From Blasia pusilla (taxonomy: Eukaryota): a stretch of 64,000 bases of DNA. Of the stretch, positions 1-64,000 are shown one piece after another. The position numbers were made by a program, and so were the translations under genes. The notes beneath the pieces were generated by a model. The model had not been told where the DNA came from. It was given only the letters and a program-made list of their open reading frames with translations, and ran no database searches. The stretch lies in the NCBI GenBank assembly GCA_050084515.1, contig CM114271.1:14756001-14820000 (forward strand), in the 5' to 3' direction. Each line of letters starts with the position of its first letter. Within the stretch, counting starts at the first letter, position 1.

Positions 1-397
1 CTCACGATATCTCCGCATCAACTGACCGATATGTCGAGATGAGACTCTCTAGGCCGTCTCATCTCGCTCCACATACATGTATCTCCGCACAGGAATACCG
101 GTCTGCAACACTGCAGCCAAACCAGTGCTAATCCCACAAAAGAGATCTAACACACAAATGCCCTTCGGCGGATACTGCCATACAATGGGTTTAGTATCCA
201 AAGGGAATACCCCAACAAGACCAGAAATAGGAGTCCACCATGGGGCCTCATCTTCCTTGCGAGGTATAACAACCTCACACCAAGCCTCCTGCACTAGGCG
301 ATCAGCCTCTTGCCATAGTGCACCGCCTAAACTCCAAAGTGGCACATCCAACAATGAGGATGCCACTACTGCAAAACTAGGGACCTCCTCTACCTCC
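1..397 (-). pseudogene. Gypsy pol segment: linker plus start of a DNMT3-like C5-cytosine methyltransferase domain (continues off the window)
   Basis: ORF 49..501 has C5-MTase motif I (VLDLFCGISTGL) and motif II (YMYVERD). It is colinear with 60374..60877 and joins ORF 12705..12941 in frame once the 398-12711 insertion is removed. Confidence 0.85.
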
Positions 398-505
398 GGG
401 GGTTGGTATTTTGACAGGAGAGAGTAAGAGAGGAGAGGAAGAGAGGAAGAGAGGAGAGTCTCTCTTAAAAAAAAAAGGCCAAATCCGCCTCCTCTCTTCA
501 AAACT
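398..505 (+). repeat. Left terminus with GA-rich subterminal inverted repeat
   Basis: GGGGGTTGGTATTTTGACAGGAGAG followed by GTAAGAGAGGAGAGGAAGAGAGG, which is inverted relative to CCTCTCTTCCTCTCCTCTTACCGC at the right end. Homologues at 51136-51246 (reverse) and 61599-61650. Confidence 0.85.
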
Positions 506-1339
506 TTTTGACATATTTGAAATTTTTGTTTGCTTTAAAATTCAGGAAATCTTTAGAAGAGAGTATTTAGTGGTCCACATTTGGCCCTAAGAAAACCTCC
601 TCTTTCTTGGGGGCGAGAAAAAAGGAGACATCATAAGACCACCCTAAACATTTTTCCATCACTCTCCATGTGAGCCTAAGTTTCTTAACATTCCCTGTCT
701 CGGTCAACAAAAAGCAGTGCCCTTGGTATTTTTGTTGGAGGACCACCCGGATGGGTACCTCTCTTTTTGCAGGTATTTTTTCCTGCATTATGGCCTCCCC
801 TAAATTTCCCCATAACCAACTTTCTGTCGGTTATGAATGGTGTCTGCTCAAGATCAACTTTCTGAAATGTGAACAAATCAGATCCTAAGGCTGAGAAACC
901 GAGAAGCTGCACCCCTCCCAACCCGTAAGAAAGCTCACCATAAGAAAGGAAAAGATTTTTAGAAGTGATTTTCTTCCATCCTGCACCCACGACGATCTAA
1001 CGGGTTGGGAATCCGAAATGGCAATCCGACAGGTAGTAGGAATCCTGCATATCTTAGACAAGAAAAGAAGCCTACAACTGGTTGGACGAATGAAGGGGAA
1101 CGAGCCAAAAGTCAAGAAGCCCGCCACAATGCGTCAAAAGTTGGTCTCACCGGGATCACTCAAGCAGTCAACCTGTCGGAATCCGACAAGTTGCCTGGAA
1201 ATGGTTAAAAAGTTGAAGTGGGAAAAAAACAAAAAGTCGGAATCATACGGGTTGCAGAATTGTAATTCTGAGTATCTAAAAGAACACAATCCACAAGTCC
1301 AAAAACAGATTCCAGCAAACTTTTACAAACACCATTATG

Positions 1340-1700
1340 GGTTGAAAAAATCTCGTCCTTTATTACCTCCGAAGGAACCTCGGAAATGTACATTTCACCT
1401 AGTCTATGATTTCTTCAGCCTCGTCATCTACAAATTTACTCCTAACTCTCCTCGATGACAGTACCAAAGGAATGTTTTGGGATTCAAGTGGCTCCTCTGG
1501 CCGATTGTAGACGGGGATAGAAAATGTTGGCGAATTCGAGAGCCTTGGCCCCCCCCTAGGTACACCATAACGGTCCCATGTAACCTATCTCGAGTCCCAC
1601 CGCCTTCCTAGGCAGTATACCTTGTACGCTCTGCAATGTGACACCCATCCAGTATCAATATCTGCTCCGTCCCCGGTAATACCACTATGGCAACCGCACA
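1340..1700 (+). pseudogene. Small third ORF of the DNA transposon, unknown function
   Basis: LVYDFFSLVIYKFTPNSPR*QYQRNVLGFKWLLWPIVDGDR matches LVYDFFNFIIYKFTPNSPRFVYNKNVLGYKWLL*PIVDGD in the second copy (~48900-49185, minus), with synonymous codon changes. Confidence 0.55.
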
Positions 1701-2788
1701 GGTAGAAGGAATCCAACACGTCTGAGAGAAGAAAAGAAGCCTACGCCTGCCTTTACGAGTTGAGGGGAAGGTGCCAAGGAAGAAGCCCGCTAGATCGCCT
1801 CTTAAGTTGGACCAACAGGAAAGGTCCGATCAGGCAACTGTCGAATCGAATCAGGACGAGTTGCCTGGAGGTGGTAAAAAGGGTGCAGTGGTCAAAAAGC
1901 GAAAAGTTGCAAGGAGGAGAAATCCGACGGGTTGCAGTGGTCATAAAGTGAAAGTTGCAAGCAGGAGAAATCCGACGGGTTGCAAAGTAGAAGTCCGTGG
2001 AGTACATAGACGATCACATTCGAAAAGACAAAAAATGATCAGCAAACATTTACAAGCACCACCATCGATCGAAAAAATCTTCTGCTTTATATCATCTGAA
2101 AAAAGCTCGGAATTGTACATTTGATCTATTCTATGAAATCTTTTGCCTCATTATCAAAAAACTCCCTACTCCAAACGCTGCAGTCAAGCTGGGTAGTTGA
2201 GTTCTTTGAACTCACTCGTCATCGTCTGAGAGCTCTTGCAAAATCACTTTCGGCCTTGCCCTCCCGATTTTGGGAATCGTTGGAAGTGACGATGGAGTGA
2301 CTACCAAGGGTGGCTCTGGAACCGAGCTCGGCCGGTGGAGAGTTGTACGCCCCAACGAGCCTTTCGATTCTCGCCTTTGCCTCCTTGCAAAGGTCAAACA
2401 GTTCCTGCCTTCCCTCGAGGCAGAGAATGTTCGTGCCACTCTGCCAGGCGCCTTTGATACTTGCCCCTGAAAGTCCCACTAAGTCGAACACCAAGTCACC
2501 CGGCCTTGAGCAGAGCTCGATGAGCGCTTGCATCGTGGTGGCGACTTTTCCCTTCCTCCTAGTGGGGTACTATCTTGCATGTAAATTTCGGGGAATTGTA
2601 CAAACTATCTAAGTGTACCCATCGAGCATGGATCCACAGGATCCTGGATCTTGAACACCGGAAATTGTGCTCGGGCGAACGAAGCAATAGACGAGGAGTG
2701 GTCCATCTCAGTAAATCAAAGACGTTGGAAACAATGTCGAGAAACTAAAGAAGTCGCCTTGAAAAATTTTCAATAATCGACTTTGGAT

Positions 2789-3156
2789 CAACTCCGTCGG
2801 AGTCCGGCGGGTTGTTTTGTTCGGACCAACCGCCGGAACCCGGCGGGTTGCGATTCACAGGTTTTCCCGGTTGATTTTGGTTTTGGATGCAACCCGTCGG
2901 AAGGCGACGGGTTGGTGGCCTAGAGCAGCCCATGCTCGCCTAAGAGCAACCCGTCGCTATCGACGGGTTGCATCCAAAACCAAAATCAACTGGGAAAACT
3001 CAGTAATCGCAACCCGTCGGGTTCCGACGGGTTGCAGATACACCGCAGTTTTCCCTGTATGTGGGAAAGATGCAACCCGTCGGAAACCGACGGGTTGCTC
3101 TCAACCGAGCATGGGCTGCTCTAAGCCAGCAACCCATTGCCTTCCGACGGGTTGCT
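2789..3156. repeat. Intronic palindrome array (7 units, ~60-bp period in the right part) with foldback
   Basis: GCAACCCGTCGG-n-CCGACGGGTTGC variants at ~2789, 2827, 2888, 2946, 3009, 3071 and 3129. Confidence 0.9.
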
Positions 3157-5249
3157 CACAGACAAAAAAAACCCAGATTGACTCTCATTATACACATCAT
3201 TAAAATATAATTGAAATTATAGTACAGGAATCGTCGCGGATCGGAGTGGGTACTCGTTTTTTATGATCCACGATTGTGCCGTTTTCCACTTTAGCGACCT
3301 CTTGACGCACTGGAGGTTGAAGAGCTCGTCCTCGCTCCCTCTAGTCAACACCAAGAAGCAGCCCCTGTCACTCAGATAGGCGTCTGCAAAGCAGTACAAA
3401 AGTGCAATCTGGTCATAAGTGAGCGGCACATTCCACTCAGGTACCTCGTCCGACGGATTCTCACCCCAAAGTCGCAACCCCGAGGGCAGATCGGCGATCA
3501 AGAGATCCACCGCAACCTCTTCGACCACTCCATTCACCGTCCACGCAGCGTGCCCATTTCGTTGGAGCTTCCGTCCCAGCGTTGTCAATTTTTCGATGGT
3601 CGGTGTCGACGCTTGAGAATCGAAGCTCTTCACTCATCCAAGAAAGGAGTGAATCAAGGAGGACGCTTGTCCGGGTCGTTGTTTGTCTGTGTCTTCCCAA
3701 GGATGATGGGCTGTATTCTCCTTGGGACAACCCGGGCACCTCTCGCTTCCGCTTCTCCCTAGCTTGGGGACGGCTTGTCGGGGTTTCTATGACCTCAGAT
3801 TCTGGTGGCGTTTTTTTCGCCGAGGACCTAGTCCGACCCTCTCTCCCCGCTCGTCCGGACGATTCCGCCTCTGGCCTTGAATCTTCAGCCTCTCTTTGGG
3901 AAGACTTGGCCTTTGAATTTTTCCCTCCCCTCGCCTTGCCTTTGAGACCTTGTGGATTTGTCTTTGTCGTCAGGCGGACCTTGGAAGCCAACTCGGTGTC
4001 TCGTGGGCCTGCTTCTTCTGCATCTCCTCCGAAGAAGTCTTCTTTGCCGGACGAAATTGGGGATGTCGTCTTGTCTTGAGGCCTTTGCATCATGAAGCAC
4101 TCGTAAGTCCTTATCCGTGATGTCTTGTGGTCGTTGAAGTCGAGCCAAATGGGGCAATTCTCCACCTCCCAATCGGACATGTCTTCGCCCCATCTCCACG
4201 TCGTACATGGAGAATGTCTCGCATCCGGCGGCGAAGCCCACAACTTCAAGGCTACCGGTAATTTTCCCCACGCACTGCGTTCTTACATCGACGAGGTACC
4301 AAGACCATCCGTTGGGCAACTTTTAGTCGAACAGATCGCCGTCTGCTCCTGTAGATCTCGCTTCTTCTTCGCTTGATCCCGTTTGTTCCCCTCTACTTCT
4401 TCGTCAAGCTCTGCCGAGGAGGACGCAAACCTTGAACATGGTCTTGAAACCTGAGTTTTTGGTTGGCTTGTCCCGGATGTCGCCGAGCCAAACCTCAAAA
4501 TCTCCGAACTTTCAAGGTTTGCTTCGCGGAATGGGCTCTAATCTTCGAACTCCGCTTGCAGGCACCGCCCAAAGACGGACTTCTCGATTACCGATTACCC
4601 GCAACGCCCCCAGAACGACCATTCGCATAGCCAATGCGAGATCATCGGATCGGACACACCGGAGGATGGTGTGCCGCCTCTTCCGGGCCTCTCGAGCCCT
4701 CGAGATCGATTTTCATCGGTCGTATCCTCTGAACTCGCTTATCCCGGATAACGAAACCGATGCACGCGATCCAAATGACACTTTCTCCCAATCCGACCAT
4801 GCGGATCTTCATCCCTCTTCATTTGGCGCTTGATAATCGCTTCAGCTCCTTGTAGAACTCCGGACCAAGTTCGGGTTGAGAATCTTGATGTATCGCGCAT
4901 CTTGCTCGCCGTGTATTTCGTTGCAGATCATCGCAGCTTGATGAATTTGGCGCGCTCAGACGCAGACACCTTCTCCCTCCGCTCCTGCTCCAGTGCAGCG
5001 CTTTTCTTCGCGTCCTATATCTTCGACCAACAAAGGATGGTTACGGCTGCATCTTGAGAAATAAACTTGTTTGCCCAAGTTTTCTTCTTAATCTGAGCAC
5101 CCTTTGCAAGCATCTGATTGACGAGGGCATTGCCCAAGAACCCCCTGTACTCTCCCGGGTGCGTCGTAAGCACCTTCCTCACCCGATCGCAGTCCTGGAT
5201 CCAGTGGTGGGTGATATTCCCCTCCGATATAATCCTGGACATCCAAACT

Positions 5250-5968
5250 CAACCCGTCAGGAAATTACATGGGTTCCTCCAACCCGTCGGACTCCGACGG
5301 GTCGTCACAGCTCAAGGTCGGATTCTAGCAACGAGCTAAATGATGCAACCCATCAGAGTCCGACGGATTGCATTCAGATTTGCTAATGCCTGGTAAGAAA
5401 ACCGTCGGAGTCCGATGGGTTGCTCGATAGGCCGCCTTGTGAGGGTGTTTTTTTAAGAATGCAACTCGTCGGACTCCGACGAGTTGCTTGAGTGACTGCA
5501 GGTTTAGAAGGTTTTTTCCCCAAAGCAACCCGTCGAGTCCGACAGTTGCTTGCCTCGGCCGCTTTTTCCCCAAATCAACCCGCCCGAGTCCGACGGGTTG
5601 ATTTCGCCAAAAATAGCGAGGCAAGCAACCCGTCGGACTCCGGACAGTTGCTTTGGGAAAAACCTTCTAAACTCAGATCACTCAAGCAACTCGTCGCCGA
5701 GTCCGACGAAGTTGCATTCTTCAAAAACATCCTCACAAGGCGCTTTGTCGAGCAACCCGTTGACTCGACGGTTTGCTTTGGGCCAAAAACTAGTTAAATC
5801 TATGTTCAATCAAACAAGTCGTCGGAGTCCGACGAGTTGCAATCTTAAAAAAACATCCGAAAAAGCGTGCAGTCCAGCAAGCCGTCGGAGTTCGACGAGT
5901 TGCTTTCGGCAAAAACAAACCTAACCCATTCATCAATCGAGCAACTCATCGGAGTCCGACGAGTTGCG
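5250..5968. repeat. Intronic palindrome array (~13 units) with a ~375-bp foldback
   Basis: Repeated CAACYCGTCGGAnTCCGACGRGTTG. 5399-5574 is the inverted copy of 5601-5774. Confidence 0.9.
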
Positions 5969-7456
5969 AAAGTGTTAAAGATACTCACGTGTTCATGGCA
6001 TGCATTGCCATCTCCACCGTCGCCATGTGATGAGGGTATGGGTGAAGGACCACTGCCTTCACGCAAAAATGTGCCTCCAATGAGTTGGGCCGCTCCTCCG
6101 CAAACTTGGTCCACGCCATGAACCTATGATTTCCATCCCAGATGAAGAAATGCAGATTCCTCATCCAGCTGAATTCCGTGCCCTCAACTTGCCTTCTAAA
6201 GTCCTGGTCTCGCATCCTCCAGAATGTGTCGAGCTTTTCCAAGTCCTCCTCGGTAACCAGAGCTTGGGTTCCATGCTCGTCGTAAGGCTAAACATAGAAG
6301 GGAGGAAAGATGTCGACGTAGGATGCTGTCGCCGCCGATTTTTTTAGCTTCGCGATGTCCTCGACGGACTGAATTTCGTAGGACGTATTCCATTGTCCGC
6401 AATCGGCAGAGTGGAATCCTCGGGGCATTGTGGCCCTCCATGAGTGCCATCTGCTTTACCACCTGTCAGAACTAGGACAAGAGGAATAAGCTACACTGAA
6501 ATCCCAATGAATTGCAATTCACATAATTAAAAAAACCCAGAACCTCTCTTACCCGCTCGAAAATGGGGTCGGTTTCTTGACCAGCTAACTTGTCTGAGAC
6601 AGAGGCTGGCAAATCGACTGGGAACTCGTTGATCCGATAGAGGTCGATGTCCTCCGCCGGGCTTGGAGTCGAGAATGACCGCTCTCCGGCTTCTTCGGCC
6701 ATGTCCACCATCTCCACGCTGGCGGTCCTCATGACCTCGTCATCATCGATTTCAACTTTTGGCGTTTCCACTATGTTGATTGTGTCCCCGGACTTCGTGG
6801 GGGACATTTCCCGCATCTCAACACTTGCGGTTGGACGGGCTGGGCTATCGTCAATGGCTATCGCTTTTTCCCTCCTCGCTTTAGCCAATTCTGCCCTCCT
6901 CACCGACGCGTCCAGACGCTTCTTTTCTCTCTTTTCGTCGGCGATCCTTTTCTTCAAGGCCTGCGACGTCTCGGCCTCTGCGTTCTGTTTATCTAGCGCC
7001 TCTTGAACACGTCTCGCAAGAAGCACTTGGTTGTGCATCTCCGCTTCCCTTTCCCGCTCCTCGATTTCCTGCTGCCTAATTTCATTCACCGAACGAGGCC
7101 CAGGAGAAGCTGATGCAGGAGTCCTAATGGACTTCGGAGTGAAGCTCCCAGACTTGTTGGCTTGTGATTTTTTCCTCGTCATTTTTTCCGGAAATGCCTC
7201 CACCTATGTCCACGACGAATCCCTTGATCAGTCACCTTGTTGATGTCGAGATGGGAGCTTGAATCGCCTTGATGGTTAGCTCGAATCGTCCCGCTATCGC
7301 TCGGTCGAAGCGTCTCGCTCTCGTTCCCTCCTATCGACTCGCGATGTGTCGCCGTGTGAAATGCCCCTTCGTATCTGATCAGCTGCTGCACGGGAGAGTG
7401 AGGAGTGAGGAATGAAGATCGCGAAATGAGAAACCGGAAATGAGCGATTTCTGCCC

Positions 7457-7464
7457 TATTTATA
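7457..7464 (-). promoter_or_regulatory. Candidate TATA box of the ParB-MTase gene
   Basis: TATAAATA on the minus strand, ~275 bp upstream of the ATG at 7182. Confidence 0.5.
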
Positions 7465-7552
7465 CTTTTCTAGCCGTTGGGCTGACCGTTGGGTCCCGTC
7501 GTCCTTTCGACGGTGACGTGCCGGATGTTACGGAAGTCCGGACGTGAAAAAT

Positions 7553-8270
7553 GGCAACCCGTCGGAGTCCGATAGGTTGCCCGGCTCCGCCATCCTGGGT
7601 ACGTCACCACGTGCACGAGCAACCCGTCGGAGACCGACGGGTTGAGCGCCTCCGTCGTCTTCAGAAAAGAACGCGAGGTACCCGCGCAACTCGTCGGAGA
7701 CCGACATGTTGCGCGCCTCCGCCATCCTGGGTACGTCGCCATGTGCACGAGCAACCCGTCGGAGACCAACGGGTTGAGCGCCTCCGTCATCTTTGGAAAA
7801 CAACGCCAGGTAGCCACGCAACCCGTCGAAGACCGACATGTTGCGCGCCTCCGCCGTGTTTGGGACGGGAACGGGACGTATCTTGGGCAATCCGTCGGAG
7901 ACCGTTGGGTTGCACGCTTCCCTCATCAAGGGTTAAGAACGAGGGCTTCCCGTGCAATTCGTCGGAGTCTGGCTGGCTGCACCACAAGGCGAGGCCCTTG
8001 CGCAACCCGTTGGAGGGCGATGGGTTGCACGCCTCGCCGTCTTTGGGCTAAAAGGCGAGGTACCCGCGGAACTCGTCGGGAACAGACGGTTTGCACGCCT
8101 CCGGCATCTTCGGGCAAGAAGGATCGGTATCCGAGCAACTCGTCGGAGAGCGACGGGTTGCTCGCTTTGACAATGTTTAGCAGAAGCGTGCAACCCGTCC
8201 GATGCCGACGGGTTGCAGGCTTCGGTTAGCTTCGGGTAATTTTTGAGTTACCAGGACTCCGACGGGTTCC
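7553..8270. repeat. Intergenic palindrome array between the divergent genes (~12 units, ~66-bp period, A/B higher-order repeat)
   Basis: Units at ~7554, 7619, 7686, 7751, 7818, 7887, 7954, 8002, 8069, 8134 and 8189, with alternating related spacers. Confidence 0.9.
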
Positions 8271-8483
8271 AAGTGTGATGCGCAACCCTTTGCTTCCCAA
8301 ATCCGGTAACATATTGCAACAGAATTGAATGTGTTACAGAATTGGATCCATTGTGTCAGACAATGTCACCCACCGAATTCATCTTGTCAGTAAAAATCTG
8401 TCAAGAGTATCTGTTTCCTATTCACTATAAATTAAATATTCTCATTCTCATTCTCAGTCTCCTCCCATTGGAATCTTCTTGGA

Positions 8484-11400
8484 ATGGATAATTATGTTAA
8501 GCTCACTTGTGGCAGTCATCTGGCGGCCCTTCCTCAATCGGAAATCATTCGACCCCAAGCTCGTTAGTCTTTCATAGCAGTGGATGAATTTTTTTGTCTG
8601 TTCGATTTCTTCTTCAAATTGGAACCATCTTTGTATCCAAAGATGTTAGGGTGGACGGTACGGAAGACATAATAGGTGAGACGGTCCAGCCAGTGACCTC
8701 AGACCGTAAAGTATGGAATCTCCTACCTCTACCAAATGGTCAATACAGAGTTTACGGCCCCCCGATCGTCTGTTTCCCAAGTAGACGGTCTAGAATTTCC
8801 TAGTGCTCCGAGCTCACGTTTGCAACTCCAAGCTCTGCAGATCCGGCCGACTCCAACCGTGACGCTCAGAACAATTTTGTTTTTCTGAAGAGATTCCGGA
8901 TGTTATCAACCTCGTGATCTGCTTCGGGCACCAATCGGGCCTCTGTCCGCCTACGTTCCTCTTGCGAGTATCGGCAATAGTTTGCTTTGTCTCGCCCTTG
9001 AAAATGTTCAAGCACATTCTTGTCGACGATTTAGCCGCCCCACGTCGATGGTAATTGCATTTTTGAGTTGCCTCCACTTGTCGCTCTGCTCAAAAGAAGG
9101 ATGGAGGACGCCTGAAGGGTATGGACAGAAAGTCTGATTGTCATCGATGGTGCAGGCTTCAACGGACAGTGCTTCAATTCCAGATGGTCCTTGGATTGTC
9201 TCCCGCCGCCAATGCGTGGGAGCCTTGGAGTGTAGAAGTCCAGCATGCCCGTATCTAGAGCGCAACGGGCGAGTCAATACGTCGCAATTCCCTCCCAAGA
9301 ATGCAGAAACTCCATACGAGGTCGGTGCCACCATACCGCCGGAGGCCATCGATGTCCTCATTGTCGCATCGCCTTCTACGTTGGAGCGTGTCCCGCATAC
9401 ATATTTTTCATTGTCCACGACTTGGGCTCCACGTCAGAGTATACAAGGCTGGCTGTCCATGTTGGCTCCCACACTCATCCTGTGACCGATGCAATTCAAA
9501 GACACATCAAGGAGGATGTGGCGAAGAAAGTAGCCGAGGTCTCTGAGAAACTCCGGGTTCAAAGCCGGAGTGATCAAGCTCACAACGGCATCACAAATTT
9601 GTGAACAATTGCTTGGAATCCCTGGACAGGGCGAGATCACGGCGGTTGAGGAGAAACAACTCTGGGAAAATCTCGCATTTCTCGCTGATCCTGAATGCGT
9701 CAGATACGAGTTCTAGATGGAAAGACGGCCGAAATGGATGCCATCGCCAAAATCAAGGCCAACTCCAAATTTCCATTCATTCAGAGATGGCAGTTCATGG
9801 GCCAAGGAGGTGAGGGATCCAGGGCCTATGTCTTCAAAATGTCAACCACAGGTCCGTCGAGTGGCCTCGATCTTATAGATCGAATGTGGGAAGGGGAAGA
9901 TCTTTACGGGAGTTGGGTAAGCTTTGATATTTGCTACAAAGTGCTGAACGGATGGTTGACGATGGGTGCTCACATTTATGACCATGTGGAGAAGGGACTC
10001 AAAACTATATTTGTCTGTGAAGTAAAGGCAGAAGACGTTGGCAGTTTGAAGATGTGCTGGTTACTCTTATTGGAGGTGGTGAAGGAAAACAAAAGGCCAC
10101 CTCCGGAAATTTATGGGTTCATGGCGGACAATGCACAACCTGGGTGGATTGCTATCCGGGAAGTGTTATGGGGTGGAGAGGTTCAACCGGAGAGGGAAAG
10201 GTCGGATGCTTTCCATTGGCCACAGTCTGTGACCCGGTTGACCAAATCTTGCATCAAGGAGAATAAGAGGACAGAGCATGTCACTCTACTCCAACGCTGC
10301 AAGGACAGAAAAACCTTGAAGCAGGCCATGGAATGGCAGGAAGAACTTCATGGGTGGTGGAGGAAGCATGCGATTGAGGGGAAGTACAAAGAGTTGTGCT
10401 CTTGGTTGAGTTGGTGGTATGCGTATGAGACAATGGGGAAACTTCATGCGGCAGGTGAGTTCACTATTTTGTCTTGTCAAGCTCACGTTGAGAATTTTTG
10501 TAAAGTTGTAGCTCAGGATGAGAAGCGTGGGAATTATATGGATTTCAAACCCAAGAAACCAAGCAAGCTGTCGGATGCGACGGGTTGCCCGAGTGTGCAA
10601 CCTGACGGAAACCGACGGGTTGCCCAAGGGTGCAACCCGACGGAAACCGACGGGTTGCATCCAGATGTTTGGTGCAACCCGAGTGTGCAACCCGTTGGGA
10701 TCCGACGGGTCACAGAGTCGTTCATGGGATGCCTCGGGCCTGCAACCCGTATGGTTCCGACAGGTCGCTTATTTCTTTGACTCCTGAGTTATTTTCGTTC
10801 CCTTCTAACATTGCCATCGTTGCAGGGATTGAACGTTCATGAAAATGCTCTCTGCCCCAACACAAGTGGAGCACAAAGTGTTCATTCCTCTTGGAGGTCG
10901 TCACAAGCATGCCAACGAATTTCACTTGTGGAGGCATGCCAACAAGACTCGGCAAGAGCAATGCTACAGTCTGCAGCATCCCATATCTTTCTCACAAAAG
11001 GCATAACAAAAGGAAAAGGGCCGTCGATCTAGGAGCTCTATGTCAGGGCGGCTGTGAGATCTTGTGATGAAAAATTGTATGTCGAAGCCTTCAACCGGTG
11101 CGTAGCTGGAACTCCACTTGAGCAAGACGTGTACACATAGGTGGGGATATTTGTGGGCGGGTTTCAAGACGTCCCATACAGATGGTGGTAGAGCAGTCCG
11201 AACGAGACGCGTGGAGACCAGATAAGTATCTTGACTTCAGGTAGGTGAAGAGGCAGCATCGAGGAACCAATCCGGTGATTGATTTGGATGAGGAAATTAC
11301 ACCGCCCAGGTATTCGGGGACCCCGGACCCGTCCCAAATCCGTGATGGAGTTACTTCTCCAAAATCAGTGAATGTTTTATTTCAAAAGCCCTCCGTTGCT

Positions 11401-12328
11401 GGAAGTTCGCAACATCCTGTCACTGGGGTGGTTCAACAATATGGGATTCCGATAATGGAGGTGGATTGCAACCTAAAACGGTGGCTAAAACGGTGGCATA
11501 TATCTCGGAGCAACCCAGGACGTGGACCCACATGCGGGGTAGGATCTGATGGCATTAGGAGAGCATGCGGCACTTTCCTAAATAAGAATCAGACAAGGAT
11601 GGACGACCTCTGCACTGGTTTTGGGGACTCAAAACCTTTGATTGTTTCACGAGGACCAGGGGATCAATTGAAGTACTTCTTCTGCCCAAATGAATCTTGC
11701 GCTTTCTGGAAGTCTTATCCGGCTGCTATTGGAGCTCCCGGGAATACCCCCACGATTTGGCCCATTGCCGCACGCACGAACTACACTCAAGACGAAGTGG
11801 ACAATCTTACAAGTGCCGGTTTCAGACTCGTAGACGGGGGAAGTTTGGAGCATGTTCAGACGAGAGACCTTCGTGATTTCAGTATTCAACCCAAGATTGA
11901 TATCAACATGTACCCGGAGAAGGTGGATGATCTCAATCCATTATTTTTGTTTGAGTCTAGAAATGGGGTGAAGAGAAACAGAATGTGCAGGCCAACGGTG
12001 GAGAGAGCAAAGCGAATTGCAGAAAATGGAGATCATCACCACAAAAGATGTCTTGAGTGGCAATGGAATAGGAAGGATGTATTGGGTCAGGAACAACACT
12101 GTAAATTCAAGTGTCACAGGGGTGTATATGGTGCACATCTGTTGCTTTCCCACATGTTCATGTGATGACTTTGTCCAAAGAGAGACAAGTGGCAAAAGGT
12201 ATTTCCCTTGTAAGCACATGTACTATGTGTTGCTGGTAGTTTTAAGAGAGTCGGAGGTAGGAGTAGAAATCCACCAACCAATTCTGTCCCTCAAAGAAGT
12301 TTGAAGTATTTTAAACAAACCACTTTGA
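8484..12328 (+). pseudogene. MULE-type DDE transposase with N-terminal GCM/WRKY-like zinc domain and C-terminal SWIM finger (frameshifted)
   Basis: GCM-like RRQCVGALECRSPAC...CPHC...CPAY...HTHP (9200-9480). DDE core WVSFD...GFMADNA...DAFHWPQS (9695-10450). Intron 10455-10825. PNTSGAQSVHSSW. SWIM PTCSCDDF...FPCKHMYYVL (12150-12235). TATAAA at 8426. Start codon uncertain. Confidence 0.8.
10562..10770. repeat. Palindrome array inside the transposase intron (~5 units)
   Basis: TGCAACCCGACGGAAACCGACGGGTTGCA at 10631 plus variants at ~10565, 10596, 10686 and 10741. Confidence 0.85.
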
Positions 12329-12711
12329 GGATGCAAAATGAGGTTTTAGATTGTACTTTTATTTTTTTCTCAACCTTCACTTTGAGCTTGAACTCTATTC
12401 AGCCCCGGGAAAATGACAGATTTTTCCCAGACCTTGGATAGAAAAAGTGATTGGTTCCACACTTATGATTCCACTAATTTTTCAGTTTTCTAAATTTTGT
12501 GCAATTCGCAACTCGTCGGACTCAGAGGGGTTGCCAAAATATGGAAGAGGAAAAAAAAACTGTGGGACTGCTTAATATATGAACAAATAAGTGCAAAAAA
12601 TTTCAAACAAAATTTTCCTCTCTTCAACCCAACGGAAACTCTCTTCAATAAAAAGTATCTATTTCGGTTGACCCTAGTTTCCTCTCTCCTCTCTTCCTCT
12701 CCTCTTACCGC

Positions 12712-15202
12712 ACCTCCTCTACCTCCTCATGCACAGGAGAATCCATAGTAGAAACATTACCCTCCAAAAAGTCTCTTGGCCAAGTGACTACTCCACTAAA
12801 ACCAGCCACAGATGCTAACACCGTTGGGGAAAACCCTCCTGATCGAGCCCCATAAATAAATCTCACAGGAACTTGGCTCAGACGTCCATACCCGGATTGC
12901 CAACCAGGTCTATAAGACGTTGTCTCAGTCCAGTAATCCATCTAAAAACCCATCGGGTACAATACTTCTCCTCCAACTAGTACATCCTACGACTCGGCTG
13001 ATGTGACCACTGCAGGTACTCCCAACCGGGAGCTATCAGTCGCATGATCTGGTCTCAACTGTACAGAAAAGTTCTCCCGTGTCATGAATTGAGACCTATC
13101 ATTGGCTCCTCCAAGTGATGTTTGAATCTGGAATGGGCAAGGCTCAAGCTCTGACCTCCGAATATCCAAACCAATACATGCCGCCTTTCCCAACATCAAA
13201 GGTTGGGCACCAGAGTCTAACAAGACTCTATCTGGTCTATACACCTGTCTTGTAGGACTCACCAATCGGAATATCCCACTCTGGTTGTCCAACATACATA
13301 CACCAAGTGTAAGCCTCTCACGATCAATGGCTGGCCGGGCTGGTAATGCATCCATCTTCGCCGCTGCTGCATGCCAAGTAGCACTGGTACTCAATGCTAC
13401 ACCTGACATAAAGGGTCGCTCCACCGCAACACCCTCATCCACCTCAGCACCTGTAGCAGTAACACCCCTACGTTCACACAACGTGGCTACTAGCTGAAAT
13501 ACATGAGCTAAGTCAACTCCTAAAGCCACCAGCTCCGTGGCCGAAAACAATTGGGATCCCAACACTGAAGTTGCCACCCGCAATACTACACTGAATGCTG
13601 CATCCGTGTCTACTACACGCGATGTAGATGCCTTAGTCCCCACTGTCTGCTCAATAGGTTGCGTAGGAACCATGGATGGAGTCCTAAGCACCTCAGACAA
13701 CAAGAATGACTGGGGAAGCCTAGCCTGCCTCCCAACCTCACCCCTCTGTGGGTCCAACTCCACAGTAGCACCACGTGGCTCTGACGCTCGAGTGGCTCCT
13801 CTCGTAACCGCAGCTGATGCCTCAACCTGTGGTAGGAGTAGCCACCGTAGGCTCTCCAACCACTGATCCACCTCTATCACCCCTACTACCTCTACCACCT
13901 CGGCCTCTCGGAGCTACTCCACCATCGCCGCGGCCTGCTCTCAACTCTGGATGAAGATCAAAGCAACGCTCTCGAGGATGACTTGGTCTCCCGCAATGAT
14001 CACACTGAGTTGGGGCCGACTGAGGCCCATCCTCCAAAGTCCGTCTCCCATCCTCTTGGGGACAAAACCTCCTAACATGATCACCTCCACATGTCCAACA
14101 TGATTGTCCTTGCTGCGGGGCAGCAAATGAAGGCAATGGTCTCTACGCAAGTGTCCCTCTAGGACTTGACTAAGGTCGTGTGTACCCCCCATGACTCCCA
14201 CTACTACTACCACCACCACTACTATGAGACTGTGAGGTGGGCTACTAAACACGAGAAGTAGTAGTTGTATCCCTACTGAATGCGGATGTCACTACTCTCA
14301 CCTTCACCATGTTAAGCTCAATCTTCTCAGATAGAGAAAACACATGGGTCAATGTGGGTGAATCATCACTCATAAGAGTAGCATCATGTACGGCGCAACT
14401 CTATGTCCAAGATCCCATACCAAAACTGGGCTGCTTGAGCCTCAGTCATACCCTGGGTAACAGAAATCAAGCGTCCCATACGAATGTATGCCTCACAAAG
14501 ACTCTCACCAGTCTTTCGCTCAAATTCTTGAAGACTCCTCAACTTCTCTGTCTTCACTCCCTGATAGTTCTTCTTCAACCTCTTGAAGAACTCTACAATC
14601 AGGCTGAACGATGGTGGGACACTAGTACCCCCACTGGTACCTCCATGGATACCTCCACTGGTACCCCCACTCCGGCTTGTACTTGTACCACTCAACTTTG
14701 GGTTGGCTGGCATAATAGGAGCACTACTACCAATACCACCATGGGTGATAGACACATAGCCTAGAGACCAATATTGTCTCCACGCCTCAATCTCAGCAAC
14801 ATGGTCCTTCCTAAACTCATGGTAATCATCCATGGGTGGTCCCTCCAAGTGCTGAAACAACCCCTTCCAAGCCAAGAAGGGTGTAAACAACGTGGCGTTT
14901 CGCAACATCTGCATATCACACCACGTATCAAACTCCTGCATGAAGTCCTCCAACTCAATGGTGCCCACTGCACCCGAGTATCGTCGTGGGCCCTTCATGG
15001 CCCCATATATCCCGTCCATATCTCAAATCAATGGAGCTACAACACTCGATAACAACGTAGAAGACTCGGTGTTTGGAACACCCTCGTCCTCCTCTTCATC
15101 AATCGTCGGAAGTGGACAAGGTAGCCGATACCTCAATCCACTCCGTGTAAAATCACCACTGTCTGCACCACGGTCTCCAACCAGACCACCAGACAGCTCC
15201 AT
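12712..15202 (-). mobile_element. 5' half (gag, two zinc knuckles, protease) of the DNMT-carrying Gypsy split by the DNA transposon
   Basis: Gag 15019..14384. CWTCGGDHVRRFC and CDHCGRPSHPRERC. Protease VLLDSGAQ (~13220). Homologous to 60900-63300. Confidence 0.85.
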
Positions 15203-16498
15203 TGAGCCCTCTAGTTCTAGCAAGAAGCTTTGTAAGACTAATTTTCCAATGCCATTCACAGGAATGGGGCGTTCTCGGAAAGTGAGCGAGTTTCTAACGG
15301 AACTCGAACTTTATTTCGAAGCGCAAAGGCAAAAAACAAGACAAAGTGATTGTAGCGGTCACGTTTCTGAAGGATCACGCTCTCCATTGGTGGACGGCTC
15401 ACCGTAAAGAACATCTAGGTCGTGGGAAAACGTTGAGTTGGGAAGATTTCAAGGAGTTGATTGGGAACCGATTCACTCCGGAATATCAAGAGTATCGCGA
15501 TGGCATGGAGGTGGTGAGGTTGCGCCAGAGTGGATCACTTGGCGCTTATGTGTGAGAGTTTAGTGCGCTCATGAGTGCACTTTCCACGGATGAACATACA
15601 AAAAAGGTGATCTTCCTAAGTGGGCTCAAACCGAGTGCCGAAAAGGCCTCTTTTCGATGCCTCACATCCCCAGACGGCGGATCTTTTGAGACTAGCAGAG
15701 CGGATTGGGGACGATGAAGTCCAACACCCGAAGCCCTTTGAGACAACAAGTTTTTCTAAGTTACCGAAGAACAAAGGGACATCCAAGAGGGTTTGGAATG
15801 GGGGTGAACGCGACCACGTAGGGTCTCTTGCCCCAGCAGCGAAACGAGTGGAACTCAACGCGAAGCCAAAGGGGCCACTGTTTACGAAGTCAACGAATGC
15901 CAAAGTGATTTGCTACAATTGTGGCGAACCCGGACATATGGCTAAGGAATGTGTTAGGCCCAAGGTTAATAAACCGAGTATGATTGCGTTTGCCGCTAAG
16001 CATTTATCGGAGGGAGATCTAGATACATCTCTACAAGTCACCAAGAGAACGCCCAATTTGGTTTACCTAGGATCCAGGATCGCTAATCACGATGTGATGT
16101 TGCTCGTTGATACAGGTGCTTCGCACTCATTCTTGAGTCCGAGAATCGTGAAAATGTTGGGATTACCAACCACCAAGGCGGATGAACCCATTAGGGTAGG
16201 ATTTGCGGGAGGCAAGTCACCAGACTTCAGATCTGGTTTTAGGGCTAGTTGTGAGATGCGGAGTATTTGAGTTGAAGGAGAATTTTACAGTTTGCGACAT
16301 GGACGGTATCGACGGAGTCTTGGGGAACACGTTCTTGGATGCGTATGAGGTGGAACTGAGGCAAAGACCTTTGAGGTTGAGTGTCTTAGTTAACGGCAAA
16401 TGGACGGACGTCAGATTGGTTAGTGAGGTGCCTAGGAAGACGGAGTTGGTGAACGCCATCATGAGGAAGAGTTTGGCCGAGTTAGAGGAAGGATTCCT

Positions 16499-19210
16499 TT
16501 GCTTGATGAGACGAGTAGAGGATTATGCAAGCGCGAGATGCAGAGATCAGAACTCAGCTTCAAGGGGAATCCTGAAACACTCAAAAGAGTTGTGAAAGAA
16601 TTTGGAGATGTGTTGACTAAGGAGCTTCCGACTAAGTTGCCACCACATAGGGCGGTTGATCATAAGATTGAGGTGATATCAGGATCTCAACCACCGTCAA
16701 AAGCACCATATAGGTTGAATCAAGAGGAACTTGCTGAGTTGAAGAAACAGTTGGGTGAACTCCTAGAGAGGGGTTACATCCGAACAAGCAAGTCACCTTA
16801 TGGGGCGCCCGTCCTCTTTGTAAAGAAGAAGGATGGGAAGTTGAGACTCTGTGTTGATTATCGGGCGCTGAATAAAGTGACGGTAAGGAATAACTATCCT
16901 CTACCAAGGATGGATGACCTCTTTGATCGATTTTCGGGTGCCAAGTATTTCAGCCGGATTGACCTGAAATCAGGATATTATCAAATTCGGATTGCCGAAG
17001 CGGATGTGGAGAAGACTGCGTGTAGAACGAGATACGGTTCGTTCGAGTTTGTAGTGATGCCTTTCGGTCTTTGTAATGCGCCTCCGACGTTTACCACTTT
17101 GATGAACTCCATCTTTCATAAGGAGACGGATGAGTTTGTGATCATCTATATAGATGACATACTCATCTATTCGAAAACACTAGAGGAGCACGCTCGACAT
17201 TTAAGGACGGTGTTTGAGAAACTTAGGGTGAACAAGCTGTATGCGAATACGGATAAGAGTGAGTTCGGTTTGACAAAGATCAAGTTCTTGGGGCATGTGG
17301 TTAGTGCGGATGGAGTGAGTCCAGACATGGAGAAGGTAAGCGCGATTTCTGAATGGGAACTGCCTTCCACCGTGAAGGGGATGAGAAGGTTCATCAGAGC
17401 AATCCAATTTTACCGGACATATATGAAGAACTTTTCGGGAATAGTGAAACCTCTCACAGATTGGACCGCAAAGTTTGCCAATACTACATGGACCGAGGAA
17501 GTGGATAAAGCGTTCAATCGAGTCAAAGAGATCCTCTTGCAGGAACCAGTTCTGAAATTGCCCGAGTTTGACCAACCGTTCAAAGTGCACACGGATGTTG
17601 GTGATTTCGCGATTGCGGGAATGTTGGTGCAAAAAGGGAGACCTATAGCATACAAAAGCAAGAAGCTTAGCGACACCGAAAGGAGATGGCCTACTCATGA
17701 GAAAGAGTTGTTTGCGGTGGTTCATTGCTTGAGGAAGTGGCGTCACTATCTGGGACTTCACAGGACTCGAGTATTCACCGATAACATATCGCTCAAGTAT
17801 TTTGAGACCCAGGATCGCGTGAGGCCAAAAAAACTTTGGTGGCATGATACCTTGGCGTTGAGGAATGTGGAGCTAATCCACAAGCCGGGGAAAGACAATG
17901 TCATTCCAGATGCGTTAAGTCGCAGGGATGAGCACATGCCATCGACGACACAAGTGTTGAGAGCAATGTTCCCTAATGAAACAGACCTGGAAAGAAGGAT
18001 TCGTGAAGGATACATGAAGGATGCGCAAGCGAGGGAGTACCTTGGGAAGTTAAAGCGGGGCGAGAAGGTGGCCAATCTGAGTTTGAGACATGGCTTGCTA
18101 AATTTTAAGCAGAGCAGGATCTATGTAGGCCAAGGCAAGCTATGGACCAAGGTGTTTGTGGAATGTCATGATGGACCTTTGGCGGGACACAAAGGGGAGA
18201 AATCCACTCTTGCTGTTTTGACCAAAAGGTTCTTCTGGCCCAACATGAAGGAAGATGTTGCTCAATATGTGAAGACGTGCGTGACCTATCAGGCGAACCG
18301 CGTTTCTTATGCGAAGAAACAAGGCTTACTTCATCCTTTGCCAATCCCGGAGGGACCCTTGCAAATCATTAGCATGGATTTTATTACGAGTCTTCCGGAA
18401 TCTGAGGGATACAACGCTATACTTGTGATAGTTGATCGATTTAGCAAGTTGGGGAGGTTTGTGCCGATGAGAGAGTCTGCGACGGCCTACACGACTTCCC
18501 GACTATTCCTGGATGGTTGGTGGCGAGCGCACGGATTGCCTAGGAGCATTGTGTCCGATCGAGATCTCAAGTTTACCAGTGCCTTTTGGAAACATCTATT
18601 CAGGAGGTTCCGGACCAAACTCAGCTTTAGTACGGCCTTCCATCCTCAAACGGATGGGCAAACGGAAAAAGTAAACTTGGTTGTAAACCAATACTTACGG
18701 AATAACGTGAGTGCGGACCAAAGAGATTGGGCCAAGTGGTTAAGTATGGCTGAGTATTGTTACAACTCAACTAAGCATTCTGCAACCGAAGAATCTCCAT
18801 TTCTTCTGGCGTATCAAAGGGAACCAGAAGGGCCTCTTGACTTAGCTCTTTCGAAGGGCGCTACATTGACACACACTTGTCAAGCAACGGCGGAATGTTT
18901 GGAGCTGCCAAACAAGTTCAAGATTCACCCGACTTTCCATGTGTCATTATTGAAGAAGTATCTTCAAGACAATGTGCGTCCGGAGCGAAGGAGGATGTTG
19001 AGACCACAACCGGTCATCAGAAATGAGGAACCAGAGTTCGAGGTTGAGACCATTCTACGTTCTAGACGTAGAGCCACCAAGTACGAGTACTTGGTCAAGT
19101 GGAAAGGCTATCATGTGAAAGAGGCAACTTGGATTGCGGAGGCGGATCTTGAACATGCACAAGAAGCATTACGTGACTTCAGATGGATGCAAGAAAGGCA
19201 CATGCGTTAG
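16499..19210 (+). CDS. Gypsy pol: RT, RNase H, integrase, chromodomain
   Basis: LCVDYRALN, MPFGL, YIDD. Integrase SMDFIT, IVSDRD, HPQTDGQTE. Chromodomain FEVETIL...YLVKWKGY...ATW. Apparent deletion of the GPY/F region near 18890. Confidence 0.95.
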   Translation: MLDETSRGLCKREMQRSELSFKGNPETLKRVVKEFGDVLTKELPTKLPPHRAVDHKIEVISGSQPPSKAPYRLNQEELAELKKQLGELLERGYIRTSKSPYGAPVLFVKKKDGKLRLCVDYRALNKVTVRNNYPLPRMDDLFDRFSGAKYFSRIDLKSGYYQIRIAEADVEKTACRTRYGSFEFVVMPFGLCNAPPTFTTLMNSIFHKETDEFVIIYIDDILIYSKTLEEHARHLRTVFEKLRVNKLYANTDKSEFGLTKIKFLGHVVSADGVSPDMEKVSAISEWELPSTVKGMRRFIRAIQFYRTYMKNFSGIVKPLTDWTAKFANTTWTEEVDKAFNRVKEILLQEPVLKLPEFDQPFKVHTDVGDFAIAGMLVQKGRPIAYKSKKLSDTERRWPTHEKELFAVVHCLRKWRHYLGLHRTRVFTDNISLKYFETQDRVRPKKLWWHDTLALRNVELIHKPGKDNVIPDALSRRDEHMPSTTQVLRAMFPNETDLERRIREGYMKDAQAREYLGKLKRGEKVANLSLRHGLLNFKQSRIYVGQGKLWTKVFVECHDGPLAGHKGEKSTLAVLTKRFFWPNMKEDVAQYVKTCVTYQANRVSYAKKQGLLHPLPIPEGPLQIISMDFITSLPESEGYNAILVIVDRFSKLGRFVPMRESATAYTTSRLFLDGWWRAHGLPRSIVSDRDLKFTSAFWKHLFRRFRTKLSFSTAFHPQTDGQTEKVNLVVNQYLRNNVSADQRDWAKWLSMAEYCYNSTKHSATEESPFLLAYQREPEGPLDLALSKGATLTHTCQATAECLELPNKFKIHPTFHVSLLKKYLQDNVRPERRRMLRPQPVIRNEEPEFEVETILRSRRRATKYEYLVKWKGYHVKEATWIAEADLEHAQEALRDFRWMQERHMR

Positions 19211-21272
19211 TACATGGTGAAGCAATGGACATAACTTGTGACCGGAAAGCTTGGGCCAATAACCCGTTGTAACTAAAAATGTTTAGTTGTTGCAATAAAG
19301 AAGACATGGATTTGGAGATTCGATGCTTGAATTGTAATATTGAGTTTGGTTTGTGCAAGGCAATGAGTAGTTCTTCATATGCTTAGGATGTAAGTCAAGG
19401 AGACCAAACAATGAGTATTTGAGGTGAGAGCTTGTATTCAAATAAGGCATCTAGATCTGGACCAAGTGTTGAAGTACTAGCATTTGGGCTCGCCCTAATG
19501 TCGGCGGGGCAGATGAGTCTGTCTTGGGGTTTGTGGAGATCTCATTCATGTTGCATGACTGAACTTAGTGACGCGCCTAGATGGAGTACAAGTGACCCAA
19601 AAATAGTACGAGTTGGCTAGGTAGACAGGCGGTTGTTTACAAATAGTGAGTGAAGTGTTAGGTTGCAGACTTAGTGAGCTTATTTTGATAGTTAGATTAG
19701 TTCAGCAGAACTAGTCTAGGCTCATCGGAAAGAAGAAGCTAATAAGTCTAAGTGCTGCAAGCGACAACCTAAGACTTAAGCCAAAAAGAGGAATTGCGGA
19801 TTAGCTACTAGAACGCGATTCAGTGTTAAGGGTCGGCTTCCCAGAACTTAACATTAATAAGGTTTGCGTTGATGAGGACATCAACCTTGTAAGGAGGGGT
19901 GAGTGTCGCGACCCTCATAACCAAACAACACCAAATAGGCGCCAAGCGAAACATCAGAACTCAAAGGAACTCATGTTGCGAGGTTTGCGCTTTGGAGAGG
20001 CGTTTGGAAGAGTCTCTTGGAAAAGTCTAAGAGACGAAACGCGGAACAGAGTTGTGCGTTTCATGCGTTAGTGGTCGCGACCAGGAAACCTAGACCAAAC
20101 GCGAGCCAAGACTTGAGATGAGTTGAGTCTTGGGAGGTTGGTTGCCAAAGAGGTGAGAACCAGTTTGGAACACGACTAGCGTTTGGGAGAATCTGACTGT
20201 GTTTAGGACCATAACGTTGAGCTCCAAGATGTGTTCAAGACAAGTAAGGGCGCGTTGGAAAACTGATCTTAAGACGCTTTCAACGCAACAAAGATCTCAG
20301 AAAAATCATAAGTACAGGCTGAGATATTGGCCGAAAACGATTGAGAGAGCAATCGAGTTGAGGGCCAATTGGAGAGGCCCGGGTGTCTTTCCCTAAATGT
20401 AGGGGCCCCCCAAAGATCCCCAAAAGTACTAGCAAGAGAGGACCTTCTCCGAGATATCTCAGGAAACAAATCCCCACTTTGGGCGCCAAACGACGTTTCA
20501 GAGGCATAGGATGGAACGGTGTCGTATAGTAAAATCAACCAGTGTGTAAACTCCTTCGTCATTAAGTGTTAGATAGAGTTTCATTAGTATTAAGTAAATT
20601 GGCTTAGAAAAAGGAGATTCTTTTGTTTAAACCTCTTTATGGTGCCTCTTTTATGCGGGCCCAACTTTAGGAAAAGGAGGTAATAAATAAAAGATGACTT
20701 TATAAAAGTAAAGTAGTTGCTTTAATGAAAAGCAAAAGTAGTCTTGGTTGGTGGCTAGGTTAGTTGGGGTAATTTGGAAAATATCAAGTGGGTAAAAGAG
20801 GAGATTTTGGAAGAGATAAGAGGAAATCTACTTGTGTCAAAATGTGATTGGCTAAGCCTTGAGAGGAAGCCATATGGCACAAGATAAGATAAGCTCTATT
20901 TCGTACTCTTGTGGATCCCTTGTGAGTATATAAAGAGGAGGGACCTTCAAGGGTTCATCACTTTCTATTCCACATCTTGAGTCTCTCGTGTCTCTCTTGA
21001 GTGTATGGCTTTGGGATTGCTTGCTCTTCCAATGAGAGTGGATCACCCCTCTTGGGAGAGTAACTTGACCATGGTCTATTGTTCGAGAGATTTCTAGAGT
21101 GGTGTGTGTGTGTGGGGGGGGATGAGAGGTTTGTCACCGTAGAGGAGTTTAGTCATACTAAAATAGCGGATGTTTTGGCTTGTTACTTCCCCAATGAGAG
21201 TGGATTATCCCTCTTGGGAGAATAACTTCGCCAAAACCCATTCCTGAGGAGAGTAGAGAATGTCTGTCAAGC

Positions 21273-21494
21273 ATGGATAGGGGTGCACGAGCTGGAGCTG
21301 TGCCCGACTTTCCTTTCCTCAATCCTTACCATGTCAAGGTACTCTTTGTAGATAGGCACTGGTTTACTCGTTATTTAGTTTATCACTTTGGGGAGGCGTT
21401 CATGAACCAGGTCATGCAATCTCCAACTCCGGTGATTCTTCCTATTGTCACATATAGAAGGACATGGGATTGTACTTTGTATGTCCTTATATAG
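21273..21494 (+). CDS. LTR-encoded micro-ORF A (73 aa)
   Basis: ATG-initiated. Conserved in the second LTR copy (42709..42458, with a 3' frameshift). Similar to ORF B. Confidence 0.45.
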   Translation: MDRGARAGAVPDFPFLNPYHVKVLFVDRHWFTRYLVYHFGEAFMNQVMQSPTPVILPIVTYRRTWDCTLYVLI

Positions 21495-21500
21495 CGATCC

Positions 21501-21701
21501 ATGGATGTCAATAGGCCTGCTCAAGTAGGGTTTAACTCTAGTTATGCTATCTTCCTCGTGTACAAGCGTAAAATAGTTTATAGGGATTTTATAGTTAGGA
21601 ATTTTGGGGTCCGATGTTACGAAGAAGTGATCGCCTCAGCACTTCCATTTGTGATACCTGTCGTGAGAGAATGGAGAGTGTACATCATAATTTTGTATTG
21701 A
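21501..21701 (+). CDS. LTR-encoded micro-ORF B (66 aa)
   Basis: ATG-initiated. Same length and intact in the second copy (42485..42285). Confidence 0.5.
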   Translation: MDVNRPAQVGFNSSYAIFLVYKRKIVYRDFIVRNFGVRCYEEVIASALPFVIPVVREWRVYIIILY

Positions 21702-22216
21702 AAAAGGAGAACTTATTAGAGAGTTCACCTTGCATCGACCGCATCTACCGCAGCTAGAAGGCCCGCCCTTGCTCGAAGAAAGACTCTCGACACGACAACG
21801 GGAGTTTGGCGCGGAAACCCGAAACCCAAACCTGATCCAAGGGAGTGGACTTTGTACGCCACACTTGGATCCCAACCTGAGATTCACTTCGTGCGAGTCT
21901 TGGTGAGGAACTCATTGGATGTCCATCGGACAGTTGGAACCGCTAGGCTCGAAACGCCGTTTCAGGTTCCTGAACCGACCAAAAAGTTTGTCCCAAGTCT
22001 TTCGAGATTTGCCAGTGTTGTAAACCGTGAAACTAGGAAGGTTGAGCTTGATGAGAGTCCGAGACAAGAACTCGGAAAATAATCCCGCTGATTGATCCAA
22101 GACCCGACTATCCGAAGTGCGTGTTTGGATGCAGATCAACATTGAGAGCGTGACCTACTGAACGCACGCTTCCGCAACAAACAAGATTAACGTTCAAGGA
22201 GAGTAGGCGCATGACA

Positions 22217-24092
22217 AAAGCAATCTTCAAGAGCGTGGTATTCAAAGATTGACCAACACATGATCAGTCAAGGATACACCAAAAGCGACTCAGATCACAG
22301 TGTTTACAGTATGAGACATTGAGTTATGATTGTTGTCTTGTATTTAGATGATTTACTCATGATCAGTGACAGTTCGCTGTTTATGAATGGGCAGAAGCGT
22401 GCGCTACAAGAGGCTTTTGAGATGGTTGATCTAGGAGGTGCCAAAGTTCTCTTAGGAATCAATATAGTACGAGATCGCTTGGCTGGTACCATCACAATTC
22501 ATCAAGATACTTTCATAAAGAGTATCTTAGCGAAGTTTGGATTGAGTGACTGTAAACCTATTTCCACTCCTATGGAACTAGGACTAAAACTCTCCAAGTC
22601 CATGTGTGCTAAATCTGAGAAAGAGATTGAAGATATGTCTATGGTTCCTTATCAAAGTGTCAGAGGGAGCTTGCTTTATCTTCTTTGTTTGCACCGGACT
22701 GCAGGACATATCATTTCTGAGGGAGTCCTTTGCAAGTACATGCATAACCCAAGACCAGAACACTGGAAAGAAGTGAAAAGATTGTTACTCTACCTCAAGG
22801 GAACTCCAACAATGGGAATCACATATAGCTCAGGAACCTCCACCATATTATATGGGTTCACAGATTTAGATTATGCTGCTGATGAAGACACCGCAAGATC
22901 AACCTCGGGATATATCTTCATATTGTGCTATGGTGCTGTGAGTTGGAGCAGTAAACTTCACCAAACTGTTGTTTGTTCCTCAACAGAGCAGAGTACATTG
23001 GCATTGCTCATGCAGGGAAGGAATTGTGGCTTCGATACTTTCAACAAAGATCGGGTTTCCATGTGAAGGACCTCTGATTCTCTATGGAGATAACCAAGGA
23101 AGTATTGCACTATGCAGTAATCCGATTCATCATGCGAGAACTAAGCATATCAATGTTCGTCACCACTTCATTGGAGATCTGATGGGGATTGAAATTGACC
23201 TAAGGTTCATTGGGACTGAGGATATGGCAGCTGATTTCCTCACCAAATCATTGTCATCTATCAAGCATACAAAATGCTTGAGCAAGATTGGCATAACTAA
23301 TTTTTGCTGAGTGGGAGTGTTAGGATTTCACATAAAATTGTCTGCTGTTTTCTTCCAGTTTTTTAACTATGGTTAGTTCTGCAAACTATGGTTGGAAGTT
23401 TATCATAGTTACAAGTCTCAGTTAGTTTACTAGTTACCTCTTTAACTATTCTTGTGAGTTTTGGTTATGTTTAATTGTGCATATGGTGTGCTGGCCTACC
23501 CTTGGTGTGTTGGCATGTTGTGTCCTCCCCTGTTGTCTTTGTCCCGCTCATAATGTCTTTGGCCTATTATTCTGGTGTCTTTGGCCTTCTCATGTTGTCT
23601 TTGGCCCTTCCACCTTGCCTTACCATGCAAGTGGTCCCTTCGCTGGTCTCTTGTAGGAAACTATTTAACTCCCCCTCTCTTCCCTTCTTCTTTGATTCAC
23701 TTCTACTCCTGCCCTCTAAGGCTGTGGGTTTCGAGATTAGCTCCTACATATCTGAACCTTTGCTGGTGCCTTGATCAACTAAGAAGGAATGTGCATTGGT
23801 GTGGAGAATGCTCCAAGTACCAATCTAGCACAAACTCCTGCATCTTGGTTTCAACCACCTCTGCAGGACTTGTGTTTTCTAATAAGGTGTTGCTTTTCAA
23901 GCACCCAGTTCTCAGTAGAAGTTGTAGACCAGTTTTACATGCAATCCATTTCAGATTTGCTCTTTTCAGGTTTGTAAGTGATTACCCTCATGTACATGGT
24001 TCAGCGGAAGATCTTGTCGGGATCTACTATCTTTCTATCATTTTAAAGTTTTAAAAGTAGATCTGAGAGGAAGTAGAATTCTGATTTCAACA
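22217..24092 (+). mobile_element. Ty1/Copia 3' fragment (RT, RNase H) plus 3' LTR 23318-24092
   Basis: YLDDLL, YGFTDLDYAAD, GDNQGSI, RTKHI. PPT GAGTGGGAG. LTR TGTTAGG...TTCAACA. Confidence 0.92.
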
Positions 24093-25721
24093 ATATAAAG
24101 GACATTTTTGAGAAATAATTCTCTACAACCTTTCAGATTTAGATGAACTTCACCTTTGGAAAAAGTTTCGAGCTTGTGATTGCTTGCCACTGTTATATTA
24201 CGTGTAGAGATTTTCTGAATGTTGCTAAAACAACTTCTCTTACCGCACATGTGAGATGTTGCTCCACTATCAATGTACCAAGCATCCCTAGAACTTGATC
24301 CGAATGGTACATCATCATCGCTCTTCAACAACATGAGATTTCTCGGAAGTGTTGAACTTTCCCAAGATTTTCTTCTTCCCTCTCAGGTCTCTCACCTTTT
24401 TCCAACAGACCTCTTATGTATGGTTCAGCATGTTGCAATATTTGCACTTGAGCTTCTTCTTGCCCTTTTCATTGTACCCTCTCTTACCAACCTTGGCAGC
24501 AAGAGCGATCTCATCAGATACATTGTTCCTACCTGCATGCTTCGATTCTTCATTGATGAGTTGTCCGTTGACATACTCCCAGGTAAGTTTCTTTTTCTCT
24601 TGAGCTTCCAACACAATACTCACAGTCTCAAAACTCTTAGAGAGAGTGCCGAGAAGTAGACCTACTTGGAAAAAATCGTCTACTTTGAGACCTCCTTCAA
24701 TGAGAGTAGAAATTATCCCTTTCACCCTCGCCACATGAGAAGCAACAGGCTCAGATTCGTCCTTGCGCAAGTTCACAAGGTTCCAAAGGACACTAAAGAT
24801 GTGTCCTACAGATTCAGTTTGTAAGCCTTCTTTCACAGTCTCCCATATGGCATGAGCATTTGGTTTGTCACGAGCCATCTCTATTGTAGAGTCTCCCATG
24901 TTCATAACCAATGCAGCCATTGCTCTATTGTTGGATTTGATCCATTCTGCATCCAACAGTTGCATTGTTGTTGGTACACATTGGACCACTTCTCAACAAT
25001 CCTTGTGACAACAAAGGAATCTTCATCTCAAAAGACCACTTTCTCTAATTAATAACATCTAATTTCTTACTAACCCAGTGATCCATATCACTTTGTGGGC
25101 CCATAACCTAAAAGAAAAACAGGAGTAAACAAATACTGACTTTGATTACAGAGCGCTAATTTATTTCTCCAAGCTCCAGGAAGTTACAACAGATTAAAGA
25201 TACATGGAATAGCTTCACAGAGGTCAAATAGGAAAGGAAACTCTGTACTTACAAAAACATGAGAGAGATCTGATTGATCTACTACTCATAAACTTCCTCC
25301 CTATAGGAAGAAGAGACTCTCTACACTATTGATGCCTTTTCAGGCAACACACTATCTCCTCCAGCAGCAGGTCCTCCAAAACATCAACTCCTTCTATCAC
25401 AATAGGTCAGCCACCCAAGCTGAGGGACAGCAATCATGAAGTTCGCAGGTCCAAGAGCTGGGAAAGTAGAGAAGAGAATAAGAGTGCTCTGGTAAGCCTC
25501 TTGCTCTTATAAGACAGCCCCTAGCTTTCTTAAACCCTAAAAGTCTTTAACTAAGGCTAAAGGAGGTTATAATGAAACCCTAAAGGTTTTTAACTAAGAC
25601 TAAAAAGGCTATTGCGAAATCCTAAAGGCCTAGTTAATAAACCTAAAAATATAATTTTACCTATAGATAAAAAAGTAACTTTTCATAGTAAAAAGTATAA
25701 TTTTTTGTTCCTGATCTTACA
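24093..25721 (-). mobile_element. Ty1/Copia 5' fragment (LTR ~25109-25721, PBS, gag, protease)
   Basis: PBS GGTTATGGGCCCA (25108-25096). Gag 24989..24414 with CKYCNMLNH. Protease WYIDSGATSHM. Confidence 0.85.
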
Positions 25722-25735
25722 GTTGCAATTTCAAC

Positions 25736-27140
25736 ACCATATAGATGGTTTCCTTCAGGTCTCCATTCAGAAAAGCAGTCTCCACATCTAATTGCTCCAC
25801 CTCCCAATCTTCTTCAGCAACTAGAGCTAAAAGCAGCCTTATGGAACCATACCGTGCAACAGGAGCAAAGGTCTCTGTATAATCAACTTCAGCTTGTTGA
25901 TTGAAACCCTTTGCTACAAGACGAGCTTTGTACTTTACCACTTTATTGTTAGCTCCTCTCTTGATCTTGAAAACCCATTTGCAACCAATGGATATCCTGT
26001 CTTTGGGTAGATCAGTCCACTCCCATGTGCCATTCTTTTCAAGAGATTTTTTGTCTTGATCAATGGCAGTCTCCCACTTGCTCCAATCAAGTCTACTCAT
26101 AGCCTGTGCAAGTGTTTTCGGTTCATCCTCTCCATCCATAGAAAGACAAGCTTCTTCATCCACGGAGGATTGAGCTTGTTTCTCCTTATGAACTCCCAAC
26201 CTGTCAATAGGTGTTCTCGTTCTTCCAGATCTCCTTGGCAATGTCTCTGCCACTTCTTCAGTTTGTGCATCTTCAGAGGTACCTGGTTCTTCAGCAGGCT
26301 GAAAGTTGGCTTCCTGATGATTCTCCTCAGTTTGGACAGTTTGCTGCTTTCTCCTGACATACACCTTCAGATTTTCTGAACAAAGTTCTCCACTAGATGG
26401 TCCTGAGAGTTGATCTGCATCTCTTTCTAGGTTAGTTATTGGAGTTCCTGCATGAAAAGTAACTTGAGGTTGTGATGATGATTCACCCTCTGCTTCAGAA
26501 AGTTTCTTCTGATCTTCTTCCCAGGTTTCATCATACTGCACATCTCTACTTGTGACACACTGTCCAATCTTTGGATTGTAGAGAACATATCTCTTCAAGC
26601 CAGTCTCATATCCTACAAAGACGAACTTTTCAGCCTTCTTACTGAATTTCGATCTTTGCTCCTTTGGGATATGTACATAAGCTGGACAACCAAAGACTCT
26701 AAGGTGGGAGATATCTGGTTTCTTACCACTCCAACATTCTTCTGAAGTCATCCCATTCAAAGCACTAGTAGGACTTACATTCCTCAGAAAGTTTGCGGTC
26801 TCGATTGCAGCTCCCCAGAAGCTTTTCCTGAGATTTGCATGTCAGAGCATGCTCAACCCCTTCTCTGATAGAGTTCTGTTTAGTCTCTCTGCTACTCCAT
26901 TCTGAGAGGGACTGTCTCTGGCTGTGACATCAGCAAAAGTCCTCTTTTGTCACAAGAAGGAAAAGAACTCTTTGTTTCTGTACTCCTTGCCTCCATCTGT
27001 GTGAATTTTCTTCACTCTTCTTCCTGTTTGTAGCTCCACCATTGCCACAAAGTTCTTGAACTTATCACGAACATCACCTTTGTGTTTTATCAGATACACA
27101 AAGCTTTTTCTGCTATAATCATCCACAAAGGACACATTCC
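25736..27140 (-). mobile_element. Ty1/Copia integrase-RT fragment
   Basis: FVDDYSR, HTDGGKEY, LRVFGCPAY, KARLVAKG, QLDVETAFLNG. Confidence 0.92.
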
Positions 27141-30100
27141 ATGCTTGATATCAGTCTCGAATATCCCAATCAGCATCAGAATATCCCGCAAGATCATCAA
27201 AGTTTGCAGAATTCTGATGCATTATAGATCTGTTCCTTTTAGATATCGTACAATTCTCTTAACAGCCTTCCAGTGCTGGAGTCCAGGATTACATATATCT
27301 GGCAACATTGCAAACTGCATACGACAGGTCAGGTCTGGTGCAGACCTTTGCCCACATAAGGCTTCCGACCACACTCACCTTAGTCCTCTTCAATTAGTTT
27401 CTTCCCAGTTTCCACAGGAGTGCTGGTTGGTTTGCAATCCTCCATCCTGGACTTTGTCAAGAGAGAAAAATCTTCTCTTATCAATTCGAATCCAGCCTTT
27501 TTCCTTGTTTCTTCTGATTCCTATTCAGAGGTACTGCTTGACATACTTCACCGTGTGGAGGATCATTGTCAACAATGACTCTCATCATCTACATATGGAG
27601 CAAGGATCACATACTGGTCTCCTGATATCTGATGAAGTGCAAATTGTGATCAGCAGTTGTTGCCTTGAACCTATTCTGAAAGAGATAGGAACCAAGTTTT
27701 TGAAACCACAGTTTGGAGGATTGTTTCAGTCCGAACAAAGCCTTATTTATTTATAAACTCTGCTTTGATGCTGATGATCAATCAATCCTTCAGGCATTTC
27801 TAAGTATACTTCCTCCTGAATGTACACCAATCAGGAAAGCTGTCTTCACATCCATCCGCTCGACCAAAAGGTTGAATTGAGCAGCCAGTATTACTCTGAA
27901 GGATGTGATCCTGACTACCGATGTGAAGGTATCGGTGTAATCAATAACATACACTTGGGAGTAGCCCTTGGCTATGAGCCTTGCCTTGTACCTCTCAACA
28001 GTGGCATCAGCATTGATCCATTTACATCTCACAAGCTTCTTCCCTTCTGGAAGATGAGTAAAAATCCATGGATTATTCTCTCGGGTGATCTCAATTCACT
28101 GTGACTTGCCTCTGTCCACTGGGATGCATCTTGTCCTGACCTGGCTTCAGCCAATGTCTGAGGATCAGCAAGTTTCCCTCCATCAGAGACAAACATGGCT
28201 TGATTAAGCGGGACATGTTTCCCTTTTGCAGCATCATGTTGGAGAGTTTTTTCTTCTTCTACCACTTCTGCTTGGTTCAGATGCTGGGGTGGGTGTAAGT
28301 GTATCCTGAGTATGTGTGGGGCTTCTTTGCCTAAGAGTGTCGTGCTCAGGATTTCTCCCTTCTTCCTCAGCTAGGTCTCCGGTGGAGTACTTGGGCGTGC
28401 AACTTGTACTCCCACTGGCCCATCAGAGTGGGAGTTTGACTACTTTGTCCAAAACTCCCACTCACTGAGGGTTCCAGTCCAGCTGTGTGTTCAGCGGCTT
28501 TCTTCATTTGTGTGTTAATGAAGGGCAGTAGAGGGAAGTCTTCATCTGCTACTTCATCAGATAAAGAACTTGCTATTCCGTGAGTAACTGCAGAATCATC
28601 CTTCTCATTGAAGATCACATCCCTCTCAAATATAATCCTTTAATCCTTTTTTCTCTCAAGCCTGTATGCTTTAATTTCATCTCCATATCCGACAAATGCG
28701 CACTCCTGCGTCTTGAAATCAAGCTTGCCCCTATGGTTCTTGTGGACTCTAGCATTGGCCGTACTTGGGAATTGTCTCAGATGATTAAGATCAGGCTGTT
28801 TGCCTATCTACAGCTCGTAGGGAGTTAGACTCCCCCAAACTGCTTTGGTAGGAGCTCTGTTATGTAAATAATTAGCTGTTAATGGTGCTTCTCCCCAATA
28901 ACACTCGGTTAGTCCAGAGTGATGCAACTTGAAGATAACAGCCTCCCTCAAGGTTCTGTTCTTTGGTTCAGCTACCCTGTTCTGTTACGGGGTGTCATGT
29001 AGTGTATCCTGTCTCAGAATATTGTGGTGCAAAAAGCCTTCAACTCCTCTGATTTTTACGCTCCCCCATTATCTGATCTGAGGGCAGTGCTTCTACTATT
29101 CCTGTTTACTGTTGTAATCTTTCAAAAGCTTCTGATTTGTGTCTCACAAGATAAACAACAGTATATCTTGACCAGGCATCAATGAAGGTTGGATGAGTAT
29201 GCTAACGCTAGAACTTCCACAATATATGAGTGTGCTAACTCTAGAACTTCAGTCGCTCTAGTAGCCCCTTCAGTGGGAAACTAGACTCTAGTCTGTTTGC
29301 CAAACACACAGGAAGGGCAAAAGTCATCTTCATCAAGTTTCTTAGTCTCAAGCCCAGTTGACACAGACTTCAACCATTGCATCCTCTTGAAGTTGATATG
29401 GCCAAGCCTCTTATGCCAGGTTTCGGTAAGTAACACTCGAGGATCTCGCAAGTGCCATATCCGGGTAGGTCTTTGGGTTTGAACGCCCGAGATTGTTCTT
29501 CAACAGGCACTATGTGAGTGTCTCACTTCGATTATCCCTTATGATACATGTGCCTTCTTGGAATGCTAGGCTAGACAGGTCATGTTTTGATAGAGAGAAA
29601 GGTTCTTCATTAGACCTGGTACATAAGTCCTTTGGTGTGATTCTTTTTCCATCAAGAACAATCACTTCCACACTCCCGCTTCCAGCAACTCGATGGTGAC
29701 TATCATCACTGTTGAACACAAGCTGTTCACTTGAGACTTCATTTGTAGTCTCTAAAAGTGGCCCTGCGAAAAGCCATGTGAGTTGTGGCTCCTCTGTCCA
29801 CATACCATGTACTGTCGGATTTTTGGCAGCAAGAGAGGGCTGTCACAAGTGCTCTTCGTTCATGAAAATTCGACTTACTCCATCTTGTAACTTCTTCCAG
29901 CATTCCTTGGCCATAGAAGCAGGTAAATCTTGGCTCGGAGTTCTTCAAAGATTTCTGCTTCTTGTTGTTTGCTCAAGCAGGCCCTCCCCTTTGAGGACTT
30001 GTGTGAAGCCTTCAACAATCACCCAGTTATCATCAGTCATGAAGTCCAATTTCACCTGACGTTTCCACTAAGCAAAGTGGGTGATATTGAATTTGCCAGT

Positions 30101-30230
30101 GTCCTTCCTGACATCAACGTAATGAGGCATCTTGGCTCACAGAAGAGAAATCGTCTCTCTGATGCCCCTGGTCCACACAGTGGCGCCACCAATTTAAGGG
30201 CCAAGTGCTTCAATTATTCAATGATGTAAC
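27141..30230 (-). mobile_element. Heavily decayed Ty1/Copia internal region (gag to RNase H)
   Basis: WYVDRGATTHM (~29790), WHKRLGHIN (~29410), KARLIAKGYSQ and MDVKTAFL (27790-28032), GYSDADW (~27175). Confidence 0.85.
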
Positions 30231-32813
30231 TTGTCTGCAGGGCCAAGTTTGGCATTGAAGCCCAATTGTTGAAAATGGTCACCAAATTGTCTCATCTCCA
30301 AAATTTGGACGCTAAGATATCCAATTGGCAATGTAGGTCATGTTGCTACGGGTGAGAGGAACTTTGTATTCTATCTTCACTGTTGCGGTGAAAGGAATTT
30401 GCAAAGTCATCTTCGTAGTTCTTGATTACAGGGGACAGAGACGGAGCTTCGTGCTATGTTCCGTGAATTGATGCAGGTCTTATTGCACTGCAGTTTCTTA
30501 ACTCCCCCAATCCTTACCACTGCCCACTCAAACGACTCCAGATAAATTAAGGGAATCCTGATCCTGTCTCAATTGCACCTCGCACCATGGCGCTGATACA
30601 ATGTTGGAAATTTCTGAGCAATTCCACATGCAATCAATCAGTGTTATGCATGTATTCAAGTACTCTTGTGTTGCACACAGGAAATGTACCAGCATAACGT
30701 CAACCTTGTCGACAGGATCACAGATGCTCATAGAAACCGTCCTCGAAAGAGGGTCTGCAATGGACTACAGAACGTCTTCCAACAGCAATTCCTCCTCCTG
30801 ACAGGTGACCACTAAGAAAATGTTATCACATCAGACTCAGTCTGTGCGAGCTCAATAATCAACCAGGAGTGGAGCATCCATACAAGACTCACCAAACAAT
30901 CCTCATGTCTGTTTGAACAGCGATGCCTCCAGGAGGTGAGCCCTCCCAGGGATGACCTTCCATTGTCAAGTATGAACGCTTTCAAACAGCCAGCTTGACA
31001 CCTGTCCCATGGTATCTCTGGTAAAGAAGCCTGTTGAATTGCAACGAGATATGAATTGGTACTTTTCATGTGTTAAGAACAGTGAGTCTATGTAAGCCCA
31101 AGGGAACATTAGACGTGGTCTAAGACTTGAGGTAGTGGAGCAGAAAAGGAAGTGTAGTAGTGATTGAGGTCTTTCTTTGGTTGCAGGCCGTCTTACCATC
31201 GAGAGGTAAGATTCTCAACATTAAAAGAAGGGTGACGCGGCATTGTACAAAGATCAAGAGATCCAAGATCTGATCATTGAGTTGGGTCTTGGTGTCAAGG
31301 TAGCAAGTCTATCATCAAGTTCATCCTTGACATCAAACTTGAATACTTATTTATGTTCTAGACACAAGAGCTAGCCTTACCAAGCAATCTGGTTTGAGAT
31401 GCCCACTAGAAATAGGAATCAAGACGTGCTTAATTCAATTCGTATGCTGAAGCTCCATGAAACTTAAAATCTGGTGGGTATTTGGCAGGGAGAGGAGTTC
31501 TCCGGTATCACAAAATTATCATTCTTACGGATGCGGACCTAGCCCACATTTGAACTTTGCTCCTGACCTTTTCTGATATCAGGTGAATTTCCATTTTCAT
31601 AGGAAAAGATTCTTGGCCATTGCCCTGTCTCTTTGTCTCCAAATTCTGTCACTTGTGGGTATGAAGGAAAGATGTTTGGGGTATTCTGGGGTGTCCGGAA
31701 TTCTGAATTCAATTCTCGTCCTGTTTGGATCAATCTAGGAATTTGACTGCATGTGAAATTCTACAACCCTGCAGATACAGTTATTCGAATCTGGGTGCAT
31801 ATATGTTGGAGCTCCTCCTCCATACAAGGTAGATGTTCAGTGCATATCAGACTCATAGATTTGTGATCTTTTGGTTTTCAGGAATGGGTTAAGTCGGTGA
31901 AGAGTTTGTTTTGAAATTTAAGCTGATGTTGTGGTTTCTCGATCCATCGAGGGCTTGGAAAACAGATTAAGATTTGGTTTTGGGCATCAGAAGTTCTGGG
32001 TTTAGGGTACCAAATAGTAGGCTTCTGGGGTTTCTGTCCTTTGCCGAGGTCTCTGTGGACTTCTATAAGTTGATTTCTACCCTTTTACTTCATGGTGAGA
32101 AAGTCCTACAACATGATAATTGATTAATGAAATGATCTGTTTGCAGCTTTGCGGAGCATGTTATGGTGCTTAGTGCCTGACACCCACATCCGTAGATCAG
32201 TGAGAAAAGGAGAAGCCTGGGATGCATGGAAATATTTAGCCACCCTTGAATTTGTCCAATATTTTGGGTCACTATTAACTTACCTCACTCCCGGGCTTAC
32301 GTAGGCTCTAGTTAGAGAGGATCCACAAATATATTTCTTCATGTGTATATTATTTCCTGATTGACGGCGGCCTGATGGAATTTGGAACTGAATGGACAGG
32401 TAGAACGAGGGAAACTCTCACAGTATTGCTACGACGAGAATGAGATGAAAGCACTACTAAAGTGCTACCCTTCCAATGCATCATACAACACTCAAAGATT
32501 CGAAGGTGGGTGAGTTTTTTATTTATATTCCGTGCTTATTTTGGAGATTTCTGTGTTGCCTGGAGTATAAATTGTGAGCCATTTGATGACACCTATCCTT
32601 AGCACAGGTCTTGGAGAGATGATGCCTTAGCAGCTTTGGGAAACAACGCTGGACCCGACTAAAAGAATGCTGAAACAGCTTACCATGGAAGATGATGCTG
32701 AAGCAAGTCAAAGGTTCATAGTCTTGATGGGAGACAAGGTACCGTTTTTCACCGTATCAATTGTCTGCTAGACCAAACGACAAGTTCCACTGTTTGTAAG
32801 AAGAGGTATTAAT

Positions 32814-33614
32814 TGTTGAAATCAGAATTCTACTTCCTCTCAGATCTTACTTTTAAAACTTTAAAAGAATAGAAAGATAGTAGATCCCGACAGGATCTTC
32901 CACTGAACCATGTACATGAAGATAATCACTTACAAACCTGAAAGAGTAAACCTGAAAATGGATTGCATGTAGAACTGGTCTACAACTTCTATTGAGAATT
33001 GGGTGCTTGAAAGGCAACACCTTATTAGAATACACAAGTCCTGAAGAGAGGTGGTTGAAACCAAGATGCAGGAGTTTGTGCTAGATTGGTTCTTGGAGCA
33101 TTCTCCACACCAATGCACATTCCTTCTTAGTTGATCAAGGCACCAGCAGAGGTTCAAGTATGTAGGAGCTAATCTCAAAACCCACAACCTTAGAGGGCAG
33201 GAGTAGAAGTGAATCAAAAAAAAAGGGAAGAGAGGGGGAGTTATATAGTTTCCTAGAAGAGACCAGCAGAAGGGACCACTGCATGGTAGGGCAAGGTGGA
33301 AGGGCCAAGCCTAACAGAGAGAGGCCAAAGACACCAGAATGGCTAGCACAACAGCCAAAGACACCAGGAATAGGCCAAAGACAAGGGGGGGGAGGACAAA
33401 GACAACATGCGAGCACAAAGAAGGGGGAGGCCAAAGACACCATGTGCACAATTAAACATAACCAAAACTCACAAGAATAGTTAAAGAGGTAACTAGTAGA
33501 CTAACTGAGACTTGTAACTATGATAAACTTCCAACCATAGTTTGCAGAACTAACCATAAGTTTAAAAAAAAAACTTGAAGAAAACAGCAGACAATTTTAT
33601 GTGAAATCCTAACA
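32814..33614 (-). mobile_element. Solo LTR of the 23318-24092 Copia family
   Basis: Reverse-complement match to 23318-24092. TG...CA ends. 5-bp TSD TTAAT. Confidence 0.93.
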
Positions 33615-34435
33615 TTAATCACATATGAACTGATTCTCGCCAGTGAGAAGAATCGGTAATCAAGGCCTTGGTATGTTTGCCATCGTGCTCGAAGTACAGT
33701 GTTCGAGTACTTAACCTCATATGACTATGGCATCGATGATACCCCTTTTACTTCGGCCTTGAATACCCCTCATTTGGGACTATTATGTGTTTTTTTTGTC
33801 TGCAGGTTGCGTCACGCAGGGAGCTCATCCGAAATTCAGCATATCGCTTAAGGTTTGAGAATATCGATATGTAAATTCACCTCAATAGATTTCAATTAGA
33901 TTTACTCTAGAGAAACCCTTGACCCCAAACAGATGGGTGCGACTATGTACGATGTCCAGGACACCCGAATCATCGTAAATATATAGCCATCCACAGCTAC
34001 AATTCTGTGACTCCTCGTTGATGACCTTGTCTTGTTGAGTGATTGGTCCTTCAAAACACGCCCATATTTGGGATACAACCCCACTACCCCCACCCCCCGA
34101 TCAGGCGTGTACGTAGTACGTACCCCCACGAAAAGGGTATCCTCGACGATTTCATCTCTGCTCTAAGTACATACAGAAAGAAATCTAGTTACGACTCTTA
34201 CGAGGTTCTCGAGAAGTCCCTGGTAAGGTCACAGAAGGACGTCAGCAAGGGCAATTTCAAATCCCATTAACTCGTCTAGTCCTAGCTTTCTGGACCGGTG
34301 ATTATACGTAGGCTGCTGGTCGGGAACCATCAGTAGAAGTAATCGCACCTGGCACACGACTATTAGGAATAAATATAACCGTTAATAGAAACCCATCGGG
34401 ATTCGGAATACAGAAGAGGGGGGGGGCATAGGGAA

Positions 34436-34652
34436 CAGTGCTCGGCAAGGATTTTTATGCATACCGGTAGCTTTTCGAGAGAATTCTCAAGGTAGTCGGT
34501 AATTTCTCCATTCTAGCCGGTTTTTAAAAAATTTAGCAAAGAAAATTCACTTTTCTCGTCGGCAATTTTCCAAAACTTTCAGATTTGATCCGGAAATCGC
34601 ACGTTCTCAACCGGCTGCTTTAACAAAGAATGCCGGTTCTTGCCGAGCATTG
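34436..34652. mobile_element. hAT-like MITE (217 bp)
   Basis: TIRs CAGTGCTCGGCAAG / CTTGCCGAGCATTG. Imperfect 8-bp flanks ATAGGGAA / ATAGGAAG. Internal CCGG-rich motifs. Confidence 0.65.
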
Positions 34653-36683
34653 ATAGGAAGAAAAACCCGCGGGTCAAAACCAGTCGTGAATCCTCGGTTT
34701 TCAGCCGTAAGTGAAAAACTGAATCGGAAATTCTCAAATTCTACCGGCTAACTCAACACGTAAACCCGGTTCATAGTGCATCATTCCCCCTTAGAAGCGT
34801 TGACTGGAATGACCTAATCCGCATCAGCTGACTGAATTGAAGCTGGTTACCTGACTAAATTGAAATTCGGTAGAACAACGTTGGTAATTTAAAGCGACTT
34901 TAATGTTTGTTAGTCTGATCTGAGAATATCCCGTGCCTGACCATCCAGTCAGTACGGATTCGCCATGCTTTCCAAATATCTTACGGAAATCATGACAGGG
35001 TTGTGGCGAACAAAATATGACACTCTTGCTAGTACACTGACACTGGAATCTTCACGCAGATCATGACGCTGCTCTCTGACCCTCAAACTTTGAAGAATTA
35101 TGACATCCCAGCCGCTCGCTCAGCTTTCGACCCCGACCGAGCTGAACGAAGGTCAGGTCAGTACGAGTCCAGCCAATCATGACTTCCTACCCCCACATAT
35201 CGCAACAGAATCGTTCCGGACTGCTCCCGCAACCCGCGATGCGAACGTCTGGAGGAGCCCAGTCCTCGCGAAAATATCCCCGATAATTCTCCCGTCCAAA
35301 CCAAACAAAATCTGGAGGGCTCAAATCTTCGCGACAACGGTCAATGGTGAATGAACGATGCCTTCCTTCTCGTCCTCTGCCCGCCTACCTTCTCGCTGTC
35401 CGAAAGGTAGGCATGAAGGTTTCAAGTTCCGAAATGGAACATGTGCACTTCGGTTTGCCCTGAACAGAAAGCGCGAGCGAGATCCTCGTCGCCGTGAAAG
35501 GCTGCACTTGACAAACGGGAGCAGAAACGGGTCTTCAGTGCTGACGAAGCAGCCACGACGTCTGACTATCACAACTTTTGACGGAATGTGATATGACTTG
35601 TAAGCTGACCGATTCGCTCACTCCATTTCTCGTGGAATTCGCATTTTGCTCGGTGAGGTTTTAGTTTCCAAGATACAATGAACTCACGGGATTGACAAAC
35701 GAGCATGAGGGAACGGAGGGGAAAGAGAAATCTCTTTAGCCACCTTATGGTAAAGCTCTTTAAATTGTGGCAACCGTGTTTCCACCCACCTACTTAAGCT
35801 AAATCGATGTTGAACATTCTCATCTTCTTATTTGAAGAAAAGTCGTATGAACCATTCTTGCTCTTAGAGACGGGGGGGAAAAAAAATGAAGGAAGGGATC
35901 CGGAGAATCTAAATCCGTTGTAATGATGCGCTTCCGAAGCTGGAACTTCGAACTTGTGTAAGTTTGTATCCCGCTGACGAACTTCTTCGGGATTGCAAAC
36001 GCAATCATCATTGTAATAATCGCTTTGATTGATTTGAAGTAGCGTGAAATGATTAACCAAAGTTTATGCCATGATTGCTACTCTAATGACTCCACACGCG
36101 CATTCTTCTATAGTTGGAAGAATGCATTTGGAGCCATGCGAGCCATGATGATGGAGGGGGGTGGGGTGGTTACCAAGATGCTCCCAGCTCCACATGCCAC
36201 GTTTGTTGCCGGTCATACTATTTAGGGAAAGACATGTGGGACAATAATCCAAGGATGTGGAAAGATGCGCTTACTTTCTCGAGCGAGAACACACGAATTG
36301 TGACGGGATGTTTACAATTTCACATCCATTTGGGAAGTTTAATCCTACTCTTATGAAAGAGGTATCGTGAGAACCTCGTGCTTTAAATACTTGCACGCGC
36401 AAATCCAAAGGTTCCAGAATAGGTAGAGGGGACTTTAGTAATACACTACCAACGAAGCTAGAATGAAGTGTTGTTTCGAGTAATGGAGGAGGAGGGGATC
36501 TAGACGAGATGTACTATTGTTGATGGTTTTGTTGGTAATCATTATGGCCTCTAGAGACTTTTTTTTTTTTCCTCTCCATCTTGGTTGTACATGTGTTTAT
36601 TAATTATTTTTTCTTCCGGTTCTTTCAAAGGATCACATTCGTTGCAATTGAACTCCAATCTAAGTTTAAGGATCTTAGGATAT

Positions 36684-36808
36684 TGTCGTGCATATCCATA
36701 TCGCTACACAACATATAACCTTGTCATCAAATACACATACAAACACATGATCTTATGTTATTTCATAACATCCAAATATTCAGACGATCAAATATCAAAA
36801 TATCTCAA
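36684..36808 (-). repeat. Isolated ~125-bp LTR of the PHD/DNMT Gypsy family
   Basis: Matches 37302-37427 and 55871-55996. Confidence 0.65.
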
Positions 36809-36820
36809 ATAAATCATTTT

Positions 36821-36824
<4 letters not shown>

Positions 36825-36854
<30 letters not shown>
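36825..36854. repeat. (TC)n microsatellite
   Basis: About 15 TC units. Confidence 0.95.
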
Positions 36855-36856
<2 letters not shown>

Positions 36857-37301
36857 GTCAAAAAAACACACTCTCCTAATGAGAGGCTTGGATTACTCAC
36901 AAGACAAGGAGAACCATAGCTCTGCCGCCTCATGCCAAGAGGTTCAACAAAGAGAGAATGAGCTCCAAAGCTCTCTCTCCTTGGGTATACTAGTTTCCCT
37001 TCCCAAACTCTCTTCACGATAACATATGCTCGCACGTCATCTCCTTGACTCTTGATTTGCCGTAGGGGGTCAAGGGCCACTTACCAAAGTGGAAAGTTGA
37101 ATCTACTCAAAATGGTAACTTATTTGAAATAGTAAATTTCTCTACGTGGCTCCAATTGAGCTGAAACGAAGGGAAAACCTACTCTCACAAGTTACCCACA
37201 TGGCCTCAACATGTCATCCTTGACCTCTTGAGGCTTTCCTCCACTATCCTTAAAGGTGCTCTACTATAGACTCGTCGATCTATCCTAAAAGACGTGACAA
37301 T

Positions 37302-40103
37302 TGTCGTGCGCATACATATCGCCAACAACATGTATCGCTTTCACCGAATATAAATACAAACACACAAGATTCCATGCTAACTTATGACATCCAAACTTCG
37401 AGACGATCAAGTACGAAAATATCTCCAATCGCCCCCCTAGTTGGTGATTAGATCCCTCTAACTCGAGATAGCCATCTATCCCTACCTACCATGACATACA
37501 TCTTTAGGACGCTAAGAGCAAAAAGGTTGGGTGCTCATATGGCCCTATCGTTAGTCGCGTTCTTGTCATCCATGTCACAGACACAAGTCAGAATCTATAC
37601 CTACCTAGTATCTAATCTATGTACATATGGGGCACATCCATCGTCCCCGAGGAATCAAAGTGAGAGGTGACATCAGACAAGCCATATTCCACCCTCTCAA
37701 ACACCGATCATAGACTAGCATAGTAGTTGCATAATGGGCAAAACCACACAATATACAACATAAGCCTCTAGAAACTACTGGTAAGCTTGGATCAACTATA
37801 CTATGAATGTTAGGTAGGTGACATGACGTACAGTTACGCACATGGTCCTTTCAAACCATACCATCACGTCTCTCCAATGAGAAAACACCGATTGGAAAAA
37901 CATCTTGCACTCTCAAAATAGTACGTCATGCGATCAAATCCAGAGTCGTAGTTGTCGTTTGCTGCAAGTGGACATAATCTCCCTGATGAAAATTTTGGAC
38001 AATTGGTCGATAACCACCTCCCCGAATAGGAACATGCCTCAACGTCTCCCGATGTTGCGCAATCACCAAGTTCTTAAATGCCATGGGTATCTGTCTCTGA
38101 AACAACTCAATCCTCTAAAAATATGCATGCTTGCATCCATACATCAGAATCATCGAGGTTCAACACCTCACTAGCATCTTGAAGAGAAATCTGGCTCTTG
38201 GGCATAAAGCAACAAGTACGGCAAGAAAGACGCTAAGGATGCATGTCTGCGGAATTTGTATCCCATTGCCAACCACGACAACTATAGGTCCTAATCTCCC
38301 AAGTAACCTCTTTGCAAGCCATACTTGTATAAACTTCTCATCACCGTCTGCACAACCCTTTCTACTAGTCCATCTGCCTCAGGATGATCTTGCAAAGTGG
38401 TGCGGTGGTCAATCAGCGCAAGGCTTGAAACTCCCCGCAAAACTCCGTACCATGGTCTGTCAACACCTCATAATGACTCAGCATTCGATCTAGGAAGGTA
38501 TACGCTACTCCCTTGCTCGCTTTGTCAAGCAATGCAACCAATTCTATCCACTTTGAGAAATGCTCAACCATCACCAACACATAACCACAATGGTGCTTTG
38601 TCAAAGGTAAAGGTCCTACAAAATCCAAACTTCATCGATAACCTAGACCCATGATCTGAAGTGGATGCAACTATGGACTCAGGACATTCAACGATACCTG
38701 GAACCAATCACACACCATGCACTTATCAACAAACTGTTGAACATGAGTCTACATACCTTGCCACCAATATTGTATTTGGAGCAAGCTCTATATCTCCTTC
38801 ACTCCAACACATAATCACTATGGCGCTTTGTCAAAGATTAAGGTCCTCCAAAATACAAACTCCATCAATAATCTAAACCCATGATCGGCAATGGATGCAA
38901 CAATGGAGTTGGAACATTCAACGATGCTCGGACCCAATCATACACCATGCACTTGGCAAAAAATTGTTGATCAACAATCTGCATGTCTCGCCACCAATAT
39001 TGTATATGGAGCAAGCTCTACATCTCCTTTACTAAAAAAAATGACAGAATTTATTGTGGGCATGGTGCACCAAACATGCTCTCTACGACGGATGGGGCAC
39101 TACACGTACTCTACCATCCTCCCAAACTTGCAACACATGCGTCCCCCCCCCCCATTGAAACCATCTGGCTCATTGAAGGATCGGATCCCGCTCTCTAGCA
39201 CCCGCTGTGCTCGCGACGCTGCTTGTACGCAAGTACTCCAAGACTACTCCATCCTCCTGAATATCTCAGCCATCTGTTGCCTCCTTACCGGCCTCTCGAT
39301 CTAAGGACTCTTTATCAAACCTCGCTATCAAAGTCTCAATACTCTAGCTCTCCATACCCAACAAGGCTGAACAATCCCAAATAGGTTGACTCTTGCCATG
39401 TAGGCACTTATTCCTTATCACTCTCTCCATGCCAACGAGTTCCAATCGGATCTCGCTAACTCGAGCATGGGTTACCGCTAAAACCATCGGCATCCTGGTT
39501 GAGCATCTGAGGTCGATGTACTACCTGGAAATCATACTCCTACAACAATAGAGTCCATCTTGCAAGCTTCTCCGTAAGTTTGTCAAACTCCATCAACCAC
39601 TTAAGTGGTTGATGATCAGTAATGATGGTGAAGGGATTGCTTAATAAGTAACATTTAGAATGCGCAACAACCGACACTGAAGCCAAGCACTCACCCTCAT
39701 ACTAGCTATGCTTTGTCCTTGTAGCATTGTTCGAGCGACTAGGGTAAGCCACCATAAACTCTCTACCCTCATCGTCATATTGGGTGAGCACCGCTCTAAG
39801 CCCCAACATACTCAAATCCGTATGCAACTAGAAAGGACGCCCCTTGATAGGTCTCCTCAATAAGGGCTCGGACGTCAACTGTCCTTGAGCAGCTAAAATG
39901 CTCTCTCCTACTCATCCCCCTAGTGCCACTCATTATCCACCTTGGTCAGCAAGGTTAACGGCTGCGCAATCGAACTAAAATCCTTAACGCACTATCGATA
40001 AAAATTCGCCAGTCCCATGAATGCATAAACTCAACTCACATCTCGAGGACCTGGAATTCCTGAGATAGCCTCTACCTTTGTTTATTGAACCCCAAGGCCA
40101 CCT
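37302..40103 (-). mobile_element. 3' part of a PHD-finger Gypsy (RNase H, integrase, PHD, PPT, short LTR)
   Basis: MDFVGPLP...VMVEHFSKW...LTDHGTEF. Degenerate PHD at 37617-37841. PPT AGGGGGGCGA. LTR 37302-37427. Colinear with 55871-58470. Confidence 0.88.
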
Positions 40104-43100
40104 CAGGGGTACGGGGGCTGGCCCCCTTGTTACGGTATAGATATTGGTTTTGTGCCTATTTAGTTGAAGCCATTTTAGAATTTCATTGTTATTTTGCGTG
40201 TGCGGCTTTAGGCTTGGGAGAGAGTCTTGGAGAGCTCGTGATGTAAAGCGACCTTAGAGTGTTTGATCGTGGATATAGCTTCCGCACGCGAAGTAAACCA
40301 TGTAAATTTCGTGTGATTTATGAGTGATTTTCCAATTTCTTTCAACAATTGGTATCAAAGCGCAAGTAAGGAAATTTTGTGATGGCAGGAAAGATTTTCA
40401 ATGCAATGTTTGAGGTGGAGAAATTCAATGGGAAAAACAATTTTGGGTTGTGGCAATTGAAGGTGAGAGACTTGTTGCTTCAGCAAGGATTGCACAAGGC
40501 GTTGGAGAAGAGACCGATGGACAAGATTGGTATAGAATGGGATGACATTGATTAGAGAGTTGCTAGTATAATTCGTTTGAATATTGCAGACGAGGTTTTT
40601 TATAATGTCATGAATGAAGTTGTGGGAAAATTTACAGAGCCTATACATGACAAAGTCTTTGACAAGTCGATTGTACTTGAAGCATAATTTGTACACTCTG
40701 TGTATGAAAGAAAGAAAGAAATCAGATGGAGCATCTAAACGCTTTCAATCAAGTCATTTGTGAGCTATCCAGTATGAAGGGTAAAACTAGAAGATGAAGA
40801 TAAAGCGTTGCTATTTTTTACTTCCTTGCCTAGTTCTTTTGAGCAACTAGTTACTACTCTATCATATATATGGTAAAGATACAATAGAGTTGGATGAAAT
40901 CACTACAACATTTTTATCTAATGAGTTTAGAAAGATGTTGAGCAGTGAGGAGAAAAACTCAGAGGCTCTCGTTGCTCGAAGTAGGCCAACTGATAGGAGT
41001 CAAAGCAGAGGCAGATATAGGTCGAAGGCTCAATCTAGCAATAGTAATGGGAAAGGTGAATGTTGGACCTTTAGAAAGGTAAACCACATGAAGAAAGATT
41101 GTACAGACGGCCAAAGAAAGGACCCACCAAGGAACGTACATAGAGAGAAAGCTTAGACCTTTGAACAAGCTAGCGTAGCAGAGTCAGATGGAGATGATTA
41201 TGTATTGATTATAATTTCTGGAAGAGATATCTTCCATGATGCATGGATTATGGATTATGGTTGCTCTTATCACATGTGTCGTCACAAAGAATGCTTCAAT
41301 ACATATCGCAATTAGGCTGGTGGAACTGTCTTGATGGGGAACGACATGCCATGCAAGATAGTAGGGATTGGTTGTGTTTGTATCAAGATGTTTGATGGGA
41401 CTATTTGAATGTTGACTGAGGTACGACATGTCTCAAATTTGTGGAAGAACTTGATTTCTCTTGGTGTGTTGGACGATGATGGCTGCAAATGGGTAGCGAA
41501 GAGTGGAGTTCTAAAAGTTTCAAAAGGAGCCTTGATCTTGATGAAGGGTAATAAGATTGGAACCTTGTACAACCTTGAAGGGAAAATAATTGTAGGTGGA
41601 GCTGTAGTAGCATCCACAGCAGATGGAGATGTAGCAGATATGACATAATTGTGGCACCTACGATTGGGTCATATGAGCGAACATGGACTGAGGGAGCTGT
41701 CAAAACATGAGTTGCTCTAAGGAGTGAAGTCTTGTAATTTGGATTACTATAAGCATTGCATATTTGGAAAACAACGTAAAGTGAGCTTCAATAGTGGTAT
41801 ACATCGGACAGAGGGAGCTTTGGATTACATACATATAGATGTATGGGGTCTTGCAGTTTTTGCTTCTCAATCAAGAGCGATGTATTTTTTCATCTTTATA
41901 GATGATTATTCTAGAAGGGTGTGGATTTACTTTTTGTAGAAGAAATCGTAGGTATTCTCTATCTTCACAGAATAAAAGACAATGGTAGAGAAGCTCATAA
42001 GATCAAGTGCATCCAATCTTACAATCGTGCATGGAGAGTATCGGTCAAAAGATCAAGTGCATATAATCTGACAATGGTGCATGGAGAGTATCGGTTTAGG
42101 AAAGTCAAAATTTTTTGTAAGGAGGCAGACATTATTCGTCATTTCATCATTCTTGGTACACCTCAAATTAATTGGAGTGGCAGAGCGGTGTCGTATCGAG
42201 AGCCTTTCTTCGAGTAAGGGCGGGCCTTCTAGCTACGGCAGACGTGGTCGATGCAAGGTGAACTCTCTAAGAAGTTATCCTTTTTCAATACAAAATTATT
42301 ATGTATACTCTCCATTCTCTCACGACAAGTATCACAAATGGAAGTGCCGATGCGATCACTTCTTCGTAACATTGGACCCCAAATTTCCTAACTATAAAAT
42401 CCTTATAAACTACTTTACGCTTGTACACGAGGAAGATAGCACAACTAGTGTTAAACCTTACTTGAGCATGCCTATTGACGTCCATGGATCGCTATATAAG
42501 GACATACAAAATACAATCCCATGCCCTCCATATATGACGATAGGAAGCATCACTGGAGTTGGAGATTGCATGACCTGGTCCATGAACGCCTCCCCAAAGT
42601 GATAAACTAAATAGCGAGTGAACCAATGCCTATCTACAAAGAGTACCTTGACATGATAAGGATTGAGGAAAGGAAAGTCGGGCACAACTCGTGCTCCACC
42701 CCTATCCATGCTTGACAGGCATTCTCTACTCTCCTCAAGAATGGGCTTTGGCGGAATTATTCTCCCAAAAAGGATAATCCACTCTCATTGGGAAAATAAC
42801 AAGCCAAGACATTCACTATTTTAGTATGACTAAAATCCTCTAATGTGACAAGCCTCTCATCTCCATACACACCACACTCTAGGAACCTCTCAAAGAATAG
42901 ACTATGGTCAAGTTACTCTCCCAAGAGGGATGATCTAATTGGAAGAGCAAGGAATCCCAAAGTCATACACTCAAGAGTGACACGAGAGACTCAAGATGTG
43001 AAGTAGAAGGTGATGAACCCTTGAAGGTCCCATCCTCTTTATATACTCACAAGGGATCCACAAGAGTACAAAATAGAGCTAATCTTATCTTGTGCCATAT

Positions 43101-44545
43101 GGCTTCCTCTCAAGCCTTAGCCAATCACATTTTGACATAAGTAGATTTTCTCTTATCTCTTCCAAAATATCCTCTTTTACCCACTTGATATTTTCCAAAT
43201 TATTCCAACTACCCTATCCACCAACCAAAACTACTTTTGCTTTTCATTAAAGCACCAACCTTGCTACTTTACTCTTATAAAGTCATCTTTTATTTATTAC
43301 CTCCTTTTCCTAAAGTTGGGCCCGCATAAAAAGGCACCATAAAGAGGTTTAAACATGGGAATTTTTTTCCTAAGCTAATTTACTTAACACTAATAAAATT
43401 CTAATATAATACTTAATGAGGAAGGAGTTTACACACTGGCTGATTTTACTATACGACAACGGATGAATCAAAGACTATCGGAGAGAGCACGTAGTATGTT
43501 GAGCAATGTAGGAATAAAGAAAAGCTTCTAGGCACAAGCTGTAAATACTGCTTGTTATCTGATAAATCTATCTCCTACTATTGCTATTGGATGTAAAACT
43601 CCTATTGAGTTGTGGCATGGTACTCTTCAAATTACTCTTTTCTTAGAGTGTCTGGATGCTCGATATATATTCATGTTCATGTTCAAAGGCTAGAAAGTGT
43701 ATCTTTCTAGGATATCAGAAGGGAGTGAAAGGGTATAGATCATGGGACCCTAGTACGTGCAAGATTGTTGTGAGTAGAGATGTGTCCTTTGATGATAAGG
43801 CAATGTTGAAGATTCATATTTCAAGTGAGGTAAGAGATCAAAGTCCAATGTCTGAGGCTATAAAATAAGAGGTAGACATTAGTGATAGGATTGCCTCAGA
43901 ATCAGAGCCTCAAAGTCCTGTTGAAGTTAAGATTGCACCGCAGCTTTGCAAGTCAGATAGACCTAGGAGACCCCCCGAACATTTGAGTTTTTCGAGTTCA
44001 GATGCAATTGCCTTTGCCCTTCTTACAGAGAATGGCGAGCCTTCCTGCCACAAAGAGGCCTTGGAGGTCCAGGACTGGTCAAGGTGGATATTTGCCATGG
44101 AGTAAGAGATGGAGTCTCCTCAATATAATCACACTTGGGACTTAGTGCAATTGCCTAAGGACAAGAAGGCAATTGGATGCAGATGGGTGTATTGGAGGAA
44201 GGAATGACTTCCTCAGACTAGTGAAGATAGATTCAATGCGAGACTTGTGGCAAAGGAATATGCCCAAAGGGAAGGTATTGACTTCAATGATATTTTCTCA
44301 CTAGTGGTAAAGATTGCATCCATTTGTGTATTTCTAGGCATAGTAGATCTATATGACCAAGAGTTGGAGCAACTTGATGTTACAACTGCCTTCTTGCATG
44401 GAGAGCTTGAGGAGGAGATGTAAATGCAACACTTAGAGGGATTGGAAGTATAGGGGGAGGAGAACTTGGTGTGCAAATTGAAAAGTCCTTATACGGATTG
44501 AAGCAGAGTCCGAAACAATGGTATAAAAGATTCAATACATTTATG
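40104..44545 (+). mobile_element. Decayed Tnt1/Tork-like Copia (partial 5' LTR, PBS, gag-pol to mid-RT)
   Basis: LTR end TTCAACA at 40347. PBS TGGTATCAAAGC at 40350-40361. EVEKFNGKNNFGLW, FIDDYSRRVW, GVAER|MN split by a solo LTR, LDVTTAFLHGEL. Confidence 0.9.
42189..43458 (-). mobile_element. Solo LTR, second copy of 20520-21797
   Basis: Reverse-complement match. Flanks GCGG/ACGG (4-bp TSD, 1 mismatch). Inserted in the Copia integrase. Confidence 0.9.
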
Positions 44546-44549
44546 AGAA

Positions 44550-47547
44550 TAGATGGGTATATTCATACTTGTCCAACTTTCTCATCTTTAGCTCAAATAT
44601 GGCCCATATGGTCTCCGAGATGCATGTAGCACTCTTGCCAAGTTTTCAAGCAAAATGGAGTTGGGAGCAAAATCTCAATAATTGGTAAGTCCTTTTTGGA
44701 TCTGAACCATCAAACCTTGAATGAAAATAGGGCTTTTTTTCATTTTTCATCTTGTCCAACTTTCCCATTTTGAGCTAAAATTTTGGCCCTCATGGTCCAC
44801 AAGGTGCATGTTTCACTCTTGCCAAGTTTCAAGAAAAATGGAGTTGTGAGAAAAACCTACAAATTAATAATTGAAAAACCTCACAAATTAATAACCGATT
44901 TCATGTTATCCAAATTTTCCATCTTGAGCTGAGATTTGGCCCACATGGTCTCCAAGCTGTATCTTGTAGTCTTGCCAAGTTTCACCAAAAATGGAGTTGT
45001 GACCAAAACCTCAAAAATAGGTAAGTACGTTTTGGAACTTTTGGCCCCGAACCCTTAAACCTTCAATGAAAAGAAGGTTTTTTCATTTTTCATCATGTCC
45101 AACTTTCCCAAGTTATCTTTGTAGCACTCTTGCAAAGTTTTGAGCAAAAGGGAGTTGTGACCACGAGCTCAAAATCACACTTACCAATTTTACCTTCAAT
45201 ATAAAAATCAATGTTTTATTATCAAGAAGGTTATAAAAAGGAATGTCATAAAAATGACATTCTTACAATAGTCAACACAAAACAAGTTTGCTACAACTAT
45301 CTACTAATCCGTCTCACTAAATTCATTAGGTCTATGCTTGGGTCCGGTGGATTATATAAGATGTAAGCGGTAATTTGGCGGCTCAATATTTCGAAGTCGG
45401 GTGGATCGGCGACGAGTTACTATTGCAATTGTTTCATCATCGGAGGAAATGTATGAGCTATCCATGCCATGATTGATGGGTTGAGAATTTGGAACCATAG
45501 GTATGAGAACATCATTATCATTAGGCTCATCAACTAAGTCCACCGTTTCAACGCTCAAAGATTGTGGAGGAGAATCTCGCATAGGTTCACTAGACTCGGT
45601 GGAATAATTATGAACTCCTACTAGTTGCAACAATTTGAGGGTTGTAGGTTGTGTTAGGAGAAGTACTTGGCAGCTTGGATTCGCTTGAAGTCCTCCGTTG
45701 TTGCTCTTACTCGTGCTCTCGAATCCAATGTTCCATTTGAGCATCATCTTTGTCTCTTCCAAGCCCCTCGGAGTCAAATTTTTTAGTGTTGCCGATATGA
45801 GTATCCTCTCTCCCTTTGATGCCATGAATTCCGCATATCACATCTGCCTCCTCTAGGTCCTCATCTTGCAATTCAAGGTTATCTTCATGATTACCATCAC
45901 GATTTCTTGCATGCAAGCTAGATTCACTCCCATCTTCTACCACCCTTCTAGCTTGTTCTTCTCCATCCCTTTCATAAAAGTATTGCTCATTCAAGAGCGC
46001 TTGTCTTGATTTTCGAGAAACACCCTTGTCTCCCAACCGTGAGTTTGTGTAGATGTACACCAAATCCCTTGGCATGCTCGTTGGTCAATTTATTCATGTG
46101 CTTGTTGTGGATGAAACCATAACTACTCCAATTTCTCTACGTTGAAGAAGATGAAACCACTTGTGCTATAATGGACTTAGCCACATAACGCAATGTTGGT
46201 GCATCTTAATTGTACATGCTCCACCAATCAAAGGGGCCAAGTGAATCAAAAATTTCCCTACCAAACTCATCCACAAATAGTTCCTGATGGTTCACAATAT
46301 TGCCCAACTCTCGCAAGCAAGTAGCCACATAAGAATTTGCTTCGGTGACATTGAGGCCATGCACCCCCTTTGCATAAAGTTTCAGATATTGTTTGAAATC
46401 TCTTAGGCACTCAGCATTTGAAGTGATGTCTTGAACACTATCAACAAGATTATAAGGGGCGAGAATGTAGCCTATTGCATGTAACTTGTTGTGGATAAGT
46501 GTCCACCGCCTAGAAATAACATCGACCATCTCCGTAGCTCTAGACATTGTGACCAAATAACCGCGACGCCTTCCACCCACACCGAGCCATGGAGTTACAG
46601 GAAAAGAGTCTCTTCCATTATCTCAAAAATAAGGCGATAAATACACCTCGTCATTGCTTTATGACCATCACACTCTCTCAACAAAATAGTAGTTGGTTGA
46701 GCCGCAACAAACAACTCCTCACCCTCGATCCAATAATTATGATTGGCCATAGTAGTCTCAATCTCTCATGCCTTCTCCCTTTGCCTCGCATCCTTTCCAT
46801 TGAAATACTCCCTAAAAGCATTGGTGGCAACCATGGCATGGAACGCCTCCCTCAATTCTATGACGCGTCCCAACATGATAAAATTTATGGCAAAACATGT
46901 GTTTGCAAGAAGCAACAATTGTCTCTTCATCGGATTGCTTTCCATGAATTTGGCCATCACCCAAGTTCTAGTCTTCACAAATAATACCATCTCACGAGCT
47001 TGTGCAAAAATCCTGTCCATCCAAGGTCATTTACCCAACTCTTCGCAGACTAGATCAAGAGAATGTGACATGCCTACATCCCAAAGAATATGAGGGAATT
47101 GTGCTTTGGTAAGTTTCCCTGTTGCTCGCTCATTGCTAGCATTGTCTGTCACAAGTTACAACACATTCTCTGGATTGATGCGCATGATAGTCCTCTCTAG
47201 TGACTTGCCAACCATTCCCCCATTTGGGATTCCCCCTTGGTGTCTACCGACTCAATTATGACCTCACCTTATGGACACAAGACCATTATGTTCACTAAAG
47301 ACTCACTCCTCACATTGGTCCAAGAATCCGTTATGATCGTGGCCCCCAAACGCAAATTGTCCAATATGCCATCCACCTTTTTCTTCACCTTCCCCATATA
47401 TTTCTCAAGGAGGGTGGTGCGCAACAAATAGTAACTAGGACTTGAGTAACCCTTCACCTTTGTTGTCGCTAACACTGCTTGTTTGAAAGCATCTTGTCGT
47501 ACTACGTTGAATGGTATTCCACATTCGTAGAAATACTTCGTCCACAT
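44550..47547 (-). mobile_element. hAT transposon 3' part: decayed transposase plus subterminal repeats (44560-45190)
   Basis: FYECGIPFNVV, ITDSWTN, VTDNASNE, WWSMY, and SSS..RNWS..GFIH..N.L dimerisation motif. Repeated CTTGCCAAGTTT / AAAATGGAGTTG units. Confidence 0.88.
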
Positions 47548-47860
47548 TTTTTAAGATTGAGTTAGAGTCAAGCTTAGGAGACACCTGAACTGCTACATTT
47601 GGTATTCACACGAAGTAGGGAAGCTTAATCTTGGTTAGTCAGTTAAGCGCGATTATCTTAACTAGGGTTAGTTAATCACAGTTAGTCTAACTTGAGACTA
47701 TGGTTAAGATTAGGGTTAGGTATGCTTGTACATACCCTATATAATTGAGAAAGGGACCAACCTCCACTCATTCTCTCATTGCAAAAGTTTGTTCTCTATG
47801 GTGGTGTGTGAGTGTCAAAGTCGTTTCCAACCAGTTCTGCTTCTTTAGCAGTTTCCTACA
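47548..47860 (+). repeat. ~300-bp LTR-like repeat, with an inverted copy at ~51650-51932
   Basis: Shared CTTGTACATACCCTATATAATTGAGA core, TATA-like motif, CA end. Confidence 0.7.
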
Positions 47861-50800
47861 TATATAAGTGAGGGGGGTGTTTCTTGGTGCTGACTGGAGG
47901 GAGCAAAGATGAACTCTTCAACCTTCAGCGCATGAAAAGGTCGCTCAAGTGGCAAACGGCGCAGTCGTGGATGATAAAAAATAAGTATCCACTGAGATCG
48001 GCTTCAAATCAAGTCCGGGTATGTTCCAATTACAAATTGTTGATTTCTATTTTTTGTCCTTGTTTTATACTGTAGGTTGAGACATTCAACACGTCGAATT
48101 TCAACAGGTTTCTAAAATCCTATTGTAAGATGAAGTGCAACCCGTCGGAACCCGTCGGCTTGCAACAAGAATGATGCCTTAGTTGATAAGCAACCCGTCG
48201 GAACCTAACGAGTTGGATCTACATTACAGTGCTCATGAGCAACCCACGAGAATCCGATGGGTTGCAACTATGTTTCTGTCCAAGTTGTAGAGCAACACGT
48301 CGGTTTCTGACAGGTTGCAAGCTTCTTCCACCTTAAAGCTGACATCTTTTTGCACTTGTCTTGTGCACAGATGGAGCACTCCTATGTCTACTGTTTTGTG
48401 AGACCTTAGCACAATTTCCATATGTTTCAGATACCGGATACAGTAGATCCATGCTTAGATGGGTTCACGTTGGATAGCCTTTACTTGGAGGTACAGAGAA
48501 GTCACCTGCCCTCATGGAGACGCTCATGGAGCTCTGCTCGAGGTCGGGTGATTTGGTCTTCGAATTTGTAGGCTTATCAGGGGCGAATATCAGAGGTGCC
48601 TAGTAGAGTGGCAGGAACATTCTCAGCCTTGAGGGAAGGAAGGAACTTTTTGACGTGTACAAGGAGGCAAAGGCGGATTACAAAAGGCTGGTGGGAGTCT
48701 ATAACTCGCCTCCAAAGCCAAGTGCTCCAGCAGCAGAGCCATTGGTAGTGACATCATTGTCACTTCTAGTTATTCCAAAAATCAAGAGGGAAAGGTCGGA
48801 AGTCATTTGGGAAGAGCTCTCGGATGATGACGAGTGACTTCAATGGATTTATGGGGTTCAATCAATTCAAGCGTTTTGGAGTTGGGATTTAGTGGTTTTA
48901 AGCGGCGGAGCACATATTGATACTGGATGGATGTCACCTTGTAGAGCATGCAAGACTTATTGCCGGGGAAGGCGTTGGGACTCTTCTCATCATACATGGG
49001 ACTGATATGGTGTACCTAGGCGAGGGGGAGGGGCAAGGTATCAAATTCCCCTACATTCTCAATCCCCATCTACAATCGGTCAGAGGAGCCACTTGTATCC
49101 CAAGACATTCTTATTGTACACAAACCGAGGAGAGTTAGGAGTAAATTTATAGATGATGAAGTTGAAGAAATCATAGACTAGAGTTTATGGTTTCATTAAT
49201 CAAATGTAAATTTCCGAGTTTCCCTCGGATGTAATAAAGGACTTACAATTATTTTGAAACAAGTGTTCTTGAAGTGTTTTCTAACTTTTGGTGCTTCTGT
49301 GTCTGGTCAAGCGATTTCTCTCTACTGGAAGATCTTCATTTTGCAACCCGTCGGATTCTGACAAGTTGCTAACCAAAGGCCATGTTTGCATCTGGTTGGA
49401 TTCGGACAAGTTGTAAGAGTTGTCATTGTTTCTTCTCGTCTTATTTCTCCCTTCTGGGATATGTATGTGATCTTTTCCTCTTCCGGGACTCTCTTGCAAC
49501 CTTTTCTTAACCCTATTTTCAATCATCCAGTCAGGAAATCTGTCGGATTCCGACAAGTTGCATGTCAGGTTGATTGGATTCTTATCGTTTCATTCTCTTT
49601 CTTTTCTATTCTTCATTTGGCTCTTTTGCATTTTTCCACTTTTAACCTCCTCCAACCGGTCGGATTCTGAAAGGTTGGCTACTTGAGTGATTTTCTTTTC
49701 CTGTGAGTCTATCTTGTTAGCCATTCTAGCAGGCTTTTTCACTTTTGCCTCCTTCCCCCATTATCTTCAAACCAGTGTTCTCTAACGATTATTTTTTGAG
49801 ACCTATGGGATTCCGACAACTTGTCAGATTCCAACACGTTGCATAACTCAAGTTGATTGGCTACTCCGACACGTTGCATGAATCAGGTTGATTGGCTTCT
49901 AATCATTTCAGTTTTTTCTTTTCTATTCTTCATTTGGCTCTTTTGCATTTTTTCACTTTTGACGTCCGGCCTCCTGTACACTCTTGAAATCTGCCATAAT
50001 ACCAACCCAACTCTTCCATGCATGCCTACTCTTTGGTGACACTAGAAACATCTTATAGATTGATGCCACATCTTGCAAAAAGTTTGATTTCGACGGGTTG
50101 CAGAGGTTCAAACTTGTCTCTGGAAACCCTTGGTAACCACTTTGTTTGAGTTGTTTTATCTTGCAACTTGTCGGATTCCGACGGGTTGGAGGACAAAGCC
50201 AAAAAAGACACTACTTGCAACCTGTCGAATTTCGACACGTTGCAAGCGGTGTTAATGATTTCGTTTTCTTTCACACCAAGGACTTGTTTCTCTAAAGTGT
50301 TCCTCATGTTGTCATATCTTGCAACCTGTCGGATTCTGATGGGTTGCACGGCATAATGAAACCACTCGTCAAGATCCTTCTTCAAATGGATGTGAAGTTT
50401 CCATAACTTTGGAAGATGGCATGCAAGTTGGGGTGAATGTTAATCTCGTTTCCTCTCGCTCCCCCATTTTCTTCAAACCATACTTCCAAAAAATCCAATT
50501 TTTTGAGAGGTTGCAAGCTTCTCTCCTGTGATTCCCTTGCAGAAATGAATTCTTAACCCTGTCATTTTACTCAATTTATTACCGTATTTTTCAATTCATT
50601 CTTTGCAACTCCCAGCCTCCTCCTCGTTTCCTTCATTGTGTTGGCTTCCTTCACATGTGACATTTGTGTATATTCACAATTACCAAACACTCATCAACAC
50701 CCACCTAATAAAGGACATCATATTACCACTACTCCTTATCATTTACTCTGTCATGATTGGTTGTTAGATTTTCTCAAAGTGTTGGGGATGAGGGTGGGAG

Positions 50801-51246
50801 TCTTGGATAAAAAGCCCATAATAGTAATAAATATTGAGAAGTCTAACCCTTAAGTGCACTGTAGCGTATTTTCAGACACGGGGATGCAACTGGTTTTTAT
50901 TAGTAAATCACGGTTCTGAAAATACTTTTGTACTGAAAACATTCTCTCTACATGGTTATGTAATTATAATTAACCCTCTGGCTCGCTTACCCTTTTGCTG
51001 GCTCACAGTCCAAATTCAGAACCAAGTCTAGAAAAATGGGGTTAGTTTTGGCCCCAATCTGGTCCACTTGTTACTCTCTTGTAAAGATTTTTTGCATTTG
51101 AAAGGGAGTAAAATATATAGAAATGTCATGAAGTTTTGAAGAGAGGAGGCGGATTATGCCCTTTTTTTGAAGAGAGACTCTCCTCTCTTCCTCTCTTCCT
51201 CTCTTCCTCTCCTCTCTTACCCTCTCATGTCAGAAAACCATCCCCC
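47861..51246 (+). mobile_element. Decayed, inverted left-end copy of the ParB-MTase DNA transposon
   Basis: GSKDELFNLQRMKRSLKWQTAQSW, EKSPALMETLMELCSRSGDLVFEFVGLSG, SDDDE*. Same intron with decayed palindromes. ORF3 homologue. Terminus CCCCC at 51242-51246. Confidence 0.9.
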
Positions 51247-51934
51247 TCCGATTCTCACCCCTTGGCCACGTCTCACCTGAGACTCGACTTCTCTCAAGTG
51301 TGGGTTCTGCGTTTGGTTCCAGTTTCCTTAGTCGCAACCATAAACGCATGAAACAATCAAAATATTTTTCTTGCTTGCGTCTCGCACTTGTGTTTTCTAA
51401 CTTGTCTCTTCTTGAGACTTCGCCAAAGCGCAAACCATCCTAGCGTGAGCCCGCTAGAGTTCGGATGTTCCGTTTGGCGCTCGTTTGGTTATGAGGGCCG
51501 CAACACCCTCTCACGGAGACGTATACCGTGCAGCAACAAGCGGCCTGATCCGGAAAATTGACAACTATCAAATCGTTGTATCGATAGAGCATACCCTTAA
51601 TTTTGGACATCCCACACGCGTCTATATCCGCTAACCACATACAGAAATAATGCTCTTAGTTAGAGATGTATTAACTGATGGGATATGACTCTCACACTCA
51701 CACACCATTATGGAGAACAAAATTTTGCAATGAGAAAATGAGTGGAGGTTGGTCTCCTTCTCAATTATATAGGGTATGTACAAGCAACCATAACCCTAAT
51801 CCTAACCATAGTTTTGAGTTAGACTAACTATGATTAACTAACCCTACAAAATTAAGCTTTTCTACTTCATTTGAGTACCAAATGTAGCATTTTGGGTGTC
51901 CGACGAGCTTGATTATAGCTCAGTCTTCAATATT

Positions 51935-52900
51935 AATCAATTGCAAGAGCATATAGCCAAGAATTTGCACCAAATCAACTTTTCCAACATTCTCCCTGAG
52001 GCCTCCTCTGACACTCATGGAGCTTGTTTGTACTCATCTGCAGGTACAGGAATAGGGCATGGCTTAGTAAAAATATTTTTATTCATCCATTTCATCTTTC
52101 TTGAAGTATATTCTTACCAATCTTGCGGTCACATCTTGAACTTACCCATTCTTCTCTGCTACGTGTGCCAAATTTTATATCCGGGGAACCCATTGATGCA
52201 AAGGGTATCCATATTTTCAATGTGCACATGGTGGAGAATGAATGTCCATACATGATGTGATTAGAGCGGAAATCGCATCGATGGCTCATATTACAGAGTA
52301 CACCATTGGGCAAGGGGAGCTCTATGTCTTACCTTCAACCACACCAGCAACCTCTCATTGAAGAGTTGATCTTGAGGTGGATTGTAGATATAAGATGATG
52401 TGGTCATTTTTTATTCCACACAATGTGACTTGGTATGTTGAGCGGCATATGCTAAAGCTTCAACAGCTGAAGCAACAACAAAAATAAGGAGTTAAGTTAT
52501 GCTATGAGACATGTGACACATGGATTTATTTGTTTTTCCATTGAAATATTTGGGCATTTACATGCGGTTCTTGATACTTTCGTGAAAAATTATCTCATCA
52601 TTCCCTCGAGAATTATCACCTTGTCCCTTCTCATAGTCCTTTGCTCTCTATAGTCACTACTTATCTACTGAAATGCATCTCAATGGCCTTACAATGTACA
52701 TAAGCTTTGGGGTTGATACGTTGAGCGGAAGTGATAGGGAGTCGCTCACCTCATCGTCCATTGACATCTAACCAATCCCTAGTGTTCTTGTCAGATTTAT
52801 TTAATGTTAACTATTAATCATGTAGCTCATTGAGTTGGTGTTTGTGTTGGCTAGTTGCCATTCTTTTTTTGCATTCCATTCTGTATTTCTTGACTCCTTC
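51935..52900 (+). mobile_element. 3' fragment of a CRE/NeSL-like non-LTR retrotransposon (zinc knuckle plus restriction-like endonuclease)
   Basis: Across frameshifts: SSAGTG, EPIDAKGIH..CAHGGE..IHDVIR, RVDL, DVVI, FSIEIFGHL. Confidence 0.7.
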
Positions 52901-53569
52901 CCTTCTTGGGATGTTATAACCTTTCTTTGTCATATTTTGAAATTGCTACCAGCGCCAATTTAATGTCCATAGGTGAGATGTGAGCTTTGAAGTTCGAGAT
53001 CTTGTCAAGAAATACATAATGGAGACTAAGGTCCCACCAATTACCTTCAAGTATCTCTAGGAATATGGCGCCAAGATATGCAAGACCCTTCAAGATCAAG
53101 GTTGCACAGAAATGGACTTGTCCGTGCATGGGATAGACATGCTCAACAGGTCCTCAGCCTGGGTTTTCTTTGGTACCCCGATCTCCTGCATAAGCTCAGG
53201 ACACAACAACGGGTCTGAGCAAGGATCTAATGAGTGTGCAGGCTATGAGCCTTTTCCATGCTTGCATCAAGCCCACACATAACCTACACTAAGTCCTTCT
53301 AGCCCATAGCAAACCACTCAAGGCTTGTTTTGCTCAAGGCTCCCAATTGGCCTCCACAAGCTCGATGCGGACCATTGTGGCCTTGATGTTGGCTACAAAC
53401 TGGGTGGCAAGAACGAGCAACGGATCATCTGAATGTATTTGGGTGGTCCGAGCTTGGATCTATGTTGCAGGTAGGGTGGGCTCACGTGTGCTCAAGGCTA
53501 GGGTAGGATGGACTCAAGAATTCGAGCCCGCACGGAACTGGTTTGTGTACGACCTTGTTCAAGATACTC

Positions 53570-54300
53570 AAATAGGTTAAAGAGATATCATACCAATTGA
53601 GGTTGCCATTGGAGTAATCAAGTTTATGATATGTTCCATATTAGTGAACTAAAGGAGTAAGTGGATGATCAAGACCCGTTTTAGACAATACTTTTACGAC
53701 CCTTCCCGATCATAGTCAAAGACCAAGAGGAGTACGTTTGAAGTCAACACTATACACGATGAGCATTGAATAAAGAGAGGAAGGAGAGTAATAAACGAAT
53801 ACTTTATGGCATAGAAAGGTTATGATTTATGCGTAAGGATGTAGGCAAGGATATAGGAACTAGAAATTAAAGTAATCTGAATTTTGTTGGGGAACTTCTA
53901 GAGGAATTAGACGAAGGAGATTACAAGGAAGATAGATGGTAAGACTAAAGTTTGGTGCTTAGCTTAAGAAAGTGTCCAAAATTTGTCTGGAATGTTTTCA
54001 TTCGGGTGCATGTATTGGTGAATGGAGCATGACTTGTATGTGTTGTGGCATCACGAGATTATGTGGTTGAGTTTGACACGGTTTGCTACCACAATCGAGG
54101 TCTTAGTGTCATGTACTTAATGTGACCCAACACGTTGGGTTAGATTAGATTAGTGTAGGTTTGGTGTTTACTGAAGGACAAGGGCCATAACCTAAGAAGT
54201 TGGTAAATTCAATCTAAGGATAACATATGGTATCTTTACGGGGGACCCAACTTTATAAAGTGGACAAAAGCGTCAACTCAACTAAGTGGGGGAGCATGAT
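53570..54300 (+). mobile_element. Remnant Gypsy integrase C-terminus/chromodomain and PPT
   Basis: YQLRLP...VYDMFHISELKE, PDIVKDQEEY, EYFMA*KGY. PPT AAGTGGGGGAG at ~54284. Confidence 0.55.
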
Positions 54301-57300
54301 GAATAGCTAAGCCTATGGAGCCCATGCTAGCGGGGACTTAAGAAGTAGGTCATGATTGTTGGTCTAAGGAGGAAAGACCTGGGTGTTGCCCACCAAAGTT
54401 CAAACCTAGACTAATTAGTCATGAGACTAGGAAGGGCAGCAAAACTAGCCATGGGACTACATCACAAAACTTGGAGTTGCATCATTTTGATATCAATTAG
54501 AATATGATGTGTGTTTGATGTATTTATAATATCATTTCTATAGAAAATTTTGTCCATATAATTTTCATGGAAAGTTTATTGATGTAAGACATCAATATCA
54601 AAAAAATATTTGATTGATATCAAATCAATATGAAACTTAGCGCTATCAAATTTCATGCTGAAATTATATCAACGTTAGCATCCTCTAACTTTTGTGATGT
54701 AGCGATAGGTGAAACGCGCATATGTCTTATGACTAGCCTTAGAAGAGAAATTAAGGAGCGTAGTTACTTGTGGGGACAAAATAAAGACAAGAAAGGTTTG
54801 AGACCTTGGATCCAAGCGCCAAGTCAAGGGCGAGAAGCAAGGAACATGTTAGTAATGAGGATCAGCAAGATGCCACGAAACTAGTCAAGAAACTCAAATG
54901 GAGGCAAGATGACCATCAAACGCCAAATAGGGAGTCAACATAGGTACTAACCATTAAAAATGTGAAATTTGGGTCCAAGCTCCAAGATGCATTTGGTGAG
55001 CCCACAGCTGCATAAGCTTCTACGAAGCCTTTGCCAAGCCATCTAGATGGATAACTAGTCAAATATCAGTCCGCGGGTTGCAAACCACGTTTGGGTAGAG
55101 GGCCAAAATCAAGGTCTCGAGAGGGATAATGAGGAAGGTGGGATTCCCCTGAAGAATCCTAGATATACTTATAGGTGGGGACAGTCTCCCGCTCTATACG
55201 ATCAAGCCCTTGAACTAAGAACTAACTATGATGTGTGTTTGGCCATGTTTCAAGTTTGAGCTAAGGGACGTACCTTGAGGAATTAGACAACGCGCTCTAG
55301 TGTAGGCAAGTGACTTGGGGAGATTGGTCAAGGCTTGGGGAAGAGGCTTCCTAGGGAGACAGTATGCACTTGGGAAGACTCAACCCTATTAGCCCTTGGA
55401 AGATTTTGGGCTACCTACGAAACAAGCAACCGGTTGAGTCTTTGAGACTTTCGGTCAATCTAGGTCTTTGACTTGCAAAGCTCAAAGTTGGGAGTGCTTT
55501 AGGGTGAAGCTAGGTAAAGTAGAGGATAGAATCTACAATGTAGTAGGTCTAGCTAGCAACTATGTCAGTCTATTAGTTGCAACCTACCATGAACCAATGG
55601 TTGACATCCAGAGAACAGGTGCCAAGGGCACCTCCATCAACTCATCACCAATGAGCTGTAATGATGAGGCACAAACATCATCTCCACACTTGCATAACAG
55701 GGTGGCTAGCCAAATCCCATCGGTGGGCATACTTCCCAATGCTACAACATTGATCTGAAGCACAAGAAACTTGGGCACGATAGAATTTTGTGGCCATCCC
55801 CAACATTGAACTTGGTATGTTCTCCCCTTGAGCCTCAGCAATATGCGTGGTCATACTCGTTTTGTCCATTTTTCATACGCATACACATCGCTACATAACA
55901 TACATCGTTATCATCGAACATACATACAAACACATACGATCCCATTCTTACTCATGGAATCCAGACACCAAGACGAGAAGTACCAAAATATCTCCAATCA
56001 CTGGCGGCCGTGACCACTAGTAGTGTGCGGCAAGACCACTAATTCCAAATACTCACCTATCCCTACCTACCATGACACATATCTCTAGGAAGCTAAGAGC
56101 AAAAAGGCTAGGTGCTCATATGGCCCCATTGTTAGTCGCCTTCTTTTTCATCCATGTCACAAACACAAGTCGAAATCTAGAACTACCTACTCTACGTACA
56201 TCTGGGGCACATCCATCGTCCTTGAGGAACCCTAGTGAGAGGTGGCGTCAGAAATTCCATATGCCACCCTCTCGAACACCCATCACAAACTACCATAGTG
56301 GCTGCACCACGGGCGGAACCACACAGCATACACCGCAAGCTTCCAAGAACTACTGCTAAGCTCGGATCAACTATACTGTCAATGTTAGGAAGGTGACATG
56401 GCGCACAGTTACGCACATGGTCCTTCCAAACCATACCATCGTGTCCTCCAATAAGAAAACACCAGATGGCAGAATCTCATGCACCCTTAAGATAGTGTGT
56501 CTTGCAGTCACATCCAACGTCATGAGTGTCGTCTGCTACAAGTAGACAAAGTCTCCCTCATGAAACCTCCCGATACTTGATTAATAATCACCTCCCCGAA
56601 TAGTCGCATACCTCAATGTATCCCGATGTTGCGCAATCGCCAAGTTCTCAAACGCCATAGGCATCACTCTCCTAAAAAATTGAGCCCTCTCAGAGCATGC
56701 TCGCATCCATACATCATGGTCATCAAGGTTCAAGACCTCACCAACATCTCGACGAATGGCCGCAGGTAAATCTGACTCTCGGCCATAAAGCAACAAGTAT
56801 GGTGAGAAAGACGCTAAAGATGTCTGCATGCTAAATATGTATCCCATCGCCAACCACAACAACTACAGGTCTCAATCTCCTAAGTGACCTCTGTGCAAGC
56901 CATACATGCGTAAATCTCTCTTCATCGTCTCCGCAACCCTCTACTAGTCCATCCGCCTCAGGATGATCTCGCAAAGTGGTGCGGTGGTCGATTAACGCCT
57001 CATCACACAAGGCCTGAAACTCCGTGCAAGACTCTGTATCCTATTCTGTCAACACCTCAATTGGTGCGCCATAATGACTCGGTCAACACTGGATCTAGGA
57101 AGGCATACCCTACTCCCTCACTTCTTTTTCAAGCAATGCAAGCAACTCTATCCACTTCAAGAAGTACTCGACCATCACCAACACATAACGACTATGGTGC
57201 TATGTCAACGGTAAAGGTTCTGCAAAATCCAAACTCCATCTAGAACCTAAACCCATAGTCAAAAGTGGATGCAACTGTGGAGTCAAAACAATGAACAATA

Positions 57301-59569
57301 TTCGGACCCAATCACACACCATGTACCTGGCAACAAATTGTTGAATGTCAGTCTGCATGCCTCGCCACCAATATTGTATCTGGAGCAAGTTGTACGCCCG
57401 CTTCACTCCAAAATGACCCAACTCCTCATGGGCATGACCCATCAAACGTGCTCTCTATGAAGGATGAGGCACTACACATACTCTACCATCCTCCCAGACT
57501 CGTAACACATGTGTCCCCTCCCACCTGAACTGTCTGGCTCGCTATAGGATCCGATCCCGCTCTCTAGCACTCATTGTACTCTTGATGCTGCTAGTACACA
57601 TGTACTCCAAGAATACTCCATCCTCATGAATATCTTGGCTCCATGTCATCTCCTCACGGGACTCTCGATCTAAGGACTCTCCATCAGACCTCGCCATTGA
57701 AGTCTTAACACTCTGGCTCTCCATAGCCAACAAGCCCAAATAGGCTAATGCGTGCCATCCTGGCACCAACTCCTCATCACTCTCTCCATGCCAACGAGCT
57801 CCATTTGCATCTCACTGACTCGGGCATGGATTACGGCTCAAACCATCTGCATCTTGGTTGAGCATCCCAAGTCTATGTACGACCTAGAGGTCATACTCTC
57901 GCAACAAACGAGCCCGCCTTGCAAGCTTTCTTGTAAGCTTGTCGGACTCCATCAACCACTTAAGTGGTTGATGATCAGTAATAATGGTAAAGGGGTTGCC
58001 GAATCACTAACACCTCAAATGAGCGACAACCCACACTGCAGCCAAGCACTCACCCTCATACAAGCTATACTTTGCCTCTCATGCATTGTTCAAGTGACTA
58101 GCGTAAGCCACCATGAACTTTCTACCATCATCGTCATGCTCAGTGAGCACGGCTACAGCCCCAACATGCTCCAATCTATATGCAACTAGAAAGGACGCCC
58201 CCTAATCAATCTCCTTAATATGGGCGCGGACGTCAACCTATCCTTGAGCAGTTGAAATGCTCTCTCTTGCTCATCCCCCTAGTCCACTCTTGATCCACCT
58301 TGGTCAGCAAGGTTAGCGGCTTCGCAATCAAATTGAAACCCTTGACGTACTCTTGATAGAAGTTCGCCAATTCCATGAATGCACGAACTCGACTCTCATC
58401 TGTAGGGCCCGGGATGCGTGAAATAGCCTCTACCTTTGTCTGCTGCACACCAAGGCCATCTGGGTATATCGTATGACCCAGATACTCAATCTGGTCGTAG
58501 CTTTAGCCCATGTTACTGCAATCGTCGAAACACCTCCTCCACATATTGCTCATGCTTCCCAACCGTGGCGCTAAAGACTAAGATGTCATCAATATAATAC
58601 CTAGCAAAATCCACACCTGCCAAGATCCTATGAAACTCAGTCGGGGCGTTCTTTAACCCAAATGGTAACCGCCATTAGTACAAACAATCCTTCCCATGAG
58701 GATCGATGCCCCAAAATTCCGTCTTCTTCCTATCTACCAATCTGATAGGCAGTTGATGGTATCCGGCTCAAAGATCAAACAAACTGAAGACCTTTGCATG
58801 CCCAATAGCATCAAAGATCTCCTCAAGGATGGGCATGGCATACCTATTGGACTTTGTCTGCCGATTGATAGGTCGGTAATCTGCACACATCCGCCTATCC
58901 GTCCAATTTCCATGCACATCCTTCTTGGCAAGCATGATAGTGGCAGATGCATACTCTCCATGCAACATCTCCACTAGTTTTGCTCCAACCAAGTCCTGGC
59001 TCCTACTCTGAATCAGAGCCCTCTCCATGTCACTGTACTTGTAGGGTCGTTAGAAGATTGGCATGTCGCTCAACAAACTCAATGCGGATCCCTAGATCCT
59101 TCAGCGTACCCAAATCATGCATGCTAAAATGCAAAATAACTCCTTTAACTCCTAAGGAACTGATGTATCCGGCGCCGCTCTCCTCTTATTAACTTAGGGC
59201 TCATATCTGGTAAAAAACCCTAGTTTTTCCGAGTAGTCAAATAGTCGGGAGCCGCAGTGGTAGCGCATTCTCGTATGTCGAGTTATCTCCCAGTTCAGGT
59301 TCCATCGAAGCTCTTCTGTGAGCACACGGACGGACTAGGCCACTTTGTATCTCTAAGTTTTGTAAAGATTTCATTGATTTCGTCACTTTGTGTTTTCTCA
59401 CAAAGGGTGTCTCTCCTAATCATCCCTAGTGTGTCGATCTCCTCAAGTCTCGCCCTCAGCCATTGCCTCAACTGTCTCGGTTGACATGGGGCTCACCAAC
59501 GCAACAGTTGTGATCCGTCTCAACCTCAAACGACATTGCTCAGCTACTCCTAAGCTGATAATCCATGTC

Positions 59570-60560
59570 AGAAGATCAGGTCCATCGCCTGATCCAAAAC
59601 ATATCTGATAGTGACTACCGTCACTATCAGAGGCATCACGACGATACTACCGTCACTCTTGTAAGGAATCCCATCACTTGCCCCCACTCATTAGCGTTGG
59701 GCTCCACGAACCGCTCTACCTGGTCATCCCAAAACAAGGCAGGTCTGGCCTCCTTGAATGCATAGGAAGCGGGAAAACTCACAAATGTGGGAATGGATGC
59801 CCCTGGCATGTCAATCTTGTTGACCACACTCAATAGAGGTCAATCATTGCGCCGCACTTCCTGTGATCGACGACCTGGATCCAGAATAGAATCCACCAAC
59901 AAAGGGGATGGGCGCTCCGCTCTCGCATAAGCCCTCTGCAACATCTCATGTGGAACCAAGTTGGTCCAACAAAGACGTAGGCAATGTGCTCGTTAACCTA
60001 CACTCGCCACATCCAAAAACACTCCTGGGCCGATCCATGCGCGCACATGATGTGCACTCCTCACTACGCGGAACCTCCAATCGCCCAAAATTGGCACATT
60101 CTCTAGAATGTTTGTTGGAGAACAAGACTGATGCTCCCGCAAGTTGCAAGATCCTCTTCATCTCCCAAAAAAAACCTGGATTGAGTGTTAGCCAACTTGC
60201 TACCTCATCCACCACTAGACTGGCCCTAAAACAGCCAAACCAATAATGACCAAATCTATGGTCCCTACGCGCTCCAATTCCTACGCCCCCAGCAATGAAA
60301 TGTCCCTCGATAGGGAACTCTGGAACCCTTGTACGGTGGACGTGGACAACAAGTTGAGAAATCATAGGCATAACTACACCACATGGTGAAGTGAAGCGCG
60401 CCTCGCAACATCATCAATCTCAACGTAGAGGTATAGCTGCACACGCACTCCTCCCTGCAAAATAGCAACTAAGCCATTGTTGATCCCTCCAAAGAGATCC
60501 AACATGCGAATACCCTCCTTTGGGATGCGCCACACAATTGGTGTGGTGTCCAAGGGGGTC
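59570..60560 (-). pseudogene. DNMT3-like C5-cytosine methyltransferase domain inside pol
   Basis: Motifs in order across frameshifts: I LDLFGGI, II YVEID, IV IDLVIIG(W.C.G, degraded), VI ILENV, VIII LDVASVG*RAH..RLCWTNL, IX EPNANE..VMGF, X VLDQAMD. Confidence 0.85.
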
Positions 60561-61598
60561 ATAGTAGCACTCCTGGCTACCTCGGGTGCTTCTGACCCAT
60601 CACGCTTTGGTGCAAACGCCTCACTCCATGTCGTCTGCACGTCATCATTGGATAAGTGTTGAAGCTTCTCACTCAAGCCCCACAACGGCACGTCTCTTGC
60701 ACAAAAAGATGCCGCTACCATAACACTCCTCTCCCTAGAAGTGTCAGGCACGGGTGTGTCTTCTTCATGGACATGCCCCTCAATCATATCACTAGGCCAC
60801 GTGATGGCGCTGCTGAATGTTGCTAATGTCGCCATCTTTTGTGGCCCACGCTCGATCACTCCACACGTGAATCGCACTGGTAATGAACTAAGTCACCGCA
60901 TTGAGTCATCACCGGACTGCCATCCTGGTTTGTAGGACGCTAACTCCCCCGGTGCGTAATCCAGGGAAAACCCCATTGGGTATAACACTGCACCTCCAAC
61001 CAAGACGTCATAGGACTCGACATCGGGCACTATCGCCTTGGCTCGCACGACGAACTCATCTGTAGGATTCCTTGGCGAATCCTCACCACGGCCTCCTATC
61101 GGGTGATAAACTTTGTGGTACTCGCTCCACCCAAGGATGTTTGTATCCAGGATGGACAACGCTCCACATCGACCTTCGTCAGGCCCAATCTTCTAAATGC
61201 CGCTTTCCCCAACATCAGGGGTTGCGATCCCAAATCTAACAAGACGCATTGCGGACAAAACACTCTACCTCTTGGACTAACCAAATGGAAGACCTCTCCC
61301 CAAACACAACACCTGGAGCAACCATGGCACGCTCTATGGCGGGTCTAGTGGGCATCTCCGCCATCCTAGCAGCCACAAACTACCATGAATCTGAGGTGGA
61401 CGGCCCGAGCATCGGCTGCAAGGGCAGATCCACCACCTCCTCTGCAATCACCTCTGAACGTGATGCAGTAACACCATCTCCAAGCTCACATATCGAAGCC
61501 GCCAGCCAAAGAACCTCGGCGGACATACCTCCCAACATCATAACATCGGAAGTAGAAAACAAAGGAGCACGGTACACAATCGTGGCTACTCCCAACGT

Positions 61599-61936
61599 GG
61601 GGTCTGGTATTCTGGCATGAGAGAGGAAGAGAGGAGAGTCTCTCTTCAAAAAAAAGGCAAAAAAGGCATTTTTTGGGTGTTTTAACGTTTGCAACCCGTC
61701 GGACTCCGACGGGTTGCAAATGTTAAAAGAAAACAACAAAAACAAAAAAATTGCAAAAAAAAGGTTTAAAATTTTCCAAAAAAAATTTGCCTTTTCAACT
61801 TGTCAAAACTTTCCTCTCTCCAACTTGTCGGAAACTCTCTTCAAACCAAAAGAGCCCTACGGGTTGCCAATATCTTCCTCTCTCCTCTCTTCCTCTCTTC
61901 CTCTCCTCTCTTCCTCTATTCCTCTCCTCTTACCGC
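61599..61936. mobile_element. 338-bp non-autonomous derivative of the ParB-MTase DNA transposon
   Basis: Begins GGGGTCTGGTATTCTGGCATGAGAGAGG and ends CTCCTCTTACCGC. Central palindrome at 61681-61727. Degenerate 15-bp flanks (10/15). Confidence 0.88.
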
Positions 61937-63704
61937 TCCTCCCCCCAACATCGTACTCGACACATTCTCCTCCTGTGCATCAGCAATAGGATTCGTCGTA
62001 CTTGCTTCTCCTATTTTCCTCCATGCTTGCACACCAACAACATCACCTCTTTGGGAACTCTGATCAGGACCCATCGATGGGGTCCTCATCGCCTCAACAA
62101 CGTAAAAGACTTAGGAAGCCTGGTCTATTTCCTGGCTTTCCCTCTCTGTGGATCCAACTCTGCAGCTGCTCCACGTGTAACAACAGCGGCAGCTTCCAAT
62201 TGGACATTCACGCACATCCAACCAGGATCCTCCATATCTCTGGATGCTCCATAAGACGTTGATGCCACTGATCCGGCATCGAGTAACGGCAATTCCATAG
62301 CGGCAATCTGCTACTACAATTGCTGTATCTGAGAAGCCATCCCATCCTCACGCTCGGCCTCTTCCTTGACGCATCTAGGTGGTGGAACTCTACCTCCTCC
62401 AAGAGCAACTCAACCACCCTCTTGGGCAAATCCAACTCCTCGTCCCTCAACAAGACCACCTGGTGCACAACCTCTAGTCCCACTTGGACCGGCAACTCGA
62501 TCTGATGCCCTCTGTGGCCCTCGATTTGGACTTAACTCGGGATGTAAGCTGAAAAATTGTGCACGTGTATGACCATACCTCTGAAAATAGTCACACTGAT
62601 AAACTCTTGGTGCAGCCCCATCTCCTCCTCCATGATGAGGCACGCGTCCACTACCATGACAAGTGCAATCGCGTTGGTGATGGGCTCAACCACATGCCCA
62701 ACAATTAATCGTAGACGGCTGCTACTGAGTCGCATATGAAAGCGCAGGTCTCTATGGCACGACCTCCCGGTATCCTCCCTGAGCTCGTGGTGCCACAGAC
62801 CTCTCTCAAAATCCATGTTGCTACACCAGTGGTGCAGGCAATCCTAACTACTCTTGCCCAGAACCCATGGTGGCTACGCTCTCCTCCGCCATGTTGCGCT
62901 CAATGTTCTCGGTGGTCATAAAAACATCTATCAAGGTAGGTGAGATGTGCATAAGAAGTACCCCATCCCTCACCCGTTTCCGTAGGTCTCAGTCCAACAT
63001 CGTGTACCATGCCCGAATAGCCTGGGACTCTCTCACCCCCTGGATGACGCTAATCAACCGGGGAAAGCAAGTGTAAGCCTCACGCAAACTCTCACCCAGT
63101 CGCCTCTAGAAGTTGAGGATGCTCCGCAACGTCTCCATTCATACCCCCTGATAGCTCGTCCGCAACTCTGCAAAGAACTCAACCACGGGGCTGAATCTAG
63201 GACAGACCCGATTGGACGATGCAACTGCGCCAATTCGAGTTATCCCTCCTAAAACATCACAAGTGGAAGAGGAAGTAGCCTCTCTTGACTCCTCCTCCTT
63301 ACCTAGAAATGGCTCAGTCCATGCGGCACTCAATCTACACTCCCTCTCACTAAGGCGTGTACTGTGCGGCAACAAATGGCGTGGTGCGGTATATCAGAGA
63401 TTGTCCTATCATCTCATCAACAGAACATACCCTCAACTCTGGACATCCCACACATGTCTATGTCCCCTAAACCCATACATCAACGATGCTCTTAGCATCT
63501 ACACAAAACCCAATATCCCAAAATAACTACCCAATACCTGGAATTTCCTCACACGTGCAGGGCAAAAGCCAGAATGGATAAAGTGAACAAATATTGATGT
63601 TGCTCCTCAGCAACTAAAAATCTCAACCCCAACTTGGTCGTGAAGACAAACTCCTCCAATCAGCAAGTCTTACTCCTCTGGTATTGACGATGTTCAAATC
63701 TCCT

Positions 63705-64000
63705 CGATGTGCGGTGCGACGGATGTGCGGGGATTACCGACCTATCAATCGACAGGCGAAGTCGGATCGATATGCCATGCCTACTCGTGAGGAGATCTTT
63801 GATACATTAAGGCATGCAAAGATTTTCAGTACTTTAGATCTTCGTGCTGGCTATCATCAGCTTCCTATCAGGTTTGAGGATAGAGAGAAGACAACATTCT
63901 GGGGGATAGATCCATTCGGGAGAGATTGCTTGTATCAATGGCGGTTCTTACCATTTGGGTTGAAGAACGTATCTGCGGAGTTTCAAAGAGTGATAGATAG
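63705..64000 (+). pseudogene. RT fragment of the same PHD/DNMT Gypsy family, opposite orientation
   Basis: RMCGDYRPINRQAKSDRYAMP...LDLRAGYHQ...LPFGLKN. Confidence 0.88.

Follow-up and report, generated by a model that had tools for sequence, protein, structure and literature searches.

A land-plant transposon family, most likely Mutator-like, with a ParB/Srx and methyltransferase-like accessory gene and arrays of a family-specific palindrome

Described systems with related components

Giant DNA transposons of the Plavaka, Mutator and Zisupton types in the red alga Bostrychia moritziana are described as carrying ParB-like and PF01555 accessory genes together with tandem inverted-repeat arrays, and the authors suggest that an element is bound by the ParB-like protein it encodes (bioRxiv 10.1101/2025.02.11.637652). 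The element analyzed here, which lies in a 64-kb stretch of land-plant DNA (the window), resembles them, as far as that description goes, in being a large DNA transposon with ParB-like and PF01555 cargo and inverted-repeat arrays. A similar package has thus already been put forward, as a hypothesis, in red algae, and the original prediction, in which the combination was not recognized as a described system, has to be revised on this point. In the preprint's account the red-algal domains reside in separate proteins, PAG2 (PF01555 plus SET) and PAG3 (ParB-like plus 2OG oxygenase), and the arrays adjoin one gene, whereas here the ParB/Srx and methyltransferase (MTase)-like domains are fused in one protein with an altered catalytic motif, the element belongs to a land plant, and the arrays occupy introns, promoter and ends. 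A Pfam search found no SET or 2OG domain in the accessory protein, and 7BNR, reported as the best HHpred match in red algae, ranks 18th in the Foldseek list for our ParB/Srx domain.

In Arabidopsis, the VANDAL21 element (Hiun) is described with arrays of the VANC21 motif in introns, intergenic/upstream and terminal non-coding DNA (PMC5735166), and binding of VANC21 to this motif leads to loss of DNA methylation (PMC5735166; PMC10398659). The comparison with VANDAL elements drawn in the original prediction agrees well with this distribution, which is the same here, and our element, most likely of the Mutator type like VANDAL21, also carries accessory cargo and an amplified short motif specific to its family. 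The VANC motif, as published, has 9 nt, is not palindromic and is arrayed in one orientation, in contrast to the 27-bp palindrome found here, and VANC function was shown experimentally, whereas that of the present cargo would follow by analogy. VANC belongs to neither the ParB nor the MTase proteins, and none of the searches made showed any similarity.

Bacterial ParB, KorB and Noc have palindromic sites (parS, OB and NBS, respectively), often in several copies, and ParB-MTase fusions exist in bacteria and phages. Our accessory protein shares with the former a predicted N-terminal ParB/Srx fold and a GxxR-type loop (here DGNHR), but has no detectable sequence similarity to bacterial ParB, no identified helix-turn-helix (HTH), a length of ~1,200 aa and a ~650-aa middle region. 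Like Marchantia MpDN4MT1a/b and bdelloid N4CMT (the latter among our profile matches, E 1.6), it appears to be a eukaryotic protein with a permuted, beta-class N6_N4_Mtase fold; those are described as host-encoded enzymes whose (T)SPPY motif is intact and whose activity has been demonstrated, whereas the cargo is transposon-borne, fused to ParB/Srx and reads D-L-P-S-G. Basidiomycete Plavaka/KDZ transposons carry TET/JBP genes and some retrotransposons carry C5-DNMTs, so that DNA-modification-type cargo is common to all of these elements, although the enzyme class differs; we know of no cis repeat arrays described for them. In its layout our element resembles transposon self-recognition systems that are known or have been proposed.

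The element and its copies in the window

The transposon spans 398-12717 (~12.3 kb; Table 1). A 15-bp direct repeat, ACCTCCTCTACCTCC, is present at 383-397 and 12712-12726, and RNA reads from three runs (n = 27, 10 and 13) join position 382 to 12712, skipping 12,329 nt; this joint is the empty site, read from uninterrupted paralogues of the host retroelement. The target-site duplication is probably best read as the 9 bp TCTACCTCC, a 15-bp reading (383-397) being also possible, since comparison with a miniature copy favors 9 bp and a right end at 12717. An earlier delimitation of the unit to 398-12711 was thus correct at its start, but its end is 6 nt short on the 9-bp reading; that this is one duplication-bounded mobile unit is borne out by the direct repeat, the empty-site reads and two further copies. 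Inverted similarity between the left and right ends is limited to a 27-nt stretch with one gap.

Table 1. Features of the main element and of its relatives in the window
Feature	Position	Strand	Basis
Left target-site duplication, TCTACCTCC (best reading)	389..397		Direct repeat, empty-site RNA joint
Left terminus GGGGGT..., purine-rich (GAGAGG)n tract	398..483	+	Copy comparison
Array A, 2 palindromes	1168..1255		Terminal non-coding DNA; repeat search, palindrome scan
Accessory (cargo) gene, pseudogene here	2222..7203	-	Colinear with Riccia sorocarpa P0074 (1,207 aa)
MTase-like C-terminal half; motif I F-D-L-V-G-L-S-G at 2488-2465	2222..2569	-	Pfam, homology searches
Array B, 7 palindromes	2789..3155		Cargo intron between the two MTase-like blocks
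MTase-like N-terminal half; motif IV position D-L-P-S-G at 3492-3478	3247..3651	-	Alignments, tblastn; colinear second stretch to CcrM
Array C, 11 palindromes	5279..5967		Cargo intron after ParB exon; donor ACG/GTGAGT at ~5990
ParB/Srx-fold coding region (predicted); D-G-N-H-R motif at 6137-6123	5991..6471	-	phmmer, AF2, Foldseek, VIA
Array D, 11 palindromes, period ~66 bp	7554..8216		Between divergent genes
Transposase region, fragmented: DDE-like ORF 9695-10453+, CxCxnCxH SWIM-like ORF 11972-12304	9138..12304	+	SWIM match, ORF map
Array E, 5 palindromes	10563..10768		Within 361-codon open frame, downstream of DDE-like region
Palindrome F, 1 copy	12508..12534		Terminal non-coding DNA near right end
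Right terminus ...CCGCACCTCC, common to miniature copy	12608..12717	+	Copy comparison
Right target-site duplication, TCTACCTCC (best reading)	12718..12726		Direct repeat, empty-site RNA joint
Decayed, truncated copy; 10 palindromes and MTase-like block remnant	47861..51246	-	Copy alignment, palindrome scan, tblastn
Miniature, 344 bp; both termini, one perfect palindrome, imperfect 9-bp duplication	61599..61942	+	Copy comparison

The decayed and miniature copies taken in the original prediction as signs of a mobile family were both recovered. The former lies in reverse orientation and is 77-80% identical to the main element in the aligned pieces; the latter has the termini GGGG...CCTCC and the flanks TCCCAACGT and CCCCAACAT, which agree at 7 of 9 positions. 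We infer a Mutator-like element (MULE) transposase from the 9-bp duplication, a weak SWIM match and a D/D/E spacing read by eye. SWIM was the sole transposase profile matched (E 0.0053; 16.7 bits against a cut-off of 19.6 bits) and the MULE profile gave no match in the region, so that of a predicted MULE/SWIM transposase only the SWIM part is seen, below cut-off. A predicted third ORF (probably 11245-12165) is not distinguishable from a transposase exon. The main element is most likely one copy, now non-autonomous, of a Mutator-like cut-and-paste family in a land plant of bryophyte-like character.

The accessory gene and the domains of its product

The accessory gene aligns with P0074 in tblastn blocks at 6450-6400, 6347-5991, 5227-4607, 4264-4139, 3651-3247 and 2533-2336, and the copy in the window is a pseudogene, with an in-frame TAG at 6288-6290 and a change of frame between 6400 and 6347 (at least one frameshift). 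Its only relatives found belong to the liverwort lineage and form a multi-copy family of ~1,200-aa proteins in Riccia sorocarpa (30-40% identity), which argues for a real transposon gene rather than a captured fragment. A cargo gene combining ParB-like and beta-MTase-like parts, as predicted, therefore holds at the level of the family, the window copy being broken. The protein has three parts, a ParB/Srx N-domain, the long middle region, which is helical and acidic, and an MTase-like C-domain.

For the N-domain, phmmer returned 71 relatives at E <= 1e-3 (best 1.9e-11), and the DGNHR loop is invariant. The AF2 model (pLDDT 93.2) gave ParB, Srx, Noc, PadC and KorB as top Foldseek matches (best 6sdk, E 0.03, probability 0.98), and in an independent all-against-all structure search 13 of the 14 chains at Z >= 2 were of the ParB/KorB/Srx type, with KorB the best (Z 7.8, 95 residues aligned). 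We are confident, on the basis of this model, that the domain adopts a ParB/Srx fold. ParB reads parS through its HTH domain, the ParB/Srx N-domain alone not being the parS-reading part, and neither Pfam nor the PDB search identified an HTH or other DNA-binding domain in the accessory protein; the analogy to parS drawn earlier is weakened, since it extends to the N-terminal fold but not to the reading domain.

The C-terminal half matched Pfam N6_N4_Mtase (E 0.072), M.RsrI (E 0.13) and 428 plasmid records, and over 59 aa it is 37% identical to a PF01555 enzyme; the plasmid MTases nearest to this exon belong to PF01555 and carry no ParB domain. PF01555 matched motif I in three of seven relatives scanned (23.7-26.2 bits) and is precomputed for 4 of 26. 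Seven of eight matches in a PDB profile search were beta-class DNA MTases (E 0.011-1.6), and the top Foldseek match of the MTase-like domain was CcrM (E 6e-4). The C-domain is a homologue of permuted beta-class N6/N4 methyltransferases that retains SAM motif I. The canonical DPPY-type motif IV, (D/S/N)PP(Y/F/W), is not present in the domain; most aligned liverwort relatives read D-[LM]-P-[ST]-G, the two exceptions being D-L-S-S-R and D-M-S-S-G, and the second proline and the aromatic residue are absent from the window copy and all aligned Riccia relatives. This replacement makes canonical amino-methylation, and hence marking, doubtful, so that of the 'amino-methyltransferase' and 'self-marking' originally suggested the beta-class homology is retained but the catalytic motif IV is not.

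The palindrome and how it may be read

The 27-bp, CG-rich palindrome has the form GCAACCCGTCGG-N3-CCGACGGGTTGC. A scan of the whole window allowing <=6 mismatches in 24 arm positions gave 48 copies, of which 37 lie in the main element (close to the ~40 first estimated), 10 in the decayed copy and one in the miniature; none occurred elsewhere in the 64 kb, and the palindrome, far from being independent of the element there, is specific to the transposon family. In 44 of the 48 the two arms are separated by 3 nt. With <=3 mismatches allowed, the window held 29 matches and none of 100 shuffles gave any, and a repeat search of 1-14000 returned 33 copies. Co-occurrence of cargo and palindrome is based on the three copies in this one window, one of them of intact length.

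Arrays B and C are assigned to introns because colinear homology blocks of the cargo gene flank them on both sides. The genes around array D diverge, judging from the strand of the RNA reads, and RNA depth is lowest there (0-0.3). Arrays A to D and palindrome F conform to the predicted restriction to non-coding DNA, but array E lies in an open frame, flanked by consensus splice signals (GT 10455, AG 10825). Arm identity is 77-79% both within and between arrays, a figure inflated by the choice of copies for likeness to the consensus, and between arrays the flanks match at the random level of 24-25%; this combination requires either repeated independent seeding or constraint. Compensatory changes showed no excess over shuffles (82.7% of cells paired versus 82.2%), and 57 of 500 shuffles attained the covariation score, which fits a sequence that is read rather than selection for a hairpin.

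Our preferred reading, to which we give a probability of roughly 0.4, is a Mutator-like family with a divergent transposase and accessory gene whose palindromes are read by an element protein for self-recognition. Two genes, for a DDE/SWIM-type transposase and the accessory protein, are transcribed divergently from a central non-coding region, and the palindrome has been amplified into the promoter region, two accessory introns, a stretch downstream of the transposase core, and the vicinity of both ends. The palindromes would act as cis sites for a dimeric protein that the element encodes, most probably the accessory one, with sequence recognition provided by the altered MTase-like module and/or a further DNA-binding part and the ParB/Srx domain possibly serving as a nucleotide-dependent switch. 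The family may in this way recognize copies of itself and regulate or shield the chromatin they lie in, like VANC or the proposed PAG3. CpG observed/expected is 0.9-1.37 in 12 of 14 500-bp intervals across 2.5-9.5 kb (lowest 0.78) and 0.56 both in 13-47 kb of the window and in the decayed copy, which speaks for this reading, although the high values may reflect youth or composition alone.

It is rather unlikely that the palindromes are instead transposase sites, used in complex assembly or transcriptional activation of cognate copies, with the accessory protein acting elsewhere. Palindromes are indeed found close to either end of the full element (at 1168 and 12508), the miniature, movable only in trans, keeps its perfect palindrome 90 nt from the left end, and the AtMu1 transposase is reported in a 2026 preprint to activate cognate copies sequence-specifically (10.64898/2026.08.24.746577). 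However, 34 of the 37 main-element palindromes are internal, >2 kb from either end, in arrays of 5-11, which is unusual for end-binding sites, and in the red-algal description ParB-like accessory genes and inverted-repeat arrays recur with different transposases.

We also doubt that the palindrome is a hairpin minisatellite, neutral or selfish, that slippage, unequal exchange or cruciform-stimulated repair has spread through non-coding DNA, in which case no element protein would read it and the cargo would be an unrelated passenger. The periods of 35-69 bp, the difference in copy number between the two large copies, the stable 12-bp stems (-13.8 to -15.2 kcal/mol for the single strand, DNA parameters) and RNA reads joining arrays C and D would suit such an origin, but not the unrelated flanks around arms that are 77% identical, the retention of the palindrome in a 23%-diverged subfamily and in the miniature, or the conservation of the multi-copy accessory family in liverwort.

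Self-marking, in which the cargo would be an active N4-cytosine/N6-adenine MTase on the palindromes, for example placing 4mC at CpGs to block 5mC, is improbable. Main-copy palindromes hold a mean of 3.2 CpGs each, GANTC, a CcrM-type site, stands at the centre of 21 of 44 copies, and motif I of this beta-class homologue looks intact. Beta-class 4mC enzymes are described in liverwort and rotifer (10.1101/2021.02.12.428880, PMC8885841), but the Marchantia enzymes carry TSPPY, unlike the cargo (10.1101/2021.02.12.428880). Besides the altered motif IV, tblastn found no counterpart in the window of P0074 residues 1046-1114. That the palindromes are RNA hairpins in introns or UTRs, which for example affect splicing or transcript stability or act as decoys for small RNAs, is very unlikely: arrays B and C are transcribed as pre-mRNA and the stems are stable, but pairing and covariation do not exceed shuffles, a 12-bp stem is short for Dicer-type processing, and the largest array, D, lies between transcription units. 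The RNA reads connecting arrays join the palindrome at 5279-5305 to that at 7554-7580, a joint that recombination between copies or misalignment of repeats would produce, and right-arm-only remnants of the palindrome occur at 1909-1983.

Boundaries, copies and transposase of the element

The analysis drew on the one 64 kb window, public reads and protein collections. The window is plant-like, with Ty3 and copia pieces and GT-AG introns, and its features are collected in the table. The original prediction had described a mobile unit bounded by a target-site duplication, and this was confirmed: the stretch 398-12711 is bounded by the direct repeat ACCTCCTCTACCTCC, RNA reads of three runs (27, 10 and 13 reads) join position 382 directly to 12712, and both a decayed copy, with 77-80% identity in the aligned pieces, and a miniature copy lie in the window. 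As the joining reads come from expressed host-retroelement paralogues without the insertion, they show the empty site; the transposon is real and mobile. Its right end, previously set at 12711, is better read as 12717. The miniature has both termini, its ends read GGGG...CCGCTCCTCC and its flanks, TCCCAACGT and CCCCAACAT, agree at 7 of 9 positions, which together place the end of the main element at 12717 and give a duplication of 9 bp (TCTACCTCC, 9/9 identical), within the 9-11 bp range of Mutator/MULE elements. Judged from the main copy alone, the same repeat may alternatively be read as a 15-bp duplication. The main-copy ends show weak inverted similarity, confined to their outermost six bases (GGGGGT / GGAGGT) and a purine-rich stretch of 27 nt that aligns with one gap. 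Copies of one retroelement family host both the full element and the miniature, at different sites; for this family RNA depth is ~20-39x, compared with 0.1-6x for the transposon. Downstream of the accessory (cargo) gene lies a non-coding tandem duplication, one unit of which contains array A, the other just right-arm remnants of the palindrome.

Features of the window and their coordinates
Feature	Position (strand)	Remarks
Main copy of the element	398-12717	
Decayed copy	47861-51246	reverse orientation
Miniature	61599-61942	344 bp
Retroelement copies holding the main copy and the miniature	1-397, 12718-14300; 58.7-62.7 kb	
Host LTR retroelement and second decayed copy, methyltransferase-like stretch	49-534 (-); 60374-60892 (-)	LDLFCGISTG / LDLFGGINNG
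Ty3 chromovirus polyprotein	16436-19210	
Copia pieces	22-27 kb	
Tandem duplication	1018-1443 and 1687-2170	~670-730 bp, 72-77% identity; right-arm remnants 1909-1983
Cargo gene	2222-7203 (-)	
Blocks matching Riccia P0074	6450-6400, 6347-5991, 5227-4607, 4264-4139, 3651-3247, 2533-2336 (-)	colinear
TAG in the ParB/Srx domain	6288-6290	
D-G-N-H-R loop	6137-6123	
Motif IV position	3492-3478	A-D-L-P-S-G
Motif I	2488-2465	F-D-L-V-G-L-S-G
Palindrome arrays A, B, C	1168-1255, 2789-3155, 5279-5967	
Palindrome arrays D, E, F	7554-8216, 10563-10768, 12508-12534	
Palindromes with GANTC centre, examples	5461-5487, 61691-61717	
ORFs of the putative transposase	9138-12304 (+)	
ORF compared with MULE DDE domains	9695-10453/10582	
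ORF with SWIM-like finger	11972-12304	CxCxnCxH
Short stretch with many RNA reads	1552-1584	33 nt
Other 2-kb stretch with CpG near 1	34001-36000	observed/expected 1.07

The 9-bp duplication agrees with the assignment of a MULE/SWIM transposase, and a finger-like ORF matches the Pfam SWIM family at E 0.0053 and 16.7 bits, under the 19.6-bit cut-off, but the MULE profile match failed to appear: the ORF compared with the MULE DDE domain (Pfam PF10551 or related) had no match in Pfam, NCBIfam or the PDB at E up to 10. By eye only, the plus-strand ORFs show a D..D..E pattern with spacings of ~66 and ~125 residues, and a tblastn search of plasmids returned no IS256-type transposase. Given the duplication, the D..D..E pattern and the SWIM-like finger, "Mutator-like" appears to be the best label, short of proof of membership. 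The label calls for care because, in a recent preprint, accessory-gene homology is reported to have once led to Plavaka elements being mislabelled as MULEs (bioRxiv 10.1101/2025.02.11.637652). The transposase looks fragmented in this copy. A candidate intron around array E (10455-10825) was not upheld, as the spliced frame stops after five codons; the "E" of the DDE-like pattern may lie just past its donor, and RNA depth shows no clear drop there.

An accessory protein with ParB/Srx and methyltransferase-like domains

Searched singly, the ORF pieces of the cargo gene gave Pfam N6_N4_Mtase (E 0.072) and M.RsrI (E 0.13) for the last exon, which also matched 428 plasmid records by tblastn (best E 0.04; of the 25 listed, 22 carry a DNA methyltransferase or methylase annotation) and shares 37% identity across 59 aa with the C-terminal end of an established PF01555 enzyme. 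A phmmer search with the 100-aa exon containing IWDGNHR returned 71 proteins at E <= 1e-3 (best 1.9e-11, 26-48% identity), and all ten that were looked up, plus all listed cluster members, are from Riccia sorocarpa, where they lie on many chromosomes. The full-length relative, P0074 (1,207 aa; gene R1sor_027256), consists of a low-complexity N-terminus, an IPLCRL...WDGNHR...AMHxLN domain, a helical acidic middle of ~650 aa and a methyltransferase-like C-terminal domain with motif I of Pfam N6_N4_Mtase (23.7 bits). A second search with a C-terminal fragment, P0075, found 26 relatives, all from Riccia, four of them with PF01555 on record. Aligned to the window by tblastn, P0074 gave colinear blocks (E 3e-18 to 0.012 against 5.6 kb), from which it follows that the window gene belongs to the P0074 family and that arrays C and B are intronic. 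To judge from its reading frame, the cargo gene of this copy is dead: a TAG aligns within the ParB/Srx domain, the reading frame shifts between 6400 and 6347, an interval of 52 nt that corresponds to 18 residues, and a second frameshift is likely near 2570. Reading the TAG as an intron acceptor was dropped because the protein alignment passes straight across it.

Other searches returned little. Word-index protein searches found no match to the ParB exon, scans of metagenome contigs with this exon and with the palindrome and of viral contigs with profile A1 gave none, and profile A1 found nothing among PDB sequences. The ParB exon and the methyltransferase N-exon had nothing in PDB sequences or plasmids apart from one chance-level match (E 6), and Pfam found no SET or 2OG domain in P0074 or the window ORFs. 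Leads from the ESM Atlas were ParB_N (11% of one cluster), DUF6551 and DUF3723 for the ParB exon and N6_N4_Mtase clusters at 0.83-0.84 for the methyltransferase N-exon.

The AlphaFold2 model of the N-terminal domain was built from the Riccia relative P0018 (185 aa, pLDDT 93.2), to which the window exon is 35% identical. Foldseek against the PDB returned no match at E <= 1e-3; its list was headed by ParB 6sdk (E 0.03, probability 0.98), followed by sulfiredoxin, Noc, PadC and KorB. An independent structural search over all chains (VIA) gave only 14 chains at Z >= 2, of which 13 are ParB, KorB, Spo0J, Srx or other ParB/Srx-fold proteins, with KorB best (Z 7.8, rmsd 2.6, 95 residues aligned), then PadC (6.8), Srx (6.3) and pNOB8 ParB-N (6.1). 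Among these chains, SerK, SbnI, Atu1540, SspE, BrxU, Osa and Dnd are proteins that we take to have the ParB/Srx fold. We aligned 55 of the 71 phmmer relatives with the window exon, leaving out two repeat-driven false matches, eight short partial ones and six proteins exceeding 500 aa. The resulting 56 sequences share a D-G-N-H-R loop in which N and H never vary and D, G and R each occur in at least 90%, a pattern that conforms to the GxxR phosphate loop of ParB/Srx proteins (GERR, GCHR, DGQHR). The domain lacks Pfam coverage, the only recurrent weak matches being DUF1015 (5 of 56 members) and DndB (2 of 56), both ParB-clan families, and neither the Pfam scan nor the PDB sequence search revealed the central HTH of ParB proper. 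On the model, the N-terminal domain is predicted to have the ParB/Srx fold, so the ParB part of the original prediction, for which a Foldseek check had been proposed, is upheld at the level of the family, with ParB 6sdk at the top and KorB at Z 7.8.

The amino-methyltransferase assignment held for homology and not for the catalytic motif. The motif order is permuted, with the motif IV position upstream of the SAM-binding motif I (FxGxG), and a profile of 20 methyltransferase-like sequences matched eight PDB sequences at E <= 10, seven of them beta-class DNA methyltransferases (DpnA twice, CcrM, M.RsrI twice, rotifer N4CMT twice). The matches to CcrM and DpnA are colinear and two-part, the second stretch in CcrM following the DPPY position. 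The AlphaFold2 model of this domain is poor (pLDDT 50.8); with it, the top Foldseek match was CcrM at E 6e-4, and a wide structural search did not discriminate, its best Z of 7.7 falling among mixed alpha/beta folds. Among the matches listed that align at least 125 residues over model residues 25-222, nearly all are beta-class or MT-A70 methyltransferases (Z 5.0-6.6), DNase1L3 being the exception. The Pfam PF01555 gathering cut-off of 26.7 bits was not reached by the window exon (13.5) or by the Riccia relatives P0074 (23.7), P0075 (24.8) and P0072 (26.2). These comparisons lend reasonable support to a homology of the C-terminal domain with permuted amino-methyltransferases. In place of the catalytic motif IV, (D/N/S)-P-P-(Y/F/W), the window reads A-D-L-P-S-G, and the Riccia relatives mostly read D-[LM]-P-[ST]-G (D-L-P-T-G, D-M-P-S-G, D-L-P-S-G), with two variants, D-L-S-S-R and D-M-S-S-G. 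Because of this non-canonical motif we do not file the domain as an active N6/N4 DNA methyltransferase; with D-L-P-S-G conserved where DPPY would stand, one may ask what a methyltransferase fold of the beta class does without its canonical catalytic loop.

Palindrome arrays and their possible role

Roughly 40 copies of one palindrome had been noted in the element, and 37 were counted, with none outside the family copies in the window. The consensus is GCAACCCGTCGG-A.T-CCGACGGGTTGC (alignment A4). With up to 6 mismatches over the 24 arm positions, the window holds 48 palindromes, 10 of the remainder lying in the decayed copy and 1 in the miniature; of the 48, 44 have a 3-nt spacer. At up to 3 mismatches there were 29 matches, compared with 0 in each of 100 shuffles, and half-sites at up to 2 mismatches numbered 93 (72 in 0-14 kb, 17 in 48-52 kb, 3 in 60-62 kb and 1 at 34 kb). 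Arm identity is 79% within and 77% between arrays, figures inflated by the selection of copies for likeness to the consensus, whereas for the 20-nt flanks the values are 35-40% within arrays and 24-25%, the random level, between them; this contrast indicates that the recurring unit is the 27-mer and not something longer. GANTC stands at the centre of 21 of the 44 palindromes with a 3-nt spacer and is therefore not a defining feature. GANTC is the site of the beta-class enzyme CcrM, to which the methyltransferase-like domain has its best structural match; the extended palindrome GGA-N-TCC may account for its presence by coincidence.

Among the 98 departures from the consensus, 46 are C>T or G>A, and the average palindrome has 3.2 CpG in the main copy and 2.4 in the decayed one, a pattern that fits methyl-cytosine decay of dead copies. 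Observed/expected CpG is mostly 0.9-1.37 across 2.5-9.5 kb (one 500-bp window at 0.78), drops to 0.38 (501-1000) and 0.16 (12001-12500) near the ends, and is 0.56 both in 13-47 kb of the window and in the decayed copy. A lineage escaping CG methylation while active could leave such a profile, as could youth or composition. A ratio near 1 recurs in just one further 2-kb stretch of the window, at about 35 kb.

The most likely mechanism, to which we assign a probability of about 0.4, is that the accessory protein recognises the palindromes, with a regulatory or anti-silencing effect. The palindromes might instead be bound by the transposase. They might also be neutral hairpin satellites: as single-stranded DNA, each is predicted to form a 12-bp stem (-13.8 to -15.2 kcal/mol). 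True self-methylation by the cargo would accord with the beta-class homology and is disfavoured by the altered motif IV. A role of the palindromes as RNA hairpins would fit the predicted stems, but pairing shows no compensatory signal beyond controls (82.7% of cells paired versus 82.2% in shuffles; covariation score reached by 57 of 500 shuffles). Conservation lies in the sequence of the half-sites.

Transposon-encoded factors that recognise the element's own DNA are known in few cases. The element shares its cis layout with Arabidopsis VANDAL21, for which function is proven (PMC5735166), and among the cases cited in the papers examined only VANDAL/VANC has been tested. A close precedent is provided by red-algal giant Plavaka elements, for which the preprint proposes that the accessory protein PAG3 binds and modifies its own element, with the same genes also on Mutator, Zisupton and Fanzor-encoding elements (bioRxiv 10.1101/2025.02.11.637652). 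Red algae are so far the only hosts for which the package of ParB-like and PF01555-like proteins with inverted-repeat arrays is on record, as a hypothesis. The original prediction did not recognise the combination as a described system and left room for an earlier description; its observation is confirmed and its interpretation supported in part. In red algae, PAG2 combines PF01555 with SET and PAG3 a ParB-like domain with a 2OG oxygenase, whereas here the ParB/Srx and methyltransferase-like domains are fused, SET and 2OG domains are absent, the catalytic loop is altered, the arrays are spread over all non-coding parts and the host is a land plant. Literature searches found no description of the bryophyte family, though supplements of the papers may hold relevant element lists. 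By this comparison, the system is a variant of a known, experimentally untested kind.

It is tempting to speculate, though we consider it unlikely, that red-algal and bryophyte giant transposons share a module of prokaryotic ancestry, fused or split, in which a ParB/Srx switch and a re-purposed beta-class methyltransferase-like reader act with element-specific CG-rich palindromes, and which here would bind promoter and intron palindromes and keep active copies CG-unmethylated. If true, it would count as a second system of anti-silencing, with a mechanism unrelated to that of VANC, and would have left its trace in the near-expected CpG of the central 7 kb (0.56 in the dead copy).

The fusion on a Mutator-like land-plant element, together with the multi-copy liverwort relatives, suggests a module that is widespread and functional, not a curiosity. 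With the 27-bp site and the protein both specified, binding and methylomes can be tested directly in bryophytes, a plant lineage in which a bacterial-type 4mC system is already known.

Transcription and the host retroelement

In three stranded RNA runs (depth 0.1-6), first mates lie on the plus strand over 1-8000 and on the minus strand over 8100-12600, which fits divergent transcription from the array D region; the reads are few and mostly 90-99% alike, and hence come from other copies. Coverage reaches its minimum (0-0.3) over arrays B, C and D, and among the joints listed for the three runs, at low depth, none is a splice joint inside the element. Loose read ends examined as splice sites proved to be divergence from other copies. 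Reads in the three runs (6, 5 and 3) join 5307 to 7555, linking the palindromes 5279-5305 and 7554-7580 and skipping 2,247 nt; with a shorter side of only 26 nt, this is either a deletion derivative by palindrome-palindrome exchange or a misplacement of reads on repeats. Many reads cover the 33-nt segment 1552-1584 and continue into unrelated sequence on both sides (runs X19 and X21, 13-20 reads per side; run X20, 10); they seem to derive from a well-expressed transcript elsewhere that matches here over a short length.

The host LTR retroelement and its second decayed copy carry an LDLFCGISTG / LDLFGGINNG stretch between the protease-like and RT regions. Nothing was found for it in Pfam; its six PDB sequence matches are all C5 DNA methyltransferases (DRM2, DNMT3A motif I) at E ~1, and it is possible that the retrotransposon carries a DNMT-like domain.

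Follow-up and report, generated by a model that had tools for sequence, protein, structure and literature searches.

The window, by which we mean the whole 64-kb stretch of DNA analysed here, contains a mobile element, a second, partial copy of it and a miniature derivative (Table 1). The element carries a multi-exon gene with a methyltransferase-like domain and, on the opposite strand, candidate transposase ORFs. Element termini are common to copy 1, copy 2 and the miniature copy. An empty-site form was also found, with ~382 connected directly to ~12712 in RNA reads from three runs (8 + 3 + 2) and in one DNA contig. Copy 2 is truncated at its 5′ end and adjoins a copia-like element. The element ends have only sub-terminal GA-rich inverted repeats; true terminal inverted repeats are absent. 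The candidate transposase ORF 9695–10780 resembles MULE transposase clusters (look-alike scores 0.93–0.91, 131–152 shared features), a result we treat as a lead. Neither the MULE DDE transposase (PF10551) nor any other Pfam family was detected in either ORF, even at E ≤ 10. Mutator-like elements generate target-site duplications of 8–11 bp, and the 15-bp flanking duplication exceeds this size. We note that the CpG observed/expected ratio is 1.00 in the copy 1 gene, 0.56 in copy 2 and 0.33–0.84 in other repeats; this contrast could reflect age, not protection.

Table 1 Features of the window, in order of position
Feature	Position	Strand	Evidence or remarks
Left 15-bp direct repeat (ACCTCCTCTACCTCC), candidate target-site duplication	383–397	.	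Perfect match to right copy
Whole 12.3-kb mobile element, copy 1	398–12711	.	Carries the ParB-methyltransferase-like gene on the minus strand, candidate transposase ORFs on the plus strand
Conserved tail exon (SNSPTFSIPVYNR...KFVDDEAEEIID)	1399–1539	−	Kept in copy 2; resembles C-terminal extension of P0019, P0021, P0022 and P0023
Methyltransferase-like C-terminal exon	2212–2560	−	EKSPP 2550–2536; motif I FDLVGLSG 2488–2465; CLEGR, with the motif II glutamate, 2422–2408; acidic tail ELSDDDE 2235–2212
Probable small middle exon (MDHSSS...FPVFKIQDPVDPC)	2626–2706	−	Conserved with copy 2 48305–48460; limits inferred
Methyltransferase-like N-terminal exon	3217–3633	−	Strand and motif IV DLPS 3492–3481; VPEWN 3444–3430; DRGCF 3369–3355
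Lys/Arg/Glu-rich linker	3640–4249	−	NCPIWLDF 4159–4136, motif also in P0001 and P0013; frame differs from next exon
Middle helical region	4952–5233	−	tblastn with P0026 residues 220–320; model of relative helical, pLDDT up to 97
ParB/Srx-like domain exons (putative)	5985–6426	−	IPLCRL 6417–6400; WDGNHR 6140–6123; frameshift and stop; collinear with Riccia P0028 residues 27–136
First ORF of the gene, charged low-complexity N-terminal region	6472–7203	−	Similar N-terminus before IPLCRL in Riccia relatives, e.g. P0026
Largest palindrome array (GCAACCCGTCGGA-N-TCCGACGGGTTGC)	7554–8216	.	11 sites, spacing 48–69 bp, mostly 65–67
Candidate transposase, two ORFs (9695–10780, 11245–12165)	9695–12165	+	Protein-language-model look-alike search only
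Right 15-bp direct repeat	12712–12726	.	Pairs with 383–397
Copy 2, 3′ part of element	47875–51246	+	Methyltransferase-like exons, 11 palindromes, same terminus
Miniature derivative, 344 bp	61599–61942	+	Retains the termini of the element, plus one perfect palindrome (61691–61717)

Frameshifts and stop codons make pseudogenes of both gene copies in the window. Copy 1 is frameshifted at ~2535, at ~2335, at 3630–3640 and between 6400 and 6347, and has an in-frame stop at 6290–6288. In copy 2 the C exon is interrupted by two adjacent TAG codons and the middle exon also has stops; everything 5′ of 47875 is missing. As both copies are dead, nothing acts from this locus. The preliminary description had mentioned neither the pseudogene status of the copies nor their place as cargo of a mobile element. 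The middle exon of copy 2 (48305–48460) aligns to residues 343–392 of the relative P0024 (linked HSPs, E 1.2e-5). A DNMT3-like exon at 49–397 was considered as part of the same gene and rejected, because homology to the second DNMT-like copy sets in precisely at the edge of the insertion, and the empty-site reads connect 382 with 12712.

The preliminary description had read the region 2212–3633 as a beta-class methyltransferase-like domain with unusual motifs IV and I. Both motifs are as it gave them. Motif IV is DLPS, with DLPS(G) spanning 3492–3478 within the ORF 3633–3217, and motif I is FDLVGLSG in copy 1 and FEFVGLSG (48559–48582, plus strand) in copy 2. The G-NIL-LE pattern described beside them is also present (GTNILCLEG and GRNILSLEG). 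The string EKSP...ELCSR was reported as unbroken, which holds for copy 2 only (TEKSPALMETLMELCSRSGDLV), since a 1-nt deletion in copy 1 relative to copy 2 puts EKSP out of frame with MQALIELCSR (2533–2504). The fold was tested on the relative P0006, in place of the broken window copy. An AF2 model of P0006 containing both domain halves (pTM 0.64, core pLDDT 70–89) does adopt a Rossmann methyltransferase fold. Foldseek matched this model to CcrM (E 3.9e-11) and VIA matched it to M1.HpyAVI (Z 15.5, 184 of 185 residues aligned), CcrM (Z 15.1), M.MboIIA (15.0), M.PvuII (14.5) and N4CMT (13.9). The VIA matches span model residues 1–277 and follow the beta-class order, in which the motif IV region precedes motif I; MT-A70 structures fit less well (Z 9.5–11.3). 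The beta-class amino-methyltransferase-like domain is thus borne out by the model of the relative and its fold matches.

Sequence comparisons recover mainly the motif I region. The family profile aligned to a PDB sequence of the beta class, M1.HpyAVI (5hek, E 7.5e-4), with Asp of motif I and Glu of motif II in register. With Pfam PF01555 (cut-off 26.7 bits), whose matches cover profile positions ~144–221 only, P0016 (31.7 bits) and P0024 (27.6) score above the cut-off; P0026 (25.9), P0006 (24.5), P0028 (14), P0022 (12.8) and P0021 (12.5) fall below it, and the C exon of the window scores no more than 12 bits (E 0.21). PF01555 was the sole credible Pfam match in six family proteins, three of them 793–878 aa long. 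Alignment of the family to a phage methylase by hhalign gave 95% probability over 54 columns, confined to the motif I region, and this region also matched PHROG methyltransferase families (E down to 4.2e-9). A tblastn search of P0016 against 50,697 phage records returned three weak matches (E 6e-3, 17% of the query). In a MAFFT alignment the family DLPS falls under DIPY of the phage Lrm1 methylase; the residue equivalence of DLPS and DPPY rests on this alignment and on the medium-confidence model. Sequence profiles of the N-terminal domain half align no known methyltransferase. The profile of the N-half alignment (A2) retrieved only chance PUF protein matches among PDB sequences (E 0.12–0.27), a word-indexed search of longer proteins with the N exon gave no match, and Pfam gave no credible family for the N exon, the ParB exon, the linker or the DNMT-like exon. 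Judged from sequence and model together, the resemblance to methyltransferases is above chance.

We collected 77 relative proteins, mostly from Riccia liverworts. Motif IV could be read in 40 of these and in every case is D-[LMIV]-[PS]-x, without the aromatic residue (DLPS 14, DMPT 7, DLPT 5, DVPE 5, DMPS 4, DLSS 2, and DLPK, DIPN and DIPT once each). The second Pro-Pro position is also absent in all 40, and the canonical [DNS]PP[YFWH] occurs nowhere in the 77 proteins. Motif I, readable in 27 of the 77, is mostly FAGGWGA. The Riccia copies thus keep the GxG (GGWG) of the canonical D-P-F-x-G-x-G SAM loop, whereas the VGLSG of the window subfamily has leucine in place of its first glycine. Across the family, the Asp and one or more loop glycines of motif I and the Glu of motif II are retained; an HPxxKP-like motif is unconserved (EKSP versus RRKC). 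In alignment A2 the motif IV aspartate (9/9) and proline (8/9) are among the most conserved residues of the N half, and DLPSG is identical in window and Riccia proteins that share merely ~28–33% identity. Comparison of copy 1 with copy 2 over 109 codons gave dN 0.125 and dS 0.92, a dN/dS of 0.14 that indicates purifying selection. The deviant motifs are family-wide and the gene has been under selection; they are therefore a family trait and not decay, as had been suspected from the two window copies. Canonical DPPY/FxGxG in intact relatives would have suggested the contrary, and no relative has the canonical motif IV. The longest open gene models in Riccia reach 1244 aa; many others are fragmentary. 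UniProt labels several Riccia members ‘Trimethylguanosine synthase’ or ‘DNA methylase N-4/N-6 domain-containing protein’, names that should not count as evidence of activity.

The assignment of the N-terminal domain to ParB, made from sequence motifs and models, is weak. Of the 36 Riccia proteins examined for the motif, 23 contain WDGNHR and a 24th reads LDGNHR. The ParB/Srx fold is marked by a conserved D-G-x-H-R / G-x-x-R loop behind a strand; the model of P0045 has a strand (124–127) followed by a helix (134–139). With the model of a relative, each of the 12 highest-ranking VIA matches is an N-domain of ParB, Noc, KorB or PadC (rmsd 2.5–3.3 over 89–99 residues), at Z 5.2–6.3 and so below the VIA caution line of Z = 8; sulfiredoxin is also listed. 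The best Foldseek E value for this part is only 0.021. Searches of Pfam, PHROGs and NCBIfam with the window exon or P0028 matched no ParB family, ParB_N (PF02195) included. The nearest named look-alike clusters of P0028 are phage proteins that combine ParB_N with N6_N4_Mtase (features 0.80–0.81, also by structure), where scores below 0.9 are leads only. As a lead, then, phage ParB-methyltransferase fusions, to which the preliminary description had pointed, are the nearest look-alikes outside plants. Nine pairs of ParB-part and methyltransferase-part gene models have adjacent locus tags.

A 27-bp CpG-bearing palindrome occurs at 47 sites (≤6 mismatches), all of them inside element copies: 35 in 1168–12534, 11 in 48137–50347 and one in the miniature copy. 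None was found elsewhere in the 64 kb, nor in any of five shuffles. The palindromes occupy introns and intergenic regions of the element. The largest array separates the divergently oriented ParB-methyltransferase-like gene from the transposase side, and other clusters lie at 1168–1983, 2789–3155, 5279–5967, 10597–10768 and 12508. No exact match to the palindrome was present in the metagenome contigs scanned; at the protein level, alignment A5 matched 591 pattern stretches in this collection, none of which was confirmed.

The intact protein, as represented in Riccia, would have, in order, a ParB/Srx-like domain, a helical middle and a charged linker, with a beta-class amino-methyltransferase fold towards the C-terminus and an acidic tail after it. 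Phage and prophage fusions of ParB_N (PF02195) with N6_N4_Mtase (PF01555) have the same domain order, and the family is most likely descended from them. Unlike the phage fusions, the family is eukaryotic and intron-bearing, is about twice as long with its helical middle and charged linker, lacks PP and the aromatic residue in motif IV, and has a ParB part and an N-terminal methyltransferase half that Pfam does not recognise. The family shares its fold and IV-before-I order with M1.HpyAVI (5hek/5hfj), CcrM (6pbd), M.MboIIA, M.RsrI, M.PvuII and rotifer N4CMT (Z 13.9–15.5). Its identity to these enzymes is 10–16%, and it has DLPS, DMPT and similar sequences where they have DPPY or SPPY, with VGLSG (window) or GGWG (Riccia) as motif I. 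A relationship to Marchantia DN4MT1 or rotifer N4CMT had been envisaged; the kinship proved no closer than that with N6-adenine enzymes. MpDN4MT1a/b are, like the family, liverwort proteins of bacterial amino-methyltransferase ancestry. In the available parts of the reports they are sperm-expressed host genes with a canonical TSPPY (10.1101/2021.02.12.428880) and are without additional N- or C-terminal domains (PMC8885841); compared with that description, the family differs in being transposon cargo, in its ParB-like fusion and in the lack of TSPPY.

Cargo of a comparable kind is described, in the accessible portion of one report, for the giant Plavaka transposons of red algae, where PAG2 combines PF01555 with SET and PAG3 combines a ParB-like domain with a 2OG oxygenase (10.1101/2025.02.11.637652). 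There too a DNA transposon carries PF01555-type and ParB-like domains, with inverted-repeat arrays beside the ParB-bearing gene; by that description the two domains are in two proteins with other partners, and the superfamily and host lineage differ. No SET or 2OG oxygenase domain was found by Pfam in the six family proteins. METTL14 and the DIRS1 methyltransferase domain offer a parallel for selection on a methyltransferase fold with disrupted motifs; the text available to us reads these as nucleic-acid-binding or scaffold domains with a disrupted active site (PMC4738411). They differ from the family in belonging to MT-A70 and PCIF1-derived clades, the former being the poorer structural match noted above. 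A DIRS1-type retrotransposon methyltransferase domain was likewise dropped as an identity for the gene, as it belongs to another clade according to the same text and the gene is not associated with a reverse transcriptase.

That the gene encodes a protein of this identity and fold and is multi-copy cargo of a mobile element is, taken jointly, very likely. In amino-methyltransferases the motif IV aromatic residue stacks on the flipped base. With this residue lacking but those of motifs I and II kept, the domain is read as a pseudo-enzyme, which would retain the fold and possibly a SAM pocket and would have lost methyl transfer to the flipped base. The preliminary description had left a choice between altered chemistry and a catalytically dead protein; the absence of the aromatic residue in all 40 readable relatives favours the latter, and the domain is probably non-catalytic. 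Since the catalytic motif is absent in every relative found, the protein probably binds DNA and does not methylate it. Catalysis could nevertheless persist, with another residue in the role of the aromatic, given the D-x-P loop, the motif I Asp, the motif II Glu and the GxG of Riccia. An active enzyme with a variant motif IV might methylate its own element (6mA or 4mC, for example in the CCGTCGG/CCGACGG arms of the palindrome), marking self or disturbing 5mC maintenance. The conserved motif IV aspartate and proline in A2, the strong purifying selection and the fact that the closest phage methylase found is already DIPY, not DPPY, fit such an enzyme; the aromatic missing at position 4 throughout, the leucine in the VGLSG of the window subfamily and the unconserved HPxxKP-like motif do not, and we consider it unlikely. 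It is very improbable that the family consists of functionless relics of a once canonical, horizontally acquired methyltransferase. Both window copies are indeed pseudogenes and many Riccia models are fragments, but plain decay is at odds with the identity of DLPSG across so divergent proteins, with the dN/dS, with the total lack of a canonical motif and with the length of the open Riccia models.

For region 2212–3633 (minus strand) we tentatively favour the methyltransferase-like domain of a decayed multi-copy element gene whose product may well have been a non-catalytic accessory protein on the element's own palindromes. The protein would recognise the 27-bp sites and, by occupying or spreading from them, would modulate the chromatin, methylation state or transposition of the element; VANC of VANDAL elements exemplifies such an accessory or anti-silencing role. 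That it acts on the palindromes at all is a step we infer and hold with considerable doubt, and the sites could instead belong to the transposase. In that case the palindromes would serve the transposase or the ParB-like domain in complex assembly or tethering, the methyltransferase-like domain being merely structural or for dimerisation, and the protein would be a transposition factor with no silencing role. The miniature derivative, which keeps both termini and one perfect palindrome as a cis-acting site would be kept, agrees with this, as does the palindrome at 12508–12534, ~180 bp from a terminus. Most palindromes are, however, deep inside the element, in introns and the divergent promoter region and not at the ends, and their layout resembles both VANC targets (PMC5735166) and the inverted-repeat arrays beside PAG3 of the red-algal Plavaka (10.1101/2025.02.11.637652), as far as the available parts of these reports describe them; a pure transposition factor thus appears quite unlikely.

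Returning to the accessory protein, VANC of the Mutator-like Arabidopsis VANDAL elements is a counterpart in mode of working only. The available part of the report describes a transposon-encoded accessory protein that strips DNA methylation from its own family and has short DNA targets arranged as tandem repeats in the element (PMC5735166). No relation in sequence or fold is claimed, and the VANC mechanism is experimental whereas that of the family is deduced. The suggestion in the preliminary description that the domain could block host CG methylation finds only circumstantial support, in the element-confined arrays of CpG-bearing palindromes. A phage-style module of ParB plus parS-like sites might have been kept whole by this plant element, the protein loading on the ~35 palindromes per element and coating or clamping its own DNA, as a sequence-specific shield against host CG methylation and silencing or as a mark of self-recognition; we judge this improbable.

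A literature search, beyond whose reach supplementary tables lay, found no description of the family. To our knowledge, there are very few cases of a transposon encoding a factor against host silencing, and VANC is the sole well-studied one. The family would add a second, unrelated anti-silencing design, in which a phage-type ParB-methyltransferase fusion has been domesticated by a eukaryotic mobile element. The design would pair family-wide loss of the catalytic motif and a selected fold with dozens of cognate-looking palindromes. The protein and its 27-bp site are also a candidate programmable DNA-binding pair. The family would be a clean natural example of the passage from enzyme to pseudo-enzyme, and it would extend transposon cargo of the ParB and N6/N4-methyltransferase type, so far reported in red algae, to land-plant relatives. 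If the shield reading is true, this plant element would represent a new, non-VANC class of transposon anti-silencing factor built from a dead DNA methyltransferase.

The methyltransferase-like domain was modelled from a 33-sequence alignment in P0006, a Riccia relative of 314 residues containing both halves of the domain (pTM 0.64, mean pLDDT 64, core 70-89). Only beta-class amino-methyltransferases appear among the best Foldseek matches of the model: CcrM (E 3.9e-11), M1.HpyAVI, M.BceJIV, M.RsrI, M.MboIIA, the rotifer enzyme N4CMT and M.PvuII. VIA-align superimposes M1.HpyAVI with Z 15.5 (184/185 residues, rmsd 3.5), CcrM with 15.1, M.MboIIA with 15.0, M.PvuII with 14.5 and N4CMT with 13.9, the beta-class matches spanning model residues 1-277; MT-A70 enzymes reach only 9.5-11.3. 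The preliminary description had proposed a beta-class domain, and the relative is indeed predicted to be a Rossmann methyltransferase fold; the contrary possibility, that the domain does not model as one, fails because these matches are beta-class enzymes.

By sequence only the motif I-III region is recognisable. Pfam PF01555 scores up to 31.7 bits in the relative P0016 and 12 bits in the window exon, phage methyltransferase PHROGs match the family down to E 4.2e-9, the family profile finds 5hek in the PDB at E 7.5e-4, and hhalign against the methylase of Lactobacillus phage Lrm1 gives 95% probability. These alignments show conservation of Asp in motif I and of Glu in motif II, the latter within CLEG in the window and within VAET in Riccia. 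No sequence profile aligns the N-terminal half of the domain to methyltransferases. Our assignment of DLPS as the probable motif IV equivalent rests on the P0006 model and a MAFFT alignment, not on profiles. In the model a strand ends in Asp (residues 65-69) and is followed by a loop; in the alignment DLPS lies under DIPY of the Lrm1 methylase, and both the next Trp and motif I are in register too. This phage gene (L001, 931-1686) is annotated as a DNA methylase and is the best phage BLAST match. As its motif IV is DIPY, the nearest phage enzyme found is already aliphatic at the first proline, a replacement which may already be the norm for the phage subfamily of origin. Judged from the alignment, what sets the present family apart is that motif IV has lost its aromatic residue.

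The N-terminal exon of the domain (138 residues) was used as a HMMER query in a full scan of 1.84 billion representative proteins. Seven matches were obtained at E<=1e-3 (best 1.2e-13 and 6.4e-11), four from Riccia sorocarpa or R. fluitans and three from ENA, JGI and Logan records. Follow-up searches seeded with Riccia proteins gave 30 and 41 R. sorocarpa proteins, spread over at least nine contigs; recognisable relatives of the gene are confined to liverworts. The 77 family proteins include 40 with a readable motif IV, which is DLPS (14), DMPT (7), DLPT (5), DVPE (5), DMPS (4), DLSS (2), DLPK, DIPN and DIPT (one each). An aromatic residue occupies the fourth place in none of these 40, and canonical [DNS]PP[YFWH] is absent from all 77. 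Motif I, readable in 27 of the 77, is mostly D-F-A-G-G-W-G-A.

The window holds two copies of the gene, one on the minus strand of a 12.3-kb block (copy 1, 398-12711) and one in the 3′ part of a second copy of this element (copy 2, 47875-51246). The motifs reported earlier were located, DLPS and FDLVGLSG in the translation of copy 1 and FEFVGLSG in that of copy 2 (see table). The string EKSP-LM-L-ELCSR, also reported, is unbroken in copy 2 only and is broken in copy 1. Both copies are pseudogenes. Compared with copy 2, one nucleotide is missing from copy 1 directly before MQALIE; copy 1 also carries frameshifts near 2335, near 3630-3640 and between 6400 and 6347, and an in-frame stop at 6290-6288. 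Copy 2 has two TAG stops side by side and further stops in the middle exon, and nothing of it remains 5′ of 47875. We note that the two adjacent nonsense codons (TGG to TAG, CAG to TAG) are both C-to-T or G-to-A changes, and that a copia-like element at ~43.4-47.5 kb adjoins its cut 5′ side. Over 109 alignable codons of the domain the copies differ by dN 0.125 and dS 0.92, a dN/dS of 0.14; purifying selection therefore acted on the diverging lineages before either copy died. This ratio, the lack of a canonical motif in all 77 family proteins and the retention of DLPSG, which the window shares letter for letter with Riccia proteins of only about 28-33% overall identity, show that the motif deviation is not decay, in line with the view of the preliminary description that it is not just recent decay.

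Positions of the gene parts, motifs and candidate transposase ORFs
Feature	Positions	Strand	Remarks
ParB-like region	6426-6102	-	copy 1
Middle helical part	5233-4952	-	copy 1
Linker	4249-3640	-	copy 1
Methyltransferase-like domain	3633-3217, ~2706-2626, ~2560-2212	-	copy 1
N-terminal exon of domain	3633-3217	-	ORF reads ...VAVDLLIADLPSGLRLWGENPSDEVPEWNV...LSDRGCFLVLTRGS...
Motif IV, DLPS	3492-3481	-	copy 1
Next coding block	about 2560-2212	-	copy 1, reads MQALIELCSRPGDLVFDLVGLSGASIKGAWQSGTNILCLEGRQELFDL...
Motif I, FDLVGLSG	2488-2465	-	copy 1
Tail exon	1539-1399	-	copy 1
Domain part of copy 2	47875-48821	+	reads TEKSPALMETLMELCSRSGDLVFEFVGLSGANIRGA, two adjacent stops, SGRNILSLEGRKELFD
Candidate transposase ORFs	9695-10780, 11245-12165	+	opposite to the ParB-methyltransferase-like gene

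The full architecture is visible in Riccia members such as P0028 (873 residues), and the window gene is collinear with it. An N-terminal region (IPLCRL...WDGNHR) is followed by a helical central part, a linker rich in Lys and Glu that contains the conserved motif E-x-x-N-C-P-x-W, the methyltransferase-like domain and an acidic tail, to which some members add a short extension (...F[VI]DDEA...). WDGNHR is present in 23 of 36 scanned Riccia proteins and LDGNHR in one more; in nine cases gene models of the ParB part and the methyltransferase part have adjacent locus tags. No ParB domain is called by Pfam, PHROGs or NCBIfam. The model of P0045, a 590-residue relative, has a mean pLDDT of 54.5; residues ~20-130 reach 67-89, except for 41-70, where the value falls to 35-44. 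Foldseek returned nothing for it at E<=1e-3; ParB or Noc proteins account for eight of the first ten rows. The best 12 VIA rows are all N-terminal domains of ParB, Noc, KorB or PadC (Z 5.2-6.3, rmsd 2.5-3.3, 89-99 residues), followed by sulfiredoxin and further members of the ParB/Srx fold. In the ESM Atlas the look-alikes of P0028, a lead only, begin with two plant clusters and continue with phage clusters that combine ParB_N with N6_N4_Mtase (0.80-0.81). Fold rows, look-alikes and motif together make a ParB/Srx-like N-terminal domain likely, and the comparison suggests an ancestor of the phage ParB-methyltransferase fusion type.

The 12.3-kb block is flanked by a perfect 15-bp direct repeat, ACCTCCTCTACCTCC. 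Its copies at 383-397 and 12712-12726 form a candidate target-site duplication which, to our knowledge, exceeds that of any common DNA-transposon superfamily. An empty site is represented by RNA-seq reads joining ~382 to ~12712 (8, 3 and 2 in three runs under the same species label) and by one DNA contig. The protein similarity of the DNMT3-like exon at 49-501 to its paralogue (60.4-60.9 kb) begins exactly at the element boundary. Copy 2 ends at 51246 in the same terminal sequence, ...ACCA[AT]CCCCC, beyond which the flanks differ. A 344-bp miniature copy (61599-61942) has both termini, GGGG[GT][TC]TGGTAT ... CCTCTTACCGC, and contains a single perfect palindrome; aligned by eye, the flanks of this copy agree at 10/15 positions. 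Because of the 15-bp repeat, the empty site and the shared termini, we conclude that the block is a mobile element. Its ends are defined and asymmetric, GA-rich inverted repeats lie sub-terminally, and the 15-bp repeat is its candidate target duplication. It has no true terminal inverted repeats, the sub-terminal pair (420-458 against 12684-12705) being the only one. The nearest language-model look-alikes of the first candidate transposase ORF are MULE transposases (0.93-0.91), and Pfam finds nothing in either ORF; we therefore call the element MULE-like only tentatively.

Few RNA reads fall on the block (113-143 per run among 10-12 million records read), and most are 95-99% identical and thus stem from paralogous copies. 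Provided that the libraries are stranded in the usual way, read direction is consistent with minus-strand transcription over 1-8 kb and, over 9-12.5 kb, with plus-strand transcription. At 1452, 1552 and 1584 many reads in all three runs begin or end with unmatched continuations, which suggests that transcribed paralogues have tail-exon borders there. The copy 1 gene (1380-7203) has a CpG observed/expected ratio of 1.00, against 0.56 over copy 2 (0.45 without its palindromes) and 0.33-0.84 over other window repeats. The contrast between the copies could reflect either age or protection.

A 27-bp palindrome, GCAACCCGTCGGA-N-TCCGACGGGTTGC, fills the element; its arms are 13 bp long and it contains four CpGs. 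With <=6 mismatches allowed over 26 positions there are 47 sites (one perfect, 8 at <=2 mismatches, 33 at <=4), of which 35 lie in 1168-12534, 11 in 48137-50347 and one in the miniature copy; none occurs in the remaining ~45 kb of the window or in any of five shuffles. Sites are found in gene introns (2789-3155, 5279-5967 and the matching intron of copy 2), downstream of the gene and in the candidate transposase intron. An 11-site array, spaced by 48-69 bp (mostly 65-67), lies between the two divergent genes of the element.

The 64-kb window is eukaryotic and repeat-rich: its ORFs are fragmented, polyproteins of gypsy-like and copia-like type are present, and long genes of the bacterial kind are absent. 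As the recognisable relatives of the gene are all from liverworts, the genome is taken to be that of a plant, probably a bryophyte. A gypsy-like LTR retroelement is present twice on the minus strand (1-397 plus 12727-~15400; 57500-61400), and in both polyproteins a DNMT3-like C5-methyltransferase domain, on which Pfam makes no call, lies between the protease and the reverse transcriptase. The first (motif I LDLFCGISTG, 150-121) is interrupted by the 12.3-kb element. The second (LDLFGGINNG near 60.5 kb, ENV near 60.1 kb) appears decayed, with stops present and the PC motif not seen; the miniature copy is inserted in it upstream of the protease region, at a site different from that of copy 1. 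This retroelement resembles KnitGypsy-Dnmt3 of Klebsormidium (PMC5890265). A gypsy-type Pol ORF of 903 residues at 16499-19210 (+) is apparently intact, and copia-like fragments lie on both strands at 22326-26760 and 43400-47500.

Fold, family-wide motif state, selection, domain order, carriage as mobile-element cargo and element-restricted palindromes are matters of observation, and a function can be proposed from them. In amino-methyltransferases an aromatic residue of motif IV stacks on the flipped base; lacking it, the domain probably does not catalyse base methylation. SAM binding may persist through the conserved Asp, Glu and Gly residues. Either its ParB-like or its methyltransferase-like part would bind the protein to the palindromes, and by analogy such binding may serve the element, most plausibly by countering silencing. 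This last step draws support from its nearest functional analogues, VANC and Plavaka PAG3/PAG2. The targets of VANC are arranged as tandem repeats within VANDAL elements, and its action removes DNA methylation (PMC5735166); red-algal Plavaka cargo comprises ParB-bearing PAG3 and PF01555-bearing PAG2 beside inverted-repeat arrays (10.1101/2025.02.11.637652). Degenerate methyltransferase domains retained as binding modules are described for METTL14 and the DIRS1 domain (PMC4738411).

Since the defining PF01555 catalytic motif is absent, we file the domain only as a derivative of the PF01555 enzyme fold, not as a DNA methyltransferase. It differs from N4CMT and from MpDN4MT1, which has TSPPY (10.1101/2021.02.12.428880) and no extra domains (PMC8885841), whereas the present family has a ParB-like fusion and no TSPPY. 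Our literature search, at the level of main texts, found no account of mobile elements in bryophytes that carry a ParB-methyltransferase-like gene, and the paper on the Riccia sorocarpa genome uses none of the words methylase, methyltransferase, Mutator and MULE. Known kinds to which the family is related are ParB-methyltransferase fusions of phage type and genes for modifying chromatin or DNA that transposons carry as cargo. The concept has precedent, but the family is unannotated and offers a clear, testable candidate pairing of protein and site and a clean pseudo-enzyme signature.

What the first reader, a model, noticed from the sequence alone, without database searches (positions are those of the whole stretch)
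5985..6462. ParB/Srx-like domain fused in the same spliced gene as the MTase
Seen: IPLCRL...DIAKLK...FYV...FFIWDGNHRFMAW in an exon bounded by phase-compatible splice sites (6463, phase 0; 5988/5235, phase 2). Known: DGxHR is the ParB/Srx nucleotide-binding signature, and ParB-MTase fusions occur in phages and plasmids. Inference: a prokaryotic-type module that gained introns inside a plant transposon, possibly an NTP-dependent loading or spreading domain.
Basis: partly seen in the sequence, partly recalled or inferred. Interest (0 to 1): 0.72.

Follow-up and report, generated by a model that had tools for sequence, protein, structure and literature searches.

The report
Plant transposon ParB–methyltransferase fusion gene
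A high-copy plant DNA transposon carries a spliced gene that joins a bacterial-style ParB nucleotide-binding domain to a DNA methyltransferase-like domain, an arrangement already described in algal transposons; the copy in this window is broken.

Summary
This copy of exon 2 is broken, though: one extra base at 6380 and a stop at 6290-6288. Intact copies exist elsewhere in the genome (at least 150 matches).

An AlphaFold model of an intact exon (pLDDT 91.5) matches ParB/Srx-fold structures (KorB Z 8.4, PadC, Srx, SerK), although no profile hit ParB. Six RNA reads splice exactly 5988/5235. One copy reads almost uninterrupted from exon 3 into the methyltransferase. Riccia sorocarpa proteins hold both domains in one chain. 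The fusion is real at family level.

The gene lies opposite a MULE-like transposase in a 12.3-kb element with target-site duplications and 35 palindromes.

The kind is known: Ectocarpus Sola1 carries a ParB plus N4/N6-MTase gene (PMC12477816), and red-algal Plavaka a ParB gene beside inverted repeats. New here: land plants (none found in nine searches), and a catalytic motif DLP[S/T]G lacking its aromatic residue, so the MTase may be dead. NTP use and palindrome binding are untested.

The parts
398..12716 (.). Whole transposon copy (about 12.3 kb), high-copy family, degenerate purine-rich termini
   Evidence: Left end at 398 shared by 9 blast rows and right end at 12716 by 4 rows; flanked by a 10-bp duplication
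388..397 (.). Left target-site duplication (10 bp), repeated at 12717-12726
   Evidence: 9-10-bp duplications read by eye at 5 other copies, one with a mismatch
6553..7182 (-). Exon 1: ATG at 7182, 210 codons, charged low-complexity N-terminus; donor GT at 6552 (phase 0)
   Evidence: junction not seen in RNA
5989..6462 (-). Exon 2: ParB/Srx-fold domain; broken in this copy (extra base at 6380, TAG at 6290-6288)
   Evidence: fold from intact copy L020
6123..6137 (-). DGNHR, the Box II / P motif (GxxR)
   Evidence: G 88, N 95, H 89 and R 82 of 95 rows; WDGNHR in 15 of 20 genome copies
5235..5988 (-). Intron 2 (754 nt, GT-AG, phase 2), holds 9 palindromes
   Evidence: 6 junction reads from 5 starts in 2 of 3 raw RNA runs; palindromes
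3227..5234 (-). Exon 3: all-helical middle region, low-complexity linker and first half of the MTase; frameshifted here, lower end approximate
   Evidence: 660-codon open frame in copy L029, one stop 28 codons after the exon start; colinear with Riccia P0156, E 1.6e-27
3478..3492 (-). MTase motif IV equivalent, DLPSG (no aromatic residue)
   Evidence: 12 of 20 copies; D[LM]P[TS]G in 16 Riccia rows, DVPFG in 1 fern row
2219..2706 (-). Exon 4: second half of the beta-class MTase with motif I equivalent FDLVGLSG; frameshifted here
   Evidence: PHROG DNA methyltransferases E 6e-5; Pfam N6_N4_Mtase E 0.07 here and 5e-5 in Riccia P0156
7554..8216 (.). Array of 11 27-bp palindromes between the two divergent genes; further clusters at 1168-1983, 2789-3155, 5279-5967, 10597-10768 and 12508
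   Evidence: 35 in the element, 0 in the four exons; 923 exact matches per strand genome-wide, control 0
9695..12304 (+). Transposase-like frames (DDE-like by eye) ending in a SWIM finger; divergent from the ParB-MTase gene
   Evidence: ORFs; SWIM E 0.005; no MULE profile support

Best explanation
Exon 2 encodes a divergent ParB/Srx-fold NTP-binding domain at the front of a roughly 1,200-residue, four-exon accessory protein: low-complexity tail, ParB domain, helical middle region, beta-class N4/N6 MTase-like domain. It is carried by a high-copy MULE-like transposon; the window copy is a dead one.

Shown: the fold (predicted), the conserved GxxR pocket, splicing of intron 2 in the family, the fusion in relatives, purifying selection, and palindromes confined to non-coding parts of this gene.

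Inferred mechanism: the protein recognises its own element through the palindrome arrays. The ParB domain works as an NTP-gated switch (ATP or CTP, not predictable) that licenses loading and possibly spreading along the element. The MTase-like domain then marks or shields that DNA, helping copies escape host silencing, as VANC does for VANDAL. Architecture about 0.9; this mechanism about 0.45.
For: Fold: pLDDT 91.5, pTM 0.86. The top 11 of 16 VIA hits with Z >= 2 are ParB/Srx-fold proteins: KorB Z 8.4, rmsd 2.1 over 90 residues; PadC 7.7; Srx 6.9; Pnob8 ParB 6.2; SerK 6.1. Three of the eleven are assigned from recall, and the remaining rows are at or below 2.6. Foldseek ranks 1-10 are ParB or Noc, best E 0.0095.

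Pocket: R27 in 78 of 86 rows, GNHR near-invariant, terminal N in 75 of 82.

Fusion: 6 junction reads; L029 exon 3 open into DLPSG; 17 of 32 long homologues have both a ParB and an MTase BLAST match, some partial, all Riccia sorocarpa; fern P0097 has both motifs.

Selection: dN/dS 0.08-0.38 in 7 of 7 exon-3 pairs.

Palindromes: 35 in the element, none in this gene's exons. The same association and hypothesis appear in red algae (bioRxiv 2025.02.11.637652) and a brown alga (PMC12477816).
Against: No ParB profile hit in Pfam for 95 members, nor in NCBIfam or PHROGs for exon 2. Only one VIA hit reaches Z 8 and no Foldseek hit reaches E 0.001.

In ParB the helix-turn-helix reads parS, not this domain (PMC12704722), and what would read the palindrome here is unidentified. 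In that paper 17 of 28 purified ParB-fold proteins bound no NTP.

MTase motif IV has Ser or Thr at the aromatic position, and this family has Leu at a motif I glycine.

Introns 1 and 3 have no listed junction reads; depth on exons 1-3 is mostly under 5x; 0 of 649 laid raw reads are 99% alike. dN/dS pairs were chosen for open frames, and CpG decay can inflate dS.
Confidence: 0.45

Rival explanations
1. Same fusion, but the MTase domain is catalytically dead. The protein is an NTP-gated binder that shields the palindrome-bearing DNA from host 5mC machinery or recruits factors, and writes no mark.
For: D[LM]P[TS]G in this family (12 of 20 copies) and in 16 Riccia rows about 25% identical to it. 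One weaker Riccia paralogue lacks the motif altogether (P0187). Inactive transposon MTases are described for DIRS1 (PMC4738411). That the aromatic residue is needed for catalysis is recalled.
Against: The catalytic-position Asp, the Pro and the Gly are kept across lineages. The fern protein keeps an aromatic residue (DVPFG). Riccia keeps DFAGGWG.
Confidence: 0.25
2. The ParB domain is not a loader. It is an Srx/SerK-like ATP-using module or an allosteric activator of the MTase, and the palindromes are bound by the transposase or another factor.
For: Srx, SerK and SbnI score within about 1.5-3.4 Z of KorB. Fusions without a helix-turn-helix use the fold as an ATP-binding module (PMC12704722). 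Phage dioxygenases that depend on a ParB regulator are reported (PMC13229309, listing only). Transposases can activate cognate copies (10.64898/2026.08.24.746577, abstract start only).
Against: Inverted-repeat arrays accompany ParB accessory genes in an unrelated transposon superfamily. Here they sit densely in this gene's own introns.
Confidence: 0.22
3. ParB and MTase are separate genes or transcripts that merely lie in tandem.
For: No read spans the whole gene and introns 1 and 3 have no listed junction. The Riccia proteins are computational gene models. The 18 metagenome loci gave no MTase match.
Against: Intron 2 is spliced, and exon 3 runs in one frame into motif IV in L029. The whole chain is colinear with single Riccia proteins. 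The metagenome loci are mostly decayed.
Confidence: 0.05
4. Exon 2 has no ParB/Srx fold; DGNHR is a chance resemblance.
For: No profile hit.
Against: Confident model whose best structural matches all fall in one superfamily. Atlas neighbours include a cluster with ParB_N on 11% of members, score 0.94, a lead only.
Confidence: 0.03

Closest known systems
Ectocarpus Sola1-1_Ec32 accessory protein (PMC12477816; passages read)
   Same: ParB-like domain plus N4C/N6A MTase in one protein of 1104 aa, transcribed opposite to the transposase; proposed to bind and modify its own element.
   Different: Brown alga, Sola superfamily, 21.5 kb. Here a land plant, a MULE-like element of 12.3 kb and a degenerate MTase motif IV. 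Sequence homology was not tested (no sequence at hand).
Red-algal Plavaka accessory genes PAG2/PAG3 (bioRxiv 2025.02.11.637652; passages and section 8 read)
   Same: ParB-like domain and a PF01555 methylase as transposon cargo; arrays of inverted repeats beside the ParB gene; homologues on Chondrus Mutator elements.
   Different: There ParB is fused to a 2OG oxygenase and the methylase to SET, in two genes. Here ParB and methylase are one gene.
Phage ParB-N6_N4 MTase fusions and the ParB-CTPase fold (PMC12704722; passages read)
   Same: Same two folds in one chain; GxxR P motif; the MTase half matches phage DNA methyltransferase PHROGs (E 9e-7 for P0156).
   Different: Spliced and eukaryotic, with about 500 residues between the domains. 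About 90 of 156 residues align, so the ParB domain carries a family-specific helical insert with conserved Trp and Phe. That survey names Srx as the main eukaryotic representative.
VANDAL/VANC anti-silencing system (PMC5735166; abstract read)
   Same: Transposon-encoded accessory protein proposed to act on repeated motifs in non-coding parts of its own element.
   Different: VANC activity is demonstrated and causes 5mC loss; no ParB or MTase domain is known for it (recalled).
Marchantia DN4MT1 (bioRxiv 2021.02.12.428880; passages read)
   Same: Prokaryote-type beta-class MTase in a liverwort.
   Different: Host gene with an intact TSPPY motif and shown 4mC activity; the word ParB does not occur in that paper.

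Membership tests
ParB/Srx (ParB-CTPase) fold | ParB/Srx core structure | tested here: met
   Predicted model; KorB Z 8.4, rmsd 2.1, 90 aligned; top 11 of 16 hits in the superfamily; Foldseek top 10 ParB/Noc
ParB/Srx (ParB-CTPase) fold | Box II P motif GxxR | tested here: met
   G 88 and R 82 of 95 rows
ParB/Srx (ParB-CTPase) fold | Hit to a ParB profile (Pfam, NCBIfam, PHROGs) | tested here: not met
   No ParB_N hit at E 0.1 among 95 members; DUF1015 in 3 and DndB in 2, all under cut-off; nothing
ParB/Srx (ParB-CTPase) fold | NTP binding or hydrolysis | not testable with these tools
   Needs an assay; specificity is not predictable from sequence (PMC12704722)
Canonical ParB clamp (ParABS) | HTH domain after the CTPase domain and C-terminal dimerisation domain | tested here: inconclusive
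   Middle-region model is all-helical, pLDDT 63; only generic helix matches
Canonical ParB clamp (ParABS) | Cognate palindromic loading site | tested here: inconclusive
   35 palindromes in the element; binding not testable
Beta-class N4/N6 DNA MTase (PF01555) | Permuted order, motif IV before motif I, with profile similarity | tested here: met
   Order seen; PF01555 E 5e-5 to 9e-6 in Riccia (just under cut-off); Atlas 26 of 30 hits
Beta-class N4/N6 DNA MTase (PF01555) | Intact catalytic motif (D/N/S)PP(Y/F/W) (consensus recalled) | tested here: not met
   DLPSG in 12 of 20 copies; D[LM]P[TS]G in 16 of 17 motif-matched homologues
Algal ParB-MTase transposon accessory proteins | ParB and N4/N6 MTase in one protein, opposite strand to a transposase | tested here: met
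   against the description
Algal ParB-MTase transposon accessory proteins | Sequence homology or common descent with the algal proteins | not tested
   No algal sequence retrieved; the 26 hits were all Riccia sorocarpa
Mutator/MULE superfamily | 9-11-bp target-site duplication (range recalled) | tested here: met
   10 bp in the window; 9-10 bp at 5 other copies
Mutator/MULE superfamily | MULE DDE transposase profile | tested here: inconclusive
   SWIM E 0.005; no PF10551 hit; no match to a profile of the genome's other MULEs; DDE-like residues by eye only

The most novel reading that the evidence does not exclude
Liverworts, ferns and probably mosses carry a large, undescribed transposon family whose accessory protein is a true eukaryotic ParB-type NTP clamp. 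It loads at the element's own 27-bp palindromes (a parS equivalent), slides along the element and uses a catalytically altered or dead methyltransferase domain to keep it out of host silencing.
Probability: 0.2. Interest if true: 0.88.

Novelty: new member of a known kind. Interest (0 to 1): 0.55.

Why it matters
Two 2025 algal papers proposed, without tests, that transposons carry ParB-type proteins that bind and modify their own DNA. This family extends the architecture to land plants: 759 clusters at 50% identity, named members in a liverwort and two ferns. It also supplies what a test needs: a confidently folded 156-residue domain, a defined 27-bp candidate site, many near-identical copies and spliced transcripts. 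If the domain is an NTP-gated DNA clamp, it would be a eukaryotic use of the ParB switch and a second plant route to sequence-specific anti-silencing beside VANC, and a possible epigenome-editing tool. The window copy itself is inert.

Tried and rejected
Profile scans gave no ParB hit. PDB sequence searches with alignments A3 and A4 and with P0157 gave nothing relevant.

The fold of the middle region stayed unresolved; no HTH-containing family stood out.

The homodimer prediction with ATP and Mg gave no answer (score 0.00, alignment not used). It is not used as evidence either way.

The run search listed no RNA holder; the raw-read runs it added were laid instead.

18 metagenome loci with the ParB exon were mostly decayed and gave no tblastn match to the MTase or transposase, and the 5 scanned for repeats showed none of this palindrome among the families displayed.

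20 loci of other MULE families had no ParB or middle-region match within the 10 kb taken, and no similarity to this transposase.

The earlier-findings look-up was empty.

High RNA depth over 2184-2551 was rejected as evidence for the full gene, because those reads have loose ends into other sequence.

The exon-2 substitution count (36 synonymous, 25 non-synonymous) was set aside because the copies were picked by protein similarity.

A prokaryotic donor for the ParB part was not found: the 20 clusters looked up were plant proteins or unnamed.

Full report
OBSERVATION. It is bounded by AG at 6464-6463 (phase 0) and AC|GT at 5988, and the next acceptor at 5236-5235 completes a Thr codon. The exon is 474 nt against 473 nt in intact copies, with one extra base at 6380 and an in-frame TAG at 6290-6288. 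Exons 3 and 4 have further breaks, and the family's third donor is absent here. This copy cannot make the protein.

THE FAMILY. A search of the window's own genome (390 Mb, 26 contigs) scored 150 matches at 95-100% identity out of 2510 candidates. Of 20 loci, 16 were picked up by my script's seed, and 8 of those 16 have AG, an open 473-nt exon and GT. The gene lies in an element spanning 398-12716 with a 10-bp target-site duplication; 9-10-bp duplications were read by eye at five other copies. A transposase-like gene with a SWIM finger (E 0.005) is on the opposite strand. I call it MULE-like on the duplication, the SWIM finger and DDE-like residues seen by eye; profiles did not confirm this. 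A 27-bp palindrome occurs 35 times in the element and never in the four exons of this gene; 4 copies lie in the transposase region. It has 923 exact matches per strand in the genome, control 0.

IS IT PARB? Not by profile. No ParB_N hit appears among 95 homologues, only DUF1015 (3 members) and DndB (2), below cut-off; NCBIfam and PHROGs give nothing. A profile search of 1.84 billion representatives found 759 clusters at E <= 0.001. With 95 sequences, AlphaFold gave pLDDT 91.5 and pTM 0.86 for the intact exon of L020. Against 48,161 solved chains, 16 reached Z 2. The first 11 are ParB/Srx-fold proteins: KorB (Z 8.4, rmsd 2.1, 90 residues), PadC 7.7, Arabidopsis Srx 6.9, Pnob8 ParB 6.2, SerK 6.1, human Srx, Atu1540, SbnI, SspE, Spo0J and BrxU; the fold of Atu1540, SspE and BrxU is recalled. 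The other rows are at or below Z 2.6. Only one row passes Z 8, and Foldseek's best is E 0.0095, but its first ten rows are ParB or Noc and the viral list holds many ParB-named rows. The pocket is conserved: R27 in 78 of 86 rows; G, N, H, R in 88, 95, 89 and 82 of 95; a terminal Asn in 75 of 82. About 90 of 156 residues align, so the family has an insert of its own, with conserved Trp and Phe.

IS IT FUSED? Three lines say yes at family level. First, raw RNA reads skip exactly 5988-5235 with minus-strand GT-AG ends: 2 reads in X3, 4 in X4, none in X5, from 5 starts, on the expected strand. None of the 649 laid raw reads is 99% like the window, so they are not shown to come from this copy; introns 1 and 3 have no listed junction. 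Second, in copy L029 exon 3 is one frame with a single early stop, then 660 open codons into MTase motif IV. Third, Riccia sorocarpa P0156 (1207 aa) holds both domains and matches L029 exons 2, 3 and 4 in order (E 9e-23, 2e-27, 5e-11). 17 of 32 long homologues have both a ParB and an MTase match, some partial, all from R. sorocarpa. A protein of the fern Adiantum nelumboides has both motifs. These are gene models. 59 of 81 homologues that reach the terminal Asn stop within three residues of it, which fits an old intron at this place (inference). Exon-3 dN/dS is 0.08-0.38 in 7 of 7 pairs; the pairs were chosen for open frames.

THE MTASE IS ODD. Motif order is beta-class, and the C-terminal half matches PF01555 and phage methyltransferases. 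Motif IV reads DLPSG in 12 of 20 copies and D[LM]P[TS]G in 16 of 17 motif-matched homologues; only the fern protein keeps an aromatic residue. This family also has Leu at a motif I glycine. From recalled enzymology this suggests weak or no activity, while the conserved Asp, Pro and Gly suggest the site still matters.

MECHANISM. Most likely (0.45) the protein recognises its own element through the palindromes, with the ParB domain as an NTP-gated loading switch and the MTase-like domain marking or shielding the DNA against silencing. Fold, fusion, splicing and palindrome placement are shown; binding, nucleotide use and effect are inferred. Rivals are a dead-MTase shield (0.25), an Srx/SerK-like or allosteric module with palindromes bound by another protein (0.22), separate genes (0.05) and no ParB fold (0.03). 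The DNA-reading part is unidentified: the middle region models as helices at pLDDT 63.

WHAT IS KNOWN. PMC12477816 (passages) describes a 1104-aa ParB plus N4/N6-MTase gene opposite the transposase of Ectocarpus Sola1-1 and cites similar green- and red-algal proteins; its source Iyer 2011 was not seen. bioRxiv 2025.02.11.637652 (passages and section 8) describes Plavaka PAG2 and PAG3 with inverted-repeat arrays and the same self-modification hypothesis. PMC12704722 (passages) reports phage ParB-MTase fusions, names Srx as the main eukaryotic member, and finds nucleotide choice unpredictable. PMC4738411 (passages and section 8), PMC6431247 (passages), PMC11735767 and 10.64898/2026.08.24.746577 (term searches without hits) showed no land-plant case. 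PMC5735166 was seen as an abstract and the DN4MT1 preprint as passages. Nine searches found no land-plant report. The library lacks most subscription papers, Repbase was not available, and no supplement was read; the Bostrychia supplementary table of such elements may bear on the range.

VERDICT. A real ParB/Srx-fold domain fused to an MTase-like domain in a plant transposon family, seen here in a broken copy. It is a new land-plant member of a recently described, untested kind. Interest 0.55.

Noticed in passing
window 47861-51246: A diverged relative of the element (77-80% identity in four pieces: left end, MTase part), inverted, with 11 palindrome-like sites at 48137-50321.
   Followed up: partly
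window 61691-61900: A palindrome with perfect arms at 61691 and a piece like the element's right end (76%): probably another copy's end.
   Followed up: no
window 14384-19207 and 22323-26841: Long frames that look like LTR-retrotransposon gag/pol (924-aa frame at 16436-19207; integrase- and RT-like frames at 22-27 kb), judged by eye only.
   Followed up: no
window 8454-9600: Open frames upstream of the transposase core extend to a 614-aa frame in copy L037, so the transposase probably starts near 8500; no family hit.
   Followed up: partly
window 10597-10768: Four palindromes inside the tail of the 9695-10780 frame, probably an intron of the transposase gene; not tested.
   Followed up: no
L026, L035, L040, L065: Copies inserted into other copies of the same family (flanks match element sequence), suggesting nested clusters.
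   Followed up: no
window 1018-1443 and 1687-2170: Degenerate direct duplication (spacing about 670-727 nt) downstream of the ParB-MTase gene.
   Followed up: no
P0154, P0156, P0157, P0169: UniRef names some Riccia members 'Trimethylguanosine synthase', which looks like a mis-annotation of this MTase-like domain.
   Followed up: no
L041-L058: AT-rich metagenome contigs, eukaryotic in look, carry mostly decayed copies of the ParB exon; several show imperfect-palindrome repeats of other sequence.
   Followed up: partly

Follow-up and report, generated by a model that had tools for sequence, protein, structure and literature searches.

A degenerate element in the window (the whole 64,000-nucleotide, or 64-kb, stretch of DNA analysed here) very probably belongs to a family of ~9-kb Ty3/Gypsy LTR retrotransposons in which ORF1 encodes gag (CCHC), an aspartic protease and a DNMT3-like C5-methyltransferase (MTase), while ORF2 encodes reverse transcriptase (RT), RNase H, integrase and a PHD finger. 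On this reading, in which our confidence is high, the element (copy A) is a dead and truncated member, the MTase is old and has been kept by selection, and the window copies cluster with liverwort and moss elements.

Copy A occupies about 55868-63288 of the minus strand, in the order gag(CCHC)-protease-DNMT3-like methyltransferase-RT-RNase H-integrase-PHD (Table 1). The succession of its pol domains, protease, RT, RNase H and integrase, is that of Ty3/Gypsy elements, and its gag at 62682-62494 aligns to the CCHC part of the Marchantia protein P0002 and of the family HMM; the equivalent in copy B lies at 14121-13897. Pfam, tblastn and the family HMM thus agree with the first-pass annotation, which had described a Gypsy element in which a DNMT3-like domain separates protease from RT and a PHD finger follows integrase. 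Run on the single stop-free pieces of copy A (n = 25), Pfam matches RVT_1 at 58516-58674 (5.3e-6), RT_RNaseH at 57887-58003 (1e-7, with a second RNase H piece at 0.074), Integrase_H2C2 at 57203-57454 (8e-13) and PHD at residues 49-93 of the piece 56195-56476 (4.8e-10; 39.8 bits against a Pfam cut-off of 24). The protease motif reads LLDLGSQ (61242-61222), compared with LLDSGAQ in relatives. Copy A is dead and is truncated both 5' and 3'. Its gag homology extends to 63288 by the family HMM, and the N-terminal ~100 residues and everything upstream are missing. At the other end, the alignment between copies A and C is ~80% identical down to ~55868 and then breaks. No LTRs of copy A were found, just ~25 nt of a possible LTR start.

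Table 1. Features of the retrotransposon family in the window, with the insertions that interrupt them.
Feature	Position	Strand	Basis
Copy A, 3' untranslated region downstream of the PHD stop codon and ~25 nt resembling a 3' LTR start (rest of LTR absent)	55845-56197	-	A/C alignment; LTR starts of L037/L034 and copy C compared
Copy A, PHD finger at the C-terminal end of integrase, with one substituted zinc ligand	56198-56332	-	Pfam PHD; 46% identity to P0044 PHD
Copy A, integrase, H2C2 zinc domain and core, several frames	56410-57733	-	Integrase_H2C2; tblastn P0044 1144-1593, P0014 1114-1239
Copy A, RNase H	57794-58219	-	RT_RNaseH, two pieces; tblastn P0044 513-654
Copy A, RT	58489-59210	-	RVT_1; tblastn P0012 698-1010, P0044 209-411
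Copy A, decayed 3' end of ORF1 with the ORF1/ORF2 junction	59211-59576	-	tblastn P0002 1170-1236 to 59634-59431; junction scan
Copy A, DNMT3-like C5-methyltransferase domain	59577-60535	-	tblastn, family HMM, motif positions
MTase motif I	60502-60473	-	
MTase motif II	60427-60413	-	
MTase motif VI (ILENV)	60109-60095	-	
MTase motif VIII	59992-59960	-	
MTase motif IX	59701-59660	-	
MTase motif X	~59600-59577	-	placed by hand count
Copy A, protease-to-MTase linker	60536-60886	-	family HMM positions 715-871, 125.9 bits for piece 60886-60380
Copy A, aspartic protease	60905-61299	-	HMM 581-711, 73 + 55 bits
Copy A, gag-protease linker	61302-61595	-	HMM 478-576; tblastn P0002 520-612
Non-autonomous 340-bp insertion inside copy A	61596-61935	.	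blastn 61599-61662 vs 399-483, 61804-61918 vs 12608-12721; junctions
Copy A, gag with CCHC knuckles	62098-63288	-	tblastn P0002 120-479; HMM 98-354
Copy B (second subfamily), 183 nt leader, gag 15019-14390, CCHC, protease, linker start	12712-15202	-	tblastn 67-69% to P0002; HMM 244, 295, 86 bits
Copy B continued, linker and MTase motifs I (150-121) and II (75-58); leaves window	1-396	-	tblastn P0002 802-931, 59%; HMM 106 bits
Foreign 12.3-kb insertion dividing copy B, not part of the retrotransposon	397-12711	.	alignments to relatives stop at 12712, resume at 396; palindrome arrays
Copy C (subfamily of A), part of RT, RNase H, integrase, decayed PHD, 3' LTR	36935-40103	-	blastn 78-80% to A; tblastn; LTR alignment
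Copy D, part of an RT belonging to this family, opposite strand; leaves window	63618-64000	+	76% nt to A 58628-58893; tblastn P0012 802-856, P0043 585-672
Fragment E, gag-protease linker from another copy, adjoins the truncated 3' end of A	55587-55850	-	BLASTP 42% over 55 aa, E 1e-13, to A piece 61383-61802

The methyltransferase of copy A is detectable only by comparison with relatives. None of the 25 pieces matches Pfam DNA_methylase and single pieces reach E values of about 1 against DRM2 and DNMT3A, so that copy A alone looks weak. By tblastn, residues 699-1171 of P0002 align to 61063-59639 in one frame with 226 of 479 positions identical (47%), and the family HMM, besides the linker piece of Table 1, matches at 60142-59996 (45 bits), 59992-59843 (58 bits) and 59833-59642 (72 bits). 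Of the motifs claimed at first pass, I, II, VI, VIII, IX and X are recognisable, but motif IV (from 60256 downwards) is garbled and the catalytic Pro-Cys is absent. Linker and MTase together carry nine in-frame stops in 416 codons, and seven of the eight zinc ligands of the PHD finger remain (by eye, against ORF2 of the intact relative L029).

Besides copy A, the window contains four further pieces of the family, which represent at least two subfamilies with ~45% protein identity between them. The 5' end is missing in every one of the window copies, and all are broken and dead. A second, diverged subfamily with the same layout had been announced at 12712-15202 and 1-397, and tblastn to P0002 bears this out, at 15202-12712 and 396-1, as far as copy B is preserved. 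Its protease lies in a 308-aa open frame (12990-13913), it is 77-79% identical by blastn to metagenome elements, with homology beginning at 15202, and it ends at the window edge before motif IV. The sequence GAGGTAGAGGAGGT is repeated at both junctions of the 12.3-kb insertion in copy B, and the 340-bp insertion in copy A has the same termini and one copy of its palindrome. The further fragments reported earlier are also real, at about 37298-40103 (copy C) and 63618-64000 (copy D), by blastn and tblastn. The PHD finger of copy C, at 37620-37850, is decayed (3.3e-4; 21.1 bits, below the Pfam cut-off), and its 3' LTR begins with TGTCACG at ~37297, its end being approximate. The window also contains a separate chromovirus, with a chromodomain at the integrase C-terminus, at 15620-19210.

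Searches for relatives reveal the MTase as a recurrent component of such elements. The protease frame of copy B, a query without MTase bias, retrieves 27 long proteins, 15 of which carry precomputed PF00145; P0003, P0004, P0005 and P0014 also match the MTase region, which brings the MTase carriers to at least 19 of the 27. The MTase region itself matches 78 proteins, many of which combine PF00145 with RT, RNase H, integrase and PHD. Among metagenome stretches selected by pattern, 311 of 600 encode relatives, and the matched representative clusters number 281 at E <= 1e-30, 925 at 1e-10 and 4631 at 1e-3. Intact relatives are present in Marchantia, Sphagnum, Calypogeia, chlorophytes and metagenomes. 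In L029, a natural element, ORF1 is a single open frame of 1369 aa with Asp_protease_2 and DNA_methylase (1.8e-13), and ORF2 holds RVT_1, RNase H, Integrase_H2C2, rve and a PHD finger (2.6e-10; 40.6 bits) with a complete zinc pattern. The profile check suggested at first pass succeeds with PHD on copy A and with DNA_methylase on L029, but not with DNA_methylase on the copy A pieces. L029 shows just a 23-nt terminal repeat inside its 9317-bp contig; the relatives L012, L034 and L037 have LTR pairs of 307-344 bp (TG...CA, 90.7-94.5% identical) flanking ~9.0-9.1 kb. The MTase occurs in LTR-bounded 9-kb relatives.

The MTase of the relatives is predicted to be DNMT3A/B-like in fold, with all catalytic motifs present. 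Against the PDB, the family profile matches DNMT3A (3e-17), DNMT3C (3.5e-15) and DNMT3B (1e-14), followed by HaeIII (4e-7), tobacco DRM (5.8e-7) and DRM2 (1.6e-3), with no match to DNMT1; the gap of ten orders of magnitude between DNMT3A and the next class belongs to the relatives' profile, not to the broken copy A. The AlphaFold model of a relative's domain (pLDDT 91.8, pTM 0.91) gives Foldseek matches of which ranks 1-47, among the matches listed, are all DNMT3A/B/C (E 5.8e-19 to 2.5e-16), with target-normalised TM scores of 0.80-0.83 for the ten best-ranked catalytic-domain chains and 0.77-0.83 over all such chains listed. Host DNMT3A/B/C are accordingly nearest in catalytic-domain sequence and predicted fold. 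The motif order (I, IV, VI, VIII, IX, X) is not permuted, P0002 and the family profile being colinear with DNMT3A and copy A keeping the same order, whereas the order in DRM is permuted. Differences from the host enzymes are seen in motif IV (AGWPCQGH in the family, GGSPCN in DNMT3A) and in the motif VIII-IX segment, which is longer than in DNMT3A/B/C and DRM2. In P0002, P0007 and ORF1 of L029, Pfam finds only DNA_methylase (plus protease) and no PWWP, ADD or UBA; without host-type PWWP and ADD, the domain is better described as a DNMT3-like catalytic domain than as a DNMT3 orthologue. Motif IV G-W-P-C-Q-G-H, VI E-N-V, VIII AHR.R..W and IX E-R-A are invariant in 10/10 aligned proteins, and the catalytic Cys, E-N, H-R.R and W in 23/23 sequences. 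The anticipated intact Pro-Cys motif is therefore found throughout these relatives, but in no copy in the window. Three pairs among L029, L032 and L036 give dN/dS values of 0.097-0.128 over 316 codons.

These data bear on two rival readings of the window. A host DNMT3 gene fragment, or an element carrying one, might have landed inside one Gypsy copy of a family that itself has no MTase. The missing DNA_methylase match and the poor E values of the copy A pieces would suit such an event, but copy B holds the same segment at the same place, the domain recurs in proteins found via the protease alone, LTR-bounded 9-kb elements and the single L029 frame contain it, and dN/dS is about 0.1. We regard a one-off capture as refuted, with very little probability left to it, and the MTase as a family trait. 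Even less credible is that the window copies are domesticated host genes, that is, a DNMT or PHD protein serving the plant. Domestication is frequent for transposon domains (also discussed in PMC5890265), but the stops, the frame changes and the loss of Pro-Cys and of a zinc ligand contradict it here, as does the interruption of copies A and B each by a transposon. The CpG observed/expected ratio likewise is 0.50-0.68 in the copies versus 0.85-0.92 in neighbouring younger elements. Domestication of the window copies is thus rejected.

The position of the MTase in intact relatives refines the earlier description of a domain inside pol. It does lie between protease and RT, but as the last domain of ORF1 (gag-PR-DNMT), which closes with a conserved in-frame stop, so there is no uninterrupted pol. 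An RT start could be recognised in 60 rows of the junction scan (59 loci and copy A), and 30 of them have a recognisable junction; in 29 of these an in-frame TAG (21) or TAA (8) is followed by CAA or CAG. At the junction of copy A the conserved stop is no longer recognisable. In a third subgroup of relatives no stop occurs at this place, and in chlorophyte relatives the MTase is located between RNase H and integrase, which means that its position is not fixed and that no position-based mechanism fits all relatives. The solved PHD fingers nearest to that of the family are those of CHD4, PHF12, PHF21A, KDM5A/B PHD1, ATXR5 and UHRF1. These PHD fingers read unmodified H3, and the element PHD may, by its sequence neighbours, be a candidate reader of the same kind.

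For active members we propose a chain of steps that is tentative as a whole, and that we doubt somewhat more than we believe; for the window copies it is impossible. ORF1 would be translated up to its stop, which would yield methyltransferase in Gag-like amounts. Occasional read-through of the in-frame TAG or TAA, which we infer from the conservation of stop and context, would produce a Gag-PR-DNMT-RT-RH-IN-PHD polyprotein to be cut by the protease. The methyltransferase would act on new cDNA or on a fresh insertion, and the integrase PHD would tether integration to nucleosomes with an unmodified H3 tail, that is, to silent, repeat-rich chromatin, paralleling the chromodomain of chromoviruses. 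In place of read-through, re-initiation may operate, or translation may genuinely end at the stop and ORF2 be expressed by some other route. It is also conceivable, if unlikely, that the conserved domain leaves the element's own DNA unmethylated, acting instead in trans on host chromatin or RNA, or as a non-catalytic partner or decoy of host DNMT3/DRM (cf. DNMT3L for DNMT3A). Some of the Foldseek matches are DNMT3A/B chains solved in complex with DNMT3L or as homo-oligomers, which makes an oligomerising surface conceivable; the Klebsormidium domain showed no activity in yeast, and the 2018 authors list RNA methylation and host-side effects among the options (accessible text of PMC5890265). In an inert scaffold, however, the invariant catalytic Cys, ENV and arginines (23/23) would be needless, and action in trans and in cis are not mutually exclusive.

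Gypsy elements with DNMT3 are already known as a kind from KnitGypsy-Dnmt3 of Klebsormidium nitens (2018), and the bryophyte clade described here adds further members. In the accessible text of PMC5890265, KnitGypsy-Dnmt3 is a Gypsy LTR element whose polyprotein contains a DNMT3-type domain, intronless and non-rearranged, and it shares purifying selection with the relatives here (Ka/Ks < 0.2, against dN/dS 0.10-0.13). Its host is a charophyte alga, whereas the nearest relatives here are bryophyte elements, and the two are likened by description, not by sequence. That text and its supplements, as far as accessible, make no mention of PHD (0 occurrences) or of an in-frame stop for KnitGypsy-Dnmt3; the authors call its acquisition specific to the K. 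nitens lineage, and the bryophyte taxa concerned lie outside the sampling of that survey (PMC5890265). We found no report of the bryophyte clade, the PHD finger or the stop-codon layout of Gypsy-DNMT3 elements in the searchable literature. The sole published bench test of such a domain, that from Klebsormidium, saw no de novo methylation in yeast, a result its authors deem inconclusive because human DNMT3B failed too (PMC5890265, accessible text). According to the same source, SymbioDIRS-Dnmt3 and SymbioLINE-Dnmt of Symbiodinium are likewise retrotransposon-borne C5-methyltransferases, and SymbioDIRS-Dnmt3 methylates CG de novo in yeast, but they are independent acquisitions on DIRS and LINE backbones in dinoflagellates and have no integrase-PHD (PMC5890265). 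Chromoviruses carry a chromatin reader at the same place, the integrase C-terminus, the reader being a chromodomain rather than a PHD finger; targeting of integration by it is established (cited in the accessible part of bioRxiv 10.64898/2026.05.21.726589). EpiLTRs, described in that preprint from Cymbomonas and Euglena, also unite DNA methyltransferase and chromatin reader in LTR elements, but combine an adenine methyltransferase, a DNMT4-related cytosine methyltransferase and a chromodomain, and their authors consider the acquisition distinct from "streptophyte Gypsy-DNMT3" (bioRxiv 10.64898/2026.05.21.726589, accessible part).

The closest relatives of the window copies are bryophyte, hence land-plant, proteins, and in the tree of 39 rows copy A belongs to a clade of 11 that also includes Marchantia, Calypogeia and Sphagnum (SH-aLRT 100), in line with the suggested extension of such elements to land plants. 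The land-plant label comes from the hosts of these relatives, and transposon trees need not match host trees. No K. nitens sequence appears under its own name among the 20 clusters checked or among the named matches. A wider and distinctly doubtful scenario traces a Viridiplantae-wide Gypsy clade with a writer (DNMT3-like) and a reader (PHD, unmodified-H3 type) to a single ancient capture of a DNMT3 catalytic domain. Such a clade would not be confined to Klebsormidium, and would include chlorophytes (Hariotina, Scenedesmus), several unnamed lineages and a land-plant branch (Marchantia, Calypogeia, Sphagnum and this genome). The MTase would have moved from the RNase H/integrase gap to the end of ORF1, where a leaky stop would supply it in Gag-like excess for marking the element's own cDNA or its landing site.

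Hosts fight transposons chiefly by cytosine methylation, which makes a transposon with a de novo methyltransferase of its own a paradox, one studied so far in two algal groups only. The window copies themselves are only fossils; their relatives offer separable hypotheses, namely an enzyme encoded on the Gag side, ahead of a conserved stop, a PHD finger in the chromodomain position of chromoviruses and a different domain order in chlorophytes. Proteins of this kind from the genetic model Marchantia polymorpha stand in databases as "hypothetical". Their diversification in bryophytes would bring the paradox within reach of experiment in a tractable land plant for which methylation mutants and methylomes already exist. 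If the wider scenario is true, a transposon-borne de novo methyltransferase has accompanied the land plants' own DNMT3/DRM for hundreds of millions of years.

In the window, copy A, which the first-pass annotation had read as a Gypsy retrotransposon with a DNMT3-like methyltransferase (MTase) inside pol and a PHD finger, is a fossil. Among 25 stop-free pieces of this heavily broken element, Pfam recognizes RVT_1, RT_RNaseH (in two pieces), Integrase_H2C2 and PHD (E = 4.8e-10), and no single MTase piece matches DNA_methylase. A phmmer search of the PDB with two copy A pieces gave E ~1 to DRM2/DNMT3A at motifs I-II for one and nothing for the other. As there is no Pfam MTase and the PDB matches reach only E ~1, the MTase cannot be secured from the sequence of copy A alone. 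A word-based search for longer relatives of a copy A piece found none among 975 candidates; six sequencing runs had small word shares (0.06-0.14), with no RNA run among those listed.

The element's identity is borne out through its relatives. A Marchantia protein of gag-protease (PR)-MTase layout (P0002, 1278 aa) aligns to window positions 61063-59639 in one frame, with 226 of 479 residues identical and with stops present. A family profile built from ten relatives covers copy A from gag through to the MTase end, with scores of 125.9, 45.1, 58.1 and 72.1 bits for the MTase pieces and a gap at profile positions 904-950, where motif IV falls. Motifs I, II, VI, VIII and IX are recognized, and motif X was placed by hand count. 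At the place of motif IV the DNA is shifted, and a Pro-Cys is not readable there. The linker plus MTase carries 9 stops in 416 codons, and one zinc ligand of the PHD finger is gone, as judged by eye against the metagenome locus L029. A direct-repeat search found no LTR around copy A.

Family pieces and neighboring repeats in the window
Feature	Position	Strand	Description
Copy A	~55868-63288	minus	heavily broken element
Copy B	15202-12712 and 396-1	minus	protein 67-69% identical to P0002; motifs I and II kept before window end
Protease frame of copy B	12990-13913		308-aa open frame
Copy C	~36935-40103	minus	DNA 78-80% identical to copy A, RT to 3′ end
Copy D	63618-64000	plus	RT fragment
Fragment E	55587-55850	minus	gag-PR linker piece adjoining the truncated 3′ end of copy A
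12.3-kb element	397-12711		splits copy B; GAGGTAGAGGAGGT on both flanks
340-bp derivative	61596-61935		in copy A; termini of the 12.3-kb element plus one palindrome
Terminus-like match	51154-51246		third such match to the 12.3-kb element
157-nt match	63339-63495 and 51503-51659	same orientation	72.6% identity; the former just upstream of the gag remnant of copy A
Chromovirus	15620-19210	plus	apparently intact; adjoins the truncated 5′ end of copy B
Copia-type fragments	22323-27756	both	RVT_2, Retrotran_gag_2, SH3_retrovirus

Fragment E is absent from the first-pass annotation. Between the protease and the MTase start, copies A and B share 45% protein identity. Copy C retains a decayed PHD finger (3.3e-4, short of the Pfam threshold) along with the first part of a 3′ LTR. 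A search of 50-56 kb and 63.2-63.7 kb for extra family fragments gave nothing over noise. For the 157-nt match, no similarity to a protein was found.

The MTase is a trait of the family and not a one-off capture. We queried with the open protease frame of copy B, which is blind to the MTase, and obtained 27 longer proteins, of which Marchantia polymorpha accounts for 16 (the best of them 68% identical), Sphagnum for 3 and Calypogeia fissa for 1; the remaining 7 are unnamed. Precomputed PF00145 is present in 15 of the 27, and four more matched the MTase region in a later search, so that at least 19 of 27 carry it. The MTase region of P0002 retrieved 78 proteins, many of them metagenome polyproteins of 1.1-2.2 kaa that combine PF00145 with RT, RNase H, integrase and PHD. 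Green-algal names among these matches are Monoraphidium and Haematococcus, to which cluster look-up adds Hariotina reticulata and Scenedesmus sp. Klebsormidium was not among the clusters looked up for 20 relatives, which returned only the names Hariotina, Scenedesmus and Calypogeia. The number of representative clusters that exhaustive HMMER counts with a Calypogeia protein (P0028) is 281 at E ≤ 1e-30 and 925 at ≤ 1e-10; it rises to 4631 at ≤ 1e-3, where ordinary methyltransferases are taken in.

A metagenome pattern scan built from one protein produced 41 matches, none confirmed; built from an alignment, it produced 600, of which 311 were confirmed relatives, and 80 loci were kept. Most are as broken as the copies in the window, a frame of at least 500 aa occurring in only 5 of the 37 loci of at least 8 kb. 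L029 is intact. Its ORF1 (1369 aa) holds Asp_protease_2 and DNA_methylase (1.8e-13), and its ORF2 (1047 aa) holds RVT_1, two RNase H models, Integrase_H2C2, rve and PHD (2.6e-10). Both domains that the first-pass annotation proposed are found by HMM in this intact relative. The catalytic Cys, together with other key residues, is invariant in 23 of 23 sequences. Three further loci (L012, L034 and L037) have TG...CA LTR pairs of 307-344 bp, 90.7-94.5% identical, enclosing ~9.0-9.1 kb with a leader of ~1 kb. The 9317-bp contig of L029 contains no LTR, only a 23-nt partly palindromic repeat at both ends (11-33 and 9257-9279); in the other subfamily, relatives carry LTRs of 340 bp. The observation is confirmed, and its reading was right on the nature of the element and on the family trait; what it says of host and function is presumptive.

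As to the kind of METHYLTRANSFERASE, the family profile matched the PDB entries of DNMT3A (3e-17), DNMT3C (3.5e-15) and DNMT3B (1e-14) best, followed by HaeIII (4e-7), tobacco DRM (5.8e-7), HhaI (2e-5) and DRM2 (1.6e-3), with DNMT1 absent at E ≤ 0.01. A single-sequence search gave the same order. Since the alignment is colinear with DNMT3, the domain is not rearranged, unlike that of DRM. The AlphaFold model of the L029 domain (23-row alignment; pLDDT 91.8, pTM 0.91) points the same way: the predicted fold found only DNMT3A/B/C chains at Foldseek ranks 1-47 as listed against the PDB (E 5.8e-19 to 2.5e-16), with target-normalized TM of 0.80-0.83 for the ten best-ranked catalytic-domain chains and 0.77-0.83 over all such chains listed. 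Pfam found neither PWWP nor ADD in P0002, in a further relative (P0007) or in L029 ORF1. The motif IV core GWPCQGH, ENV, AHR.R..W and the motif IX ERA are invariant in 10 of 10 sequences. Over 316 codons, L029, L032 and L036 compared pairwise give dN/dS values of 0.119, 0.128 and 0.097; comparisons with L012 yield 0.21-0.23, or no defined value owing to saturated dS.

In a quick, unrooted ML tree of the MTase (all 39 rows kept; copy A translated in a single frame, its stops as X), an 11-row clade (SH-aLRT 100) unites copy A with five Marchantia, Calypogeia, Sphagnum and three metagenome rows. The sister clade of 9 rows, from unnamed hosts, shares the gag-PR-MTase layout. A separate 13-row clade (SH-aLRT 99) includes Hariotina and Scenedesmus, and its elements have the MTase after RNase H and ahead of integrase, not before RT; in P0044, for example, the order is RT (209-411), RNase H (513-654), MTase (779-1098), integrase (1144-1593) and PHD (1588-1667). 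In P0044, P0066 (Hariotina), P0073 and P0175 (Scenedesmus), where the MTase follows RNase H, 300-400 further residues extend beyond the PHD finger. A second tree, which spans the protease up to the beginning of the MTase and uses 21 of 23 rows (two were left out for having just 52 filled columns), groups copy B with Sphagnum (SH-aLRT 85) and places copy A deeper, with a program warning of long branches. Built without a host DNMT3 (or DRM) outgroup, the trees are silent on the donor of the MTase.

In L029 and L036 a single TAG (L029:5083-5085, L036:4661-4663) is all that parts the two ORFs, which are in frame with each other. The RT start is recognizable in 60 rows (59 loci plus copy A) and the junction in 30, 29 of which share an in-frame stop at one position (21 TAG, 8 TAA); the remaining locus has TAC. 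In every case the codon after the stop is CAA or CAG (TAG/TAA CAA CCC 24 times, TAG CAA CCT once, TAG CAR YYA four times). Among the 30 rows left over, some, copy A included, are degenerate, and the rest come from a third subgroup in which the frame continues without a stop. Marchantia and Calypogeia gene models terminate at the corresponding place. Tobamoviruses have their leaky stop in a UAG CAR YYA context; for the conserved stop of the family, we infer read-through.

The window is a transposon nest without a recognizable host gene. A scan of 22 long frames found only the intact-looking chromovirus and Copia pieces (22.3-27 kb). The chromovirus has a 216-aa frame with zinc knuckle and protease and a 924-aa frame with RT, RNase H, integrase and chromodomain. 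The unclassified 12.3-kb element has purine-rich, inverted termini (…GTAAGAGGAGAGGAAGAG…) and at least 24 clustered copies of the palindrome GCAACCCGTCGG-n-CCGACGGGTTGC; it may be a Mutator-like DNA transposon. Across 54 frames scanned in it, no Pfam family passes threshold, the one trace being a SWIM finger that stays below it (11972-12301, E 0.0053); five rescanned frames gave none, and an Atlas search scored 0.75 at best and offered no lead. Copies A, B and C have a CpG observed/expected of 0.50-0.68, versus 0.85-0.92 for the chromovirus and the 12.3-kb insertion, whose value of 0.92 argues that it is probably young. Five family pieces in 64 kb of repeat-rich DNA would fit integration into silent chromatin; mere survival in such DNA fits equally well.

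The closest fingers to the L029 PHD are those of CHD4, PHF12, PHF21A, KDM5A/B, ATXR5, UHRF1, DPF3 and KAT6A, and most of these recognize H3 tails whose K4 is unmethylated. The family shares their ...PPL...P.G.W.CP.C ending, and similarity of sequence offers a lead that the family PHD may read the same mark. Where chromoviruses carry a targeting chromodomain, at the integrase end, the family has its PHD finger; from the anatomy of the relatives, the MTase would belong to the Gag-side product. Following the proposal of de Mendoza et al., we infer that the MTase may act on element cDNA. In that paper a yeast methylation assay of the Klebsormidium domain is given as negative though inconclusive (PMC5890265), which counts against the enzymatic part of this mechanism.

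Elements of this kind were described in 2018, as a Gypsy element in Klebsormidium nitens and on other backbones in Symbiodinium; the species table of that paper has 13 green-lineage species, including Physcomitrella and Selaginella, and no liverwort or Sphagnum (PMC5890265). Later papers, as far as their searchable text goes, mention a 'streptophyte Gypsy-DNMT3' only by citing it (bioRxiv 10.64898/2026.05.21.726589 among them). Searches of the running text of openly available papers turned up no description of bryophyte elements of this kind, of their PHD finger or of the stop between MTase and RT. The element in the window is a fossil of an already known kind, surrounded by a larger and apparently undescribed spread: Gypsy elements with a DNMT3-like domain reach land plants and green algae.
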